In this document: in pieces, positions 1-64,000 of the stretch | Layout of the letters: each line of letters opens with the position of its first letter | Numbering within the stretch: position 1 is the first letter of the stretch | Origin: an uncultured Nitrospiraceae bacterium | GTDB lineage: Bacteria > Nitrospirota > Nitrospiria > Nitrospirales > Nitrospiraceae | DNA length: 64,000 bases | Reading direction: 5' to 3' | Assembly (NCBI GenBank): GCA_963706325.1 | Contig: CAVPLT010000001.1 | Span: forward strand, 544,001 to 608,000 | The notes under the pieces: model-generated | Database searches by the model: none | What the model saw: the letters and a program-made list of their open reading frames with translations, nothing else | What the model was told of the DNA's origin: nothing | Made by a program: the position numbers and the translations under genes

Positions 1-138
1 GAGAAGGCTGAGGTCGGCAGGCCCAGCCTTTTCATGGTTTCATCGGATCCCCATTCTCCCCCAACATCGTGTAAAGTGACGGACGGTTCGCGCTGACGGG
101 CTGTACAGCCTGAGCCATAACTTGGAGTGACTGTCCAC

Positions 139-1761
139 ATGACGACCGTCTATGACTGGATCGACCGCAACATCTTGGAACTCGCCCGCGAGTTCCGGCT
201 GTCGTACTTGCCGCCGCTTATGGTCTATATGGCTGCCGGCATTTCAGGCCTTACCGGCATCGTGGGGACATTTTTTGTCAAAGAGTATCTGGGCCTGTCT
301 GCGGCATTTCTCGCGGCGCTTGGATTCTGGGCCGGTATCCCCTGGGCGCTCAAAATGCCTTTCGGTCATCTCGTCGATCTGCTCTGGCGCTGGAAAAGCC
401 TGCTGGTGTATTTCGGCGCGGGTGTGATCGCCGTCAGTCTCCTGATCATGGTCGGTCTTATCGGCCATCGCGAGGCGATGGTAGCCTTGATGCCGGCGGA
501 GGTCTGGTATGTCTTGAGTGTCCTGCTGGCGCCGATCGGCTACGTCATTCAGGACACGGTGGCCGATGCCATGACCGTGGAGGCGGTACCTCGAATCGAT
601 GAGCAGGGTCAGCCCATAGGTGAAGCCAGGCTGAAGCTCATGCATACCACCATGCAGACGTTGGGGCGGGTAGCCATTATCGGCGGCGGCATTCTGGTCG
701 CGCTCATCAACCTGTATCTGTTTACCGGCGTGGAGGATTTACCGAAAGAAACGATCGCCGGAATTTATCAACAGGTTTATTTGATGGCGCTGGTCATTCC
801 GGCCGTGTCGGTTCTAGGCGTGATTGCTGCGTCGATCCTGCGAGTGCGCGAGAAGCGTCGACTTCTCGAACAGGGCATGACGGCTTCAGAGGTTGCCGCG
901 TTAACGGACAGACCGAATGAAACCACTAGGCCCAATTGGTGGATTCTGGGCGGCAGTCTGGCATTCGTGCTCTTCACGCTGACAGTCGGATTTGGAGACT
1001 TTCCGTACAATGAAGAAATCGTCTTTGCCGGGTCGATGGGGATCGTCTGCTTTCTCATGCTGCGACTGACCCGCGAGCTGGCGCCTGAGGCGAAGCACAT
1101 TCTTCTGGGCACGGCGCTGGTCATTTTTGCCTTCCGCGCCATACCCGGCCCCGGTGATGGCGCCACCTGGTGGATGATCGACAAACTGAAATTCGATCAA
1201 CAGTTTCTCTCGGTGCTGTCGCTCATCGGCAGCGCGCTGACCCTCGTCGGCATGTTTGTATTTCGCCGGTTTATGGCTGAACGATCCATCGCCTACGTGG
1301 TGGGATTTTTAACGGCAGCGGCGTTCCTGCTGGGGCTCCCTATCGTCAGTATGTATTACGGTCTGCACCAGTGGACCGCGGCGCTGACCGGCGGCGTCAT
1401 CGATGCGCGCTTTATCGCTTTGGTGAATACGGCATTGGAATCCCCGCTCGGCCAAATCTCCATGATTCCCATGCTGGCCTGGATCGCTAATTCTGCACCG
1501 GCGAATCTGAAAGCCACCTATTTCGCGGTGATGGCCTCCTTCACCAATCTTGCTCTGTCCTTGGGCCAGCTCGGCACCAAGTACCTGAATCAAGCATTCG
1601 TTGTGACACGCGAAGTGCGCGATCCAGTCACCCATGCGCTTCAAACGCCGGAAGACTATACCCAGCTGGGGGCGTTACTCGTCGTTCAGATGATGCTCGG
1701 TCTCGCGCTTCCCTTTGCCGCGATCTTCTTTACCCGGTTGACGCGCTTTCGCAGCGCATGA
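139..1761 (+). CDS. BT1/folate-biopterin-like MFS transporter
   Basis: About 12 hydrophobic segments; IPWALKMPFGHLVD and QDTVADAMTVE motifs typical of BT1-family MFS. ATG 139 preferred over GTG 127. Confidence 0.7.
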   Translation: MTTVYDWIDRNILELAREFRLSYLPPLMVYMAAGISGLTGIVGTFFVKEYLGLSAAFLAALGFWAGIPWALKMPFGHLVDLLWRWKSLLVYFGAGVIAVSLLIMVGLIGHREAMVALMPAEVWYVLSVLLAPIGYVIQDTVADAMTVEAVPRIDEQGQPIGEARLKLMHTTMQTLGRVAIIGGGILVALINLYLFTGVEDLPKETIAGIYQQVYLMALVIPAVSVLGVIAASILRVREKRRLLEQGMTASEVAALTDRPNETTRPNWWILGGSLAFVLFTLTVGFGDFPYNEEIVFAGSMGIVCFLMLRLTRELAPEAKHILLGTALVIFAFRAIPGPGDGATWWMIDKLKFDQQFLSVLSLIGSALTLVGMFVFRRFMAERSIAYVVGFLTAAAFLLGLPIVSMYYGLHQWTAALTGGVIDARFIALVNTALESPLGQISMIPMLAWIANSAPANLKATYFAVMASFTNLALSLGQLGTKYLNQAFVVTREVRDPVTHALQTPEDYTQLGALLVVQMMLGLALPFAAIFFTRLTRFRSA

Positions 1762-2732
1762 GTCATGGGAGAAATCCTTCAATGAATGCCCTGCAATTCC
1801 TCGCGGATCACGGTGCCTTGGTGCTCTTCTGCGTGGTGTTCGTCGAGCAGAGTGGTTTCCCTATTCCATCAATTCCCGTTCTTATCGCGGCCGGTGCGCT
1901 CGTCGGAGCCGGCAAGATGACGGTCGCCACGGCGCTGCTCGTACCGGTTGCGGCCGCGCTTCCTCCAAATATCGCCTGGTACTACCTTGGCCGCTTCAAA
2001 GGTGGGAAGGTATTGGGATTTCTCTGTCGCCTGTCCCTGGAGCCTGATTCCTGCATCAGGGACACGCAGAATCTCTTTCATCGGAACGGACCTCGGGCAT
2101 TGCTCATCGCGAAGTTTATCCCAGGTCTGAGTACGGTGGCCCCGCCGCTGGCCGGTATTGTCGGTATGACCGCCGCGACGTTCATTGTGTACGATATCGG
2201 CGGAGCCTTGATCTGGGCCGGGGTGAGCGCCGGAATCGGTGCATTGTTCAGCGATCAACTGGAACAGCTCGCCCGTCTGGCCGGTCAAGCCGGGGGGCTG
2301 CTGGTCATGATTCTTGCCGGCGTAGCGGCGGGAGTGATCGGGTACAAGGTCTATCTTCGACAGAAATTTTTTCGGTACCTGCGCATGGCGAAGATTTCCG
2401 TGGATGAACTCAAGCGGCGCATGGATGCCGGAGATCCTGTCACGGTGGTTGATGTCCGGCACCCGCTCACCCGGCAGCTTGATCCGGTGAGCATTCCCGG
2501 CGCCATTAACTTTACCTTGGAGGATATTGAGCAGCGGCATGAGGAAATTCCTCGGGATCGTGACATTGTGCTCTACTGTTCCTGCCCGAATGAAGTCTCC
2601 AGCGCCAGGACTGCATTCCTGTTGAAGAAGAAAGGCATCCATCGTGTGCGTCCTCTGATAGGCGGCCTCGATGCCTGGCGCGAACGAAAGTTTCCCGTAG
2701 AGCGGAATTCGCACACTACGCCTGGACTGTAA
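1758..2732 (+). CDS. DedA/VTT membrane protein fused to a rhodanese-like domain
   Basis: N-terminal EQSGFPIPS and AKFIPG DedA motifs; C-terminal VVDVR, IPGA, YCSCPNE and L.GGLDAW rhodanese motifs. ATGA overlap with upstream gene; an alternative start is 1782. Confidence 0.9.
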   Translation: MSHGRNPSMNALQFLADHGALVLFCVVFVEQSGFPIPSIPVLIAAGALVGAGKMTVATALLVPVAAALPPNIAWYYLGRFKGGKVLGFLCRLSLEPDSCIRDTQNLFHRNGPRALLIAKFIPGLSTVAPPLAGIVGMTAATFIVYDIGGALIWAGVSAGIGALFSDQLEQLARLAGQAGGLLVMILAGVAAGVIGYKVYLRQKFFRYLRMAKISVDELKRRMDAGDPVTVVDVRHPLTRQLDPVSIPGAINFTLEDIEQRHEEIPRDRDIVLYCSCPNEVSSARTAFLLKKKGIHRVRPLIGGLDAWRERKFPVERNSHTTPGL

Positions 2733-2819
2733 GTGGCACATAGGTGTGAACACATTGCGGGCGCGGAGATCGGGAGTCTGGTCCGGTTGGAGACTCATCG
2801 ACCGAAGAAGGAGTGAGTT

Positions 2820-3437
2820 GTGAAAATTCTGTGGGTGTTGCTGATCTCTGGAATCTGTCTGTGGTCAGTGACGGTAGGCGCAGACGCGAGTCAGGGCACA
2901 GAGACACCGGTGAAGGTGACCAATGGCTGGCTCGTGAAAAGTTCCCCGCGCCAGAAGGTGGCCTTCTCAAAGTATAAGGTGGTGGGCGTATTTCAACGAG
3001 AGAACCAATTTATCGGCGGTTCCGCGATGGCCAACGTCACGAAGCAGGTGGAATTCGAGTTTAGTTGGCCGCTCCATGAAACATCGGCGCCGCCTCGCGT
3101 GCTGACCAATATTCCAACCAAGGCGGAGAATCCACGTGACGGCTCCGGTGTGTGTTCTGCTCCGATCCTCAAGGGGACGTATGAGCATTTCGATTTGAAA
3201 ACCATTACGGTGATTGGCACGATGTTCGGTTTGGTAGGTGAGCGACGAACGCCGGATATGGACGAATATGTCGGCGGTGGCGGGTGTAAAGGCACGCACC
3301 CGGTTCAGGGCCAGGTTCGTGAAGAGCAGCTGCTGGTGAGCCTGCCTGCGGAATTTTTTGCGGGTGATATCCCCAAAGACCGAGCGATAAAGCAGCAGGA
3401 ACAGGAATGGACCTGGACGTTTACGCCGGTCCCGTGA
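2820..3437 (+). CDS. hypothetical secreted protein
   Basis: AAGGAG upstream of GTG, signal-peptide-like N-terminus, 205 aa. Confidence 0.65.
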   Translation: MKILWVLLISGICLWSVTVGADASQGTETPVKVTNGWLVKSSPRQKVAFSKYKVVGVFQRENQFIGGSAMANVTKQVEFEFSWPLHETSAPPRVLTNIPTKAENPRDGSGVCSAPILKGTYEHFDLKTITVIGTMFGLVGERRTPDMDEYVGGGGCKGTHPVQGQVREEQLLVSLPAEFFAGDIPKDRAIKQQEQEWTWTFTPVP

Positions 3438-3538
3438 GAGGCAGAATTAGGCGCGGGTTCCTCGCCAAGCATTTCTCGCCTGGTATCCCCTTGACCCGTG
3501 CTGTATGATGAGCATCTATGAATGAAGTGCTATCCTCC

Positions 3539-3657
3539 AGAATGTTCAGAAAGGCCTCTCAGCGAGGCCGCAGTGAGCCAGGTGCCGAGGCGTACTTCTC
3601 AGTACGTTGAGGTGTTGAGCGATGCGAGAACAAAGCTGGAGGCCTTATCAACATTCC
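3539..3657. mobile_element. MITE-like intergenic element, short form
   Basis: Imperfect terminal inverted repeats agaatgttcagaaaggcctctcagc / gctggaggccttatcaacattcc. Internal blocks are shared with the element at 10979-11217. Confidence 0.65.
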
Positions 3658-3665
3658 GATTAAAA

Positions 3666-4019
3666 GGGGGCGACCGGTTTCGACGGGGATACTGATGCCA
3701 TCGTCGCATGTCGAGCTCTCGGGGTCTCGTAAATCCTCCGGGAAAATGCAACTGCCAATCAAGAACTGGCACTCGCAGCTTAATTATTTAAGCTGAGACG
3801 TCGTTCCATCTGAGGCCCGCGGGGGTGGAATGGCGCGATGCAGCGGGCTGGTTTCCCGTCGGTGCTCAGCGGCGGGGGACGAGACAATACTGGGCTAGCG
3901 GCGATTCTAAGCCTGCCGATAGGCGTGGGTCGTTGCGAAGCTTAAAGAATCGGCTACACATGTAGAAGCGATGAGCCGACGATCTTCGGACAGGGGTTCA
4001 ACTCCCCTCGCCTCCACCA
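3666..4019 (+). ncRNA. ssrA: tmRNA; tag reading frame ANQELALAA at 3754-3783
   Basis: 5' GGGGGCGACCGGTTTCGACGGGG; 3' T-arm and acceptor GGGGTTCAACTCCCCTCGCCTCCACCA; internal frame ends LAA-stop. Confidence 0.97.
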
Positions 4020-4034
4020 ATTGCACTTCGTGCG

Positions 4035-4061
4035 ACCCCGCGCCTCTCAGAGGCGCGGGGT
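4035..4061 (+). terminator. 12-bp-stem hairpin after tmRNA
   Basis: accccgcgcctc-tca-gaggcgcggggt; the U-tract is weak. Confidence 0.6.
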
Positions 4062-4436
4062 GGTTCTCTCCCTGCACTACTGCTCTTATCATCAGCCGAT
4101 TGCATCCTTCTAGCGGGCTTCCTGTTGTCGGTGTAATGCGGCTTTGCTGGGTCTCTCCTCATTTTCCAGTCTGCCTTTCGCTGCGGAGCCGAAGTACTCC
4201 GATTCATCGATCCATTGGAGTGCGTGATTCGGGCTCTGTAATAAGGCTTCATCGAGTGATTCAACTCAAGAGACGCGAAAAATGACCACGTTAAAATACT
4301 GAGATCGCATTAGCGGGGAGCTCCGTCATGCTGCTATAGTAAATCTGGCCCAAGAAAAATCTGGCCTTGATTGTTGGCCATCCGGCTGCTGCATCTGGAT
4401 GGCGTATTCGTCACATTGTTGTGAAAGGGGAAATGT

Positions 4437-4847
4437 ATGAGGTATAGGCTGGTTGCGATCGCGGGCATCGTTTTGGCTACGGGTTGCTCTTCGTTGCCGG
4501 AAGTGACACGCACGGCAGTGATTCACGATATAAAGCTGGAAGAGCACCTGTCTCCCGCCGACTTGACGGTTCGTGTCGGTGATGAAGTTCGGTGGGTGAA
4601 CCATCGTACACTCCCCGCCCGCATCGAAATTCCCGGCTTGCAGAAGGACATGCTGTCCTGCGAGCGTAACTTCTCTAACATGTTCGGAAGCCCGTTGGAG
4701 GTGGCGGAATTGCCTCCTAGCAAGAGCGCGAGCCTGTGCTTCAAGAGGGAAATCACCATCAGTTATAACGCTCGCATGGGGTCGGCCCTACCGGGAGGAA
4801 TGCAGATTGAGCCTGGGACCATCCGAGTCGTCAGGCCAGCCCAGTAG
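4437..4847 (+). CDS. lipoprotein with cupredoxin-like fold
   Basis: Lipobox LATGC; SPADLTVRVGDEVRWVN cupredoxin N-terminal pattern; no complete type-1 Cu ligand set evident. Confidence 0.7.
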   Translation: MRYRLVAIAGIVLATGCSSLPEVTRTAVIHDIKLEEHLSPADLTVRVGDEVRWVNHRTLPARIEIPGLQKDMLSCERNFSNMFGSPLEVAELPPSKSASLCFKREITISYNARMGSALPGGMQIEPGTIRVVRPAQ

Positions 4848-5092
4848 GGGCTGAGCGCTGCGGCATGCTTCCTCTAGAGTTGTGGCTTTCCCATCCACCC
4901 CGGTGCCCTCTAACGGCTCCGGGGACTCTAAGGAATCTTCGAGCGTTTCCCTCAATCCGTACGCCGACATCCTAGCCTCCCCTTGGCTTGCCACTGGGGA
5001 GCCTTGTACCGTGGTCATCGGATCTCGCAAGCGATGATGAGCGCTACCCTACAGCCGACAGCATTGTGTGGTTCAAAAAAGAGACGAGATGG

Positions 5093-6877
5093 TTAGAGCA
5101 CCGAGTTCCAAGGTGGACTGACGGCGAAGGCGGCGTTGATAAGCCCGACGTGGGAATAGGCTTGGGGAAAGTTTCCCAGCTGAGTGCGGGTTTCGGGCAC
5201 GAAATGTTCCGAGAGAAGTCCCAGATGATTGGCGCCTGTGAGCACTTGCGTCATGATTTGTTGAGCTTCCGCAAGTCGTCCGAGCCGCGCGAGTCCCTGC
5301 ACGACCCAAAACGAGCAGATGACGAAGCTGGATTGCGGCCGGCCGAAATCGTCCGTCCGCAGGTAGCGGAAATAGAACCCGGTGTCCTTCCCGCCGGCCT
5401 GTACGGAAAGCCCGCGTTCGATGCTTTGCATCGTGGCCTCACAGACTTCGCGATTGGGAAAGCCCAGGATCGCGGCCTGGGCCAGGGAGGCATCGTAGGT
5501 GTCGTCCTGGGGGCCGTTGCGGAGGGCGCCGTCCTTCGTCGCGTTCAGGAGCGCCTGCGCCGCGCGCGTGCGACCGGCGCCGACATCAAACGTCAACGAA
5601 GGTAAAAATCCCGCCTGTTGCATTCGGTGGGCCCGATCGAGCCCGGCCCAGCACATCAAATTGGAGAAGGAGTGTTCCCGCCATCCGTTACGAATCTCCC
5701 AGAGCCCGGCGTCCGGCTGTGCGATAGTTCGTTCGCAGAGACGGGCCAGATTGGCGACGAGCTGCTCCTGGTCTTTGGTCCGCAGATCGTAGAAGCGGTT
5801 GTCGCTGAAGATCGGCGTCAGCGCCAGAACCAGTTCACCATACACGTCATTTTGGATATGTTCGGAGGCTTGATTATGACTGCGCACCGGCGTGCTCCCG
5901 CAAAACCCGGCCCAATTCCGGTGTTCGGTTTCCGGCAGCGGCAGATCTTGGCTCAACGTATAAACGGGTGCCAGACGTTCGCAGGAATGTTCGTGGGTAT
6001 AGGCGATGTTGAGCAAAAATTTGAGGAAGCCTTCCATTTCCTCAAAGTGTCCGAGATTGTGGAAAGCCGTAAGTGAAAAATAGGCATCGCGCAGCCAGCA
6101 ATAGCGATAGTCCCAGTTGCGCGCTCCGCCCGGCTCTTCCGGTAGGCTGGTGGTCAATGCCGCTAGGATCGCTCCGGTGTCTTCATAACAATGGAGTTTC
6201 AGCGCCAGGGCGGAACGAATGACTTCTTCCTGATGCAGCACAGGAATCGAGCAGTGTTTCACCCACATGCGCCAATAGCGCGTCGTTTGATCGAGAAATT
6301 CATGGCTCACCTTAGCGAGATCATCTTCGATTCCCAAGCCCCAGGTCAGCGCGAAGTAGGTTCTCTCAGTCAGCGCGAAGGGCCGTTCCTCGTGGAGGTA
6401 GGTCAAGGGCATGTTGGTGAGCAGGCGAAGGCATTCTCCGCGGATGTCGTATCGTACGTGACTGTTGCCCCGCATCCCGGGAGCCGATACTTTGTCCCAG
6501 CCCGTCACTGGTCGGCAGCTCACGCGAATGGACGGCGTGCCGGCCAGTGGCTCAACGATCCGGAACAACGCCGCCGGTCGATAGAGGCGACCATATTGTT
6601 CGAAGCGCGGGCAGAAGTCCGTGATCTTGAAACTGTCGCCCTTCGACGTGGACACCTCGGTCACGAGGATATTTGTATTAGGGAGGTAGCGTTGCGTTGT
6701 CTTGACTTGCGCGGCGCTGGTAGGGCTTGATATGGAAAAGTGGCCACCGTCCGGGTCGAGAAGGCGGCCGAAAACGGGATCGCTATCAGGTCTAGGCAGG
6801 CAGAGCCAGTCGACCGATCCGCTTTCGTGAACATGCGCGGAGACGTGACAGTTGCCGATGAGGCCGTAGGGATACAT
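5093..6877 (-). CDS. glycoside hydrolase family 15 (trehalase/glucoamylase-like)
   Basis: YGLIGNC, DWLCLPRPDS, TTSLPE, RNWDYRYCWLRD, GLWE, LLSE and GNFPQAYSH motifs. Confidence 0.93.
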   Translation of the reverse strand: MYPYGLIGNCHVSAHVHESGSVDWLCLPRPDSDPVFGRLLDPDGGHFSISSPTSAAQVKTTQRYLPNTNILVTEVSTSKGDSFKITDFCPRFEQYGRLYRPAALFRIVEPLAGTPSIRVSCRPVTGWDKVSAPGMRGNSHVRYDIRGECLRLLTNMPLTYLHEERPFALTERTYFALTWGLGIEDDLAKVSHEFLDQTTRYWRMWVKHCSIPVLHQEEVIRSALALKLHCYEDTGAILAALTTSLPEEPGGARNWDYRYCWLRDAYFSLTAFHNLGHFEEMEGFLKFLLNIAYTHEHSCERLAPVYTLSQDLPLPETEHRNWAGFCGSTPVRSHNQASEHIQNDVYGELVLALTPIFSDNRFYDLRTKDQEQLVANLARLCERTIAQPDAGLWEIRNGWREHSFSNLMCWAGLDRAHRMQQAGFLPSLTFDVGAGRTRAAQALLNATKDGALRNGPQDDTYDASLAQAAILGFPNREVCEATMQSIERGLSVQAGGKDTGFYFRYLRTDDFGRPQSSFVICSFWVVQGLARLGRLAEAQQIMTQVLTGANHLGLLSEHFVPETRTQLGNFPQAYSHVGLINAAFAVSPPWNSVL

Positions 6878-6928
6878 ATTCCCAGACCATAAGAGATTTC
6901 CCGCATAAAGTAAACTGCAGGAGAAACC

Positions 6929-9160
6929 ATGCGCCTGTCCCTCCGCTTCATTCTTCCTCTGGTGCTGGTGTTGGGTGTGGTGGCCTACAGTGTGGTGCCG
7001 CTGGTCGATGCGCTCACGCTCAAGTGGTTCACGCGCGACCTCGAAAGCCGGTCAAAATTATTGGCGAGCACCATGGAAGTGCCGCTGTCCGACCTCGTGG
7101 CGACCAAGTCGCGCGCAAAGATTTTCGCGTATTTTCACAAAGTGATTCAGGATGAGCGGCTGTATGCGCTGGGTTTTTGCGATACCCAGCAGCGCCTCCT
7201 CTACCAGACCCTGACCTATCCCGACCAGTTATCCTGCGAAAGTTTGGCTCACCTGATTCCCGGATCGTCCGAGGTCGTGGACTTTGCGCAAGGGCCGCTG
7301 CATGTCGTGGTGGCGACCATTCAGTCGGGCGGGAAGATCCAAGGTCGCCTCATGTTGGTTCACGACATGAGTTTTGTCCATCAACGCAGCACCGACACCA
7401 AGTGGTACATTTTTTACCTCTTCGTCGGGCTGGCCGCGCTGATTTCAGCGGTGACGGTCCTCATTGCCCAGCTCAGCTGGCGTGGGTGGGTGGCCGGCGT
7501 GCGGACCATGTTGACGAATACAGGTTTCCCGGCTGAACGCGGGCAAGCCCATGCCCCGGAGCTGCATCCCCTCGCGCAGGATCTTCATGCGTTGGTGCGG
7601 GAATTGGAAGCCGATCGCAGGATGCGGGATGAAAGCCAAATTACCTGGAGTCCCGCCAGCCTCAAGACCATTTTGCACGAGCATCTCTCTGGGGATGAAA
7701 TTATGATCGTCTCCAATCGGCAACCTTACATTCACAACCGCCGGGGCCAGAAAATCGAAGTGCAGTTACCGGCCAGCGGACTCGTGTCCGCACTCGAACC
7801 GGTGATGCGTGCCTGTTCGGGCGTGTGGATCGCCCACGGCAACGGCTCGGCCGACCGAGAGGTCGTGGATAACCGTGACCATGTACGCGTGCCGCCGGAC
7901 CACCCTTCCTATGATATCCGCCGCATCTGGATGTCGCCGGATGAGGAGTCGGGCTTCTACTATGGCTTTTCCAATGAAGGTCTGTGGCCCCTCTGTCACA
8001 ACGCCCACGTTCGCCCGACCTTTCGTACTTCCGACTGGGAGCAGTACGTCGCGGTGAACAAACGGTTTGCTCAGGCGGTGGTCGAAGAAGCCAAAACGGA
8101 TGATCCAGTCGTCCTCGTCCAAGACTATCACTTCGCGCTCTTACCTAAGATGGTGCGTGAGAAGCTGCCGAACGCCACCATCATCATGTTTTGGCATATT
8201 CCATGGCCCAATGCGGAAAGTTACGGGATCTGTCCATGGCGGCAGGAAATTCTGGAAGGATTGCTCGGCAGCAGCATCGTGGGGTTCCACACCCGCGAGC
8301 ATGGCAACCATTTTCTGTACTGCATCGATCGTATCCTTGAGGCGCGCATCAACCGTGATGCCTCCACTGTCTCCTATGGTGGCCGGCTCACGGCGGTCAA
8401 TCCCTATCCCATCTCCATAGAATGGCCGTCGCGTTGGCTGGAACATCAACGACCGGTACCCGAATGTCGGACGCATATCCGCGAGCGCCATGCGATGGGG
8501 CCGGATCGGTTAGTAGGGATCGGAGTAGATCGGCTGGATTACACGAAGGGCATCATCGAGCGGTTTCTCGCGGTGGAACGATTGTTCGAATTGCAGCCTG
8601 AATGGGTGGGAAGATTTTCTTTCATTCAGATCGCCGCGCCGAGCCGGACGATCCTCGATCAGTACCAGCATTTTCACGATCAGGTCTATGCGCTGGCCGA
8701 GCGCATCAACAAGCGGTTTGGCCGTGAAGGCTACGAACCGATTGTCCTCAAAGTGAAGCACCATGAGCCGCCGGATGTTTTTGAGTATTATCGGGCGTCC
8801 GATGTCTGCTTCGTCACGAGTCTCCACGACGGCATGAACTTGGTGGCCAAGGAATTCATCGCGGCGCGCGATGACGAGCAAGGGGTCTTGATTCTCAGTC
8901 AGTTCACCGGGGCCGCGCAGGAATTGCCCGAGGCCCTGGTGGTCAATCCGTACGACATGGACCAGTGCGCGGCGGCGCTCCATATGGCGCTTTCAATGCC
9001 GCCGAAAGAACAACGAGCCCGCATGCGGAGCATGCGCGGACTGATTCAGGAGTTCAACGTCTATCGCTGGGCGGGACGCATGCTCATGGATGCGGCACGG
9101 ATGCGCCGTCGCGTTCGCGTCATGAAACAGGTTGGGCAGGCTTCGGGACAGGTCCGGTAA
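6929..9160 (+). CDS. otsA: trehalose-6-phosphate synthase (GT20) with N-terminal TM-periplasmic-TM extension
   Basis: [27 protein letters not shown] and DGMNLVAKE motifs; about 250 extra N-terminal residues with two hydrophobic helices. Confidence 0.93.
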
Positions 9161-9168
9161 TCGTCTTC

Positions 9169-9942
9169 ATGCGCGATGTGCTCACGGCTCCAGGCAAGCG
9201 AGTGCTCGATCGGATTGCGGAACAGGGCGCGGCGTTGTTTGCGTTCGATTTCGATGGGACGCTGGCCCGCATCGTTCAAGATCGGGATGCGGCCGTCCTC
9301 ACGCAGCCCATTCGAGACGCCCTCCATGCTCTAGCCCTGAAGGCGGGCACCGCGATCATTTCCGGTCGCGCGCTCGTCGATCTACAACCGCGCGTCGAGG
9401 GTATTCCCACCCACCTGATCGGAAATCACGGACTGGAAGGGTTACACACATCCGAGCGGGTCATGCATCAGGCGCGGGACTGTTGCCGTGCCTGGCTCAA
9501 GACGGTGCTGAAGGAGCAGCAGATTCTCACAAAAACCGGAGTCGTCGTGGAGGACAAGACCTATTCGCTGACATTCCACTATCGCCAGGCCTCTTCCTCA
9601 CAGGACGCGCGGGAAGCCATCTTTCATGCGGCGGCGTTACTCAGTCCCGCGCCGCGGCTGGTCATGGGGAAATCGGTGGTGAATACGATTCCGCCCGGCA
9701 GCCTGCACAAGGGATCGGCGATGCTGGAGTTGATGCACCAGCTGCAGAGCCCAGCGGCCCTGTACGTCGGAGACGACGATACCGACGAAGATGTCTTTTC
9801 ATTGCCTGACGAACGCATTGTCTCGGTGCGCATCGGGAAAAAGGCCACATCCGCCGCCCGGTTTTACCTGGAGCGGCAGTCGCAGATCGGCTTGTTGCTG
9901 CAATATCTCGCCGAGGCTCGCGGCCGGGTGTCTGTGCCCTAA
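9169..9942 (+). CDS. otsB: trehalose-6-phosphate phosphatase (HAD)
   Basis: FDFDGTL, ISGR, GNHGLE and GDDDTDED motifs; ATG 9169 lies just after the otsA stop. Confidence 0.92.
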   Translation: MRDVLTAPGKRVLDRIAEQGAALFAFDFDGTLARIVQDRDAAVLTQPIRDALHALALKAGTAIISGRALVDLQPRVEGIPTHLIGNHGLEGLHTSERVMHQARDCCRAWLKTVLKEQQILTKTGVVVEDKTYSLTFHYRQASSSQDAREAIFHAAALLSPAPRLVMGKSVVNTIPPGSLHKGSAMLELMHQLQSPAALYVGDDDTDEDVFSLPDERIVSVRIGKKATSAARFYLERQSQIGLLLQYLAEARGRVSVP

Positions 9943-10143
9943 TCACCCTGTGCTGCCATTTGTTTTTACAACGCTGGCGACAATCTGTGTGCATCCCTAG
10001 CCACTGCTCGCGCCGCGACAGAGCTACCTCTAGTTGAAATTTGTTAGAAGCTACGCCATGCGCAACTGCATCCCCGGTGGTTGGTGGAGTGGCTCCGACG
10101 AGGATGTATGGCGGGGGAAATATCCGATGCATTCTGACAGTCT

Positions 10144-10980
10144 GTGGTGGAGGAACTGAAGATGATGGACTATCGTATCAAGCCCGGCTGCCGTTTCGCG
10201 TTGAAAGACTTCGATCCTGATGAGACGGGGCACTATAAGAAAAACGACGTGGGGAAAGCTCAAGCCAAATCTGCTGCTGACGGACTGATCGCGAAACTCG
10301 ATCAGCTGCAGGAACGGCTCTACGCGAATGGGAGCAGGGCTCTGTTGATCGTCCTCCAGGGAATGGATACCAGCGGAAAAGACGGCACGATCAAGAGCGT
10401 GATGTCCGGCGTCAATCCGCAAGGGTGTCGCGTCGCGTCGTTCAAGGCTCCCAGCGAGAGAGAACTCGGTTACGATTTTCTGTGGCGCGTCCACCGTGAG
10501 GTTCCCCCCAAGGGCTACATCGGCATTTTTAACCGGTCGCATTACGAAGACGTGTTAATCACGCATGTGCATGGATGGGTGTCGGACAAAGTGATCACGC
10601 AACGGCTCGATCAAATCAAGGAGTTTGAAGAGATGCTGGCCGAGAACGGCACCACGATCTTCAAGTTGTTCCTGCACATTTCCAAAGACGAACAGAAAGA
10701 GCGGCTGACTGAACGGATTCGCGATCCTGAGAAGCGTTGGAAGTTCGACGAAGGGGATCTCGAGGAGCGTAAATTGTGGGATAGCTATATGAAGTCGTTT
10801 GAACGCGTGCTCTCGGCAACCAGTACCTCTCATGCGCCTTGGTATGTAGTTCCCGCGAATCGGAAATGGTACCGCAATCTCGTCGTGGCTGAGCTGGTTG
10901 TTCAAGTACTTATGGCGATGAATCTGTCTACTCCTCCGGCTCCCAAGGGCGTGGATTTCAGCAAGTTGAAGATTGTGTAG
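10144..10980 (+). CDS. ppk2: polyphosphate kinase 2 family protein
   Basis: QGMDTSGKDG Walker A, FKAPS, FNRSHYEDV and APWYVVPANRKW motifs. Confidence 0.93.
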   Translation: MVEELKMMDYRIKPGCRFALKDFDPDETGHYKKNDVGKAQAKSAADGLIAKLDQLQERLYANGSRALLIVLQGMDTSGKDGTIKSVMSGVNPQGCRVASFKAPSERELGYDFLWRVHREVPPKGYIGIFNRSHYEDVLITHVHGWVSDKVITQRLDQIKEFEEMLAENGTTIFKLFLHISKDEQKERLTERIRDPEKRWKFDEGDLEERKLWDSYMKSFERVLSATSTSHAPWYVVPANRKWYRNLVVAELVVQVLMAMNLSTPPAPKGVDFSKLKIV

Positions 10981-11217
10981 CAGGATGGGGAAAAATGCTG
11001 CCGGCTGTGTTCTCGCGAGACACTGCCGCCTCACTATCTCGGCGGCGTTCACAAACGTGACGCGCTTTATTCAGCGCGTCGTGAACCTCCGAGGCTCAAC
11101 GCACCGCCATGGGAAAAGAGCCTGTCCCGTCAGGCTTGGGGTGGGCGGGTAGGAAGGCGTGGCCTCGTCTCCTTGCATCGCAGCGGCCGCCCGCACAGCC
11201 TTTTTTCCCATCCTGCT
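10979..11217. mobile_element. MITE-like intergenic element, long form, opposite orientation
   Basis: TIRs agcaggatggggaaaaatgctg / cagccttttttcccatcctgct; internal hairpins; overlaps the ppk2 TAG stop. Confidence 0.75.
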
Positions 11218-11360
11218 GGTGGATGAGCTGAGGTCCGAAACCCATCGAATCAGGATCTCAATGGCTGTTCGGTCTGACGTCTCGCCGTTCCAATTCCAGC
11301 GCTCATGTGCAGTCCGCAACTATGCTGCCGAAGTGACCTTGTAAATTCCCTTAACCAGGA

Positions 11361-12248
11361 GTGCTCACCATGCACAAATTATGGCCCGTCCTTATCGGTA
11401 ACCTCATGCTGAGCCTCTGTCCCTTCACGGTTCGCGCCGCAGACTTTGAAGGCGTGCTCCATATGTCCACCACCCACCCGGCCACCAACAGTGCTAGCTC
11501 CATGGACTGGTATCTGAAAGGCGATAAGGCGCGTGTGGAAATGTCCCGGGGCGAAGGTCAGGCGAATGTCATGATTTTCGATGCCCAAACCAGGATGATG
11601 CAAATGGCTATGCCTGGGCAGAAGACCTATATGGAAATCAGCATGGCGGGAGAGCGCGGGCAGCATCTGAAGGAAGCGCTTGATAAGCAGACCGTCGAGC
11701 GCACGGGAAAGACCGATAAGATTGCCGGGTATTCCTGTGAGGTCTGGCGCATTACAGACAAAGAGCATGATCGGTTGAAGAACGACATTTGTGTGGCAAA
11801 GGGCTTCGGAAAGGCCGCCACGTTCTGGGTCGATCCGAAGGAGATGCGTCGGTCCTCCCAGCCCAGTTGGGTGAAGCAACTGGTCGAAGAAGGCGGATTC
11901 GGACTGCGGAGTATCCACTACAATGAAGCGGGGAAAGAGTCCTCGCGCATGGAAGTGACGAGCATCGACAAGAAAAGGCTGGATCCCAGCCTGTTTACCT
12001 TTCCCGTCGACTGGGCGAAGCAGGACATGTCGGCGATGCAAGAGCGGATGAAAGTGATGCGTGATCAGAAGGGGCAAGGCGGCGGGGACTTTTCAGAAAT
12101 GGCGGAAGAAATGAAGAAACGCAAGGCCAGCCGGGGCGACCCCCCGGCGGCCGCTGGCGGGAATGCCCCACAAACGGATGTGAAAGAATTGATGAAACAA
12201 TTCGGTGAAATGTTGAAGAATCAGCCGCCGTCGCCAGGCGGACAATAG
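11361..12248 (+). CDS. secreted DUF4412-like protein
   Basis: Signal peptide ending VRA-A; TGKTDKIAGYSCE and LDPSLFTFP patterns. Confidence 0.75.
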   Translation: MLTMHKLWPVLIGNLMLSLCPFTVRAADFEGVLHMSTTHPATNSASSMDWYLKGDKARVEMSRGEGQANVMIFDAQTRMMQMAMPGQKTYMEISMAGERGQHLKEALDKQTVERTGKTDKIAGYSCEVWRITDKEHDRLKNDICVAKGFGKAATFWVDPKEMRRSSQPSWVKQLVEEGGFGLRSIHYNEAGKESSRMEVTSIDKKRLDPSLFTFPVDWAKQDMSAMQERMKVMRDQKGQGGGDFSEMAEEMKKRKASRGDPPAAAGGNAPQTDVKELMKQFGEMLKNQPPSPGGQ

Positions 12249-12382
12249 GTCTGTTGTTCTTTTGGAGAACGAAAAATGCTGAACTTCATGGGCGGGAGGC
12301 GACTAACAAGTTTGTGGCATCTCGTGCGGAAACAGAGATCCCGGTTACACTGGTCCAGTGAACCGATCGCCACCTCAATGAA

Positions 12383-12434
12383 TATACCTAGGTATAATTT
12401 TTGCCTTGACAGAATTTTCTAAGGAGCGTAAGAC
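12383..12434 (+). promoter_or_regulatory. perfect 14-bp palindrome plus sigma70-like promoter
   Basis: TATACCTAGGTATA at 12383-12396; TATAAT at 12393-12398; TTGACA at 12406-12411 with N17 and TAAGAC. Confidence 0.45.
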
Positions 12435-13074
12435 GGAATTGTCACTCTAGACGCTGTGTTCACCGTGACGGGGCCATGAACAGCGCGCGCCTGTTCGGAA
12501 CACCTCGCCACTCCTCAAACCGGGGAGGTTCACAGATGGAAGAACTTACGCCGCCGGACTAGGACGGCCCGCAGAGTTGAGGGCGGTTTTTTCGTCGGTC
12601 GTGTTAGCGGGTTCTTCAATGGCTGGTGCCTCTTGGCACTGTCCGCTATGTCGGATGTAGCCTGTAAAAAAAGAAGAACCAGGCTTAAGCGCGAGGCACA
12701 CCACGTATCCTGGGATCTGACGTCCCCCGACGAAAATTCTGATACCCATTCTTCTCGACCGGGTCTCGACTTCAGTCAAAAATGCATCATGCTTCTAGGC
12801 GTCCCAAGCGCCATCCACGGGCGACCTCCCACCGTAGTGTAGGGTCGCCCGTGGCATTTTGTGCGCCTTCTTCTTCAACGGTTGGTCTATCCCGTATGGT
12901 GGCTTTCCAATCGGTATGGCTATGCGACGACCACTGTCTCTTGGATGCAGGGTCGTGTCTCATGTACAAGAGACATCCAGTGGTTGAGATGGTCGCATCT
13001 TCGCCGATCGTGAAATGAACCCGTCATCGCGCCGATGGCGGGTTGTGACTGCAAATGGAAAAGGGCCGGTAGAA

Positions 13075-13776
13075 TCAGATGCGATCCGGAAAGTCCGAGA
13101 TAATCCCATCGACACCCAGGCCGCGCATACGCTGAAGGTCTGCAGGGTCATTGACAGTGTAGGTGAAAACAAGCCGTCCCAAATTGTGATAGGTCTGAAG
13201 CAATATCGGTGTGACGCTCGAAAAATGTAGACCGACATGAGAGGCCCGCACCGCTACGACATCGGCGACGGGATCTTGAGGAAGGTTGCGCGGCAGCAAG
13301 ACCATGAGCTTGGCCAACGGATCGACCTGTCGAACGCGGTGCAATTCATCCATCATGAATGAGGCGTAGATGAGAGGATCGCGAAACCCGGTACGTTTCA
13401 CGATTGCGCAGGCGTCGTTTCCAATTCCTTCCACTTTGAGCTCGAGAATCATCCCCATATGGCCTGCGGCAATTTCGAGAGCCTCCTCCAGCGTGGGTAT
13501 TCGCTGCCCCTTGCCTGCATCGAGCCGTTGTACTTGCTCAAGGGACATGCCAGCGACAGGCCCGGTTTTATTGGTCGTGCGGTCGATGGTGTCGTCATGC
13601 AGCAGGACGAGATGGCCGTCGTTGGTTTCCCGCAGATCCACTTCGATGAGATCCGCGTGGAAGGATCGGGCTTTCCAGATAGCGGCGAGGGTATTTTCAG
13701 GGGCGTGGCCGGCAGCCCCCCGATGACCAATGCGAAGGGTGGAAGCGATAGCGACCTCGTGTGAAAGGGCTTGCAT
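13075..13776 (-). CDS. glycerophosphodiester phosphodiesterase
   Basis: GHRGA, PENT, E.D, HD, ELK, YTVND and GVDGIISD motifs. Confidence 0.93.
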   Translation of the reverse strand: MQALSHEVAIASTLRIGHRGAAGHAPENTLAAIWKARSFHADLIEVDLRETNDGHLVLLHDDTIDRTTNKTGPVAGMSLEQVQRLDAGKGQRIPTLEEALEIAAGHMGMILELKVEGIGNDACAIVKRTGFRDPLIYASFMMDELHRVRQVDPLAKLMVLLPRNLPQDPVADVVAVRASHVGLHFSSVTPILLQTYHNLGRLVFTYTVNDPADLQRMRGLGVDGIISDFPDRI

Positions 13777-14010
13777 GTCCCACCCCGAGCCGGTATCAAA
13801 CTGTCCGCGGGGGACTTGTTCTTAGCCCCACTTCACTACCATATTTCTCGTATGTCTGCAAAGAATGGGAGAGGAGGCGGTATATCCGGCGAGAGGAAGT
13901 CTGCCGCGGTCGACATATTCATTAGCTCCAGCGGGTAAATAGAGAATCTTCCTCACGTTTCCTTATCGGCGGCTGTTACGGAAGTCGCCAAGGTCAGAAG
14001 GAGGGATACC

Positions 14011-14499
14011 ATGCTTGTTCACGAAGTGATGTCCACCGGTGTCGTAACAGCCCGGCGAACCGACTCCATACTTTCCGTGGTAACTAAGATGCTTAGTCGT
14101 CACTGCGGTGCAATTCCGGTCGTGGAAGACAACGAGTTGCTGATTGGCATGGTGACGCTACGCGATGTGCTTATCCCGCTCTACCCCAATTACGGCGAGT
14201 ACCTTCATGATAACGTCCACAGCCGTGATTTCACTGAAATGGAAGAAGGCTATGCGGATGTGCTCGATCAAAAAGCGGAAGACGTGATGAGCTTGAATCC
14301 TCTGACCGTTTCTCCACGCACGCCGGTTCTCGAAGCAGCCTCCTATATGGGAGTGAAGAATTTTCGCCGGATTCCGGTGGTGGACAAAGGGAAGCTGGTG
14401 GGGATGGTGAGTGTCGGCGACGTCAATCGAGGGCTCTTTTTTACAAGAGGCCATGTACCGATCGAGAGGAATGCGATCACGCAATCTTCCGGACGATAG
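14011..14499 (+). CDS. CBS-pair protein
   Basis: Two CBS repeats (AIPVV..GMVT..D; RIPVV..GMVS..D); strong SD GGAGG. Confidence 0.9.
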   Translation: MLVHEVMSTGVVTARRTDSILSVVTKMLSRHCGAIPVVEDNELLIGMVTLRDVLIPLYPNYGEYLHDNVHSRDFTEMEEGYADVLDQKAEDVMSLNPLTVSPRTPVLEAASYMGVKNFRRIPVVDKGKLVGMVSVGDVNRGLFFTRGHVPIERNAITQSSGR

Positions 14500-14591
14500 C
14501 CGGGTTGCGAGAGCGAACATCCAGCCCGTAGAATAAGATTTCACCGAGGTTAGAAAAGCAGACGGCATGATCCGTCAGCGAAGGAGGTGCG

Positions 14592-14942
14592 ATGGGGTTG
14601 GCCGATCAGTCATGTGTACCTTGCCGCGGCGGGGTTCCTCCCCTGCCGGCAGATCGCACGCAGGCCTTACTGAAAGAATTGGGACATGGGTGGGCTCTGA
14701 ACCCAAATGGACATCTCGAACGCCTCTATACATTCAAGGATTTTTTGCAGTCGTTGGCGTTCGCGAATAAGGTCGGCGCCGTGGCTGAAGCAGAAGGCCA
14801 TCATCCCGATCTCTATGTAGCCTGGGGAAAATGCAAAATCGAGATCTGGACACACAAAATCAACGGACTCACGGAAAGTGATTTTTATCTTGCCGCGAAG
14901 GCAGATCGTGAGTTTGAGCCGTTTCGAGCAGTCGCTGGCTGA
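14592..14942 (+). CDS. pterin-4-alpha-carbinolamine dehydratase
   Basis: AEAEGHHPD, WTH and GLTESDF motifs; SD GGAGGT. Confidence 0.93.
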   Translation: MGLADQSCVPCRGGVPPLPADRTQALLKELGHGWALNPNGHLERLYTFKDFLQSLAFANKVGAVAEAEGHHPDLYVAWGKCKIEIWTHKINGLTESDFYLAAKADREFEPFRAVAG

Positions 14943-14981
14943 TCATTCACCCTGCATGTTGTACGACGGTCGAGGTTTCAC

Positions 14982-16844
14982 ATGAGTGACATGGCCCAGG
15001 TGGCGCTCGTCAACATGCCGTTCAGTTTTTCAAAATATCCATCCATCCAATTGGGGACCCTTTCCACATTGTTGAAGTCGAAGGGGGTCCACGTCGATTG
15101 TCATCACCTCAATGTGCGTTTCGCCCACAAGATTGGGGTGCCCCTCTACGAATTGATTTGTGAGAAACGCGCGCTCTTCGGCGAATGGCTCTTCTCCTAT
15201 CTCCTGTTCCGCGACAACCCCAAACGCGCCGAATATCCCCGGGTGTTCAAGCCGGTGTTCGAACAGATCGCCCGCGAGAGCGGTCATCCGGTCTCGTTCT
15301 TCGAGGAGATGGCCACGCGGACAGCGCCACAGTTCTTGACTGCGGCGATGACGGCCATCGATTGGGGCCAATATAAGATTGTCGGATTTACCTCAACCTT
15401 CGATCAAAACGTGGCCAGCCTGACGATGGCGAAGCTCATCAAGGATTTGTACCCGGACGTGCGAATTGTGTTCGGCGGCGCCAATTATGACGGCGAGATG
15501 GGGCTGGAGTATTTTCGTGCCTTTCCCTTCATCGACCATGTGGTGGTCGGCGAAGGCGAAGTCACCTTTCCGGCGTTGGTAGCCCATGTGTTGAGTGGGT
15601 CGACCGGAGCCTATCCCAAGGGGGTCACCTACCGGCAGGACGGCAAGATCGGCTATGAGCCGAATCCGGCCCTCTTTACCGAATTTGCCGAAACCGGACC
15701 GCCGGACTATGACGATTATTACCATTTGTTGGCTGAACTGGGTACCGAGGCGTCACGTGGTTTGGATCGCATTCTTTTGTATGAAGGATCGCGCGGTTGT
15801 TGGTGGGGCGAGAAGCACCATTGTACGTTCTGCGGCCTGAATGCGCAGAGCATGAAGTTTCGGGCGAAATCATCTGAGCAAGTCGCGCGTGAGATGGCGT
15901 ATTTATCGAGCCGCTACGACACCACGCGCTTTCGTCTCGTCGACAATATCATCGACATGAAATATGTCGAGAATCTCTTCGGCGCTTTTGCGGAAGACCG
16001 CCGCGATCTCGATGTCTTCATCGAAACCAAGAGCAACTTGCAGAAGCACCAGATACGCCTGCTTGCCACCGGCGGGGTGAAATGCATGCAGCCTGGACTG
16101 GAGAGCCTAAGTCAGCCGCAATTGCGCGCGATGGACAAGGGCGTCACTCCGATGCAAAATCTCGTGTGCCTGAAATGGTGCTTCTACTATCACGTGGCTG
16201 TGTCCTGGAACATTCTTCTGGGTTTTCCCGGCGAGACCAACGACGACTACCGCCGCCAGATTGATTTGCTGCCCTCGCTTTTTCATCTGCAGCCTCCTGA
16301 AGCGGCTGGAAGGTTTTGGCTGGAACGGTTTAGTCCGTACTATCTGCGCCCCCAAGAGTATGGCATTCGCATCACCGGCCCGGGGATGCCCTATTCCTAT
16401 GTGTACGATTCCCGGCAGGTGGATCTCGCAAAAATAGCGTACGATTTCGAGTATCAGATAGATCAGTGGCTTGTGGATCCGGAGGTCTATCAGGAATTAG
16501 TCGAGACCGTGCAGGAGTGGCAACGGCGTGCCTCCTCGTCGGACAAACCGTTCCTGTACTATTCGAAAGCCTTTGACTATGTCACGGTGTATGACGGGCG
16601 TACGGCGTCGGCGCCGACGCGGGAACGATTTGACTGGCCTGCCTCGGTGGTCATCGACCAGTGTAATGAAGCGCCCAGGTCCCTGGAGCAAGTGCGAGGG
16701 GCATTGCGGGAATATCCTGACAAGGGTGAAGTTTCGGAGACAGTGTTGCGGGAAGCGCTTGCGCGATTGACGGCAGCACGAATCCTCTACGAAGAGCGAG
16801 GTAAATACTTTACTCTAGCCATTCCGGAGCATCCCTACTGCTGA
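14982..16844 (+). CDS. B12-binding-domain radical SAM protein, RiPP-maturase-like
   Basis: MPF...PSIQLGTL, GFTSTFDQ, SRGCWWGEKHHCTFC (Cx7Cx2C), QPGLES and WNILLGFPGE motifs. Confidence 0.85.
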   Translation: MSDMAQVALVNMPFSFSKYPSIQLGTLSTLLKSKGVHVDCHHLNVRFAHKIGVPLYELICEKRALFGEWLFSYLLFRDNPKRAEYPRVFKPVFEQIARESGHPVSFFEEMATRTAPQFLTAAMTAIDWGQYKIVGFTSTFDQNVASLTMAKLIKDLYPDVRIVFGGANYDGEMGLEYFRAFPFIDHVVVGEGEVTFPALVAHVLSGSTGAYPKGVTYRQDGKIGYEPNPALFTEFAETGPPDYDDYYHLLAELGTEASRGLDRILLYEGSRGCWWGEKHHCTFCGLNAQSMKFRAKSSEQVAREMAYLSSRYDTTRFRLVDNIIDMKYVENLFGAFAEDRRDLDVFIETKSNLQKHQIRLLATGGVKCMQPGLESLSQPQLRAMDKGVTPMQNLVCLKWCFYYHVAVSWNILLGFPGETNDDYRRQIDLLPSLFHLQPPEAAGRFWLERFSPYYLRPQEYGIRITGPGMPYSYVYDSRQVDLAKIAYDFEYQIDQWLVDPEVYQELVETVQEWQRRASSSDKPFLYYSKAFDYVTVYDGRTASAPTRERFDWPASVVIDQCNEAPRSLEQVRGALREYPDKGEVSETVLREALARLTAARILYEERGKYFTLAIPEHPYC

Positions 16845-16882
16845 GCCGGGGCCGGCATTCGCTCACTCCGCGTTTCTCTCGG

Positions 16883-17215
16883 CTACATCGAGAGCTTATC
16901 AGCCACATTCCGCATCTGCACCCCGTGCACGAGTGACGCCCCGCCGCGGATGGCGCAGGCGACATGCACGGCCTCGGTCATCTCTTCGGTGTTCGATCCC
17001 TTTTCGAGGCAGGCCTGTGTGTACGCATCGATGCAGTATGGGCATTGAACGGAATGTGCGACTCCGAGCGCGATGAGGGCCTTCTCGCGTTCGCTCAACG
17101 CCCCTTCCGCAAACACCGCGCTGTAGTAGCTCATGAACTTTTCCCACAAGGCCGGATTGCCTTTCCCCATGTCTGCAAATTTGCCGAGATCCTTCGAGTG
17201 ATAGTAGCAATCCAT
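16883..17215 (-). CDS. AhpD/carboxymuconolactone decarboxylase-like protein
   Basis: GALSEREKALIAL and QCPYC motifs; ATG 17215 chosen. Confidence 0.85.
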   Translation of the reverse strand: MDCYYHSKDLGKFADMGKGNPALWEKFMSYYSAVFAEGALSEREKALIALGVAHSVQCPYCIDAYTQACLEKGSNTEEMTEAVHVACAIRGGASLVHGVQMRNVADKLSM

Positions 17216-17303
17216 GGAAGACCTCACAGGATGAGTATTCGGGTGGGCGCTCACGAGAGCCGGCCTGTACGCGTCGGGGGTTACACGCCGTGCGCTGATA
17301 TGA

Positions 17304-17573
17304 CTATGCGTTTCCTTGGGGAGGAGAATCAGTCTGGCTCAGATCTTCTGAAAATCGATGGCCCACAATCGTGGTGACCTTGTTCATCAACTCGCCGAGC
17401 TCTTTCCATTCGTCCGCGCTGAGATCCGCCTTAATTTGAGGGTGAATACCCCATTCGGCATTCACGAGTTGTCCTTTGCGCGAGACATGGACGTGCAACA
17501 ATTCGACATCCCAGACATCCTGAGTTTTTGATGATGATCCGCTAGGTTTCTGTGGGGGAACTTGGGTTGCCAT
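17304..17573 (-). CDS. hypothetical protein
   Basis: AAGGAG SD, 89 aa with globular composition. Confidence 0.65.
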   Translation of the reverse strand: MATQVPPQKPSGSSSKTQDVWDVELLHVHVSRKGQLVNAEWGIHPQIKADLSADEWKELGELMNKVTTIVGHRFSEDLSQTDSPPQGNA

Positions 17574-17700
17574 GGCCTGGATACTCCTTCACGCTCATGT
17601 GAGAGGGGCATGATACCTCATCGATCGCAGTACTGTACATGGGAGCGGCCGGATCTGTTGATCTCGCCATCTCGCGCTCAGAACGGGAGAGTGAGAAACG

Positions 17701-18516
17701 TTAGGGCTGCCCGAAGCGTGGCTGGAGGCCATTCAGTAATTGATCGTGGATAAGACCGTTCGTAGCGACGAGTTCCTGCCCGTAAAGAGAGAACTGCCCT
17801 TTCGTAAACCCAGAGACGAGTCCGCCTGCCTCTCGGAGAATCACAATTCCCGCCGCCATGTCCCAAGGGCTGAGGGTGACTTCCCAATAGCCGTCGAAGC
17901 GGCCGGCCGCGACATAACAAAGATCCAACGCGGCTGAACCAGTGCGGCGTACGGCCTGTGCGCGGAGAGAAAGGCGCGCAAAGTGATCCAGATTATTGTG
18001 TTGCGTCTCGCGAATGTTGTACGGAAAGCCGGTCACCAGCAAGGACTTGTCGAGAGTGTCAATCGTCGAGACGCGGAGAAGCTCGCCGTTCATGCGGGCT
18101 CCCTGCCCCGCCACAGCGGTGAACAATTCGTGGCGTACGGGGTCCAGGACGACACCTAACATGCACTCACCGTCATACTCGAGTCCGATCGAGACAGAGT
18201 AGAACGGAAATCCGTGCGCGAAATTGGTCGTTCCGTCAAGGGGATCGATGATCCATTGGTACTGCGAATTGGCCGTTCCGTCCTGACCCCGCTCTTCAGC
18301 CAGAATGCGATGCGAGGGATATGCAGCCAGAAGTGTTTGAACAATGCAGTCTTCGGCTCGGCGATCTGCATCGGTCACAAGGTTGATGGCGGATTTATAT
18401 TCGATGCGAAATCCTGAACGCGCATGTTCGCGAAGCACAATTCCTGCTGCCTGGGCGGCTCGGACTGCGGTTTCGAGCAAAGTGGAACAGTCTGAAAGTG
18501 ATGGGACATTCATCAT
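17701..18516 (-). CDS. suhB: inositol monophosphatase
   Basis: LVT.AD, AEE, WIIDPLDGTTNF, RRTGSAA and WDMAAG motifs. Confidence 0.93.
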   Translation of the reverse strand: MMNVPSLSDCSTLLETAVRAAQAAGIVLREHARSGFRIEYKSAINLVTDADRRAEDCIVQTLLAAYPSHRILAEERGQDGTANSQYQWIIDPLDGTTNFAHGFPFYSVSIGLEYDGECMLGVVLDPVRHELFTAVAGQGARMNGELLRVSTIDTLDKSLLVTGFPYNIRETQHNNLDHFARLSLRAQAVRRTGSAALDLCYVAAGRFDGYWEVTLSPWDMAAGIVILREAGGLVSGFTKGQFSLYGQELVATNGLIHDQLLNGLQPRFGQP

Positions 18517-18715
18517 GTGGTGCGATTTCGCATTCTACCATGAGTCGCAGCGAGACGTGCTTGAAACATCAATGAATGTCAGGCAGCGCATCGTAACTAA
18601 TTGATAAATATAGATATGGTAAACGCTTGTTCTTGGATGGCAAGGCTTTGTTTGAAATTGAATGCACTCTAGTTATACATGCATAGCGTGCGATCAAAAA
18701 GTAATGAGCGATGAC

Positions 18716-18758
18716 TTGACAGAAATCAGTTGCTTTGCTATAAAGCAAGTATGCTTTA
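18716..18758 (+). promoter_or_regulatory. sigma70 promoter overlapped by an inverted repeat
   Basis: TTGACA at 18716-18721, N17, TATAAA at 18739-18744 preceded by TGC; inverted repeat TTGCTTT-N5-AAAGCAA at 18730-18748 plus a half-site at 18752. Confidence 0.6.
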
Positions 18759-18772
18759 TTGAGGACTTGCTT

Positions 18773-19282
18773 GTGGAAGAGTTGACAGACATTCTGGTGG
18801 GTCTCGAGCAGCGGATCAGCGCTTATCGGAATCGCTATCAGGAGCTTGAGAAAAAACGACGGCGACTCGATGACGAGATCGCCATGATCAGGAAGTATCT
18901 GGAGTTGGCGGAAACTCTTTACCGAGTGGAAGCAGACAAGGCGAAGCTGGCCAGTCTTTCCAGCCAGATTATTACCGATGAGAAAGGTGTCCGTCCCCTT
19001 CCTGTGACGGACGTCACGGATCAATCGCGCGAAATTCTGCTTGGGAAAAGCAAGTATGTTGGGAAGAGTGTTCCAGAAGCCGCGTATGTCATTCTTAAAG
19101 AAGCGAGTCGGCCTATGCACGCCAAGGAGTTATTGCAACGCTTGCTAGAGGGCGGCTTGCAGATCAAAGGAAAGACGCCATTGACCTCGGTGGCGACTTC
19201 ATTGAAGCGAGATAAACGGTTTCAGAAGGTCGGCCCGAACACATTTGCGGTTATGACTCAAGAATTGACAGCGGTCGTGTAA
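18773..19282 (+). CDS. coiled-coil plus HARE-HTH (winged helix) protein
   Basis: EAAYVILKE..RPMHAKEL...GKTP...F pattern; GAGGA SD before GTG 18773, downstream of the promoter. Confidence 0.75.
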   Translation: MEELTDILVGLEQRISAYRNRYQELEKKRRRLDDEIAMIRKYLELAETLYRVEADKAKLASLSSQIITDEKGVRPLPVTDVTDQSREILLGKSKYVGKSVPEAAYVILKEASRPMHAKELLQRLLEGGLQIKGKTPLTSVATSLKRDKRFQKVGPNTFAVMTQELTAVV

Positions 19283-19334
19283 CGGGCGGAAGCAGTTCAC
19301 GTCAACTTTAAAAGTGTGAAGGGAGGTGAGAGTC

Positions 19335-19391
19335 TTGGCAACGAAGAAGGCAGCGAAGAAACCAGCGAAGAAGACCGCAAAGAAGAAGTAA
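19335..19391 (+). CDS. 18-aa Lys/Ala-rich peptide MATKKAAKKPAKKTAKKK
   Basis: SD GGAGGTG, TTG start, TAA stop, followed by a terminator; below the ORF-track size cutoff. Confidence 0.65.
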   Translation: MATKKAAKKPAKKTAKKK

Positions 19392-19408
19392 GTCCCACCT
19401 GGATTTAC

Positions 19409-19446
19409 ACGCCGGAGGTAAGGCCACTTATCTCCGGCGTTTTTTT
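19409..19446 (+). terminator. intrinsic terminator
   Basis: acgccggaggtaag-gcca-cttatctccggcgt followed by a T run. Confidence 0.85.
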
Positions 19447-19537
19447 ATGTCCTGATCCCCCTGTCGACGAGGAGGAGTGACATGGAGGGATGGCGCACGG
19501 CCGAGCGATTGCGAGATACGGCTGTTGAAAGGGTGGG

Positions 19538-20464
19538 TTAGACAGCGAGAGACGGAGCAGGGCGATGTAGTCCCAGGGACAAGCGCGATTCTGGCGCAGG
19601 GGCTGAATGTTCCGCTGTGATAAGTGCCCATTTGTCACGCTGGGAGAGGATTTGTTCGACGAGCCGAGTGTGCATTGCGTGACCGGAGCGTTCAGCAACA
19701 ATGTGGCCGATGAAGGGGAAGCCGAGAAGAGCAATATCGCCAATTAGGTCAAGCACTTTGTGGCGAACAAATTCGTTGGGGAAACGAAGGCCGGATTGAT
19801 TGACGACACCGTCGTCCGACAAGACCACCGTGTTATCGAGGGTTCCGCCTTTTCCGAGTCCTCGTGACCACAATGCTTCGACCTCATGCAGAAATCCAAA
19901 AGTCCGAGCAGTCGCGATGTCCTGTTCGAATGCCGAAGCAGAGCAGGTGTGGGTGTAGGACTGGGTTTGGATTAATGGATGATCGTAGTGTATGGAGTAT
20001 GTGATCTTCGGCGTTGAGGAAGGCTCGATTCTTACGCGGCGAGCCCCATCTACGACTTCAATGGGTTGTGTGATTTTCACATAGGATTGTCGACGGGCCT
20101 GTGGAATCACACCGGCCATTTTGATCAGGCGAACAAAAGGGCTGGCGCTTCCATCCAGAACAGGGACTTCTCCCGCGTCGACTTCCGCGTATACGTTATC
20201 GACTTCCATACCGACCAAGGCGGCCAAAAGATGCTCGATAGTCTTGACCTGTTGCCCATTTACGCAGATGGCCGTGCAGAGTTCTGTCGGCACTTTATTG
20301 GATACCGCGGCGGGAAGAAGCGTTTCTTCCGACCCCTTACGGTATATGAAGACAATACCAGTGTTGGGGGGCGCTGGACGGAGAGTCAGCGTGACGGGTT
20401 GGCCTGAATGGAGCCCGACGCCTGAACAGGAAACTGGAGAACCGATCGTTTGCTGAAACCGCAC
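19538..20464 (-). CDS. lpxC: UDP-3-O-acyl-N-acetylglucosamine deacetylase
   Basis: QQTI, GVGLHSG, TIEHLLAAL, ARTFGF and HKVLDLIGD motifs. Confidence 0.97.
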   Translation of the reverse strand: MRFQQTIGSPVSCSGVGLHSGQPVTLTLRPAPPNTGIVFIYRKGSEETLLPAAVSNKVPTELCTAICVNGQQVKTIEHLLAALVGMEVDNVYAEVDAGEVPVLDGSASPFVRLIKMAGVIPQARRQSYVKITQPIEVVDGARRVRIEPSSTPKITYSIHYDHPLIQTQSYTHTCSASAFEQDIATARTFGFLHEVEALWSRGLGKGGTLDNTVVLSDDGVVNQSGLRFPNEFVRHKVLDLIGDIALLGFPFIGHIVAERSGHAMHTRLVEQILSQRDKWALITAEHSAPAPESRLSLGLHRPAPSLAV

Positions 20465-20496
20465 AGTGCCTCCTCTGTGATGTAACTCCTTTACCT

Positions 20497-20512
20497 AGCA
20501 ATGCTTGTGCCA
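20497..20512 (-). promoter_or_regulatory. sigma54 -24/-12 promoter of lpxC
   Basis: Minus strand reads TGGCAC-AAGCA-TTGCT, about 30 bp upstream of the start codon. Confidence 0.75.
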
Positions 20513-20704
20513 AATGATTCCACGTAATAAGTACGTGATAAGTAAAGACATCAGTCATTAATTTGCCGATAACTTCTGTGACTAAATTAGCACAATTGTA
20601 TCTTTTGGTATGACTGGAGAGCGCTGAGAAATTTGTGTTTTCAATGAGTTAGTACGATGTGGCTGGTTGTGCGCACCTATGCAGGCCCCACACCCTCCTT
20701 ACAG

Positions 20705-21376
20705 CTATGGCCTAGGCTCCAATTCGATGAGGCCCTTACGAATAGCAAGGATAGCAGCTTGAGTGCGATCGTAGACTTGAAGCTTGTGGAAAATATTACG
20801 AACATGGTTCTTCACGGTTTTTTCACTCAGATCCAAGTTATTTGCAATCTCTTTATTGGTCTTACCGTCCGCGACTAGTCGCAACACCGTCAGTTCGCGC
20901 TCCGTGAGGTCGTGCTCGACCCACCCTGGCTTCTTCCCTTTTTTTTGCGACATTAGGGAGAATTCGGCGAGGATTTTGCTCGCTACTGATGGATGAATGA
21001 GCGACTCCCCCTTGTAAATTGCACGAATCGCGGCCACGATTTGTGACGACTCCGAATCTTTGAGCAGATACCCCGTGGCGCCTGCGCGAACGAGATCGAA
21101 AATATACTGCTGTTCCTCATACATTGTCAGAGCGACAATCCCCATATGGGGAAATTCTCGCTTGATCTGCCGCGTGGCTTCGACGCCTCCCATGCGGGGC
21201 ATACTGACATCCATCAGAATCACATCCGGCATGAGCGTCTTGGTTTTCTCGACGGCTTCCGCACCGTCCTGTGCTTCACCGACCACATTGATGTCCTCTT
21301 TGGTCTTGAGGATCGCCGCGAGGCCTTCGCGAACCACGCGATGATCATCGGCTATCAGGACCTTAATTTTTTCCAT
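20705..21376 (-). CDS. NarL/LuxR-family response regulator
   Basis: REC domain (ADDH, LMD, YLLK) plus LTERE...TNKEIA...SEKTVKNH HTH. Confidence 0.95.
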   Translation of the reverse strand: MEKIKVLIADDHRVVREGLAAILKTKEDINVVGEAQDGAEAVEKTKTLMPDVILMDVSMPRMGGVEATRQIKREFPHMGIVALTMYEEQQYIFDLVRAGATGYLLKDSESSQIVAAIRAIYKGESLIHPSVASKILAEFSLMSQKKGKKPGWVEHDLTERELTVLRLVADGKTNKEIANNLDLSEKTVKNHVRNIFHKLQVYDRTQAAILAIRKGLIELEPRP

Positions 21377-22406
21377 GACGAATCGTCTCCTTGTCGGCTA
21401 GTGGGATTCGCAACACGATTCGCGTGCCGCGCCCCTTCTTGGAATCGATCGTGGCTTCTCCCCCTACCAATCGTGCCCGTTCCAGAATGGCGCGAATGCC
21501 GAAATGATCCCACTTTTCGGGATCGCGGAGCACCGCATCCATATTAAACCCAATCCCGTTGTCGGAAATGGTCACTTTCAGCAGGTCCGCACGAATGTCG
21601 AGTTGGACCGACACTCGGCTGGCTTTGGCATGCTTCTGAACATTGCTCAACGCCTCTTGCACGATCCGAAAAAGGAAGATTTTGGTGCGAGGAAACAGAA
21701 TCGCCTCGTCACCGATGACCGAAAACGCCGTGTGAATCTGATATTGAGTTTCGTACGATTTGAGATAGTTGGTCAGCGCGGGAATCAATTCCATCTTGTC
21801 ATAGTGGAGTGGGCGCAAGTTGAAAATCACCTGCCTGGCTTCCTGAATTGCCAATTTCAGCTGGGCTTTGGATTCGCGAATCGTGGCTAGGCTGGCCTTG
21901 GGATTCTTGCGGAGCAATTCCTGGGAGAGCTCCAGCTTGAAATTGACGCCGGCGAGACTCTGCACCAGCCCGTCGTGTATTTCGCAGGCAATGCGAGTCC
22001 GTTCTTCCGTGACGGCGGCGCCCGTTTCTTTGACGTACAATCGATAAAGGGATTGATATTTGTTCAAGGCCTTCTCGATGTCGGCCGTCGCGCGGATGCG
22101 GGCCTCGATAAGCTGCCACATAAATTTGGCGCTGGCTCCCCCGATGACCGAGACGCCCATGCGTCGGATGTCTTGCAAGTATTCGCCGACCTCCGGGTTT
22201 CCGGAGACATCGATGACCAGATCGACCGGTCCCATTTTCAGAAGTTGTCGGTAATTGCGCGTCACGCGAATGTGCAACCGGCGAGCGAGCCCGATGCCCG
22301 GTGCCTGGGGACTGGTGTCCGCTACACCGACGATTCGGACCAACGGATCGTTGGCGAAGATCTCCATTAAGGCCGTGCCGCCGCGACCAGCACCGATGAT
22401 GACCAC
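21363..22406 (-). CDS. HisKA_3 sensor kinase with N-terminal Rossmann-like domain
   Basis: VIIGAGRGG; ERTRIACEIHD; QEALSN..KHA; DNGIGF. The true start may be ATG 22485 with a +1 frameshift. Confidence 0.88.
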   Translation of the reverse strand: MVIIGAGRGGTALMEIFANDPLVRIVGVADTSPQAPGIGLARRLHIRVTRNYRQLLKMGPVDLVIDVSGNPEVGEYLQDIRRMGVSVIGGASAKFMWQLIEARIRATADIEKALNKYQSLYRLYVKETGAAVTEERTRIACEIHDGLVQSLAGVNFKLELSQELLRKNPKASLATIRESKAQLKLAIQEARQVIFNLRPLHYDKMELIPALTNYLKSYETQYQIHTAFSVIGDEAILFPRTKIFLFRIVQEALSNVQKHAKASRVSVQLDIRADLLKVTISDNGIGFNMDAVLRDPEKWDHFGIRAILERARLVGGEATIDSKKGRGTRIVLRIPLADKETIRHGKN

Positions 22407-22584
22407 ATGCGTGGCTCCGGGCGAACGCCGCCTATTAGGCCGGAGGGCTTGTCGTCTCTCTCGCGTGAGGTCGAGTAGTTGCCATGTGTCCGCTATGCCG
22501 GTCGGAGTAGAGGCCTTCCCGTGCCGGTGCCCATCCCGCCTAAACCGAACGGACCGGTCCGGAAGGTGAGGAAAAGAGGAAGGC

Positions 22585-23049
22585 TTAACGCTCCCGGCGC
22601 TGCTGTGCCAGGGTCTTGATTTCGTCCATGAACTGGTCGATGTCTTTGAACTCTCGATACACGGATGCGAATCGGACGTAGGCGACTTGATCGAGCTGCG
22701 AGAGCTCCCTCATCACTTCTTCCCCGACAGCGGTGCTCACGATCTCGGTTTCACCCATATCCTGGATGCGCTTTTCGATACGATCGGTGACGGTTTCAAT
22801 AGTTGCAGTGCCAATCGGGCGTTTTTCACAGGCTTTTTTGAGACCGGAGACGATTTTCCCGCGATCGAACGGTTCCCGACGCCCGTCTTTTTTCACGACC
22901 GCAGGCATGGTCTCTTCGACACGTTCGTACGTCGTATAGCGGCGTTTGCAGGAGAGGCATTCGCGCCGTCGCCGGATGACCTCACCCTCCTTGGCCATCC
23001 GCGAATCGACGACCTTGTCCTCGACATCGTCGCAGAAGGGGCACTTCAC
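22585..23049 (-). CDS. nrdR: transcriptional repressor NrdR
   Basis: MKCPFC..VVDSR..IRRRREC..C; ATP cone; AYVRFASVY. Confidence 0.97.
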
Positions 23050-23064
23050 GGGCGAACGTCCTGC

Positions 23065-24393
23065 CTAAGTGGGTGACGAATCGTAGGCATGAAAGATGGG
23101 GAAACGGTTGCACAATGTTTTTGCCTGCGCGCGTACGTCGGCCTGCACCTGTTGGTCTTGAGGATGTTGCAACACGCGATCAATGAGCGCCACGATCTCA
23201 CGCATGTCCGCCTCGCGCATGCCGCGAGTCGACACGATGGGACTACCGATCCGGATCCCGCTTGCCACGGCCGGTGGTTTCTCATCGTAGGGAACGGCAT
23301 TCTTGTTGACGATAATTCCGGCGGCATCCAAGGCGGCATCGGCTTCTTTGCCTGTGATGCCTTTGTTGGTCAGGTTCACAAGCATCAAGTGAGTATCGGT
23401 GCCTCCCGATACGATTTTGTAACCGCGCTCGACGAGTCCCTGCGCGAGGGTACGCGCGTTGGCAATCACTTGTTGCTGGTACCGTTTGAACGACGGAGAA
23501 AGCGCTTCCTTGAAGGCGACTGCTTTGGCGGCTATGACATGCATGAGGGGACCGCCTTGCAGTCCGGGGAAAATGATTTTGTCGACGGCCTTGGCATGTT
23601 CGGCCGTACACATGGTGACGCCACCGCGAGGACCTCGAAGGGTCTTATGGGTTGTGGTGGTCACAAAGTCCGCATAGGGGACAGGATTCGGGTGTAGGCC
23701 TGCCGCAATGAGTCCGGCAATATGCGCGATGTCGACTAACAGATAGGCTCCGACCGCCTTGGCAATCTCTTGGAATTGAGGGAAGTCGAGGGTGCGGGCA
23801 TAGGCGCTGGCTCCGACCACCAACATGCGTGGACGGCATTCTTCGGCAATCTTCCGGACCGCGGCATAGTCGATGGTTTCAGTCTGACGATCGACGCCAT
23901 ACGAAAAAGCACGAAAGATCATGCCGGAGAAGTTCACCTTGCTACCGTGCGTCAGGTGTCCACCTTGGGCCAGGTCCAACCCGAGAATCGTGTCGCCAGG
24001 TTTGAGCACTGCCAGATACGCGGCCATGTTGGCTTGGGAACCCGAATGCGGTTGCACGTTGACGTGCTCCGCCCCGAAGATCTGCTTGGCACGTTCGATG
24101 GCGAGGGTTTCGACCGTGTCGACATGCTGGCAGCCGCCATAGTAACGCTTGCCGGGATATCCCTCCGCGTACTTGTTGGTCATGACGCTGCCTTGAGCAG
24201 CCAAGACCGCTGGACTGGCGAAGTTTTCTGAGGCGATCAACAACAGCTTGTCCCGCTGCCGCTGGCCCTCGGCTTGAATGGCCTCGTAGGTCTCGGGGTC
24301 GGTTGATTGCAGCGCATCCAACGAACCGATCACATCCTGCATGCTTCCTCCGAGCGCGGCCTTTAGCGTGGCTGGCCGCGCATGATTACTCAA
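23065..24393 (-). CDS. glyA: serine hydroxymethyltransferase
   Basis: [28 protein letters not shown] and [14 protein letters not shown] motifs; the start may be slightly downstream. Confidence 0.97.
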
Positions 24394-24397
24394 CGGG

Positions 24398-24871
24398 CTA
24401 AGCCGTAGCGACGGCTTCCGGCTCTTCTTGTTTTTTCACCACATGGACGGCAATGGTAGCCGTGACTTCGCGCGGCAGTTTGATGGCGATGGCAAACGTC
24501 CCGAGCTCCTTGATGGGCTGAGCCAGCTGAATTTTGCGCCGATCCACGGTGAAGCCTTGCTCGCCCAGTCCTTCCGCGATGTCCTTCGCTGTCACGGATC
24601 CGAACATCTTGTCGTCTTTTCCGACTTGGGCGGAGATGGTGAGTGAAACCGCTGAGATCTTTTTGCCGTGCTCCTCGATGTCCTGCTTTTCTTTTTTGGC
24701 CTTCTCAGCTGCGGCCCGTTTGGCATGTTCGAATTCTTTGATATTCCGGCCGTTGGCTTCGACGGCCTTCTTGCGAGGCAAGAGATAGTTCCTGGCAAAC
24801 CCATTGGAGACGTCCAAAAGGTCGCCGAGGTCGCCCACGCCTTCGAGTGTTTCTTGGAGAATCACCTTCAT
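24398..24871 (-). CDS. rplI: 50S ribosomal protein L9
   Basis: [19 protein letters not shown] and PIKELG motifs; SD AGGAG before ATG 24871. Confidence 0.96.
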
Positions 24872-25162
24872 ACTGCAACTCCTTCTGTTGGAAAGGGAAA
24901 AAGCATACTGGCGGCCTGTGCAAAAGTCAATTGATCCGGAGCGACCAAAAGGGTTTTCTTCCTCCGCCCTCGACGCGGGGAATGTGGTCTCGGAAATCCT
25001 GTTGCTCCGAAATCGTCGTGAGGCGGCTGATGCTGGACAGGTTCTTTCTTGAATCATTAAGATGTGTTTCTTAGCGGGATCGTGGGCCTTAGCTTCAAAG
25101 GCGCGTCGCGCAGGACTACGACGGCACGTGGCACTAGAACTGACTGCAGGAGAACCATCTGT

Positions 25163-26632
25163 ATGACCGCAATGCCCGGCACCTTGCAGGATCTTCTGGA
25201 TCAGTTAGCCGCAAAATTGGAGCGCGATGCCGCGCGCAGCGCGGAGCAACGGCTCGATCAGCCTGTTTCACTTACGCGCGGTCGGCTGCTTCAGACTGTG
25301 GGCAATTTGCATCTGTATGAATTTTTTCTGTCTTCTGACGCGATCCTTGGCGCCGACCTCTCAGTGACAGTACTTCTGAGTGAGGAGGCCGAGCCGACCG
25401 AAGGCATCGTGCTGTGTCAGGACGGGGTGCGCCTTATCCTCCAGACCTTCGATGCCATTGGTGATGTCGTACCTAGCGCGACGCTGGTGCCGGACGTCAG
25501 CGGACTAGCTTTGACGATCAGTCGTCGTTTAATGGAGATGAGCAAGACCGGGGGATCCTACACGCTGGGCCCGGCAGAACGCCTCTTGCCCGTGCTCGAA
25601 GCGGGACAGTCAGGATACCGCGCGGTATTGGAGTCCCTGACGCCGACTTCTGTGCTGGTTCCCTTGTGGCATGAGGATCTGACGGTTGGTCGACAGAAAA
25701 TAGCCACGCTCGTCATTGAGTTACTTCGAGGCAACAAACGTATTCTCCTGGTCACCCCGGATCACCAGAGCGCTGACGCACTCACCCTTCTGATTGCACG
25801 TGCCATGAAAGCGGCTGGACTGACCTATAAGAGCTGGCTAAGCCGTTACGAACTCGCTATCGAAAAGGGAGGGGGCGGCATTCCGCTGTCCGAGCTAGGG
25901 TTCGAAGCGCAAATGCATCAGTTTTACGCCAAGTCCCGGTCCGACAAGGCAGTGCTCCGCAAGAAGTATGAACGGTTCCGTGAACTCACTCCGTTGCTCG
26001 CGTATAAAGCCCAGAAGCAGAAAGATCTAGACGAAGTGCGGTTACTAGAATGGCGCCTGCTGACTCAGCTGAGCGAATTCCAAGCCAAGATCAAGGAAAT
26101 TGAGACGACCCTGATTGAGTATGAGCAGCTTCCCATTTGGAAGCGTCTCTCCATGCAGGCGATGGGAAAGAATGTCGAGTCTTTGCGGGAATATCTGGTC
26201 ATCTATGAGCGGCACAGTACCGGGCTCCGCAAAGAGATCGATATCGCCAAGGACCGGATCAACGCACTCATTCCTGAAGCCACGGTGCCGAAAGATATCA
26301 AGCCTGAATTTGCCGAACTGAAAGAGGATGTCATTAGGTTGGGGGGGACGAAAAAAATACGAGAACTCCTGGCCGCCCAGGAAGATACCAATCGACAGGC
26401 CTTCGTGCAAAACCGGCGAGTGATCGTCACTACTGCTGCTCGAGTAGCGGCGGATCCCTTGTTTCGCCGAGTGCGGTTCGACGTGCTGATCGCCGACGAG
26501 GCCCCGCATATCCGGACTCCATTTTTGTTGGCAGCCGCGGGATTGGTCCGCGAGCGCATCGTGCTGAGCGGCGACCTGCGCGAGGTCACGTCGGACGGTC
26601 CTTGGAACCTTGCTGGCGGAATCTGCTCATAA
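25163..26632 (+). CDS. degenerate UPF1/DNA2-like helicase N-terminal half with coiled coil
   Basis: KRILLVTP..SAD, VIVTT, FDVLIADEA and VLSGD motifs; no Walker A and no second RecA domain. Confidence 0.65.
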   Translation: MTAMPGTLQDLLDQLAAKLERDAARSAEQRLDQPVSLTRGRLLQTVGNLHLYEFFLSSDAILGADLSVTVLLSEEAEPTEGIVLCQDGVRLILQTFDAIGDVVPSATLVPDVSGLALTISRRLMEMSKTGGSYTLGPAERLLPVLEAGQSGYRAVLESLTPTSVLVPLWHEDLTVGRQKIATLVIELLRGNKRILLVTPDHQSADALTLLIARAMKAAGLTYKSWLSRYELAIEKGGGGIPLSELGFEAQMHQFYAKSRSDKAVLRKKYERFRELTPLLAYKAQKQKDLDEVRLLEWRLLTQLSEFQAKIKEIETTLIEYEQLPIWKRLSMQAMGKNVESLREYLVIYERHSTGLRKEIDIAKDRINALIPEATVPKDIKPEFAELKEDVIRLGGTKKIRELLAAQEDTNRQAFVQNRRVIVTTAARVAADPLFRRVRFDVLIADEAPHIRTPFLLAAAGLVRERIVLSGDLREVTSDGPWNLAGGICS

Positions 26633-26675
26633 CTGAGCGTTAGGCGTGCTCCATGCAGTTTTCCATCAGCTCATC

Positions 26676-26704
26676 TTGACGGGTATAGGCTGATCAGCGA
26701 TAAT
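26676..26704 (+). promoter_or_regulatory. sigma70 promoter of tRNA-Leu
   Basis: TTGACG-N17-GATAAT. Confidence 0.65.
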
Positions 26705-26721
26705 CCCACTCCATTCCTCAG

Positions 26722-26808
26722 GCCGAAGTGGCGGAACTGGCAGACGCACTGGTTTCAGGTACCAGCGCCCGTAAGGGTATCCGGGTTCAACTCCCGGCTT
26801 CGGCACCA
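26722..26808 (+). tRNA. tRNA-Leu(CAG)
   Basis: Acceptor GCCGAAG/CTTCGGC-ACCA; anticodon arm CTGGT-TTCAGGT-ACCAG; long variable arm; GGTTCAA T-loop. Confidence 0.97.
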
Positions 26809-26905
26809 CCATCCGCTGACACCATAATCAAACGCGCTTCCGGCGATGGCATACCTCTCCTTCCCAAGCTGGTCGAAGTGGTAGTCATACCGGAGATGGT
26901 TTCGC

Positions 26906-27127
26906 TTATATCATTCTCATCTGCTTGATCTCTTCCCTTCGGCTATCCATCCACCTATCGAACTCAATTGAGAGGAATGGGTAGTCCGTCAAGAGTCCGC
27001 GCAGTCGGTCGGCTTGCCGGTCAGCGCCGGCCTGTTCCTTAGGTATCGCCTTGAGCTTCGCCTTGATGACGGAGAGTTTAGCTTTGGCCCGGTTTCGATG
27101 GGCTTGCTGTTTCTGTGGGCTAGTCAT
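26906..27127 (-). CDS. hypothetical protein or fragment
   Basis: 73-aa basic helical ORF. Confidence 0.4.
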   Translation of the reverse strand: MTSPQKQQAHRNRAKAKLSVIKAKLKAIPKEQAGADRQADRLRGLLTDYPFLSIEFDRWMDSRREEIKQMRMI

Positions 27128-27236
27128 ACCCTATACTTGCAGAGTCGAACGGCTTGGAACACTGGGTATATCCCCACCCCCTAGACAGGTGACGAACGAC
27201 TGAGTAAGCTGAAGATACACCGATTATGAGGTACTT

Positions 27237-27557
27237 ATGCAGCTCAGGTTGGTCACACAGTCTCTTGTGTTTTCTTCCGTCCTGTTAGGCACATCATCCC
27301 TGCCGCCCTTCTCAATTCATGCAGAAGATCAGCAGCCGAAAGGGGCCACGGAGGAACAACAGCCGAAAGGGAATCTGGTTTTCCCTCCAAGGGATAAATT
27401 CGGTGACGTTTCGCCAGGTGCGGCCGAGGACACACTGAAGGCTTGTCTCGCGAGGATTCCCGAACAGGCTACGGTAGGGCAGCGTATGATGGCCGAACGT
27501 ACCTGCGAACGAGAAGAAGCGGGCAGAAATTTGTATCAAGGCACGCGATGGTTCTAA
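27237..27557 (+). CDS. hypothetical secreted protein
   Basis: GAGG SD, signal peptide ending IHA-E, two Cys. Confidence 0.7.
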   Translation: MQLRLVTQSLVFSSVLLGTSSLPPFSIHAEDQQPKGATEEQQPKGNLVFPPRDKFGDVSPGAAEDTLKACLARIPEQATVGQRMMAERTCEREEAGRNLYQGTRWF

Positions 27558-28000
27558 TTCAGGCGCCTCGGATAACCTAAGGCACACATAAGGAGTCGCT
27601 CAGGAACGGGTCTAAGATCTCCACCCACCGGAGCCAACTTAACCACCATCCCCCAGCGATATCTTTCTTAAGGGACCTGGTGGCTAACTTCAAAAAGATG
27701 CATCATCCGCCACATATTCTTCTTCCTATGAGCATGCTGCAACTTTAGGCGGCCTCCGTTAAACAGTGCCTTTTTTGCGGTGTTACGCGCAGGACTCCTA
27801 CCTTTCATGATCCAGTAGAGGGGGTCGTTCTCATAAACAGGGTTGCGGGCGAATGCGGCGCGCTACGAGCTAATGCATCCCGATGGTTGTCGTGATGATC
27901 GGTTCGTGCGCATCAATGAGCCCTAGGTCCTCTCCGAGTAGGCACCCGAGGCCGATCGCGCTATGCTCCCCATAGGGAACCTTAATCTGTGGAGGCGCCC

Positions 28001-28468
28001 ATGGCGAGCAAGGTGGTGGTGATCGATAATGACCGTCAGGTCAGAGATGTGGTGTGCGCCGCGCTGGAGGATGATGGATTGGTGGCAGTGGGGGTGGGAA
28101 GCTATCCAGAAGCCATTCAGCAGCTCTGCTGGTCGCCGGCCGATCTGGCGATCAGTGATGGGTTCACGTCGGATGGGGTGACGGGGGTCTCTCTCCTGCA
28201 CCGGATGTTCCCCAGGCTGCGCCTCGTCGTATTGTCGGGCGGGGTGGCGCGCGCGATGAGGATTCCCTTTGCCACCCACGGCCTCTCGATTCTTCCGAAG
28301 CCCTGTAGTTTACACACGCTCCGGCAAACCGTTCGGGAGACCCTCATGGGCGACGCAGACGCCTGCTTACAAGAAATCGCCGACCGGGGCCGCCTCGGAT
28401 TTCTCATGGCGGTCCTTCGTTCGTCACCCATTGGGCCAGGCTCCTCGTGGGCCAGACTCCTCGCCTGA
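28001..28468 (+). CDS. receiver-domain protein
   Basis: VVVIDND, AISD, LSG and LPKP motifs; SD GGAGG. Confidence 0.8.
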   Translation: MASKVVVIDNDRQVRDVVCAALEDDGLVAVGVGSYPEAIQQLCWSPADLAISDGFTSDGVTGVSLLHRMFPRLRLVVLSGGVARAMRIPFATHGLSILPKPCSLHTLRQTVRETLMGDADACLQEIADRGRLGFLMAVLRSSPIGPGSSWARLLA

Positions 28469-28539
28469 TTCCCCTGCACGGTTCCTGTAACCTCCAAGGG
28501 ATCCGTCCATCGGCCCTCCCACTCGCCGCGAGCTCCTCT

Positions 28540-31062
28540 TCACGCTACAGACCTGGGTTTGATGTTGGCATCTGTTTTCTTGGCCCATCTGCGCAGCACG
28601 CGAGCGAATTGTTCGACGCTAACCGGCTTCGTCACATAGTCATCCATGCCGGCCCGGGCGCACCGCTCTCGATCCTCCTGCATCGCATTCGCCGTCAGCC
28701 CAATAATCGGGATATGCGTTTGTAATTCTCCCGTTTTCTCGAGCTCGCGAATGCGCAAGGTCGCTTGAAAGCCATCCAGCTCCGGCATTTGACAATCCAT
28801 CAGCACCACGTCGTAAGGCAGGCTGAGGAGCGCCTGGATCGCCTCCACCCCATTGGCAGCCACATCGCACTTGTACCCCAGATTTTGTAATAGCCGGACG
28901 GCGACGATTTGGTTGACAGTGTTGTCTTCCACCACCAGTACCCGGCCGCCGCGATTCCGAGCCTCCGCCTCTGCCACCTGGTGTCTGGTCACGAGGCGCG
29001 CTGGCGAGACGCCTGGACTCGCGTCACGTGCATGGCCCATGACCAGCTTCAGGCACGCATACAACTGAGCATGGCGGACAGGCTTCACGAGATACCCGGA
29101 GAATCCCAGGTCCTGCGCGATCTTCGCATCCCCGCGCTTCGCTAGCGACGTAAACATGATCACCTTCACAGAGGCGATATGGGGATCGCTCTTGATAACC
29201 TTGGCCAAGGCCAGACCGTCCATGCCCGGCACCTGACTGTCCAAAATGATTACATCGAACGGCTGTGCGAGTTGCGCCGCTTCACGCAGGAGAGTGAGCG
29301 CCTGTGAGGGTGTGTCTGCCTCCGTGCAGATCATGCCCCAGGCGTGGGCATAGTGACGAAGCAGCGTGCGGTTGCCCTGATGATGATCGAGGACACAGAG
29401 TCGTACATTCCGGAGATCAGCCATGTCCATCAACGTGGGCGTATGATGAGCTTGTTGTCCTAAACGGGCGGTAAACCAGAAGCGGCTTCCCTGGCCCACG
29501 TTAGTTTCCACGCCTATTTCTCCACCCATCAGCGCCGTTAATCGTTTGCTGATCGCCAACCCCAATCCCGTTCCTCCGTATTTTCTCGTGGTAGATCCAT
29601 CGGCTTGGCTGAACGAGTGAAACAGTTTATCAAGGTGCTCGGGACTAATCCCAATTCCGGTATCCACCACGTCGAAACGGAGCACAACGTCAGCCTTCAC
29701 AGCTTCCAGGAGGCTCACCTGCACACTCACTTCCCCACGTTCGGTGAACTTAATGGCGTTACTGAGGAGGTTGCTGAGAACCTGCCGGAGCCGGCCTGGA
29801 TCACCATGGACCCCGGACGGAATGGCTGCTCCCATGAGCCCCACGAGATCAAGGCCCTTCGCCTGAGCGGACTCCGCCATGAGTTCTATCGTTTCTTCCA
29901 GCATGGTACGTAAATCGAAATCAATGCGCTCGAGCGAGACTTTCCCGGCCTCAATCTTAGAAAAATCGAGGATGTCATTAACAATGGTCAGCAGCGCTTC
30001 ACCGGAGCCTCGTATCGTCTCTGCGATTTCCCTTTGATCCGAGGTTAATTCGGTTTCGAGTAATAGCCCCGTCATGCCGATCACGCCATTCATGGGGGTA
30101 CGAATTTCGTGACTCATAGTGGCAAGAAAATCCGTTTTAGCCTGGGCGCTTCGCTCAGCCGCCTTTTGAGCCAGAACAGCTTTCCGTTCGGCAGCTAGTC
30201 GCTCTACCAATTGGCCAATCTGAAGGCCAATCAAGTGCAGCGTTACGAGCAGCGCCTCATCACGTTCTTTCACACTGGACCATAGGAACTCCATGATTCC
30301 GAGGGTGGTCACAGCGGCTTGGACGGGAAACGCGACCGCCGACTGTAGGCCACAGCATGCGGCAGCCTCCTTGCGGGGCACGTCTGCATCAACAGCGATT
30401 TTCTCGATCCACGCGGGGTTGTGCGTCGAGAAGACACCGCCCGGGATACCTTCTCCCGGTTGGAAGGAGATCGATCGGGATCGCGCTTCAAACGGACCAA
30501 ATGTTGTTGGTGAGGGACTCCAAAAAGATCGACACTGAAGCAGTCCCGTATCCGCGTTTGGAATCCATAGTCCGGCGGCATCCGCCGAGAGGGCGGCTCC
30601 CATTTGTTCCAAAATGAAAGCCAGACCAGCCTCTTGTTCCCTCGCCTCGCCCATCGCACGCCCGGCCGCATACTGGACGGCCATCCGCTGTTCCATACGT
30701 TTCCGATCAGTAATGTCCTGTACGGTGCCGACATGACCTCGCACTGTGCCGTTAGGATGGTATAGGGGGCAGGAGCGGCTATGGACCCAGCGCACACGCC
30801 CGTTCGGTTGTTGGAGACGGAACTCTGCTTCATACTCTCTGGCGTCCAGGGCGCCTCGACTCCATCCAGCCGCGCGGACGGCACGATCCTCGGGATGCAC
30901 TAGGAGACTCCAATCAGTCTGTAAACTAGCCTCCAACGAAAGTCCTACCATCTCCTGCCAGCGTCGATTCGTATATACACCGACGCCCTGAGCATCGGTC
31001 ACAAATATCCCATCAGGAGACATTTCACACGCAGATTGGAAATGTGCTTCGCTTCCCAACAA
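28540..31062 (-). CDS. hybrid histidine kinase PAS-GAF-HisKA-HATPase-REC-REC
   Basis: VHPED and DITDRK PAS; FLATMSHEIRTPM; NAIKFT; GGTGLGL; two REC domains. Start codon uncertain. Confidence 0.93.
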   Translation of the reverse strand: MLGSEAHFQSACEMSPDGIFVTDAQGVGVYTNRRWQEMVGLSLEASLQTDWSLLVHPEDRAVRAAGWSRGALDAREYEAEFRLQQPNGRVRWVHSRSCPLYHPNGTVRGHVGTVQDITDRKRMEQRMAVQYAAGRAMGEAREQEAGLAFILEQMGAALSADAAGLWIPNADTGLLQCRSFWSPSPTTFGPFEARSRSISFQPGEGIPGGVFSTHNPAWIEKIAVDADVPRKEAAACCGLQSAVAFPVQAAVTTLGIMEFLWSSVKERDEALLVTLHLIGLQIGQLVERLAAERKAVLAQKAAERSAQAKTDFLATMSHEIRTPMNGVIGMTGLLLETELTSDQREIAETIRGSGEALLTIVNDILDFSKIEAGKVSLERIDFDLRTMLEETIELMAESAQAKGLDLVGLMGAAIPSGVHGDPGRLRQVLSNLLSNAIKFTERGEVSVQVSLLEAVKADVVLRFDVVDTGIGISPEHLDKLFHSFSQADGSTTRKYGGTGLGLAISKRLTALMGGEIGVETNVGQGSRFWFTARLGQQAHHTPTLMDMADLRNVRLCVLDHHQGNRTLLRHYAHAWGMICTEADTPSQALTLLREAAQLAQPFDVIILDSQVPGMDGLALAKVIKSDPHIASVKVIMFTSLAKRGDAKIAQDLGFSGYLVKPVRHAQLYACLKLVMGHARDASPGVSPARLVTRHQVAEAEARNRGGRVLVVEDNTVNQIVAVRLLQNLGYKCDVAANGVEAIQALLSLPYDVVLMDCQMPELDGFQATLRIRELEKTGELQTHIPIIGLTANAMQEDRERCARAGMDDYVTKPVSVEQFARVLRRWAKKTDANIKPRSVA

Positions 31063-31773
31063 TTTGCAGATTCCCTTTATTCAGCCGCTAATCCCCGGCC
31101 ACTGCGCGAGCTCACATGCCCCATATGAAACTTGTGGACTGCTGGTCACCATGGCTTTTTTCCGACCACTGGACGCGCCGGATGACGGCCCGCACGGCAA
31201 AGTCCGCGCGTTATCTCTGCACCACCTGCCATTCACAGGAAACATAAGGGCCTTACAGTGATAAGGGAGGAGGACACAGATCAAACGATTTATAGTGTGA
31301 ACCTCAGCGAATGCACGATGAGACCGCGGTTCTCCCAAGATCCGCGATTAGCTCTGTACCAAGTCATCTTGCATTTTAGCGAAAGGGCATAGTTGCGGAA
31401 GCGTTTTTTGATTTCGCGCCAGTGTCATTGGGGAGTCGGCTGCTCAGCCGTAACGGTTCTGAGTAATGAAGGCTCACTTACGATAGAACCCGGTCCTCTC
31501 CTAGGCCTTTCACCTGCATGCCCTGATACCTGTCAGTCGCCGGTGGGATCTCAAGAGTGCTCCCGAACAATGGGTATGGATGATGGGTTAAATCATCGTA
31601 CATCGCCGGCTTTTCGTGTCTGTCCAGCCCAGGCGTGAAGGATTAATGGACTATCTACTCGGCAGGCGTTTCTCAAATTCGGTTGGTCAAATCTCATAGT
31701 GGCTTTATAGTGAACACGATCAACCATCTCGTTTCCTTCACCCACATGTCGGTGATGGGAGTCATTCTTCTCC

Positions 31774-33492
31774 ATGCGCACCAGCTTCACGCTGCTTTTA
31801 GTGGAAGACAGTAGGCAGGATGCAGAATTAGTGCTTGAGACGCTTCGAGAGGCGGGACTTGACCCCCTCTGCCGCCGTGTTGACACCAAAGAAGCCTACC
31901 TGCGGGAACTGAACGTTTCAGTACCTGACCTCATCCTGTCTGATTTTTCTCTGCCCCAATTCGACGGAAAAGCCGCGCTACAACTGTTGAAAGCGACGGG
32001 ATTGGAGATTCCCTTCATTATCGTTTCGGGGTGCATCGGCGAAGATATGGCCGTGGAATGCATGAAGGCAGGCGCGGCAGATTACCTGTTAAAGGAACGC
32101 TTGGGACGGTTGCCGCATGCTGTGTCACAGGCGCTGGAACGCAAGAGATTAGTGGAAGAGAAGCGCCAAGCGGAACAGCGGCTGTTTCTCGAAACCTTCC
32201 ATGACCCCCTCACCGGTCTGCCCAACCGCTCCCTGTTCCTTGACCGGGTCAATCGGGTCATTCTTCGAAACCGGCGAGATACGAGCCGCTTGTTTGCTGT
32301 GGTCTATCTCAGCCTCGAGGGGTTTCAGATTGTGCACAACAGCCTTGGGTCTACAGCAGCAGATCGATTACTCATCGAAGTCACCCGACGGATATTGATG
32401 CGAGTTCGTTCTGCCGATACGCTGGCTCGGCTTGGTGCGGAAGATTTCGTGTTCCTCCTCGACAATCTCAAGTCAGACGACAATGCCACCAGGGTGGCGG
32501 AGCGAGTGAGGCAAGAATTCGTGTTGCCATTTTCATTGGATGGGCAGGATATTTTTCTCACGGCGACTCTTGGCATTACCTTGAGCGCCACCGGGTACGA
32601 CGATGCAGAGCATGTATTGCGGGATGCGACGACGGCCGTACATCGGGCTCAGGCTCTCGGCCGCTCTGGTTTCGCCATCTTCGACCAGGTGATGCACGAT
32701 CAAGCCATGTCCCGGCTCAAATTGGAAACCGATCTGCGTCAAGCCATCGGACGGAATGAGTTTCGCTTCCATTATCAACCGATTATCGAGCTGCAGACGG
32801 GACAGATTGCGGGGTTTGAAGCCCTCATTCGCTGGCAGCATCCGGAGCAAGGACTCGTGACGCCGCATGCGTTCTTAACGACTGCGGCTGAACTGGGGAT
32901 GCTTCCGTCCTTGGGAGACTGGAGTTGCCGGGAGGCATGCGGGCAGCTACGTGCTTGGCAGGATGCTTTTCCGAAATTGATGCCGTTAACAATGAGCGTG
33001 AATCTTTCGACCGAACAATTTTCTAATGCGGACCTTGTGTCCACACTCCAGAAGGTGGTGCAGTCTACGGGTATAGCGCGCGGAAGCCTGAAGATCGAGA
33101 TTACGGAATCTGAAATAATGGAAAATCCGAAAGCGGTGAGGGATATGCTGCACCAACTCAAAGAGCAGGGTATCGAGGCCTGTTTGGATGATTTTGGAAC
33201 CGGCTATTCGTCTCTCAGCTATCTTCAGCAACTCCCGATCACGTTCATCAAGATTGATCAATCCTTCGTGCGGCGGTTAGGGGGAGAGGATGATGCCTTG
33301 GCAATCGTGAAGACGATCATGATCCTTGCGCATCAATTGGGTCGCAAAGTCATTGCAGAAGGGGTCGAAACCAGTGAACATCTGAGCATTCTCAGGTCGC
33401 TGGGTTGTGAGTATGCCCAAGGATACTTATTCGCAAAGCCTCTTCCCGAAGAGGCGGTTCCGCAACTTCTGGCAACAAGCCGGCGATGGTGA
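31774..33492 (+). CDS. REC-GGDEF(degenerate)-EAL protein, probable c-di-GMP phosphodiesterase
   Basis: VED, LSD; HDPLTGLPNR; GAEDF in place of GGDEF; FEALIRW; DDFGTGYSS; AEGVE; QGY. Confidence 0.93.
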   Translation: MRTSFTLLLVEDSRQDAELVLETLREAGLDPLCRRVDTKEAYLRELNVSVPDLILSDFSLPQFDGKAALQLLKATGLEIPFIIVSGCIGEDMAVECMKAGAADYLLKERLGRLPHAVSQALERKRLVEEKRQAEQRLFLETFHDPLTGLPNRSLFLDRVNRVILRNRRDTSRLFAVVYLSLEGFQIVHNSLGSTAADRLLIEVTRRILMRVRSADTLARLGAEDFVFLLDNLKSDDNATRVAERVRQEFVLPFSLDGQDIFLTATLGITLSATGYDDAEHVLRDATTAVHRAQALGRSGFAIFDQVMHDQAMSRLKLETDLRQAIGRNEFRFHYQPIIELQTGQIAGFEALIRWQHPEQGLVTPHAFLTTAAELGMLPSLGDWSCREACGQLRAWQDAFPKLMPLTMSVNLSTEQFSNADLVSTLQKVVQSTGIARGSLKIEITESEIMENPKAVRDMLHQLKEQGIEACLDDFGTGYSSLSYLQQLPITFIKIDQSFVRRLGGEDDALAIVKTIMILAHQLGRKVIAEGVETSEHLSILRSLGCEYAQGYLFAKPLPEEAVPQLLATSRRW

Positions 33493-33692
33493 TCTCTGGT
33501 GTGGTACGGACTGGTTCACATCATAATCAAACGATCGATAGTGCGACAGGCGCGGTTCAGACCAACAATCCTCCTCGCTACACCATTCTATTCCCCTCCC
33601 TGCGGTAGATCATCGGCGGCATAGCCAGGTTCACGATCCTCGGCTAGGCTTGCAACATGGACATCACGAAACCCACAGGAGGAGAAACGATT

Positions 33693-34071
33693 ATGTCAGC
33701 GAGGTACGATCGCGCCTCGTCGATCCCCATCCTGCCGATCAACGGCGATAAAATGTCGTCATTCGCGAATATCTGGCGAAAACCCATTTTTTATAGCGCC
33801 GGTCAGGAGGTCTTACAACGGGATGGAGAAATCAAGTTTACGATGACCTGTGGGGGGAGTTAGCCGCTGCACGGTGCGAGTCAGTTCTGCATTGCTATCT
33901 GATCAGCACCTCACTTCAATAGAGCTTCGCTGGGCCTTGAAGAAAAAGGATATTGCCCGCAAACTGCTCTCTGGCGACTACATCGATCTCAACCATGAGA
34001 TGCTGCGGACGGGAAATATGGGGGCAATTGCTCGGAGGCGGAGGCAAATCAGGAGTTCTGGCAATGAATGA
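33693..34071 (+). pseudogene. frameshifted hypothetical gene, paralog of 46271-46561
   Basis: Two ORFs join at the G6 run near 33851; the C-terminal part aligns by eye with the 46271-46561 product. Confidence 0.45.
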
Positions 34072-34295
34072 ACAAGGGTGCGATTGCCCTTTGCAGGAAG
34101 CTGGACCATCTGGTCTGAAGGTGTCAGGCAATGCTTATTGTCAGCATTCTCCACCTGACCAAGTGCTTTTCTTAGCCCGCTGCCCACGTACCCATTTTTT
34201 TGCTGCAGCAGACGACGAAGAGCTTAAGCTTCTGGCATTGTATGGTTGCTCTAGCAAATATGCGGCGATACTACAGAATGGACTAGGGACATGCT

Positions 34296-34538
34296 ATGCG
34301 TAGGTCGTGTTTAAGGTATGGTTCAGGGATGTTGGTGTGGATAGCACTGAGCTGGGGATGTGCGGCAGTTCCTCCCTGTTCTCCACCAGAGGGCCTCACA
34401 GCGCCTGCTTCATCAATCAACCCGTCAAGTTCCGCTTTACAGCAAAAAGTTAAAGCACAGGAGAAGCGCATCAGCGAGCTCTCAACGCAGTTGCAGATGC
34501 TGAGGCGTATTGATCAAGATCAGCAAAGGCCGCGATAG
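34296..34538 (+). CDS. small lipoprotein with coiled coil
   Basis: LSWGC lipobox-like motif; QEKRISELSTQLQML heptads. Confidence 0.65.
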   Translation: MRRSCLRYGSGMLVWIALSWGCAAVPPCSPPEGLTAPASSINPSSSALQQKVKAQEKRISELSTQLQMLRRIDQDQQRPR

Positions 34539-35184
34539 TATGAAGATAGCCGTGGGCACCATGTACTAAGAAAAGAAAGTCTATGATCGTCCGGCTTGAA
34601 ATTCTACGGCACATGTCGCCCGAATCGTATTGGCAACTCAAGCGATGTCAGGTGCAACGAGCCGCGATGATAGAGGCCCTAAGCGATCCTGCCTTGTTTC
34701 GTCCGATGCGGTCGACACGTTGGAGGAGGTCGCGTTGAGAATCGACGATTTGGTCTCACCCGGCCTACCACGCACTTAAGCCGCCGCCACATCCGCGCTT
34801 TCGCCATCAGGCATGTAGCATGGGTTCCGATTCTTGTCAGAGGGAAAGACATAAACAATCATATTCGGAACAACGAGCGATCCGACTTATCGGAATCCTG
34901 CCAAAAAATTTACCCCATAGTTGGTCATGCTATTGAAGACATACCTTTTCTTCGGGGACGCTCATTTTCCCTGACGGTGAGAGAAGGCTTGCTCAGCTAT
35001 CTTGTCGCCTAGTGCCAGCCCTAGTGGACCTCAATCGAATAGTAGCCTAGGCTCGAAAACGGCAGAATACGAAGCTCAGGGCGCGGGATGAAGATGCGAT
35101 GCTTATGCGCGCCAACTTCACGCTGAAAGCCTCGCCGCGCCAGAAGGCTTGAACGCGGTCATTGTCTAATCTTGGGAGCGATTC

Positions 35185-35775
35185 ATGATTCGTTTTGCGA
35201 GAAAACCGGACAGCGTCTTCTCTGAACTCATGGACTGTGCCATCACAGAGATCGTCGACAACTATTTGAATTTTGATAACCCACGGGATCAGGAAGATTG
35301 GTTGTGTGCCTCGATGCCGAGAGGAGCAAGATTTTTCACGGCGCCCCAGGCAAGGGAGCAACTGCTTGCCCTTCAGAAAATCTTTCACGATGACCGCCTG
35401 TATCAGCTCACTAAATACCACTGGCTGTTGTTGTATGAGTGCCTGGACACCTTTGCGCAGGGGTTCAATGAGCAGCCGGTTGGATGGTTAGCAAAAAAAT
35501 ATGGCATTCACCACATCGATTTTCGCAAGCTGATTCAGTTGTTTTTCTGGGACACCTCCTTTTTGGAGGATCATTTGGCGAAGATGAGTCGTCAAGAAAC
35601 ACGGACCATGTTGATTTGGCCGGAATCAATGGGACTCACGGCCGGCTTCAAGACCCATCCCGACGAGCTCGCATTCACCTTATGCAACGAAGCCCACACA
35701 AAGGACTTCCAAGAGAAAATCGAGGCCCCCGCATGGTCTGCCTCATCAAGTTCATATCCGAATGCGGTGAAATGA
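35185..35775 (+). CDS. hypothetical protein
   Basis: 196 aa, GGGAG SD, globular composition. Confidence 0.7.
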   Translation: MIRFARKPDSVFSELMDCAITEIVDNYLNFDNPRDQEDWLCASMPRGARFFTAPQAREQLLALQKIFHDDRLYQLTKYHWLLLYECLDTFAQGFNEQPVGWLAKKYGIHHIDFRKLIQLFFWDTSFLEDHLAKMSRQETRTMLIWPESMGLTAGFKTHPDELAFTLCNEAHTKDFQEKIEAPAWSASSSSYPNAVK

Positions 35776-35823
35776 CGGTCGGAGCTGACTGCGGGTGGCA
35801 TGATCGGCCACCCGGCTCCTTGC

Positions 35824-36291
35824 TTATGGCTTCGCAGGCTTTGTGCCCGCCAGGATCGCACGCACCTTTTCGAGCAACAGGTCTCCCGTCAACGGCTTCT
35901 GCAAGAAAGGATACTGTCGAAGCACTCTTGCCATCCCCCGGCCCCCCAATTTCCATGGCGAGCTCGCGGACATGAGCATAATCGGCGTCAGTGGCCACTT
36001 AGTGCGCAAAATCGGCACTAGCTTATCCCCGCGCATTCGGGGCGAGCCATTTTTGTGATTGTCCAGCTGAACCTCGGGTGGATACAGCATCACATCAATA
36101 AGGATCAGATCAATCTTCGCAGGATGCTCCGCACAAAGACGGTCCGCCTCGGCGCTGCCGATCGCCTTCAGTACCGAAAAGCCGTGGGCTTCCAGCTTAC
36201 CAGCGCAGAGAGTAAGCATCTCCACGTCATCATCGACAAGGAGATGGTGGACGGTCGTTGAGTGGGAAACGGATTCGTTAGTTGCCGACAT
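35824..36291 (-). CDS. single-domain response regulator
   Basis: LVDDD, LILID, MSA and LQKP motifs. Confidence 0.85.
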   Translation of the reverse strand: MSATNESVSHSTTVHHLLVDDDVEMLTLCAGKLEAHGFSVLKAIGSAEADRLCAEHPAKIDLILIDVMLYPPEVQLDNHKNGSPRMRGDKLVPILRTKWPLTPIMLMSASSPWKLGGRGMARVLRQYPFLQKPLTGDLLLEKVRAILAGTKPAKP

Positions 36292-36611
36292 GCCTCGTGT
36301 ACTCCATGAGCAGATTAGGCATTCGTCATGACGCCACTCTACTGCATTACTTCTCCAATGGAGCTAGGGAAACCCATAGGAGTCTTGAGCGCACTTTGTG
36401 AATTGGGCCCTACGGGCGCTATATCAAGGCACAGGTGTCCTCAAGCGGTGCCACTCAAGACGCCTCGTCAGTCGAATGTTAGAGCAATGCCTAGTGGTCG
36501 CGGCTCGTGCGAGTCTGTACGCTCTCTCGAGAACACCACTTTCATCTATTGTCGAAGGGGAGGAGTTTTATTAAAACGCTGTATAGGAAATTGCACGTCC
36601 GAGTCGGAGTA

Positions 36612-36970
36612 ATGCTCCTGGCACTTGGCGGTTTGCCGTTTATCGTGTGGGGCCAAGAGCCCATGACGGCGGCCCCCCGCAAGCGTCGTTCCCTCCATCT
36701 GAGAAATGCACCACGTCGACCCCGTGTCGAAATGTGACCAGAGAAGTGGTGAAGATAGAAGAATCATACTGGGTGCAATTTCCCAATGGGCAACAAACCC
36801 ATATTCGCGTGAAGCCCGACACGAAGATTGATTCGAGGGGCAGAATCGGCGACAGCATTGCCGCGCAACTCACGTCTACGGGGGATGCAGATGCGGTGAT
36901 TAAGCTGAGCGAGAAACCGCAGACCCTTGAGTTATGGAAGCCGGACAAGAACCTGATGGACATGCGCTAA
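36612..36970 (+). pseudogene. secreted small protein split by a frameshift at a C6 run (~36673)
   Basis: Signal-like N-terminus in one frame; beta-rich body (IRVKPDTKID...IGDSIAA) in another. Confidence 0.5.
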
Positions 36971-37132
36971 GAGGCTGTGCTCTTTGACTCGACGTAAAGG
37001 AAGCCCACAGCGCCCTCTCCACCGCCCGTGGGCATGGAGTGATGTGATCACCCGGGCGGACGTAGGTTGCGGGAGTGAGAGGCAGACATCAAAGAATACC
37101 GACAACATGCTGGTAAACAAAGGAGGGATGTT

Positions 37133-38047
37133 TTGTCTATGAACAGTTGTAAGACTTCGCATTTCAGTGTCACGCCCCGCTCGCGCGTGCTCATGATGGT
37201 TCTGTTGTTGGCTAGTCTGTCTTCGGCCGCTTGGGCGGCAGAAGAGTCCCTTGGGCCGGAGGCTACGCTGCGCCTCATTGTGGAGGCCAATGCCGCGCGA
37301 GACCTTGATACGATGTCCCGCTACATGTCGCACGATGCCGATGCAGTGGGGTACACCATCGACGGCCATAAATATGTCGGATGGCCTGCCCTAGAAGCAG
37401 AAATGCGGACAGAATTTAACGCCGTCCACAAGCTGGAGCTCCCGATCACGTACCTTCAAGTCTGGGAGAAGGGTGAACTAGCCTGGTTTGCGATGGAACT
37501 AGATTATATTCGGTACTTCAGCGCAGCGGATCTAAGTCAGCGGATGGTGCTACCGCTACGAGAAACGGGTGTCCTGGAGCGGCGAGAAGGCCGCTGGATT
37601 CTCATCGCGTGGCACGAATCGGGTAGGCAGCCGGACACGGGACTGGGTAGTCCACTGGAAGCTCCGGCGGCATTGCAGCATCGCACCGGTGGGATTCATG
37701 CGGACGCGGCCAACGGTAGCGACTTGAGCGGCCGGTGGGACATCACCGAGATTGAAGACAATAAGCAATACCGCGCGACGCTCGATGCTCAGGGCAATGG
37801 TGCGTATACTTGGCAGGGAGGGCAGATCCTGACCACAGCGTTTCACGATCGACGCTGGCAGGGGACCTGGAAGCAACCGGGCAATGATCGAGACGGAGGC
37901 TTTGAGGTCGTCCTATCAGAGGACGGGTCTGAAGCGAAGGGAATCTGGTGGTATAACCGGGTCGGGACGAAAAACAACATCCCGCCTCGGCAGCATGGCG
38001 GCAGTTATTTGTGGAAGCGGGTGATTTCCTCGCCCACGGTTCGCTGA
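37133..38047 (+). CDS. secreted SnoaL/NTF2-like domain protein with C-terminal beta domain
   Basis: Signal peptide AWA-A; LRETGVLERREGRWILIAWHES NTF2-like end. The start may be about 37140. Confidence 0.8.
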   Translation: MSMNSCKTSHFSVTPRSRVLMMVLLLASLSSAAWAAEESLGPEATLRLIVEANAARDLDTMSRYMSHDADAVGYTIDGHKYVGWPALEAEMRTEFNAVHKLELPITYLQVWEKGELAWFAMELDYIRYFSAADLSQRMVLPLRETGVLERREGRWILIAWHESGRQPDTGLGSPLEAPAALQHRTGGIHADAANGSDLSGRWDITEIEDNKQYRATLDAQGNGAYTWQGGQILTTAFHDRRWQGTWKQPGNDRDGGFEVVLSEDGSEAKGIWWYNRVGTKNNIPPRQHGGSYLWKRVISSPTVR

Positions 38048-38399
38048 ATAACTGTCTCGAAGGCCGCATGGGCATAACAGCGGACGGTGTGAGGATTGTT
38101 CCTTCGGGTTCCACCGCAATTCGCGGGTGCCAGCCGCTTCTGCGGCCTCCCGGCGCTCGGCAAAGTAGCCCATCGTCTTACCGTACAGTCGGAGTGCTTT
38201 CATATTTATCGACTATTGTGCCGGTTCAACCATCGGCCGCATCATCTCTCCAATCCTTGCATGGACCGTGGGTTTCGCATCAGTCCAGTGGACATTTCAT
38301 GGATGGTTTTGACATTGACGCGATGAGGCTTATAAACGGTCGATATGTCCGGAGTCGAATGTAGTCACAATCAGTCGCACACAAGTCTGCGTAAAGCGC

Positions 38400-38633
38400 T
38401 TACACATAATCATCATTTTTCTTGTCGGCCAACTTCCGCAACACCCTTTCGAGTCGGGCTTTAACCAACTGCTCTAAAAGCGACCTCATTTTCGGATCAG
38501 TCTTGAGCACCTGTTCCATCAGCTGCTGACTCATCGCAGCCGCCGAACGCAGTAAGCCCTGGTCTACGGAGTTTCCAATAGCCTCGTCGATGGAAATGGC
38601 TTTCCGCCTCTGATGTTTTTTCTTTCCGCTCAT
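38400..38633 (-). CDS. small hypothetical protein
   Basis: SD AGGAGGT, 77-aa basic helical ORF. Confidence 0.65.
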   Translation of the reverse strand: MSGKKKHQRRKAISIDEAIGNSVDQGLLRSAAAMSQQLMEQVLKTDPKMRSLLEQLVKARLERVLRKLADKKNDDYV

Positions 38634-39113
38634 TAGACCTCCTCATTCTGACTGCTGCTGAATGAACTTTTGATGCCGGTGTTACTTCCATGTGCAATCC
38701 CAGGCCTGCTCCTGGTTCAGCCTGGCAATTAATCGCAGGCAGTCGCAACCACAATTTTCAAACCATCGTTCCTTATGCGCCTGCGTAGCGAACGATCACT
38801 CACTCTTATTGTCTATAGTGCAAACTCAGAGTTCTGTAAGGTAGCTCGTGCGCGGGATGGTTAGGAACACTGAGTGTCTGATTGGGTTACAGCGGGGAAG
38901 AAATCACCGAGAGCTGATCTGAGAATGATTAGCGGTGCATGGTGCCTCAACCTGAAGAAAGTCAGGCCGTCGCTCTCGGCCTTAGACAGGGCCACTGCGT
39001 CCCAACGCTGGTCAATCTCACTCTAATATGGATATAGCTTTCACTCACTCATAGTGGAGACGTTCTAGTGTCTCAGTCCCCAGTTGCCCCTGAGCAGGGT
39101 CTGCCTACCTTCT

Positions 39114-39713
39114 CTACGAGAGATGAGAAGCATTGGAGTGAGAGCCATACATGACATCGGTGCGGAGCACGTACTTCTGTCCGCTCTGCACGACCGCACC
39201 TTCGTGCCAAATAGAATGTAAGAATACCAGCGCTGCTCCTGCCTTCGGCTGAACCGAGAGATATGGACATCGAGGCGGCTGGAATGCTTGCTCTATGCCC
39301 GCATAGAACCTCGTCTCCCCGCCGGCCATTCCGTCGTTCAGATAGATCATAAACGTTAACTCACTTTTATGCCAGGTCTCCATCCGCAGATACTGCCCGT
39401 CCCGATGAGGGTTGAAGGTCTGACCAGGTTGATACCGGTAGAAACGCCACCGTTCGTTGAACCCGACAAGGCGATGGTCCTCAAGGACAGCCGGCAGGAG
39501 GGATTCAGCGCGTTGAAACAGGTCTGAGGCGAGCGACTCATCGTCGACAATGACTCGCCCGTTGTTACGGACATCCTCGTACATGACGCCAGCGACGGTG
39601 CTTGGTTCGTAGGCAAGCGCTTCGCTCCGTCGAATCAGTGCCGCGCACTCCTCCTTCGACAGGAAATTGTGAATCACGAAGACCTTCTCCGAATCCAGCA
39701 CTTCTTTGATCAC
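39114..39713 (-). CDS. 2OG-Fe(II) oxygenase (prolyl-4-hydroxylase-like)
   Basis: FLS.EEC, F.PHRDG (HxD), IYLN..GGET, WHEG and KYVLR motifs. Confidence 0.9.
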   Translation of the reverse strand: MIKEVLDSEKVFVIHNFLSKEECAALIRRSEALAYEPSTVAGVMYEDVRNNGRVIVDDESLASDLFQRAESLLPAVLEDHRLVGFNERWRFYRYQPGQTFNPHRDGQYLRMETWHKSELTFMIYLNDGMAGGETRFYAGIEQAFQPPRCPYLSVQPKAGAALVFLHSIWHEGAVVQSGQKYVLRTDVMYGSHSNASHLS

Positions 39714-39855
39714 GACGACACCCCCTCCATTTCGCCTGGTGTCCTATCCCCACAACGTACCTCGTCCTGCAAAGCACTTGGATTGCACCCAGAGGCCAGC
39801 ATCGCATCAATGGTATTCCTGTGCACCAAATCTCTCATTTATCTCATGCAGCATT

Positions 39856-40105
39856 GGAGCTTGGGCCTTCGGGCAAAAATGTGATGGTGTATGGGACAAG
39901 CGGGAGCGCTATGGACGAACGCCCAGAGACGCTTCTGCCGGATGGCCGGAGCCTTAACCAGGAACTCACCAAGGCAGGATTGCCGCGGCAGTCTCGGAAG
40001 TACTCACAAAATCTAAGTTGGGAAAGTTGGACCGTCAGGCGCGAGTGGCGAAGAGAATGGCTGTGGGTAGAAACGCGCCTCCTACCATGTGGGAATGACG
40101 GGGGA
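39856..40105 (+). pseudogene. thermonuclease (SNase) remnant
   Basis: Fragments in shifting frames: AFG, ERYGRT, LPDGRSLNQELTKAGL, RKYS, ARVAKR and WE. Confidence 0.7.
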
Positions 40106-40218
40106 AGCGTCAAGCAGAGCTTCTAGGCGCGTCTGGATAGTTAGACTCTTGGTCTTATTTTGCATCTGGAGTATGCTTCCGCCCGTAGTTACAGAAATAC
40201 TTTCTAGACACATCTTCG

Positions 40219-41049
40219 ATGGGTAACTTCGCTTTTACGACCGCGTTGATTCTTTTACTGGCTTTGCCGGGATATTTATTTCGTGCCTGTTATAACTCCG
40301 GAGAGTTTACGCGTCAGCTGCTGTCCAGGACTTGGACCGATGATGTCGCGAAGGCGATTCTTTTCTCTGTCCCTTTCCACATCGCTTCGTTGGCATTCGT
40401 CGAGTATCTACAGCATGCCCACTGGTGGACCCATACTCTTTACGCTGAGTTGCCCTTCCGCGTTCTGACGGATCAGTACGCCGATCCATCCACACACCTC
40501 AAGGGATCTGTAACCGGGATAACCGGCGCTCTCTACAGCAATCAGCGGTATGTCTTAGCCTATTACGGTTTTGTCCTCGTGCTCGCCTTCCTGTCTGGTC
40601 ATGGCCTCCGCCATCTTGTATGGGAGTATGAATTAGATGTGAAATGGCCCGGCCTATTCCGATTTAAGAGCGAATGGATCTATCAGTTGATGGGGCGGGG
40701 GAAACTATTCGTTCCTCACGCCAATAGATTTTGCCGCATGGTTGGCATGGCGGGTGCCGGCTCTATCGCACATAAGGCTACGGTTGTCATTTTGGATGGA
40801 GTCACAGATCAACCGTCAGAAAGGCCGGGAAGGGCACAGCTGTATAGCGGGATAGTGGCCGGATTTACGGTCGATGACAAGGGAGGATTGAGCGAAATTG
40901 TACTCGTAAAGGCTAAACGAGGAAAGTTTTTGAAGAAGGCGCCGTTCGCGGGCTCTGAGTTTGTTCTAGAGGCGATTCCCGGCCGAGCTTTCGTGTTGCG
41001 TTACTCTACGGTAAAAAATATGAATCTCACTTACCTGCCTGTACCTTAA
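40219..41049 (+). CDS. hypothetical membrane protein (about 3 TM plus C-terminal beta domain)
   Basis: LLLALPGYLF N-terminus, hydrophobic helices, LYSGIVAGF strand. Confidence 0.7.
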   Translation: MGNFAFTTALILLLALPGYLFRACYNSGEFTRQLLSRTWTDDVAKAILFSVPFHIASLAFVEYLQHAHWWTHTLYAELPFRVLTDQYADPSTHLKGSVTGITGALYSNQRYVLAYYGFVLVLAFLSGHGLRHLVWEYELDVKWPGLFRFKSEWIYQLMGRGKLFVPHANRFCRMVGMAGAGSIAHKATVVILDGVTDQPSERPGRAQLYSGIVAGFTVDDKGGLSEIVLVKAKRGKFLKKAPFAGSEFVLEAIPGRAFVLRYSTVKNMNLTYLPVP

Positions 41050-41570
41050 CGGGGGCTTTAGTGCCCCCGGCCATACCCATACATGAGGATTGGTGAGCCT
41101 TAGTGAAGAGCTCATCCAACTTACCTTCCTTTTCCAATTTGTCCGCGAGTTGATTGATTTGTTCGGTAAGGACGAAATATGTACCCATAAAGCCTCCGTA
41201 CAGGTGTACGTTGATATCCTAATCCTTGCCCGATAGGGAATCAAGTAATCTCCCATAATGCCCCCTCGCTGGTCTGATTCAACGGTCGGTCCAATAGTTA
41301 CGATGGGACGACTCGCTAAGTTGCAGGGCAGAAGTGAGTTTGAACTTACTATATCGCCAAGCACAGCTTAGCCACCGCATCCGCCACGTCGCGGGTCGGG
41401 CGGGAAAGCCCCCCCTCGCGCTTACACGGGGACGCTCTCCGCGGAATGATTCCAGGATTTTCTATAGTCCATCCCGCATACCTTGATTTCTCCTAGGGTG
41501 CGTCCCAGTGCCCGCCAAAGCTGACACGGTCTAAAATGCCTCAAGTAGAAAGTGGAAAGGGGGTATCTCC

Positions 41571-41789
41571 ATGCCGTGTAATCGTTGCCACAATCTGATG
41601 TTTCCTGTTGATCTGTTGGACGAAGCCGGTGGGATTCTGCATCAACCAGATGCCGCTTGGCGATGCTTTGCCTGCGGCAATATTGTTGATCCTCTCATTC
41701 AGGTGAATCGCAGTCGGCACCACGAGCCTGAGGGCGACTCCCACAGACGGGGGGCACGGTTGAGGATAGCGCAGAGTGCGGCGGCCTGA
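41571..41789 (+). CDS. small Cys4 zinc-ribbon protein, family copy 1
   Basis: CNRC...WRCFACGNIVDP.I..NR; SD AAGGGG. Confidence 0.75.
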   Translation: MPCNRCHNLMFPVDLLDEAGGILHQPDAAWRCFACGNIVDPLIQVNRSRHHEPEGDSHRRGARLRIAQSAAA

Positions 41790-42203
41790 TCATGATCTGT
41801 CGGCGGGGCCATGTCGCTACTATACGAGGGCACAAGCATTGTAAGGCCATGGAGAACTCGTGGTAACTGCGACGACCCGATAGATCTACTCGTGTGGGGC
41901 CGTGAGATGGCACGTCGCTGATGATCTCGCCAACGCGGTCATGGTCGCCATGTGCGATACGTAATCGGTTCGACGATTTGACGCTGGTATTCAAGCTATG
42001 TGTACCCTGATCATGAGCCGCCCCGCTGGATCGTTCGAGAGGTTGTGAGTGCCCCGAGTCGTCCTCCCGTGGATTACCGGCCCCCGGCCTTTGAGTGTGA
42101 ATGCACTGAGGCTCCCCCCAGCGATGCTGCATGGCTTCTGAGAAACGGCTGTGTCCTTTCGAGATGTGCAAGCTAGGGTTGCTGCACCTCAATACGCTTG
42201 ACC

Positions 42204-43385
42204 TCAACCTTTCACACACAAGATCTGTTTCAATTCAGCCACGACTTCAACCAAGTCGGCCTGGTTCGCCATCACCTGATCTATATCTTTGTACGCTCCG
42301 GGAATTTCATCCAGTACGCCAACGTCTTTCCGACACTCCACGCCAGCCGTCTGCCTCTGTAAATCCTGTACAGAGAACGTGCGTTTGGCTTGTCCACGGG
42401 ACATCCGGCGGCCCGCCCCGTGGGAGCAGGAGTGGTAGGATTCTGGGTTACCGCGTCCGCGGACAATGTACGATCGGGCGCCCATGGACCCTGGAATGAT
42501 CCCCATATCGTCTTGTCTCGCCCGCACCGCGCCCTTGCGGGTGACGATCACCTGATGGCCGAAGTGATGCTCGCGCTCGGCATAGTTATGATGGCAGTTC
42601 ACTTCCATAAGGGGCACGATCGGTCTTCTCGTTTTCTGCACGATATTCTCCACCGCACGTAGGACGCGGCGCATCATCAGGTCGCGGTTCATGAACGCGT
42701 AGGTTTGAGCCCATTGCAGGTCGTCCCAGTAGGCATCAAACTGGGCGCTGCCCTCTTCCAAATAGGCGAGGTCGGGATCTGTCAGCCTGACCCGGTGCTG
42801 CTGCATAATCTTTTTCGCCTGATACATGTGCACTTCCGCAATCTCTTTCCCAATATTGCGCGAGCCCGAGTGCAACATCACCCAGACCTGTTGGATCTGA
42901 TCCAGGCAGAGCTCGATGAAATGATTGCCTCCACCGAGCGTCCCCAATTGCCTCTGTGCCTTATCGAAACGATTGCGCAGCTGGGGCGGCCGCCGGGTGA
43001 ACTCGTTCCATCCTTGCCACGCGCTTGACTCTGGACTAGGCGTCTTGTGTTCATTGAAGCCGACGGGAATGGACCGTTCAATCTCAGCCCGTAGGCTTTT
43101 CAGGGAGGCAGGAAGATCGGACGCCATGAGCGGCAGTTGCACGGCCATCATGCCGCAGCCAATGTCGACGCCGACAGCGCCGGGAATGACGGCGCCCTTG
43201 CAGGCAACTACGGATCCGACCGTGGCCCCATAGCCTAGATGGACGTCCGGCATGGCAGCGATGTGTCGAAACACGCAGGGCAGATTCGCCGTGTTGACTA
43301 ATTGCTGTAGGGCAGACGCTTCGACCTCTGCGAGGGGAGCCCACAGTTTGATTGGGACCCGTGCGCTGTTCACAACGGCTTTCAT
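42204..43385 (-). CDS. rtcB: RtcB RNA ligase
   Basis: MPDVH, VGVDIGCG, GGGNHFIE, HSGSR, HHNY, PGSMG, SHGAGR and terminal KG motifs; SD GGAG before ATG 43385. Confidence 0.96.
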   Translation of the reverse strand: MKAVVNSARVPIKLWAPLAEVEASALQQLVNTANLPCVFRHIAAMPDVHLGYGATVGSVVACKGAVIPGAVGVDIGCGMMAVQLPLMASDLPASLKSLRAEIERSIPVGFNEHKTPSPESSAWQGWNEFTRRPPQLRNRFDKAQRQLGTLGGGNHFIELCLDQIQQVWVMLHSGSRNIGKEIAEVHMYQAKKIMQQHRVRLTDPDLAYLEEGSAQFDAYWDDLQWAQTYAFMNRDLMMRRVLRAVENIVQKTRRPIVPLMEVNCHHNYAEREHHFGHQVIVTRKGAVRARQDDMGIIPGSMGARSYIVRGRGNPESYHSCSHGAGRRMSRGQAKRTFSVQDLQRQTAGVECRKDVGVLDEIPGAYKDIDQVMANQADLVEVVAELKQILCVKG

Positions 43386-43605
43386 ACCCACTCCATTCTA
43401 AAAATTGGTAAGAGGCTCTGCGTTATTGTACCGTCTATGGCCTTCGTGTGCCTCGCCATCCCGCGGCTAATATCGATACGTGCGTCCGCTTAGCGAGTTC
43501 TAATGCCCAGCTAATGAGGCTCTCATCCCCCACCCGTAACCTAATAGACCGGTCGACGTATGGTCCACAGAGGCGGTGCACAATCATATGTACAGAGAGG
43601 GTCGG

Positions 43606-44094
43606 ATGATCCACGGCATCTACGGAACGCGGTTTACCTCCAATGGACAAGACATCGGAGGCGGCATTGTGGTCATTGACGGCATATCGATTCACGGCGG
43701 CGATCCTGATTATCTCTATAAGGGTCAATATTGGCTCCAAGGCAATCACCGCATCGAAGCGATCGTGAATGTACAGAATTACACCGGTCGTTTGAACGCC
43801 CTCGTAGGCCATTTGTCATCCTTTGAGCTCACGCTATCCGGCATGGCGGAGCCTAAGCTGATGCGCCTTTCAGGGTCCGTGAATGGACAACGTCATCGGA
43901 CCATTCAAATCGCCCTCACCAAGATCAGCGATCTTGTCGATCCGTCGATGGGATGTTTCGATGCGGCCTGCGCCATAGTTGCCGGCACGGATCTTGAGAC
44001 TCCTTGCACCGTCACTCACCGGACCCGCCGGTCTTCAGGCAGGATGGAGAGGAGTGAGGTCAAGCCCCCACGCCGAAACAGCCGCAATAGGTGA
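43606..44094 (+). CDS. GrlR-like beta-barrel protein
   Basis: GIY..RF...GGGIVVI....IHGGD..YLYKG.Y pattern; the C-terminal tail looks like read-through. Confidence 0.65.
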   Translation: MIHGIYGTRFTSNGQDIGGGIVVIDGISIHGGDPDYLYKGQYWLQGNHRIEAIVNVQNYTGRLNALVGHLSSFELTLSGMAEPKLMRLSGSVNGQRHRTIQIALTKISDLVDPSMGCFDAACAIVAGTDLETPCTVTHRTRRSSGRMERSEVKPPRRNSRNR

Positions 44095-44253
44095 TCCATC
44101 TTTTTCAACATCCCGCTCGTCCATCAGGGAAAACGTGCCCGCTATGAAGAAGCGGCCAGGGCTCTACCCAGGTACGGTCTCTGGCCTGGTGCAATAAGCT
44201 ACAACTGTCTTAACCATCCTCACCTTGCCCACTGTGTAGTCGGAGGGCAGGGC

Positions 44254-44817
44254 GTGAGTTCATCATTGTTCACGGTGCAGGTGAAAGTGCAGGCGACTCA
44301 GAAAACTCTATCTCTCTTCGCTGGGCTGCTTGTGACCTGCCTAAGCATGGGATGCTCCAGTGTCAGCGTTCTTCGTCTAACTTCAGACACATTTCCCCGT
44401 CGCTCGGTGGAGGAGGTGGCGATCTTGAGCGAGGCACCGCCCACCGAACATATTCGAATCGCGGAGCTCTCGGAGACGTCTTCCTCCCGTGTCGATACGC
44501 TTCACCGACACATTTTGAAAAAAGCCGCACAATTGGGGGCGGACGCGGTCATATTCTCGGTGCCTCACACCCGTTCGGAACAGCGAGTGGACTATCAGCC
44601 GATGTACAGCCCGTGGGGATATTATGCCCCCTATTACTATGGACCCGGTCCCTACGGCTATTCGAGACCCTGGGGCTACTCCTACGGCGGATATGGGGCA
44701 TTTAGGCCGTTCGGAGGGTACCGGCGGTATGCGGCCATACCCTACTCAGTCCGGGTTACATCCCTTAAGGGTGTCGCGATCAGATATGGCGGGTCGCCTG
44801 GAGCGCCCGCACCGTAG
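44254..44817 (+). CDS. lipoprotein, YbjQ-like fold with Tyr/Gly/Pro-rich insert
   Basis: LSMGC; KKAAQLGADAVI; GVAIRY. Confidence 0.7.
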   Translation: MSSSLFTVQVKVQATQKTLSLFAGLLVTCLSMGCSSVSVLRLTSDTFPRRSVEEVAILSEAPPTEHIRIAELSETSSSRVDTLHRHILKKAAQLGADAVIFSVPHTRSEQRVDYQPMYSPWGYYAPYYYGPGPYGYSRPWGYSYGGYGAFRPFGGYRRYAAIPYSVRVTSLKGVAIRYGGSPGAPAP

Positions 44818-44832
44818 ACGGAAGGAGACACC

Positions 44833-45309
44833 GTGAATCGAAATATGCAGTGGCTGGCGGGTATCGGACTTTTGGTTTTGATGGGGTGCAGCGGCCCGTC
44901 GGCCATACTCCAGGAACGACACGCAGTTGATCCGGTCATGGACATGCTGCATCGGGGCATCCTCGACTTGGAGGAAAATGTCGAAGAACTCCACGAACGC
45001 ATCGCCGAACTGCAGCAACTGCCCCCTGTGCCGGATCCCGCGGTTCAGGAGTTGCGCGCACTCGATCTCGCGGGCTGGCAGCTTCACCAGCAACAGTGGC
45101 TGCTACAGCGTGAGCGACTGTTCTTGGCAGTGCATCAGATTCAACAAGCCCAGGCACACCCACCCCAGCGTGCTGATCTCTGGGCCCAATGGACCGGACG
45201 ACAGCAGCAATTCCTGACCTCGCTGGAAGATCTTCGCGCCCAACGACATGCACTGGAACAAAAACGATTAGCCGTGGAATCTCAGCTTCTCGAGCGGTAT
45301 TTCAAGTAA
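44833..45309 (+). CDS. helical lipoprotein
   Basis: AAGGAG SD, LMGC lipobox, Gln/Leu coiled coils. Confidence 0.75.
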   Translation: MNRNMQWLAGIGLLVLMGCSGPSAILQERHAVDPVMDMLHRGILDLEENVEELHERIAELQQLPPVPDPAVQELRALDLAGWQLHQQQWLLQRERLFLAVHQIQQAQAHPPQRADLWAQWTGRQQQFLTSLEDLRAQRHALEQKRLAVESQLLERYFK

Positions 45310-45604
45310 GAATTGTCATTCGAGCGGATGGCCGGCTTTTTCATCGGCCCCGTCGTTGAGTCACGTTTCGCTGGCACCGGGCCAACCGACGCGCTCGCTG
45401 TGGAGGGCGTGAGAGTTGTTGTAGTGATCCATGCGAGACGCCGACGCACACACGCCTCCCATTCAATAAGTAGCCCACATCCCGAGATCTGTGCTCCGCT
45501 TCTTGCCTGAACTGAGATTGCCAGTGATGCATCCAGCAAATCCCTACCCAACATGCCTCCTGAGAAGGCCGATTGGTGCAGTCGCTTTGTTTCAGGGACT
45601 CAAT

Positions 45605-45880
45605 TCAATTGGTTGCTGAGGGGAACTGCGCGTCAATCCATTCAATGGCGAGCTTCTTGGCCACGGTGTCGGCAGCCTCCTTCGTCGGCAACGGATGGTC
45701 CGCAGCATCGACAACTTGCTGCTGTCCTAGATGATCCCCACCGACGCAACAATTTATCTGTGCTTTTGGAGCCCAGCCGCCTTCGGCCAATAGATAAGAC
45801 ATGAGCGAGATTTTCCGAGTTTTATGCTTGAAAAAGGGCGGCTCCTGATTTGCTTCGTTCACGTCTTCTTCATTCGGCAT
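45605..45880 (-). CDS. hypothetical protein
   Basis: 91 aa, AAGGG SD. Confidence 0.55.
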   Translation of the reverse strand: MPNEEDVNEANQEPPFFKHKTRKISLMSYLLAEGGWAPKAQINCCVGGDHLGQQQVVDAADHPLPTKEAADTVAKKLAIEWIDAQFPSATN

Positions 45881-46016
45881 GGTGATAACCCTTCCTGGCG
45901 GCTGAAACTCCGGTCTTCAACAGGGTCACCCTTAGCGACTAGCAGTCACATGACGCCACATCGTGGCCCGGTCGAAGAACAAGAATTATTTGAAGTAGGT
46001 AAGGCAAGGATTGAGT

Positions 46017-46223
46017 TTAGCCACTGTCGGACGAGAGTTCATAGGAAGACACTTCTTTGGACTTTCCGCAGGTGTCGCAGGTGCCTTCTTGAGTTCGATG
46101 TGTATGGCCGGCAGCGTCCGTTGAAGGCCTAAACACGCTCGCATCAATGAAGTCACCTTGAGTACTATTTCGGATGTTCAGCAGCTTTTCGCAGTCGACG
46201 CAGTATTTGTATGTTGTTGCCAC
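46017..46223 (-). CDS. small Cys4 protein
   Basis: CVDC...CDTC; GAGAGG SD before GTG 46223. Confidence 0.6.
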   Translation of the reverse strand: MATTYKYCVDCEKLLNIRNSTQGDFIDASVFRPSTDAAGHTHRTQEGTCDTCGKSKEVSSYELSSDSG

Positions 46224-46270
46224 GTGTGATTGCCTCTCGCCATGGAGCTCAACAAGCATTGCCGCGAGGG

Positions 46271-46561
46271 CTAACCTTCTTTGATGCCTAGTGTGTTGTT
46301 GTTGAGATAGACAACAGGCCCCGAGCGGAACCAATCAACGAGCCCCTTATTGTATAAAGTCAGCTCTAGCTCTTGCAGTGAGAGGCGACTGTCTTGCAAG
46401 AGGTCCATCCCGATCTGGATCGTAGATTTTAAAGTCGCCCCTTCAAACAGCATCACCGTGCGGTCAACAGCGGTCCGGGAACCGTCTTCAATTCTCCAAC
46501 CCGGAAGAATCTGCGAGAGGTGCCGACGAATCACCGTCATCTTCTGTGCCTCACTGCTCAT
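46271..46561 (-). CDS. hypothetical protein
   Basis: 96 aa; paralog remnant at 33.7-34.07 kb. Confidence 0.65.
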   Translation of the reverse strand: MSSEAQKMTVIRRHLSQILPGWRIEDGSRTAVDRTVMLFEGATLKSTIQIGMDLLQDSRLSLQELELTLYNKGLVDWFRSGPVVYLNNNTLGIKEG

Positions 46562-46624
46562 GTCAATTTCACATAGTAATAGGTTTTGCCTCTAAAAAGG
46601 CGTGCGATGACCGATAACGCGCTA

Positions 46625-46894
46625 TTAGCTGGGCGGTGCATTCATCGAGGAGATAGGAGACTGACCGGGCTTTGAGATGCTCACCGTAAAATGATGGCAA
46701 TCCCTGCATAAAGCTGAAAAGGAGGAAACTTTCGGATTGTAAGAAGTATGGATATGCCCTTGTGGCGTGTCCGCATCCGGCGCCAGGAGGGACTCATCCA
46801 ACAGGATGGATTTCCCGCACCCAGGATTCTCACATCGGACAGTACTCGGAGGTCTTGCGGTTGTTCCTTCTGTATCTACCATAACAAGCTCCAT
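46625..46894 (-). CDS. small Cys4 protein
   Basis: CENPGC...CRDC; AGGGGA SD. Confidence 0.6.
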   Translation of the reverse strand: MELVMVDTEGTTARPPSTVRCENPGCGKSILLDESLLAPDADTPQGHIHTSYNPKVSSFSALCRDCHHFTVSISKPGQSPISSMNAPPS

Positions 46895-47699
46895 GTATCC
46901 CCTATGCCGCTATTAAAGACGGACAATGGGTTTGACCCGTTTTCCAATCACACAACTGTCCGCCGGCAGGAGGTCTGATGTAGTCGATATTGCATTGGCG
47001 GACCACCCCTCTACATCCATACTTCTGAATTCTAATTGTCCTGAAGTGACCTTTCTACTGGGATTCCCCCGAGAGGGAGCCTCTTTACCCGACGACAGCT
47101 GAGATTCAGCGTGTTTCGTCCAGGTTTTCCAGGTCGAGTAATCGTGCGGGTGTCCGGAACAGACTGCTTGCAGGAGAAAGAGCGTCAGTAGGTAGCTGAA
47201 GGTCAAGAAAATTGGTCTCGAGAGGGACATTCCATTCTCCTCCGACAGCTCCGTTCGCAGCCACTTTCCCTTGTACACCGTAGAACCTCCGACGCTGAGC
47301 CACTTGAATGGGTAGGGCTGGGGGTTTCGTCATGCATTCGCAGCTGGAGCGGCAATTCGACCAATTTTCTCCCACCCTGTGACGGCGCCCGTCGTGAATT
47401 TCGCTGATGTACTCATGGAGGCTGGCTTGACTGTATAAGCCGGTGCGCCTTTTGCAGACTGTTCAGCTGCTATCGATGAGCCCACTGGAACAAGGGAAGG
47501 GAACATGGACGAGGGAAAGGGAAAGGCAGCAAGGATTAGCATGCTCCGCTTGATCGAGAGCACGAAGAACAGGAGAAGGTTCCGCCTCGAGGCAAGGCAA
47601 AAGAGAACAAGGTCCCCGACGCCGGTTCCGAGGGGCAGCGTAGCTGCCCCTCGGAGAATTAGCTCAAAGCCGTTGGTTGTCAAAGACGGAGGCCACACC

Positions 47700-47861
47700 A
47701 TGTGCTGTGAACGCGGTCGAAACTTAGTGGTGCCGGTTCCTCTTCTTGATGAGGGGGGTGGAGTGATGGATGACCCGGCATGGCGGTGTGTGGCCTGTGG
47801 CGATATCATTGATCCCCTAATTGCCAGGCCCCGCCGCAACGCCAAATTGCCTGCGAGATAG
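47700..47861 (+). CDS. zinc-ribbon family copy 2 (first CxxC degenerate)
   Basis: GGAGG SD; MCCERG...LLDEGGG...AWRCVACGDIIDPLI; close to the 41571 copy. Confidence 0.6.
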   Translation: MCCERGRNLVVPVPLLDEGGGVMDDPAWRCVACGDIIDPLIARPRRNAKLPAR

Positions 47862-48367
47862 CGCGACACGGTCAGGCTGCGCTTTCCTACGGCGGTAAGT
47901 ATGGATTCGCAGTAAAAAAACCGAAGCAGCTGAACCCCTCCGGTTCGACAGGGGTCGCAAGATTGTTCTCCACTCCGTCATCCCTCTGGCCATCTTCGGA
48001 GCCTGCGGAAGTTCGTATGACGGCAGCGAGAGTAAGGTTCTCTTGCAATTTTCCTGTGGACGGATCGTTGGTGTCGAAGGGATTTCACTGTGGGAGCGTC
48101 GCGACTATGGGCGACGCCCTACCTTTACCGGATTGCTCGTACGTCCCAAGGTTCCGTAGTCGAATTGCATTCATGGCCTGGGCACTACCGTGACAGGAAG
48201 CTCAACAAGGCGTGGGAGTTGGAGCCATGACGCAGGGTCTTCGGGCATAGTAGGTAGGATGAGCACGAGGCGAAATACCCGAGGCCGAAGCTGCCAGCGC
48301 TGCGGGACCATTGGAACAACTGGACTTTAACGCGGTCTTGTGTTGAAGTTTGGTTGAAGGAGCATCT

Positions 48368-48550
48368 ATGCCAGTTCAGCATCTCAAAGCATCAGCGTTG
48401 GTGAAGAAGCAATGGGGCGCATTTTGCTGTGAATGTGGAAAGAATGCCGCCGATGCGACGGACGACGCTGTATGGACGGTTTGGACGGTGGAAATGTTGT
48501 ACTGTCCGGCATGTGCGAAGGGGGAAGGAATCGGGCCGGATGATTTCTGA
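48368..48550 (+). CDS. small Cys4 protein
   Basis: AAGGAG SD; CCEC...YCPAC. Confidence 0.65.
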   Translation: MPVQHLKASALVKKQWGAFCCECGKNAADATDDAVWTVWTVEMLYCPACAKGEGIGPDDF

Positions 48551-48869
48551 GCAGCTGGCCATGCGGCGAGATCGAAGTGGCTTTTGCACGACTGAAGGGC
48601 GTGTCTGTTCACGGACTGGCCGGTTTGTATGAAGAAACTGCTGCAAGCTCCGCGAACAGAGCGTGGCCTAACATAGACCCTCCGGCCACTACCCCCGGGC
48701 CAGCACTCTACAGGACTTAGCCGAATCAGACAGCTCCCCACGATGGGCGCAGGCGGAGGCCGGTCAGAAGTCAGGGCCACGGTCTGGCCGGATCTTCATC
48801 ACTGTCATCATAAAATCTACTAGGGTTTCCATCCAGGGCATCCGCCTAGGTGCGACGCTTGCGACTCAT

Positions 48870-49178
48870 ATGGTACACAACAAGGCCATGCAATCAGACT
48901 GCGTACATGATTACCGGCTAGAGTCTGGCGGTGGGTCGTACCTTACGGGCGCATATGTATGCCGCTTTTGCAGCTTCCGAATCAGCATGTCTGATGAGCA
49001 GTTCAGAAAGCACGCAGATCCTCGAGACTACCAAGTGAACAGCAATACCACAGAGACAGAAAGCGTTGAAGAGGACCCCAGCACGACGGTTCGCGACTCT
49101 TTTCCCCGAATTCCCCCGGCTTGTCTCCTTGCCTCTCAAATCGAAAGCCTCATCGAGATCTGCTGTATAGGGATCTAG
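48870..49178 (+). CDS. hypothetical protein with CxH...CxxC
   Basis: CVH...YVCRFC. Confidence 0.45.
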   Translation: MVHNKAMQSDCVHDYRLESGGGSYLTGAYVCRFCSFRISMSDEQFRKHADPRDYQVNSNTTETESVEEDPSTTVRDSFPRIPPACLLASQIESLIEICCIGI

Positions 49179-49652
49179 CTGCTGTTTGCACCACCCCTTC
49201 TTTACGCCTGCATGTATCCAATGAAGACCTTGTCCGTATGGCGCCATGAATTGACGTCTATTCTTTTAATATCCTTCCCCGCCCTAGTATGTGTCTCGTC
49301 TAGCACGTAGGCTAGGCAGCCATAGTAGGGCTGAATCACATTTATCAAGAATGCAGTCAGGGCTGCGCAAAATCCAATAGGTGCGGTGCTTGTGGAATCG
49401 AAAGCACGTTGAGCGACAAGATGTTGCTGGTTGCTTCGTGCAGTCTTAGGATGTGCTAGATCCATGCAGCTCTTGACGTGCAACTCCAAAAGGCTCAAAA
49501 GTGGGTAGCTTACAAGATGCTTCCCGGCTTTACGAGCCACGCAGAATCTTTCCGATAGCCTGGTGGTTCCGTTGAGGCGTTATTGATTTGAACGGTCGAG
49601 AAGTGCTCTTGCCAAGAGTAGCTGACCGAGCCTGAGGAAGCGACGATCTATT

Positions 49653-50009
49653 ATGATACGAGCCAAGATATCCATCCAACGCACCCCTGAGGGATTGTGG
49701 AAGATGGAACGCGGCGCCATCCACATTGATTCGGTGAGACAGCTGGCTCTTCCGCCCCTCCCCCAAGAAGAAATTTTGGATGATCTGGTCGAAACCCTCA
49801 TGGGTCAGACCCTCCTTTCTCTCGACAAGAACGGCCGACGAGGCACCTCGGAACCGATTCAATGGGAAATTATCGTGGATCGCGTGCCGCACTGCTATCG
49901 CTGCGTCCAACCCATGGCGGAGACGACACCATCGTCAGATGGTTCGACCGGTCCAGGCCGCGCCGAGTGGAAATGTGCAGAGTGTGGAATAGTGATCCAG
50001 TTAAGTTAG
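49653..50009 (+). CDS. hypothetical protein with C-terminal zinc ribbon
   Basis: CYRC..PM...WKCAECG. Confidence 0.65.
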   Translation: MIRAKISIQRTPEGLWKMERGAIHIDSVRQLALPPLPQEEILDDLVETLMGQTLLSLDKNGRRGTSEPIQWEIIVDRVPHCYRCVQPMAETTPSSDGSTGPGRAEWKCAECGIVIQLS

Positions 50010-50373
50010 CGCTCGGTGTGCTCGAGGGATAAAGATCTGGTCGTCACGCTGGCTCCTCTCGATGATATTGCAAGGCACGGGCCTTGCGGAGTTCTCTTCG
50101 GCAACGGCTGCATCATTTTCAGACTTTTAGCAGAACCACTGGGACTCGATAGGAATCACATTGCGCTTATTCCTATCCGATGAATGACCCAGAACATTCC
50201 GTTGAACCGCGAAGCAGGGCTTCACTCGTTGGGTAAGAGTGAGGGAGGCGTGGTAGCAAGCGCTTGCAGGCATGCCACGAACACCAGTAAGGTGAGACGA
50301 TAGCAACCGCTGAAGTCCCTCAGCAGTCTAATAAATTCTGTTCTTTATCCGTAGCGCAGGAAAGGGAAAATTT

Positions 50374-50790
50374 GTGAGCGCACTCTCGCAGATTCAAATC
50401 TATACGGACGGGAGTTGTCTCGGGAATCCCGGTCCAGGGGGCTGGGCCTACATCATCGTTCAGGAGGGCAAGGAACGAAGGGAGGGCTCGGGTCACTGTA
50501 CGGCCACGACCAACAATCGCATGGAAATGATCGCCGCCATCGAAGCGCTGAAGAGCCTTGCGCCTGCTCAATCCGTCGTACTCCATTCGGACTCTCAGCT
50601 ACTGATCAAGACCATGACGCTGGGATGGAAACGTAACAAGAACCAAGATTTGTGGGCTGAGCTGGATCAGCTTGCGGCGGTGCATCGTATTACCTGGCAG
50701 TGGGTGCGCGGTCATAACGGGCATCCGGAGAACGAAGCGTGCGACAACCTTGCGCAACGAGCCGCTTCCATCGCCAGTTCTTCGCGTTGA
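50374..50790 (+). CDS. rnhA: ribonuclease HI
   Basis: YTDGSCLGNPGPGG, TTNNRME, SDS, N.DLW and WVRGHNG..ENE.CD motifs. Confidence 0.95.
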   Translation: MSALSQIQIYTDGSCLGNPGPGGWAYIIVQEGKERREGSGHCTATTNNRMEMIAAIEALKSLAPAQSVVLHSDSQLLIKTMTLGWKRNKNQDLWAELDQLAAVHRITWQWVRGHNGHPENEACDNLAQRAASIASSSR

Positions 50791-50812
50791 AGGCAGGCTC
50801 AGAAAGGACGGT

Positions 50813-51016
50813 ATGCACCTACTGAAAGTCGGCCGTTTCCACATTAACCTCGCCTACATTCAATTCATTCATGAAGAACGGGAAGATTTTATCCTCCATT
50901 TCAGCGAAGGCGCCAACATCCGAACTACCAGCGTCGCGCGAAGTTCTCCTGACGGAGAACTGCTGCAGCGATTCGTCACGAGCCGTCTGTGGGTTGATCC
51001 AGCCTCTGCGTCCTGA
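50813..51016 (+). CDS. small hypothetical protein
   Basis: AAAGGA SD; 67 aa directly after rnhA. Confidence 0.55.
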   Translation: MHLLKVGRFHINLAYIQFIHEEREDFILHFSEGANIRTTSVARSSPDGELLQRFVTSRLWVDPASAS

Positions 51017-51198
51017 GGCATTTTATCTAGAGCCTCAGTCTCCGGCCCTGTAGCCGATCACTTGAGCAAGGCGGCTCCCCGAGACAAGAGCGTTGCGCGA
51101 TCGTGGGCACACGCAGGATTACGTGACGCTGCTAGTGGCTTGGAGTGAGGTGCTGAATGCACTTTCCTGAGCAGAATTGTTGACGAGCGGTCTCATGG

Positions 51199-52116
51199 TC
51201 AGCCTTGAACCGTCGATCGCCTCGCGAGTTGCTCTAACTCCTCATCCAGCGCAGCAAAATCTTCCAGTATATCGATATGTGATTTCAGGAAATGCTCACG
51301 CATCGCGAGGGCGCCATGCCCTCCGACGGTGAGGTGAGAGGCGGGACTCACCTCCTGAGCCAGAGCCTGAATTATCTCGGTGGCTCTGGTTTCTGTGAAG
51401 GCCAATGGAAAAGACACGATGGTCAGATTCGGCTCCACCTCGTGGCAGAGCTTGGTCAGGTCCGCCACGGGCACATTCGCTCCTAGGTAGTACACACGAC
51501 AGCCTCGCACGCGGCAACGATAGGCGACGGCCAACGCGGCGATGTCGTGCTCCTCTCCGGGCGGGCAGGCCACCACCACTTTGACGCCAAATTCAGCCAC
51601 TGGCAGCTGATTCATCGCGGAAAAAATTTTCTGTTGGATGTGCTTGGTGACGTAATGTTCGAGGGCCACATTCACGTGGCCGTCGTGCCAGAGTTGCCCG
51701 ACCTGCGCTTGGAGCGGGAGTAAGATCCCGTGGAGCGCTTCTTCAAAGGGCACCACCGCAACCGCCCCGTTTAATCTTTTTTCAAACATGACGCGGTCAA
51801 AGGGCTCCAGCGCCGACAACAGTTCCCTCAAAAGGCGATCGAAGGTATTGTCGATAAAGGAAGTGCGTGGCGAAGCCGCTCGCATCCGGTTCAGAAGTTC
51901 CTCTCGGCCCAATCGCGCGAGGTCTCCGATGGAACCACCAGCATCTAATTGCTCTTTCAGGTAGCGCAGCAGCGCCACATCTTCATCTGAATAGTTGCGA
52001 TAGCGATTAGCTCCTCGCGTTGGTCTTAGGACCCCAAATCGGCGTTCCCATACCCGAATCACATCCTTCGACAGTCCGGTGAGTTTCGCAACTCTATGAA
52101 TTCTATGAATATTCAT
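51199..52116 (-). CDS. CarH/LitR-like MerR regulator with cobalamin-binding domain
   Basis: MerR HTH (VAKLTG..IRVWERRF..P.R...YR.YS); W-x9-EH (WHDGHVNVALEH); GEEHDIA; YLGANVP. Confidence 0.9.
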   Translation of the reverse strand: MNIHRIHRVAKLTGLSKDVIRVWERRFGVLRPTRGANRYRNYSDEDVALLRYLKEQLDAGGSIGDLARLGREELLNRMRAASPRTSFIDNTFDRLLRELLSALEPFDRVMFEKRLNGAVAVVPFEEALHGILLPLQAQVGQLWHDGHVNVALEHYVTKHIQQKIFSAMNQLPVAEFGVKVVVACPPGEEHDIAALAVAYRCRVRGCRVYYLGANVPVADLTKLCHEVEPNLTIVSFPLAFTETRATEIIQALAQEVSPASHLTVGGHGALAMREHFLKSHIDILEDFAALDEELEQLARRSTVQG

Positions 52117-52127
52117 GGCGGATTGAA

Positions 52128-52233
52128 ATTATATCTACATGTCTAATGTTTGTCAAATATGTATTGATATAACTATTGACACATTGGACAAATAGGGCTA
52201 TACATTAGACATACTTGTTACAAACATTGAACA
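52128..52233. promoter_or_regulatory. divergent promoters with CarH-type operator repeats
   Basis: Minus strand TTGACA (52156-52151)-N17-TATAAT (52133-52128); plus strand TTGACA at 52176; TAGACA/GTTACA/TGAACA at 52206/52217/52228 with 11-bp period. Confidence 0.8.
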
Positions 52234-52240
52234 TAAACCC

Positions 52241-52546
52241 ATGGAGTTGATCATGGCGACATCAAATGGATTGAAAGACAAACCAAGACACAATGACCCG
52301 AATTATTTCTCAACTTTTTCGACGGAGCACAGCTGTGGGCGGTGCGGCGGACTCTTAGTGCAGGACTTCTGCACGGATCTGCTCAATAGCACCGGTGAGC
52401 TTGATTGCTCGACTGCGCGTTGCGTGCAGTGTGGTGATGTCGTCGATCCGGTCATTCACCGGAATCGGCATCTCCAGCAAACCGCTGGCACGGTTCGGGA
52501 CACGAAGGCGTCGGTGTCATCGGCTCACAGTCGGTTCTCGATCTAA
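52241..52546 (+). CDS. zinc-ribbon family copy 3
   Basis: CGRCGG...DLL..TG...RCVQCGDVVDPVI.RNR; the start may be 52253 (GGAG SD). Confidence 0.8.
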   Translation: MELIMATSNGLKDKPRHNDPNYFSTFSTEHSCGRCGGLLVQDFCTDLLNSTGELDCSTARCVQCGDVVDPVIHRNRHLQQTAGTVRDTKASVSSAHSRFSI

Positions 52547-52596
52547 TGGCTCAACCCGCCGGGGTTGTCGAGGGTTCTTAACCAAGGAGGTTTCTC

Positions 52597-53559
52597 ATGC
52601 GGAGTCTAGCGGTTCTTCAGGTGGGATGGGGAATAGTGTTCATGGCGGGGTCAATGTCCCTGGCTGTGGCGGCGGATACCGCCGGCGACAATAAGGACAT
52701 GGTGCTCATTCCGAAAGGTGAGTTCTCCATGGGTAGCAACGAACACTCAGATGAGGTCAAGCACCAAGTCGTGCTCGATACGTACCTGATCGATAAGTTT
52801 GAAGCCTCCAATACGCGATACAAAGAATTCATGACGGCCACCGGCCATCCCGCACCGGCCTACTGGGACGATCCACGCCTGAGCAAGCCTAATCAGCCTG
52901 TGGTCGGGGTGAGCTGGACGGATGCGAATGCTTTCTGCAAGTGGGACGGCAAACGGCTGCCGACCGAGGCGGAATGGGAGAAGGCAGCCAAGGGTCCGGA
53001 CGGCGATAACCATTATCCCTGGGGTCACCACCTCGATCCGAAGAAGGCCAACTATGGGCAAAACGTTGGTCACACCACGCCGGTCGACTCGTATCCTGAG
53101 GGCGTGAGTGGATATGGCCTCTACAACATGGCGGGAAATGTCTTTGAATGGGTCGAAGACTGGTATGACCCGAAGTTTTACAAAAACAGCAACGCCCTGA
53201 ACCCTCGCGGGGCCGAGAAGGGCTACAACTTTGCTAATCAAGGCCCGGTGAGAGTGTTGCGTGGTGGCTCGTGGTTGGCTCCCGAGACCTCACTGCATAC
53301 CAGCCATCGGTTCTGGAATCAGCCGGAGAATAACTCCTACGGCGTCGGCTTGGGATTCCGTTGCGCAAAATCGGCCCAGACGGTCTCGGACGAATCCGTG
53401 CAGGTGGGACGCGATGCATTTATTCAGGCCTTAGTGGCCATGGGGGCCGAGAAGAATGCTGATGCGATGGCCTCCATCGAGAAGGCGCTGGCGGCCGATC
53501 CGAACAACAAGGAATACGTGGCGACCCGCGAGCTCATCAAGAAGAGCACGAAGAAGTAA
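52597..53559 (+). CDS. secreted FGE-sulfatase-fold (SUMF1/EgtB/PvdO-like) protein 1 with TPR-like tail
   Basis: [33 protein letters not shown] and GFRC motifs; signal peptide; SD AAGGAGG. Confidence 0.9.
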   Translation: MRSLAVLQVGWGIVFMAGSMSLAVAADTAGDNKDMVLIPKGEFSMGSNEHSDEVKHQVVLDTYLIDKFEASNTRYKEFMTATGHPAPAYWDDPRLSKPNQPVVGVSWTDANAFCKWDGKRLPTEAEWEKAAKGPDGDNHYPWGHHLDPKKANYGQNVGHTTPVDSYPEGVSGYGLYNMAGNVFEWVEDWYDPKFYKNSNALNPRGAEKGYNFANQGPVRVLRGGSWLAPETSLHTSHRFWNQPENNSYGVGLGFRCAKSAQTVSDESVQVGRDAFIQALVAMGAEKNADAMASIEKALAADPNNKEYVATRELIKKSTKK

Positions 53560-53626
53560 CTCGCAGGCGAGGAGGGGGGCGGTACACCCGCCTCCCTGCC
53601 GGAGCCCTCAGGGGAGGAAGTCAGAA

Positions 53627-54685
53627 ATGAATATACTCGAAGGTTTAATCGGTGCGGGGCTGATGGTGGGAATTACCATGCTCACCGGGACCGCTCATGG
53701 GGAAGACAAGCTGCCGCCATCGGACATGGTCTATGTCGGGCATGGTCCATCAGTCATGGGACTGGACAAAGCGCAAACGGCTGATTCGGGCCGATGGCTC
53801 ACGGCCTACGACAAACGAATGAAGAAACCCTGGTCCGCCGAGGCGTTCCACGACGAAGGGCCGGCCCACATGGTGTTCTTGGACGCGTTCCTCATCGACA
53901 AGTACGAAGTGGCGAATAAGGATTACGGCGACTTCATTAGGGCGACCGGCCATCCGGCCCCGGCCTATTGGGATGATCCCCGTTTGAACAAGCCGCAGCA
54001 GCCGGTCGTCGGAGTCAACTGGTACGATGCCAAAGCGTATTGCGAATCTCGCGGGAAGCGGCTGCCGACGGAAGCCGAATGGGAGAAAGCGGCTCGTGGT
54101 CCACACGGCAACCTCTATCCCTGGGGCAACGATTTCGATTCGGCAAAAGCCAACTACAACCGGCATCAGGATGCGACCTGGCCCGTGGACTCGCACCCGG
54201 ACGGGGCCAGCTACTATGGCCTGTATAACATGGCGGGCAATGTCTTCGAGTGGGTCGCGGATTGGTATGATCCGCAGTATTACGGGAGGCTGCAGACCAT
54301 GGTGAATCCAACCGGTCCCGACAAGGCAGTGTGGATGGGGGGCACCGGCACCTATGTAGACCGCTTGACGGTAGGCGAGAAGCGGGTCATCCGTGGCGGT
54401 TCTTGGATCGCGCCGGAAGGCACGATCCGCTCGACCCACCGGTTCTGGAATCATCCTCTCAACAACAGTTACGGTGTAGGACTTGGCTTTCGTTGCGCTC
54501 AAGCAGCGCCGCCTGAGCTGGAACAACGTGTCAGGGACAGTTACATCACTGCCTTGGTGGAAATGGGACGCCAGCGATTTGTTGAAGCCCAACAAGCCGT
54601 CAACCGTGGGCTGACCCTGGACCCCAAGAATATTGAATTGTTGGAGCTTCGACCTCTCACTGAACAATCGATGAAGCGGCCGTGA
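53627..54685 (+). CDS. secreted FGE-sulfatase-fold protein 2 with TPR-like tail
   Basis: Same motifs; signal peptide ending AHG-E; GGAGG SD before ATG 53627. Confidence 0.9.
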   Translation: MNILEGLIGAGLMVGITMLTGTAHGEDKLPPSDMVYVGHGPSVMGLDKAQTADSGRWLTAYDKRMKKPWSAEAFHDEGPAHMVFLDAFLIDKYEVANKDYGDFIRATGHPAPAYWDDPRLNKPQQPVVGVNWYDAKAYCESRGKRLPTEAEWEKAARGPHGNLYPWGNDFDSAKANYNRHQDATWPVDSHPDGASYYGLYNMAGNVFEWVADWYDPQYYGRLQTMVNPTGPDKAVWMGGTGTYVDRLTVGEKRVIRGGSWIAPEGTIRSTHRFWNHPLNNSYGVGLGFRCAQAAPPELEQRVRDSYITALVEMGRQRFVEAQQAVNRGLTLDPKNIELLELRPLTEQSMKRP

Positions 54686-54741
54686 AGAGTCAGGGCGGCT
54701 GGTGGTGGCGGCCCAATGTTCCACATGACGGAGGCAGAGGC

Positions 54742-55110
54742 ATGACGCACTCAAGAACAATGGCCCTGATAGGTGGTCTGACGATGTGGCTTACTCCAGT
54801 GATCCTCCAGGCCGGTCCGATCGAGGCCAGCCGCCACCCGCATCCGAAGAATATTGAGATGGTGCATCGGGCGGAACATAGCGTGGACCATGCCTGGGAG
54901 GTGTACCATCGTGCGGCGTTGGGAGGCACGGTGGCGTCCCCGGATCTGCAAGCCCGAATCGAACAACACCTGCATGAAGCCAGAACGCTTGTGCCCCAGG
55001 CGCAAGAGGCCGTCGAACGAGGAGACAGTCCCAAAGTGGAGCGTCTTGTAGGCAAAATTAAGCATCATACGGCCCAGGCAATCCAAGGGAGCAAGGAGCA
55101 GAAGAAATGA
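54742..55110 (+). CDS. secreted His-rich helical protein (SmbP-like metal binder, inferred)
   Basis: Signal peptide LQA-G; 10 His in the mature part. Start uncertain (54682, 54742 or 54760). Confidence 0.7.
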   Translation: MTHSRTMALIGGLTMWLTPVILQAGPIEASRHPHPKNIEMVHRAEHSVDHAWEVYHRAALGGTVASPDLQARIEQHLHEARTLVPQAQEAVERGDSPKVERLVGKIKHHTAQAIQGSKEQKK

Positions 55111-55970
55111 CACCAGGTCTGAGCAGGACAAGAGTCAAATGGAGACGGCTCGGTCTACTCATGACGGCAGCCTGTGCCGTCTCAGTATCATCGGTTCTCG
55201 CATCGCCGGCCTTCAAGGAACCTGATCCGGTTCCCATGGCGACCATTCCCGCCGGACCGTTCCTAATGGGCAGTCAGAATCCGAAGGGGCGAGCCGATGA
55301 GTGGCCCCAGCGAACCGTCGACATCGATGCGTTCGCCATCGATCGCGTGGAAGTGACCAACGAACGTTACATGACGTTTGTTGCAACGACAGGCCACCGA
55401 AGCCCGCCGAACCCCTATGGCACCGGCCTGTTAGTGTCTGCAAAAGGCATCGAACAGCTGCCTGTCGTGCAGGTCACCTGGTACGACGCAAAAGCCTATT
55501 GCGCCTGGGCCAAGAAGCGCCTGCCCACGGAAGCGGAGTGGGAAAAAGCCGCACGCGGCACAGATGGGCGTCATTTTCCGTGGGGCGAGGATCAGCCGTC
55601 CCAGACCAGGTCGAATTTCGACCGGGAATGGGACGGTGAGAAGACTTTTCATGCGGTCGGCTCCTTGCCTGGCGGCAACTCACCCTACGGCATCCAGGAT
55701 ATGTCGGGCAATGCGCGGGAATGGGTGCAGGATTGGTACGATCCCGACTATTACTCGAATGCACCGGAGAAAAACCCGCAGGGACCCGAGAAGGGCGTAG
55801 TACGTGTGATCCGTGGAGGGTCCTGGCACAGCCCCATATCGGACATCACGGCCACTGCGCGCGGACGAGGGGGGTTTGCCTTACAGACGCACGGGACAGG
55901 CTTCCGGTGCGTTCGAGGTGGAGAAGGTCAGGTCCAGAGTAAGTCCAACTCGCTGGGAGCACTGAAGTGA
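55107..55970 (+). CDS. secreted FGE-sulfatase-fold protein 3
   Basis: [40 protein letters not shown] and GFRC motifs; ATGA overlap. Confidence 0.9.
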
Positions 55971-56159
55971 CCGGAATGGACGGATGTCGGATGAACGGAA
56001 GCGGTTGGTTGTTCCCTGGTGGAGGCGTCGCTACTCCGCACGGCGCTTCCCATGAGGAGGATGGGTCCTTCCCTTGGGAGGGACTCGTCCCCTCGGTGAG
56101 CCACAGGACCACCAGCAGCGAGCGGGGAGATTCTTCAGAACACTGACGAGGAGACTTCC

Positions 56160-56288
56160 ATGATCTACATGTTGGTCTATAGCATCCCAGCCATCACGCT
56201 GAGTATCGGGGTGACTGTCATGTCGCGGCGGCAACCAGCCTGCGCGGTCGTTCGGCAGGCCGGACTCGGAAGACCTCGTGTCCGGTAG
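56160..56288 (+). CDS. 42-aa single-TM peptide
   Basis: GAGGAG SD; MIYMLVYSIPAITLSIGVTVM followed by an Arg-rich tail. Confidence 0.5.
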   Translation: MIYMLVYSIPAITLSIGVTVMSRRQPACAVVRQAGLGRPRVR

Positions 56289-56379
56289 CGCATGTGTGCG
56301 TGTCGGATTGTGTCACATTCGAGCTCGGTGATCATTCCAGGTGTGGAGTCGTTGACAGTTCTCGCACTCGGAGGTTCCA

Positions 56380-56742
56380 ATGGAAACACGTGGGACACCG
56401 GACACGTCTTCTTCTGCAGCTCCGCATGCCGGCCACGCCACCTGCGCCCGCTGCGGTGGGTTGTTGCTTGGGCAGCACTATATGGATTTGCTCGATGATA
56501 CCGGCCAGATCGACATTACGGCCTGGCATTGCACGATGTGCGGCGAGGTCGTCGACGCGGTCATTCTGAAGAACCGCCAGAGCCCGCCGCCGAATTTGCT
56601 CTACGGAACCAAAGCGCGCAAGTTCAGCCAGCGGGTGACGGACATTGTGGACAGCAGTGGCTCGGATGATTCCTCCAATGAGACGGAGGCATCGCAAGCG
56701 AAAGACAAATCGTCCGAAGAGTCTGATGAAGAGGGTGCGTAG
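56380..56742 (+). CDS. zinc-ribbon family copy 4 with acidic tail
   Basis: GGAGGT SD; CARCGG...DLLDDTG...WHCTMCGEVVDAVILKNR. Confidence 0.8.
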   Translation: METRGTPDTSSSAAPHAGHATCARCGGLLLGQHYMDLLDDTGQIDITAWHCTMCGEVVDAVILKNRQSPPPNLLYGTKARKFSQRVTDIVDSSGSDDSSNETEASQAKDKSSEESDEEGA

Positions 56743-56778
56743 TTAGCGGACAGCTGCTGTAAACGGGAGGATGGGCCG

Positions 56779-57690
56779 ATGAAAATCGTCGTGACCGGCG
56801 GAACGGGGTTTATCGGTCGTCCTCTTGTCGACGAGTTAGCTCGCCTGGGGCATGAAGTGGTTGTCTTGTCGAGGACGGCCGACCGCGATCCTCGGCCGTC
56901 CGTCAGGTTTGTGAGAATGGGATGCGCGTTCGGTGGGACCCTGGCAAGCCGAGCTTCTGTCGACGGATGCCGTCGTGAATTTAGCCGGCGAACCGATCGC
57001 TGAAGGACGATGGACGGAGGCCCGAAAGCGAGTTCTGGTCGCGAGCCGCATTGTTGCCACGAGGCTTGTGGTGACGGCGTTGGCTGCACGGTCTCGCGCT
57101 CTTCCTGTGTCTGATCAGCGCGTCCGGCATCGGCTTTTACGGTGCCAGCGACGATCGTCTCCTGGATGAACATTCTCCACTTGGTCAGGGGTTTCTGGCC
57201 GACCTGTCGTCGGTCTGGGAGGGAGAGGCGCTACGCGCCGGTGAGTCTGGGGCGCGTGTCGTGTTGCTGAGACCAGGCATGGTGCTCGAACAGGATGGTG
57301 GGGCATTGCCCAAGATGTTGTTGCCGTTTCGCTTCTTCGCTGGGGGGCCGATCATGCCTGGCACGCAGTGGGTTTCCTGGATCCACCGGAGTGGATCTTA
57401 TCGGCTTGATCAACTGGGCCATCACGACGCCGACGGTCTCGGGTCCTGTGAATGCGGTGGCTCCAGAGTCGCTCACGATGAAGACGTTCTGTGCGACTGT
57501 CGGGAAGGTCCTCCATCGTCCGTCGTGGTTTCCTGTTCCTGGTCTGGCGTTACGACTGGCGCTGGGTGAGTTGGGAACATTGATGACGACCGGTCAACGG
57601 GTCAATCCGGCCAAGGCGCTTGCGGGCGAGTACGTCTTTCGTTATCCGACGCTGGAGCCGGCCTTACGGGCGATCGTAGCAAAGGGATAA
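56779..57690 (+). pseudogene. TIGR01777-like NAD-dependent epimerase with three +1 frameshifts (possibly sequencing errors)
   Basis: VTGGTGFIG, VVNLAGEPI, ISASGIGFYG, WIHR, GPVNAVAP and FRYP motifs lie in successive frames; extra bases near 56914, 57110 and 57390. Confidence 0.85.
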
Positions 57691-57706
57691 GCGAGGAGGC
57701 CTGGGC

Positions 57707-58190
57707 ATGAGCCTAACCATTGAGCCGGTGATGCAGTATCTGCACGCGGTCGCCGTCGCCATTCTGCTGGGGAAGGTTGTGTTGTTGTCGTTCGTGGTGG
57801 CGCCGATCCTTGCGAAGAATTTGGAACGGGAGGCATTTGGGAAAGTCGTTCGGGAACTATTCCCCGCCTATTATAGGTTAGGCATGGCTACGGCTGCTGT
57901 GGGGCTGGTATCCGTGACCGGTCTCTTGACCCTCCAAGGTCTCAACCCATCCCTGCTGGCCGCAGGGGGGCATTTGGCTGGTGATCCTGGCCGCTGAGTC
58001 TTACTGCCGGTCGCCGCTGACCCCACAGAGCAATGCAATGAGAGATCGATTGAAGGAGCAGGAACAGCGTGGCGCCGTCGATGCTCGGCTGCAGGTAGCC
58101 TGGAGTCGATTGCATCAACGATCGATTTACCTCAATTCGATCGTGCTGCTTGGGGGACTCAGTTTATTGGGAGTTGCACGTCAATTTTAA
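57707..58190 (+). pseudogene. DUF4149/TMEM205-like membrane protein, frameshifted at a G run (~57966)
   Basis: SFVVAP..FGKV...LFP.YY, then RLHQRS..LN in the next frame. Confidence 0.75.
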
Positions 58191-58212
58191 TTTCTACGAA
58201 GGGAGACCGAGC

Positions 58213-58701
58213 ATGCATAAATCCATCGACACCAGGGCATATGTAGCGTTGGGACTTTTGGGCGTCATTCTCCTTCAGCTCGCCTCCGCGGATGGCTGAG
58301 GTCGAGGGCGGCTGACGAACAAACCACTCCTGGATCGCGGGCACGGCCGGCACCTGGCTCAGAAATCACGATGCCCGATGGCGTCATCGGGGTGTCGCTG
58401 CATGTCGGGGCTGAACGGGTGGGCGATACCGCGGTGCTGTATATCGCGCATGTTTTGCCTGAGGGTCCGGCGCAGCAGGCGGGACTCAAGCAAGGTGATG
58501 AGGTGACCACCGTGGATGGCGCTGCTCGTCACCGGAAAAACCTACGAGCAAGTGGCCCTAATGGTACGAGGCGCGCCGGGATCGATGGTGAAGTTGGGAG
58601 TGAAGGGTGAGGGTGGCTTGCGCGAGATCTCTGTCACACGTGTGGCGGGACAATCCCTTTACAAGGGTCAGATGGGATCCCATGGCAGCTCTTCTCGATA
58701 G
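58213..58701 (+). pseudogene. secreted PDZ-domain protein with two frameshifts
   Basis: Signal-like N-terminus; GVIGV, GPAQQAGLKQGDEV..VDG, then VRGAPGS.V.L in the next frame; breaks near 58290 and 58521. Confidence 0.75.
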
Positions 58702-58708
58702 GTGAGCC

Positions 58709-59234
58709 ATGAGAACGATCATTGGGGTGCTTGGATTGTTCGGAATCTTGGCCGTGAGTTCGACCCTTGGAGGCTCACGGCCAAGTGACCACGGCGTCAC
58801 AGCTGTCTCACGGCGAGAAGACGAACATATATCTGATGGCCGGCGACTATCGCCGGGCGTTGGAGGTGTGCGAGCAAGCGATTCAGGAGATGCCGTCGGC
58901 CGAAGCCTACCTCCGTCTCACCTATGTCTATCAGGCGATCGATGCGTACCTTGAGCAGCTGTCTCAGGACGAGAGTTGGATGGCCGTCGAACAATTGTAT
59001 TTGAACCTCGCTTACCGGCATACGGAAGATCTCGTCGATCCGCCCGGCGGGCTGGCGCGCATGGCAAAAGAGATGATTCAAACGAGTGTCCGGCAGCAGT
59101 CCGACGTCAGCGCAGCGATGGCCGTGCGGCTGGATAAGGCGGAGGCTGATCGTCTCTGGCAGGAACAGACGCAGTGGCGGAAAGCACATCCCACCACGTG
59201 GTGGCGGGCATTTCCAGGGGTCTGGGGTCGATGA
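58709..59234 (+). pseudogene. secreted helical/TPR-like protein, frameshift near 58767
   Basis: Signal peptide in the 58709 frame; body AGDYRRALEVC... in the 58767 frame. Confidence 0.65.
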
Positions 59235-59281
59235 AGAGGAGGCCTCCTCCCAACATAAGTCCTCGGGAGGAGATCCAAATA

Positions 59282-59713
59282 ATGAACCAGGACACAGCTG
59301 ACCGCGGACGTGATGTCAAACTGTTCGGAGCCTTATTCATCCTGGTGGGATTGGTCGATATGCTCATTATCGAATTCTTCCCAAACTATGCGCTCAAGCT
59401 GTTCGGCCTCACGATTACCGGGCCTTTGGCCTATCCTGTCAAACTACATTCCCCGGCGGTTCACTTTTTGATCGGGTATGGATTTGTATTTCTGCGCCCC
59501 TGGGCCTGGGGGTTGGCGATGGCCTATGGAGGATTCGGGCTCACGAGTGAATTCATGAATCAGCTGCAGTTTGGTTTTCATTATCTGCGAACGGGCTTTA
59601 TGGCTGCGACATTCCTGTTTCTCTGTTACGCGGCGTGGCGGCGGACTCTGTTTGTCGATACTGTGCCTCCGGCTCACCGGCGGGCTTCTTCCACACCAGA
59701 GGTGCCCTCGTGA
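59282..59713 (+). CDS. 4-TM membrane protein
   Basis: GGAGGA SD; hydrophobic helices; IGYG...LRPWAW. Confidence 0.75.
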   Translation: MNQDTADRGRDVKLFGALFILVGLVDMLIIEFFPNYALKLFGLTITGPLAYPVKLHSPAVHFLIGYGFVFLRPWAWGLAMAYGGFGLTSEFMNQLQFGFHYLRTGFMAATFLFLCYAAWRRTLFVDTVPPAHRRASSTPEVPS

Positions 59714-61158
59714 AAGGGTTGGTGTGGTTTCGTCGTGATCTTCGTGTTCGTGATAACCCCGCCCTATCGGCGGCGTGCAAGGACTGTCGGGAGATCGTGC
59801 CCTTGTTTGTCTTTGACGAACCGTTGCTGCAATCGCATGTGTTTGGATCCGCTAGCGTCGGCTTCATGCTGGGTTGCCTGGAGGAGTTGCGAAGCTCGTT
59901 GGCAAGTCTCGGCCTCACACTCGCGTGGCGGATCGGCCAGCCAATCGACGCCGTGATGCAGGCTGCGGCAGATTTTGGAGTGGATGCGGTCTACTGGAAT
60001 CGTGATTATGAACCGGCAGCCCTGGAGCGGGATCGCACGATCGAGCTCCGTCTCACACAACAGAGCCGGGCGGTGAAGACCTTCAAGGACCACGTCGTGT
60101 TCGAGGCCGATGAAGTGCGTGGAGTCACCGGCGAACCCTTCCAACGCTACAGCGCCTACCGTGATCGGTGGTGGGTCAAGTGGCGGGCTGCCACACCGCT
60201 CGAACTCGACGTCCCGACATTCGAGGCGACGAAGTCAGGTGCCTCTGCTCCAGAGGTATCGCCGTGGCCTTCGGCGGAGGATCTGGGATACCAGACGGTC
60301 TCGATGTGGATCGAACCAGGTGAGCTGGCGGCGCGCGCCAGACTCCGATGGTTCCTGCGAGGACCAATCCATGCCTATGTCAGTGGCAGGAATCTCCCGG
60401 CGATCGACGGCACGTCCAAGCTGTCTCCGCACTTGCGCTTCGGAACTATTTCTGCGCGCACCGTGATTCACGCGGCGCTGAACACCCTGTCGAAAGACGG
60501 TCCGGTGTCGCGCGCCGATGTCTTCACGTGGATGGATGAGCTTGTCTGGCGGGAATTTTTTCAGCAAGTCCTGATGGCGTTTCCTCGCGTGTCCGAAGGG
60601 CCTTTCAAAATCAAACCCGGGCTTCCCTCAGCGAGAGGCGCGGGGCCTGAACGCGATCGATTATTTGCCGCCTGGTGTCAGGGACGGACGGGCTATCCGA
60701 TCGTGGACGCCGGTATGCGCCAATTGAATCAGACCGGTTGGATGCACAACCGCGTTCGGATGGTCGTCGCCTCGTTCCTGGTCAAGGACCTCCGCATCGA
60801 GTGGCAAAGCGGTGAGCGCTATTTCATGCGGCAGCTTGTCGACGGCGATCTGGCGGCCAACAACGGCAACTGGCAATGGTGCGCCTCGACCGGAACGGAT
60901 GCGATGCAGGGCTATCGGATTTTTAATCCCATGTTGCAAAGCGAGAAATTCGATGGCGAGGGTAATTACATTCGACGATACGTGCCGGAGCTCACCGGCG
61001 TGCCGGTGAAATGGATTCATGCGCCACACCTCATGCCACAGGGTGAACAAGACCGTGTCGGATGCCGCATCGGCATGGAATATCCGGCGCCCATTGTTGA
61101 TCATCGCCAAGCTCGTCAGGAATACTTAGACTTCGGAAAACGTCAGGTGGCGACATGA
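59710..61158 (+). CDS. phrB: deoxyribodipyrimidine photolyase (class I CPD-like)
   Basis: WFRRDLRV.DNPAL, TSKLSPHLRFG, TGYPIVDAGMRQL..TGWMHNRVRM and NNGNWQW motifs; GTGA overlap. Confidence 0.93.
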   Translation: MKGLVWFRRDLRVRDNPALSAACKDCREIVPLFVFDEPLLQSHVFGSASVGFMLGCLEELRSSLASLGLTLAWRIGQPIDAVMQAAADFGVDAVYWNRDYEPAALERDRTIELRLTQQSRAVKTFKDHVVFEADEVRGVTGEPFQRYSAYRDRWWVKWRAATPLELDVPTFEATKSGASAPEVSPWPSAEDLGYQTVSMWIEPGELAARARLRWFLRGPIHAYVSGRNLPAIDGTSKLSPHLRFGTISARTVIHAALNTLSKDGPVSRADVFTWMDELVWREFFQQVLMAFPRVSEGPFKIKPGLPSARGAGPERDRLFAAWCQGRTGYPIVDAGMRQLNQTGWMHNRVRMVVASFLVKDLRIEWQSGERYFMRQLVDGDLAANNGNWQWCASTGTDAMQGYRIFNPMLQSEKFDGEGNYIRRYVPELTGVPVKWIHAPHLMPQGEQDRVGCRIGMEYPAPIVDHRQARQEYLDFGKRQVAT

Positions 61159-62108
61159 TGTCCACACCGCTCCGTCTCGGTATCAGCCGCTGTCTTCTCG
61201 GCGCAGAAGTTCGGTTCGATGGAGGCCACAAACGGGACGGGTTTCTGACCGACCTGTTGGGCCGCTACGTCGAATGGGTGCCGGTCTGTCCGGAGGTCGA
61301 GGCAGGGCTCGGCACTCCTCGCGAAGCGATGCGACTGGTCGGCGATCCGCAACAGCCTCGACTGGTTGCGATCAAGAGCGGGAAGGACCATACCCAAGCC
61401 TTGGCGACCACGACGGCGACTCGACTTCCTGAGCTCGAAAGACTGGACCTTTCGGGGTTTGTCTTTAAAAAGGACTCGCCGAGTTGTGGGATGGAACGGG
61501 TGCGTACATACAATGAGCATGGCATGCCGGGCAGGAAGGGAATCGGGCTATTTGCGCAGGCCTATGTCGAGCGGTTTCCGCTGATTCCAGTTGAGGAGGA
61601 AGGGAGGCTATGCGATCCCCTCTTGCGAGAAAATTTTATTGAGCGGGTGTTTTGCTACCGCCGTTGGCAGGACCTGGTTCAACGTGGGATTTCCAGGCAG
61701 GCACTCGTACAGTTCCATACCACTCACAAATATCTGCTCCTCGCTCATAGCGCCCAGCATTATCGCCTGCTCGGGCGCTTGGTGGCGCAGGTGAACGCCT
61801 ATCGCCCCAAGGATCTGACTCTTCGATATGGCGAGCTCTTCATGCAGGCGCTGTCCGTGAAGGCGACGGTGCGTAAACATGTGAATGTGCTTCAGCACAT
61901 CCTGGGGTACTTCAAACCGCGACTCGATGCGCAAGGAAAAGCCGAACTATTGAGTGTGATCGGGGATTATCACCAGGGGCTGACGCCTTTGATCGTTCCT
62001 CTGACCTTGATCAAGCACTACGTGCAGATCTTTGACGTCGACTACATTCGCGAGCAGGTCTATCTGAACCCGCATCCGAAGGAGCTCATGCTCCGGAACC
62101 ATGTGTAG
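61155..62108 (+). CDS. DUF523 + DUF1722 (YbgA-like) protein
   Basis: GISRCLLG..VRFDGGH, CPEVE.GLG.PR, SPSCG, EEEGRL, FH..HKY and QVYLNPHP motifs. Confidence 0.92.
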   Translation: MMSTPLRLGISRCLLGAEVRFDGGHKRDGFLTDLLGRYVEWVPVCPEVEAGLGTPREAMRLVGDPQQPRLVAIKSGKDHTQALATTTATRLPELERLDLSGFVFKKDSPSCGMERVRTYNEHGMPGRKGIGLFAQAYVERFPLIPVEEEGRLCDPLLRENFIERVFCYRRWQDLVQRGISRQALVQFHTTHKYLLLAHSAQHYRLLGRLVAQVNAYRPKDLTLRYGELFMQALSVKATVRKHVNVLQHILGYFKPRLDAQGKAELLSVIGDYHQGLTPLIVPLTLIKHYVQIFDVDYIREQVYLNPHPKELMLRNHV

Positions 62109-62290
62109 AAAGGAACGCCATGCCGCACGTTGTCGTTGAAAAGCCCGTGATGGAGGGCTGTGGTGGTGGGGTTCATCAGAAGGTGTACCTGGCTAGCCGT
62201 CATAGAGACAATCTTCAAGAGTGCTTGGACTTAAGAGGTTCGTGAGAAACGGCACCCAAATTTGAATATCCGAATAGGAGGAGCAGAGAC

Positions 62291-62800
62291 ATGGCAGCTG
62301 AGCGACGAGGTGTCATTCTGGTTGGTCACGGGGGCATTCCCAAGGGTTGCCCTCAAGATGTCGTCACGAAATTGAAACGCCTGGAGGCTCAGCGGCGCGC
62401 CGCCAAGCAACCGCCGTCAGCCGAAGAGATCGAGTTGGATACAAAGATTCGCCAATGGCCGAGGACGCCGGAAACCGATCCCTATCAATCAGGGCTTGAA
62501 GCCGTGGCCGCCCAATTGAAAGCGAACCTGGGAGATGTGCTGTTTGCGGTGGCCTACAATGAGTTTTGCGCCCCGACCTTGGAAGAGTCGGTGGAGCAGC
62601 TTGTTCAAAACGGCGCGACCCACATTACTGTGACCACGACCATGTTTACGCCGGGCGGTTCGCATTCAGAAGTCGAGATACCGGAAATTCTTGATCACCT
62701 TCGGCCACAGTATCCAGGTGTGGAACTCCGCTATGCCTGGCCGTTTGATCTGAACCGGGTCGCGAATACGCTGGCTGAGCAGATCAAGCGATTTGCCTGA
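62291..62800 (+). CDS. short CbiX/SirB-family chelatase
   Basis: VILVGHG, AYNEFCAPTL and GGSHSEVEIP motifs. Confidence 0.8.
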   Translation: MAAERRGVILVGHGGIPKGCPQDVVTKLKRLEAQRRAAKQPPSAEEIELDTKIRQWPRTPETDPYQSGLEAVAAQLKANLGDVLFAVAYNEFCAPTLEESVEQLVQNGATHITVTTTMFTPGGSHSEVEIPEILDHLRPQYPGVELRYAWPFDLNRVANTLAEQIKRFA

Positions 62801-62973
62801 TTGACGGGTCGAATCGGCTCCTGGCTCTGCCTCGGCGGGAACAAATACGGGATCGCGGGGCGTTGCGCATGACTGATTCCATCTGCACCGCGATCTGTGT
62901 AAAATCAGTTTCCATGTTGAAAGTCTTTCCGCCGTAGTGGATAAAAGGAAGTCTCCCAGGAGCCAAACGAATC

Positions 62974-63540
62974 ATGCCGCCAGACGACCTGATTGCTGCG
63001 TTTCACAAGACCCAATCGTTCAAGTGGGATCCCCAGGGCGGGTTTAAACTTGCCTCGGGACTGACCAGTCCGTTTTACGTCGATTGCCGAACCTTGATGG
63101 CGTTTCCGCATGCTCGCCGCTTGGTCGCGCAGTTGGCCTATGAAGAGACCACGGATCTTGACGTCGATTGTCTTGGGGGTCTGGAGATCGGAGCTATCTC
63201 CATTGCCACTAGCATCTCTGATTTTGCTTATTCGGCCGCTCCCCGCCGCGAGTGGCGAACATTTTTTGTGCGCAAGCTGGCGAAAGATCATGGTCTGGGG
63301 CGACTCGTCGAGGGAGTCGTCCAGGCTGGAGATCGCGCATTGATTGTGGATGACGTCTTGACCAGCGGCGGTTCGGTCCTGAAAGCCATCGTGGCGGCCC
63401 GCGAGGCCGGACTACAAGTACGAGACGTGCTGGTGATCGTCGATCGCAAGGAGCAGGATGGCCGAGCACGTATCGAGCAGGAGCAGGTGCGCGTGCGAAG
63501 TCTCCTGACCATAGATGATCTCATGGAAGGCAACAGATGA
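62974..63540 (+). CDS. pyrE: orotate phosphoribosyltransferase
   Basis: FKLASG..SPFYVD, VRK..KDHG, IVDDVLTSGGS and VDR motifs. Confidence 0.93.
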   Translation: MPPDDLIAAFHKTQSFKWDPQGGFKLASGLTSPFYVDCRTLMAFPHARRLVAQLAYEETTDLDVDCLGGLEIGAISIATSISDFAYSAAPRREWRTFFVRKLAKDHGLGRLVEGVVQAGDRALIVDDVLTSGGSVLKAIVAAREAGLQVRDVLVIVDRKEQDGRARIEQEQVRVRSLLTIDDLMEGNR

Positions 63541-63624
63541 CTATGGCGCAATGTGTATAGGCCGGCGGGCTCAAGCTCATCGAGAGGCGGTGGATGAGGT
63601 GGGCGATTCCGATCCCGACGGATC

Positions 63625-63936
63625 TTACTTGCACTGGAAGTGAATCCCCCAGCGCCGCTCTTCCACTACGTCGCTCGATCCTGCGATAGGACTGGCCTGG
63701 CGTACACGACCTTTTGTTTCCCCTTCACGGACAGTCGTATGCCCCCCCGGGCATTTCTCTTCCATGAGGTGTATCGCTGCTTTTCTGGACGAGGAGAGCA
63801 GGTTGCCCTGCTCGGCTCGATAGGGGTAGACCACCACGCCCCCGTTATCGAAGTCTTTCACTAGGATCGCTCCCTCTCCGCAGCCCCATGCGACCAGCAA
63901 CATGGCCAGGAAACTGCCTCTTGACCACCTTTTCAT
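63625..63936 (-). CDS. hypothetical lipoprotein
   Basis: AGGAG SD; VAWGC lipobox-like motif. Confidence 0.7.
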   Translation of the reverse strand: MKRWSRGSFLAMLLVAWGCGEGAILVKDFDNGGVVVYPYRAEQGNLLSSSRKAAIHLMEEKCPGGHTTVREGETKGRVRQASPIAGSSDVVEERRWGIHFQCK

Positions 63937-64000
63937 AGGACTCCTATCATAGAGTGTCCGCCGTAAATCTTCCTGTTTTGAGTCAAGGAGGTGACTATGA

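Follow-up and report, generated by a model that had tools for sequence, protein, structure and literature searches.

The closest described systems are those of the class I CarH/LitR regulators, AdoCbl-dependent photoreceptors such as CarH of Thermus thermophilus (PDB 5c8d/3whp), CarH of Myxococcus xanthus, and LitR of Bacillus megaterium, which are characterized by a common domain layout, a W-x9-EH motif, a lower His ligand, the recognition helix, nnnnTnnACA repeats over promoters, and a divergent gene layout. Their textbook targets are crt genes, and their regulons include linked genes for photolyase and RudS, a combination typical of light regulons according to the accessible part of PMC11417400. 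Light regulons that comprise photolyase and RudS but no carotenoid genes are known for the class II LitR proteins of Pseudomonas (PplR/PmlR; phrB, RudS, ufa); the available portion of PMC9758184 describes class II LitR as comprising the four-helix bundle only and acting with LOV proteins. Photoinhibition of nitrifiers has long been known, and nitrite oxidation looked like the more light-sensitive step in N. inopinata, in a study whose authors called the molecular light response unexplored (PMC9797979, accessible in part).

In this study, we analyzed a window of 64,000 nucleotides from an uncultured Nitrospiraceae bacterium (GCA_963706325.1, contig CAVPLT010000001.1, positions 544,001 to 608,000), in which a CarH-type regulator gene lies opposite a co-oriented run of genes. 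The locus shares the class I features listed above, including the linked photolyase and RudS genes. Unlike class I regulons, it has no crtI, and the cargo at its front comprises Cys-less proteins of the FGE fold, predicted to be exported, together with a His-rich bundle; its operator-like repeats are spaced by 21 to 22 bp and have degenerate middles, unlike the tandem 11-bp nnnnTnnACAn operator, and its products are abundant in dark-maintained cultures of a relative. Like the Pseudomonas regulon, it is carotenoid-free with photolyase and RudS, and in some relatives it continues into similar lipid-modifying genes. In contrast to class II LitR, the regulator has both B12 domains, and the FGE/His front module is absent from the descriptions of class II LitR in the available portion of PMC9758184. 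We found no paper describing the operon in the open-access literature. The locus is a concrete candidate for a light response, as it combines a single regulator and a single operator cluster with genes that have names in a cultivated strain.

Upon re-reading of the window, the genes, their order and strands, and the start/stop overlaps (ATGA at 55107, GTGA at 59710, and ATGA at 61155) were as originally predicted. Opposite carH, the plus strand carries Zn1, FGE1, FGE2, the His-rich protein, FGE3, the hairpins, the micro-TM gene, and Zn2, followed by the TIGR01777-like, DUF4149, PDZ, TPR-like, hydrophobic 143-aa, photolyase, and DUF523+DUF1722 genes (Table 1). The host, for which Nitrospira had been suggested conditionally, is indeed a Nitrospira, and the reported lack of crt genes in the window extends, for crtI, to the genome: no crtI (TIGR02734) match exceeded the cut-off anywhere in the 96%-complete assembly, and the two PF00494 matches are both on contigs other than that of the operon. 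The photolyase, a candidate for the class I CPD type with photolyase and FAD-binding domains, had its best NCBIfam matches to TIGR03556 and PRK10674, both below cut-off. The RudS-type gene encodes the three Fe-S cysteines Cys12, Cys44, and Cys110, a numbering that is that of RudS_ST in Table 1 of PMC11417400 (accessible in part). The CbiX-type gene remains with the operon where the gene order of relatives is shuffled and is probably part of the operon unit. Both the FGE-fold family (~15 loci by tblastn) and the Zn-ribbon family (~8 loci) are expanded in the genome, so that their conserved position is unusual rather than their mere presence.

Table 1. Features of the carH locus (positions within the 64,000-nucleotide window)
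Feature	Position	Strand	Remarks
carH, CarH/LitR class I-type regulator, 305 aa	51199..52116	-	MerR_1, B12-binding_2, B12-binding
carH promoter, sigma70-type TTGACA-17-TATAAT	52128..52156	-	consensus 12/12; repeat 52140-52149 in spacer
Operon promoter (predicted)	52176..52233	+	-35 52176-52181; -10 52199-52204 or 52201-52206
Zn1, small CxxC..CxxC protein	52241..52546	+	unnamed family, expanded in Nitrospirota
FGE1, 320 aa, signal-peptide-like start	52597..53559	+	PF03781; FGE/C-type-lectin fold plus three C-terminal helices
FGE2, 352 aa	53627..54685	+	FGE1 paralogue (53%), loop as in FGE1
His-rich protein, 122 aa, 11 His, predicted exported	54742..55110	+	stop overlaps FGE3 start
FGE3, 287 aa, Cys-less FGE fold	55107..55970	+	own invariant loop, differs from FGE1/2 loop
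Two-hairpin RNA element	56024..56096	+	near-invariant ACUCCGCAC loop; single copy
Micro-protein, 42 aa, single TM, basic tail	56160..56288	+	homologues in relatives
Zn2, CxxC..CxxC protein, Zn1 paralogue	56380..56742	+	
TIGR01777/YfcH-like oxidoreductase	56779..57690	+	three artefactual insertions; intact orthologue 308 aa
DUF4149 membrane protein	57707..58190	+	one artefactual insertion
Single-PDZ protein, predicted exported	58213..58701	+	three artefactual insertions
TPR-like protein, predicted exported	58709..59234	+	Pfam TPR weak, below cut-off; one artefactual insertion
Hydrophobic membrane protein, 143 aa	59282..59713	+	no family
DNA photolyase	59710..61158	+	PF00875 and PF03441 over cut-off
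RudS (TudS/DUF523 + DUF1722), tRNA 4-thiouridine desulfidase family	61155..62108	+	PF04463 and PF08349
Short CbiX-type chelatase	62291..62800	+	sole PF01903 match of genome

The content of the gene calls was correct, but four middle genes (TIGR01777, DUF4149, PDZ, and TPR) have disrupted reading frames in the window, caused by insertions of single bases at eight sites, about 56913, 57110, 57391, 57965, 58279, 58303, 58525, and 58770. For every insertion, one or more near-identical contigs assembled from short reads (runs X1, X3, or X6) lack the extra base, and the relative L002 lacks all seven that fall inside the aligned stretch, identifying them as assembly errors. The front half of the operon had zero indels across four runs.

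Analysis of the regulator revealed the MerR and cobalamin domains and the W143-x9-E153-H154 motif that had been noted before, making it CarH-type; its closest PDB matches were T. thermophilus CarH (E 2e-27), while the equivalog cut-off of NCBIfam NF052513 for CarH was not reached (129.3 bits versus 400). W143, E153, H154, E188, H190, S235, G265, G266, and RVWERR were present in all 79 aligned sequences, the cobalt-ligand His among them, and H144, which follows the Trp of W-x9-EH, in 77. These conserved residues are those given for CarH in the accessible text of PMC9304148; the regulator is predicted to bind AdoCbl. A supply of the cofactor is indicated by CobA, PduO, CobS, and two cobalamin riboswitches on contig C8. 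Variation was found at the last position of the RxWERRY recognition helix in the MerR-type domain (PF13411), which is F in the window and in 36/79 sequences and Y in 43, and in the cobalamin motif D/ExHx2G/P...SxT/V...GG, where the window has Ala at 193 (33/79; Gly in 46) and Pro at 237 (34/79; Thr in 45).

The 124-bp intergenic gap harbors four of the 19 exact ACATTRRACA copies in the genome and is the sole genomic cluster of at least three. Copies at 52181, 52202, and 52224, spaced by 21 and 22 bp, lie over the predicted operon promoter. A promoter scan returned the carH promoter and not this plus-strand site. The promoter/repeat region is conserved among the upstream sequences of relatives, at least three copies being present in 66 of 77. 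Each copy fits nnnnTnnACA, and the spacing (21 bp in 49 cases, 22 bp in 52) resembles the DR1/DR3 contact of CarH described in the available part of PMC9304148. When TnnACA was strictly required to recur in 11-bp phase, two matches were obtained, a number reached by 654 of 5000 shuffles and hence not significant. Among 107 FGE1 starts, 88 had both carH and the cluster, nine neither, seven carH only, and three the cluster only; the operator-like repeat cluster thus appears and vanishes together with divergent carH.

All three FGE-fold proteins matched PF03781 with an E value of 1e-47 or better, the model of FGE1 gave a Foldseek E value of 6e-16, and none of the three reached an NCBIfam equivalog cut-off. 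They share family and fold with aerobic FGE (SUMF1; PDB 6muj and 1y1e) and likewise with the Cys-less relatives SUMF2, PvdO, ToxD, CalU17, and GldK/PorK, of which the GldK/PorK proteins are ring formers. Unlike these known systems, FGE1 and FGE2 are extended at the C terminus by three helices and have a distinctive invariant loop (HRFWNxPxNNSYGVGLGFRC). A function as formylglycine-generating enzymes is not predicted, as both copper-binding cysteines are replaced: neither FGE1, FGE2, and FGE3 nor any of the 13 paralogues in the genome that match the loop pattern has the catalytic Cys pair after RGGS. The three are predicted to be exported binding proteins; in FGE3, RR occurs within the first 25 aa in 26 of 42 orthologues.

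The His-rich protein is modeled as a three-helix bundle (pLDDT 88) and resembles SmbP (PF16785, PDB 3u8v) in being helical, His-rich, and predicted exported, and its nearest Atlas clusters carry the name "putative SmbP." An identity with SmbP was not demonstrable, since the protein matched no Pfam family, including PF16785, gave an hhalign probability of 3.9% against true SmbP, and had generic helical bundles as VIA matches, with a Foldseek E value of only 0.86 to 3u8v. The host's real SmbP (PF16785) is encoded on another contig.

The synteny of carH, FGE, and photolyase genes, proposed earlier as a check, is kept across relatives, the operon being Nitrospiria-wide. FGE1, the His-rich protein, and FGE3 were found in 41 of 42 relatives with enough flank and the photolyase at the locus in 31, while FGE2 is dispensable (29/42 loci). 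FGE1 is more conserved (median identity 83%, 69 locus hits) than the photolyase (65%). Across 57 family genomes, carH and the His gene are both present in 38 and both missing in 16, with three discordant. Eight distant loci retain the module without divergent carH and operator, and several loci have no photolyase; in the three carH-less loci scanned upstream (L194, L201, and L208), the genes there encode a sigma54 activator or a kinase. Two loci (L205 and L210) run on into chalcone-isomerase-like genes, L205 also into desaturase, SDR, and amine-oxidase genes.

The two-hairpin RNA element is conserved and has neither an Rfam match nor a U-tract. Across relatives, 97.8% of cells were paired, two-sided changes occurred in 8 of 23 pairs, and covariation was higher than in any of the 500 shuffles or any slid control. 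In N. moscoviensis (likely counterparts NITMOv2_0130-0146, FGE1 being annotated as "exported protein of unknown function"), it sits at a transcript drop behind FGE3: RPKM values along the operon were 6821, 1647, and 2312, then 180, 51, 46, 84, 71, 31, 60, 46, and 69 in a chemostat with a median of 97.6, i.e., 13- to 45-fold lower past the double hairpin (PMC6606698). The FGE1 orthologue was transcript 8 of 4391 in this chemostat, whose light regime is unstated. In cultures described as dark-maintained, FGE1 was protein 29 of 2244 and PDZ, near-equal to it, rank 30; FGE3 and the His-rich protein were near-equal as well (0.59e9 and 0.55e9; PMC9381531). The PDZ transcript was below the median in PMC6606698, so that this protein fits poorly into two clean tiers. 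De novo cobalamin genes of N. moscoviensis were transcribed at about 3 to 5 times the median; with FGE1 abundant in this dark-kept strain, tight dark repression was not seen.

We see an even chance that the locus is an operon of two tiers tuned by CarH, in which an abundant front in the periplasm handles a ligand or metal and the back is a standard light-damage set. The AdoCbl-loaded, unlit regulator would repress by binding the ACATTRRACA repeats across both promoters. Since the front counterparts are abundant even in dark cultures, light likely turns the operon up instead of switching it on, and the regulator would dim a strong promoter, not switch it on and off. The front tier would comprise a Zn-ribbon protein, two or three Cys-less FGE-fold proteins, and the His-rich three-helix protein, with its message probably shielded by the double hairpin. 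The back tier, with much lower transcript, would be the usual light-damage kit (YfcH, PDZ, photolyase, RudS, and CbiX). The front proteins probably keep a metal or tetrapyrrole cofactor, or pass one on, for the periplasmic nitrification metalloenzymes that suffer light damage, the His-rich protein being a likely metal carrier for FGE3. Of the light-stress regulon with a periplasmic front in the original prediction, the Nitrospira host, the regulator, the conserved linkage, the operator cluster, the lack of a carotenoid target, and the photolyase/RudS back are retained; a front that is silent until light disagrees with orthologues that are top transcripts in the chemostat of unstated light regime and abundant proteins in dark-maintained cultures, and the eight distant loci and those without photolyase also speak against this part of the claim.

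The original prediction in its simple form, in which CarH keeps the operon off in complete darkness and light induces all of it, would fit the CarH motifs, the operator cluster, and photolyase/RudS, with exposure to bench light in routine handling, slow-growing cells whose proteins are long-lived, and an unshaded glass reactor accounting for the published levels. Indeed, the chemostat vessel was glass, the text is silent on light or dark, and carH was transcribed there at 6.4 times the median (PMC6606698); the dark-kept cultures were sampled regularly (PMC9381531), and the chalcone-isomerase-like extensions recall Pseudomonas LitR clusters. We nevertheless consider this reading rather unlikely given the FGE1 protein rank in dark-maintained cultures, a module that outlives the loss of carH and photolyase, and the matching N. 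marina cluster, whose FGE protein was the highest among 13 FGE rows, the accessible passages on these proteome cultures stating no light regime.

The regulator might instead be mainly a cobalamin-status sensor, with absence of AdoCbl relieving repression, so that the operon is on at scarce B12 and the front and CbiX capture corrinoids or cobalt in bacteria that mostly depend on salvage. CbiC is lacking in the host genome and in 67 of 77 relatives searched, CbiX is kept in the operon, no vitamins are listed for the media used in either study of N. moscoviensis (PMC6606698, PMC9381531), and N. marina needs B12 according to the accessible part of PMC8115632. This is improbable in our view, as the de novo pathway is transcribed in N. 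moscoviensis, photolyase and RudS imply light, and a separate riboswitch-controlled salvage cluster lies on contig C8, apart from the operon locus, which has no riboswitch. Hardly more probable is a constitutive housekeeping complex or scaffold in the periplasm, comparable to the FGE-fold GldK/PorK proteins, with carH mostly regulating itself or even activating at the operon promoter, where TTGACA and TACATT are 19 bp apart, and the light genes riding along. The very high, stable front expression, the conservation of FGE1 above that of the photolyase, the similar FGE1 and PDZ levels in the proteome (PMC9381531), and the carH-less cores with upstream sigma54 activator or kinase genes are in line with it; against it, the module is absent from 17 of 57 family genomes, carH being missing in 16 of these as well, and three of the four repeats lie on and downstream of the operon promoter, as for a repressor.

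Returning to the two-tier operon, genes inside or beside it in relatives encode AmoC, a PmoD homologue (E 6e-6 to 6cpd), true SmbP, a NapC/NirT cytochrome, a cytochrome c-FGE fusion, KatG, a redoxin, DCC1, VKOR, and glutathione peroxidase. This periplasmic metal/redox cargo is in line with the earlier suggestion that the front half may handle metals or cofactors. If the front services periplasmic metalloenzymes, the large Cys-less FGE-fold family would gain a role, and B12 from other microbes would be linked to nitrifier light tolerance, with a bearing on light-based control of nitrite oxidizers in wastewater. More speculatively, Nitrospira may have swapped carotenoid photoprotection for abundant periplasmic machinery that handles cofactors, carries out repair, and reloads or shields metal centers (nitrite oxidoreductase, cytochromes, and comammox ammonia monooxygenase). 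In this rather unlikely scenario, the parts would be binding proteins with a Cys-less FGE fold, a metal carrier rich in His, and a partner with a PDZ domain, a B12 photoreceptor would set the dose, the undescribed double-hairpin RNA would split the tiers, and spare amoC and PmoD-like genes would have been joined to the system more than once in comammox lineages. The host genome has no amoC match; in comammox relatives, amoC, PmoD-like, cytochrome, and peroxidase genes are added. An amoC copy lies at the operon locus in 11 of the 19 amoC-bearing genomes with the His gene, placements that represent few events in related genomes and fall into two amoC clades.

The predicted linkage of a CarH-type regulator gene (carH) with FGE-fold and photolyase genes proved to be conserved. 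Within 42 carH loci of relatives with an upstream stretch of 9.9 kb or more, FGE1, the gene for the His-rich secreted protein (His) and FGE3 were each found in 41 and the photolyase gene in 31. YfcH (36 loci), PDZ (32), RudS (31), and FGE2 (29) were also frequent, followed by DUF4149 (20), TM4 (20), and TPR (19), with the 10-kb flank lowering the counts of distal genes. Where the photolyase gene is missing (e.g., in the relatives' loci L193 to L198, L208, and L209), the core FGE1-His-FGE3-YfcH-RudS-CbiX is still kept; this comparison covered 20 regions picked by hand. Across 301 genomes of the phylum, the His family occurs in 60 and carH in 54, both confined to one class. Among 57 genomes of the family, 38 have both genes, 16 neither, and 3 only one; in L215, which belongs to these three, the operator sits at the end of a contig. 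The genes, order, and overlaps originally described for the window were also borne out by its ORFs, its sequence, and family scans. In line with the lack of crt genes noted in the window, no crtI match exceeded the cut-off genome-wide; two squalene/phytoene synthase matches, both on other contigs, are probably hopanoid genes. The best 80 of 129 confirmed relatives of the regulator in GTDB genomes are mostly titled Nitrospira, Nitrospiraceae, Nitrospirales, or Nitrospirota; the exceptions are a 3-kb contig with Pyrinomonadaceae in its title and two entries listed as uncultured bacterium.

The closest solved structures to the regulator are the Thermus thermophilus CarH entries (E = 2e-27). In an alignment of 79 sequences (the window's regulator and 78 locus ORFs, coverage of at least 90%), RVWERR, W143, E153, H154, E188, H190, S235, and G265-G266 are invariant. 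The RVWERR, W-EH, E-H, S, and GG motifs are given as criteria for CarH assignment in PMC9304148. In the clade of the window's regulator, Ala replaces the Gly of ExHxxG and Pro replaces the Thr of SxT. Since the host genome encodes CobA, PduO, and CobS plus two cobalamin riboswitches, with no match to CbiC, adenosylcobalamin could come from salvage, and the host probably relies on corrinoids from outside. CbiC is present in 10 of 77 relatives. Five loci (L197, L199, L200, L208, and L209) carry a more distant MerR-B12 protein (~30% identity) inside the operon, directly after RudS.

The gap between carH and the operon (124 bp) harbors a perfect carH promoter; the promoter of the operon, also in the gap, is less canonical. 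When TnnACA was sought strictly in 11-bp phase, two matches resulted, which is not significant (at least two in 654 of 5,000 shuffles). After this failure, the 10-mer ACATTRRACA from a repeat tool was used, with a matrix built from relatives and the window left out. Four of its 19 copies in the 4.2-Mb host genome lie in the gap, forming the sole cluster of three or more; no second strong cluster was found genome-wide, which speaks against a wider regulon there. Of the relatives with 200 bp of upstream sequence, 66 of 77 had at least three copies (one mismatch or fewer) spaced by 21 or 22 bp. The loci, 2.36 Mb in total, contain 126 clusters next to carH; another 11 are found at other sites, mostly ahead of a displaced Zn1, FGE1, or katG. 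Upstream of 107 FGE1 starts, divergent carH and cluster occurred together in 88 cases, neither in 9, carH only in 7, and the cluster only in 3; these counts are not independent trials, since the loci share ancestry and some genomes entered the set twice. Among the regions picked by hand, eight loci have neither divergent carH nor repeats. Genes for a sigma54 activator or kinase were seen upstream in L194, L201, and L208, all without divergent carH.

The main result that speaks against a front half (up to FGE3) silent until light releases CarH is the published expression of orthologues. N. moscoviensis NITMOv2_0130-0146 were matched to the operon by order, length, and annotation, without alignment. 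In the RNA table of PMC6606698 (mean RPKM, ranks of 4,391, median 97.6; glass reactor, light regime unstated in the part available), FGE1 reaches 6,821 (rank 8), FGE3 2,312 (rank 42), His 1,647 (rank 65), and carH 629 (rank 275); FGE2 was not found among its rows. Values for the genes behind FGE3 are 180 (Zn2), 51 (YfcH), 46 (DUF4149), 84 (PDZ), 71 (TPR), 31 (TM4), 60 (photolyase), 46 (RudS), and 69 (CbiX). In the proteome portion consulted for dark-maintained cultures (PMC9381531; ranks of 2,244 from the first iBAQ column), FGE1 ranks 29, PDZ 30, FGE3 146, and His 158, followed by YfcH (543), CbiX (619), carH (1,002), TPR (1,510), and RudS (1,517). Furthermore, in the rows seen of PMC8115632 (N. 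marina), a 351-amino-acid FGE protein beside PDZ, DUF523, and CbiX rows is the most abundant of 13 FGE rows.

The transcript-level drop behind FGE3 (13- to 45-fold in the tabulated data of PMC6606698) coincides with an RNA element of two hairpins. In 35 sequences, picked from 54 after a strong hairpin had been seen and hence a selected set, 97.8% of positions are paired and 8 of 23 pairs show two-sided changes. Pairing and covariation exceed shuffle and slide controls, of which the shuffles leave relatedness in. A near-invariant loop, ACUCCGCAC, resembles the anti-Shine-Dalgarno sequence. The element is single copy in the host genome and undescribed; no Rfam family matched at the locus. An intrinsic terminator was ruled out, as the hairpins lack a U-tract. 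Their position at the drop suggests a 3' stabilizer or processing site; alternatively, the double hairpin could be a released small RNA.

FGE1, FGE2, and FGE3 have the FGE fold with neither catalytic cysteine, which rules out FGE catalytic activity. The catalytic cysteines are likewise missing from all 13 paralogues matching the loop pattern in the host genome (contigs C1, C4, C5, and C7). Each of these has a distinct C-terminal loop, and the loop of FGE1/2 and that of FGE3 are nearly invariant among orthologues; by sequence, the paralogues resemble a set of binding proteins that differ in specificity. Median conservation is higher for FGE1 (83%) than for photolyase (65%) and carH (56%). Signal peptides of the front proteins were judged by eye only; RR near the start occurs in 26 of 42 FGE3 orthologues versus 1 of 52 for FGE1. 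The His protein is predicted to form three helices, and its His residues are conserved. Fold searches returned generic helical bundles only, and identity with SmbP was not supported by either a specific fold or an SmbP match; the Atlas name for its nearest clusters, 'putative SmbP', serves as a lead only. Frames of 669 and 671 amino acids in L191 and L192, in which SDR+DUF2867 runs into a His gene without a signal peptide, were not accepted as His-domain fusions; they occur in these two related loci only. The Zn-ribbon family (Zn1, Zn2) is unnamed.

In relatives, genes inserted in or adjoining the operon encode AmoC, a PmoD homologue, true SmbP, a NapC/NirT cytochrome, a cytochrome c-FGE fusion, KatG, redoxin, DCC1-like protein, VKOR, glutathione peroxidase, and SDR+DUF2867. 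amoC occurs in 24 of 57 family genomes, 19 of which also have the His gene, and in 11 of these 19 a copy lies at the operon locus. Three placements were found: after FGE3, behind carH, and with a PmoD-like gene after RudS/CbiX. The 18 full-length copies split into two well-supported clades, which makes at least two gains likely. The host genome (96% complete) has no amoC match and thus likely belongs to a canonical nitrite oxidizer.

Features of the operon locus, its surroundings, and relatives' loci
Feature	Location	Strand	Remark
carH	window 51199-52116	-	faces the operon
RNA element	window 56024-56096	+	orthologues L002-L079, alignment A5
Insertion-bearing stretch	window 56913-58772		1.9 kb, four middle operon genes
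TPR-like protein	window 58709-59234		one genome paralogue, 46%, at G000:C4:290267-290725 (G000, host genome)
Trehalose synthesis/hydrolysis genes, PPK2	window 5096-10977		ordinary neighbors, no link to operon seen
RtcB ligase	window 42207-43391		ordinary neighbor, no link to operon seen
RNase HI	window 50374-50790		ordinary neighbor, no link to operon seen
Cobalamin salvage cluster	G000:C8:24654-39146 (L212)		two riboswitches
Extra amoC, comammox relatives	L009:3448-4245, L015:4852-5649, L045, L050, L165, L213-L221		often with PmoD-like gene
Second carH copy with own repeat cluster	L031:3937-5844, L191, L192, L219, L220		heads NapC/NirT cytochrome, cytochrome c-FGE fusion, SmbP, sometimes katG
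EB_dh (DMSO-reductase gamma type) and cytochrome c genes	L208:14955-18861, L196:14842-15855		downstream of CbiX; possible nitrite oxidoreductase gamma candidates

The locus is predicted to operate in the manner of a class I CarH regulon; what sets it apart is its cargo, the spacing of its repeats, and its basal expression. According to the sections seen of PMC11417400, RudS strips photosensitizing 4-thiouridine from tRNA and often shares light-responsive operons with photolyase and LitR. LitR regulons without carotenoid genes are known from Pseudomonas (PMC9758184, in part), and most reference Nitrospira are reported to have a class I CPD photolyase in PMC9239080, the portion seen of which does not mention a CarH-type regulator. 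No description of the locus was found in the partly accessible literature on Nitrospira and CarH, FGE, or light transcriptomes, and a light/dark data set may exist outside it. We consider control of the operon promoter by CarH quite probable. The chances are about even for the full explanation, in which CarH acts as a dimmer of a two-tier operon whose exported front proteins would handle a metal or tetrapyrrole cofactor in the periplasm.

Eight single-base insertions disrupt the reading frames of four middle operon genes. All eight are artefacts: they are missing from short-read contigs of three studies, which rules out genuine pseudogenes. L002 lacks the seven within its aligned stretch, and orthologues of the four genes are usually full-length. 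Similar false frameshifts may occur elsewhere in the host assembly. A comparison of four runs revealed no indels in the front half; apparent joints in it were disregarded as short matches between FGE paralogues.
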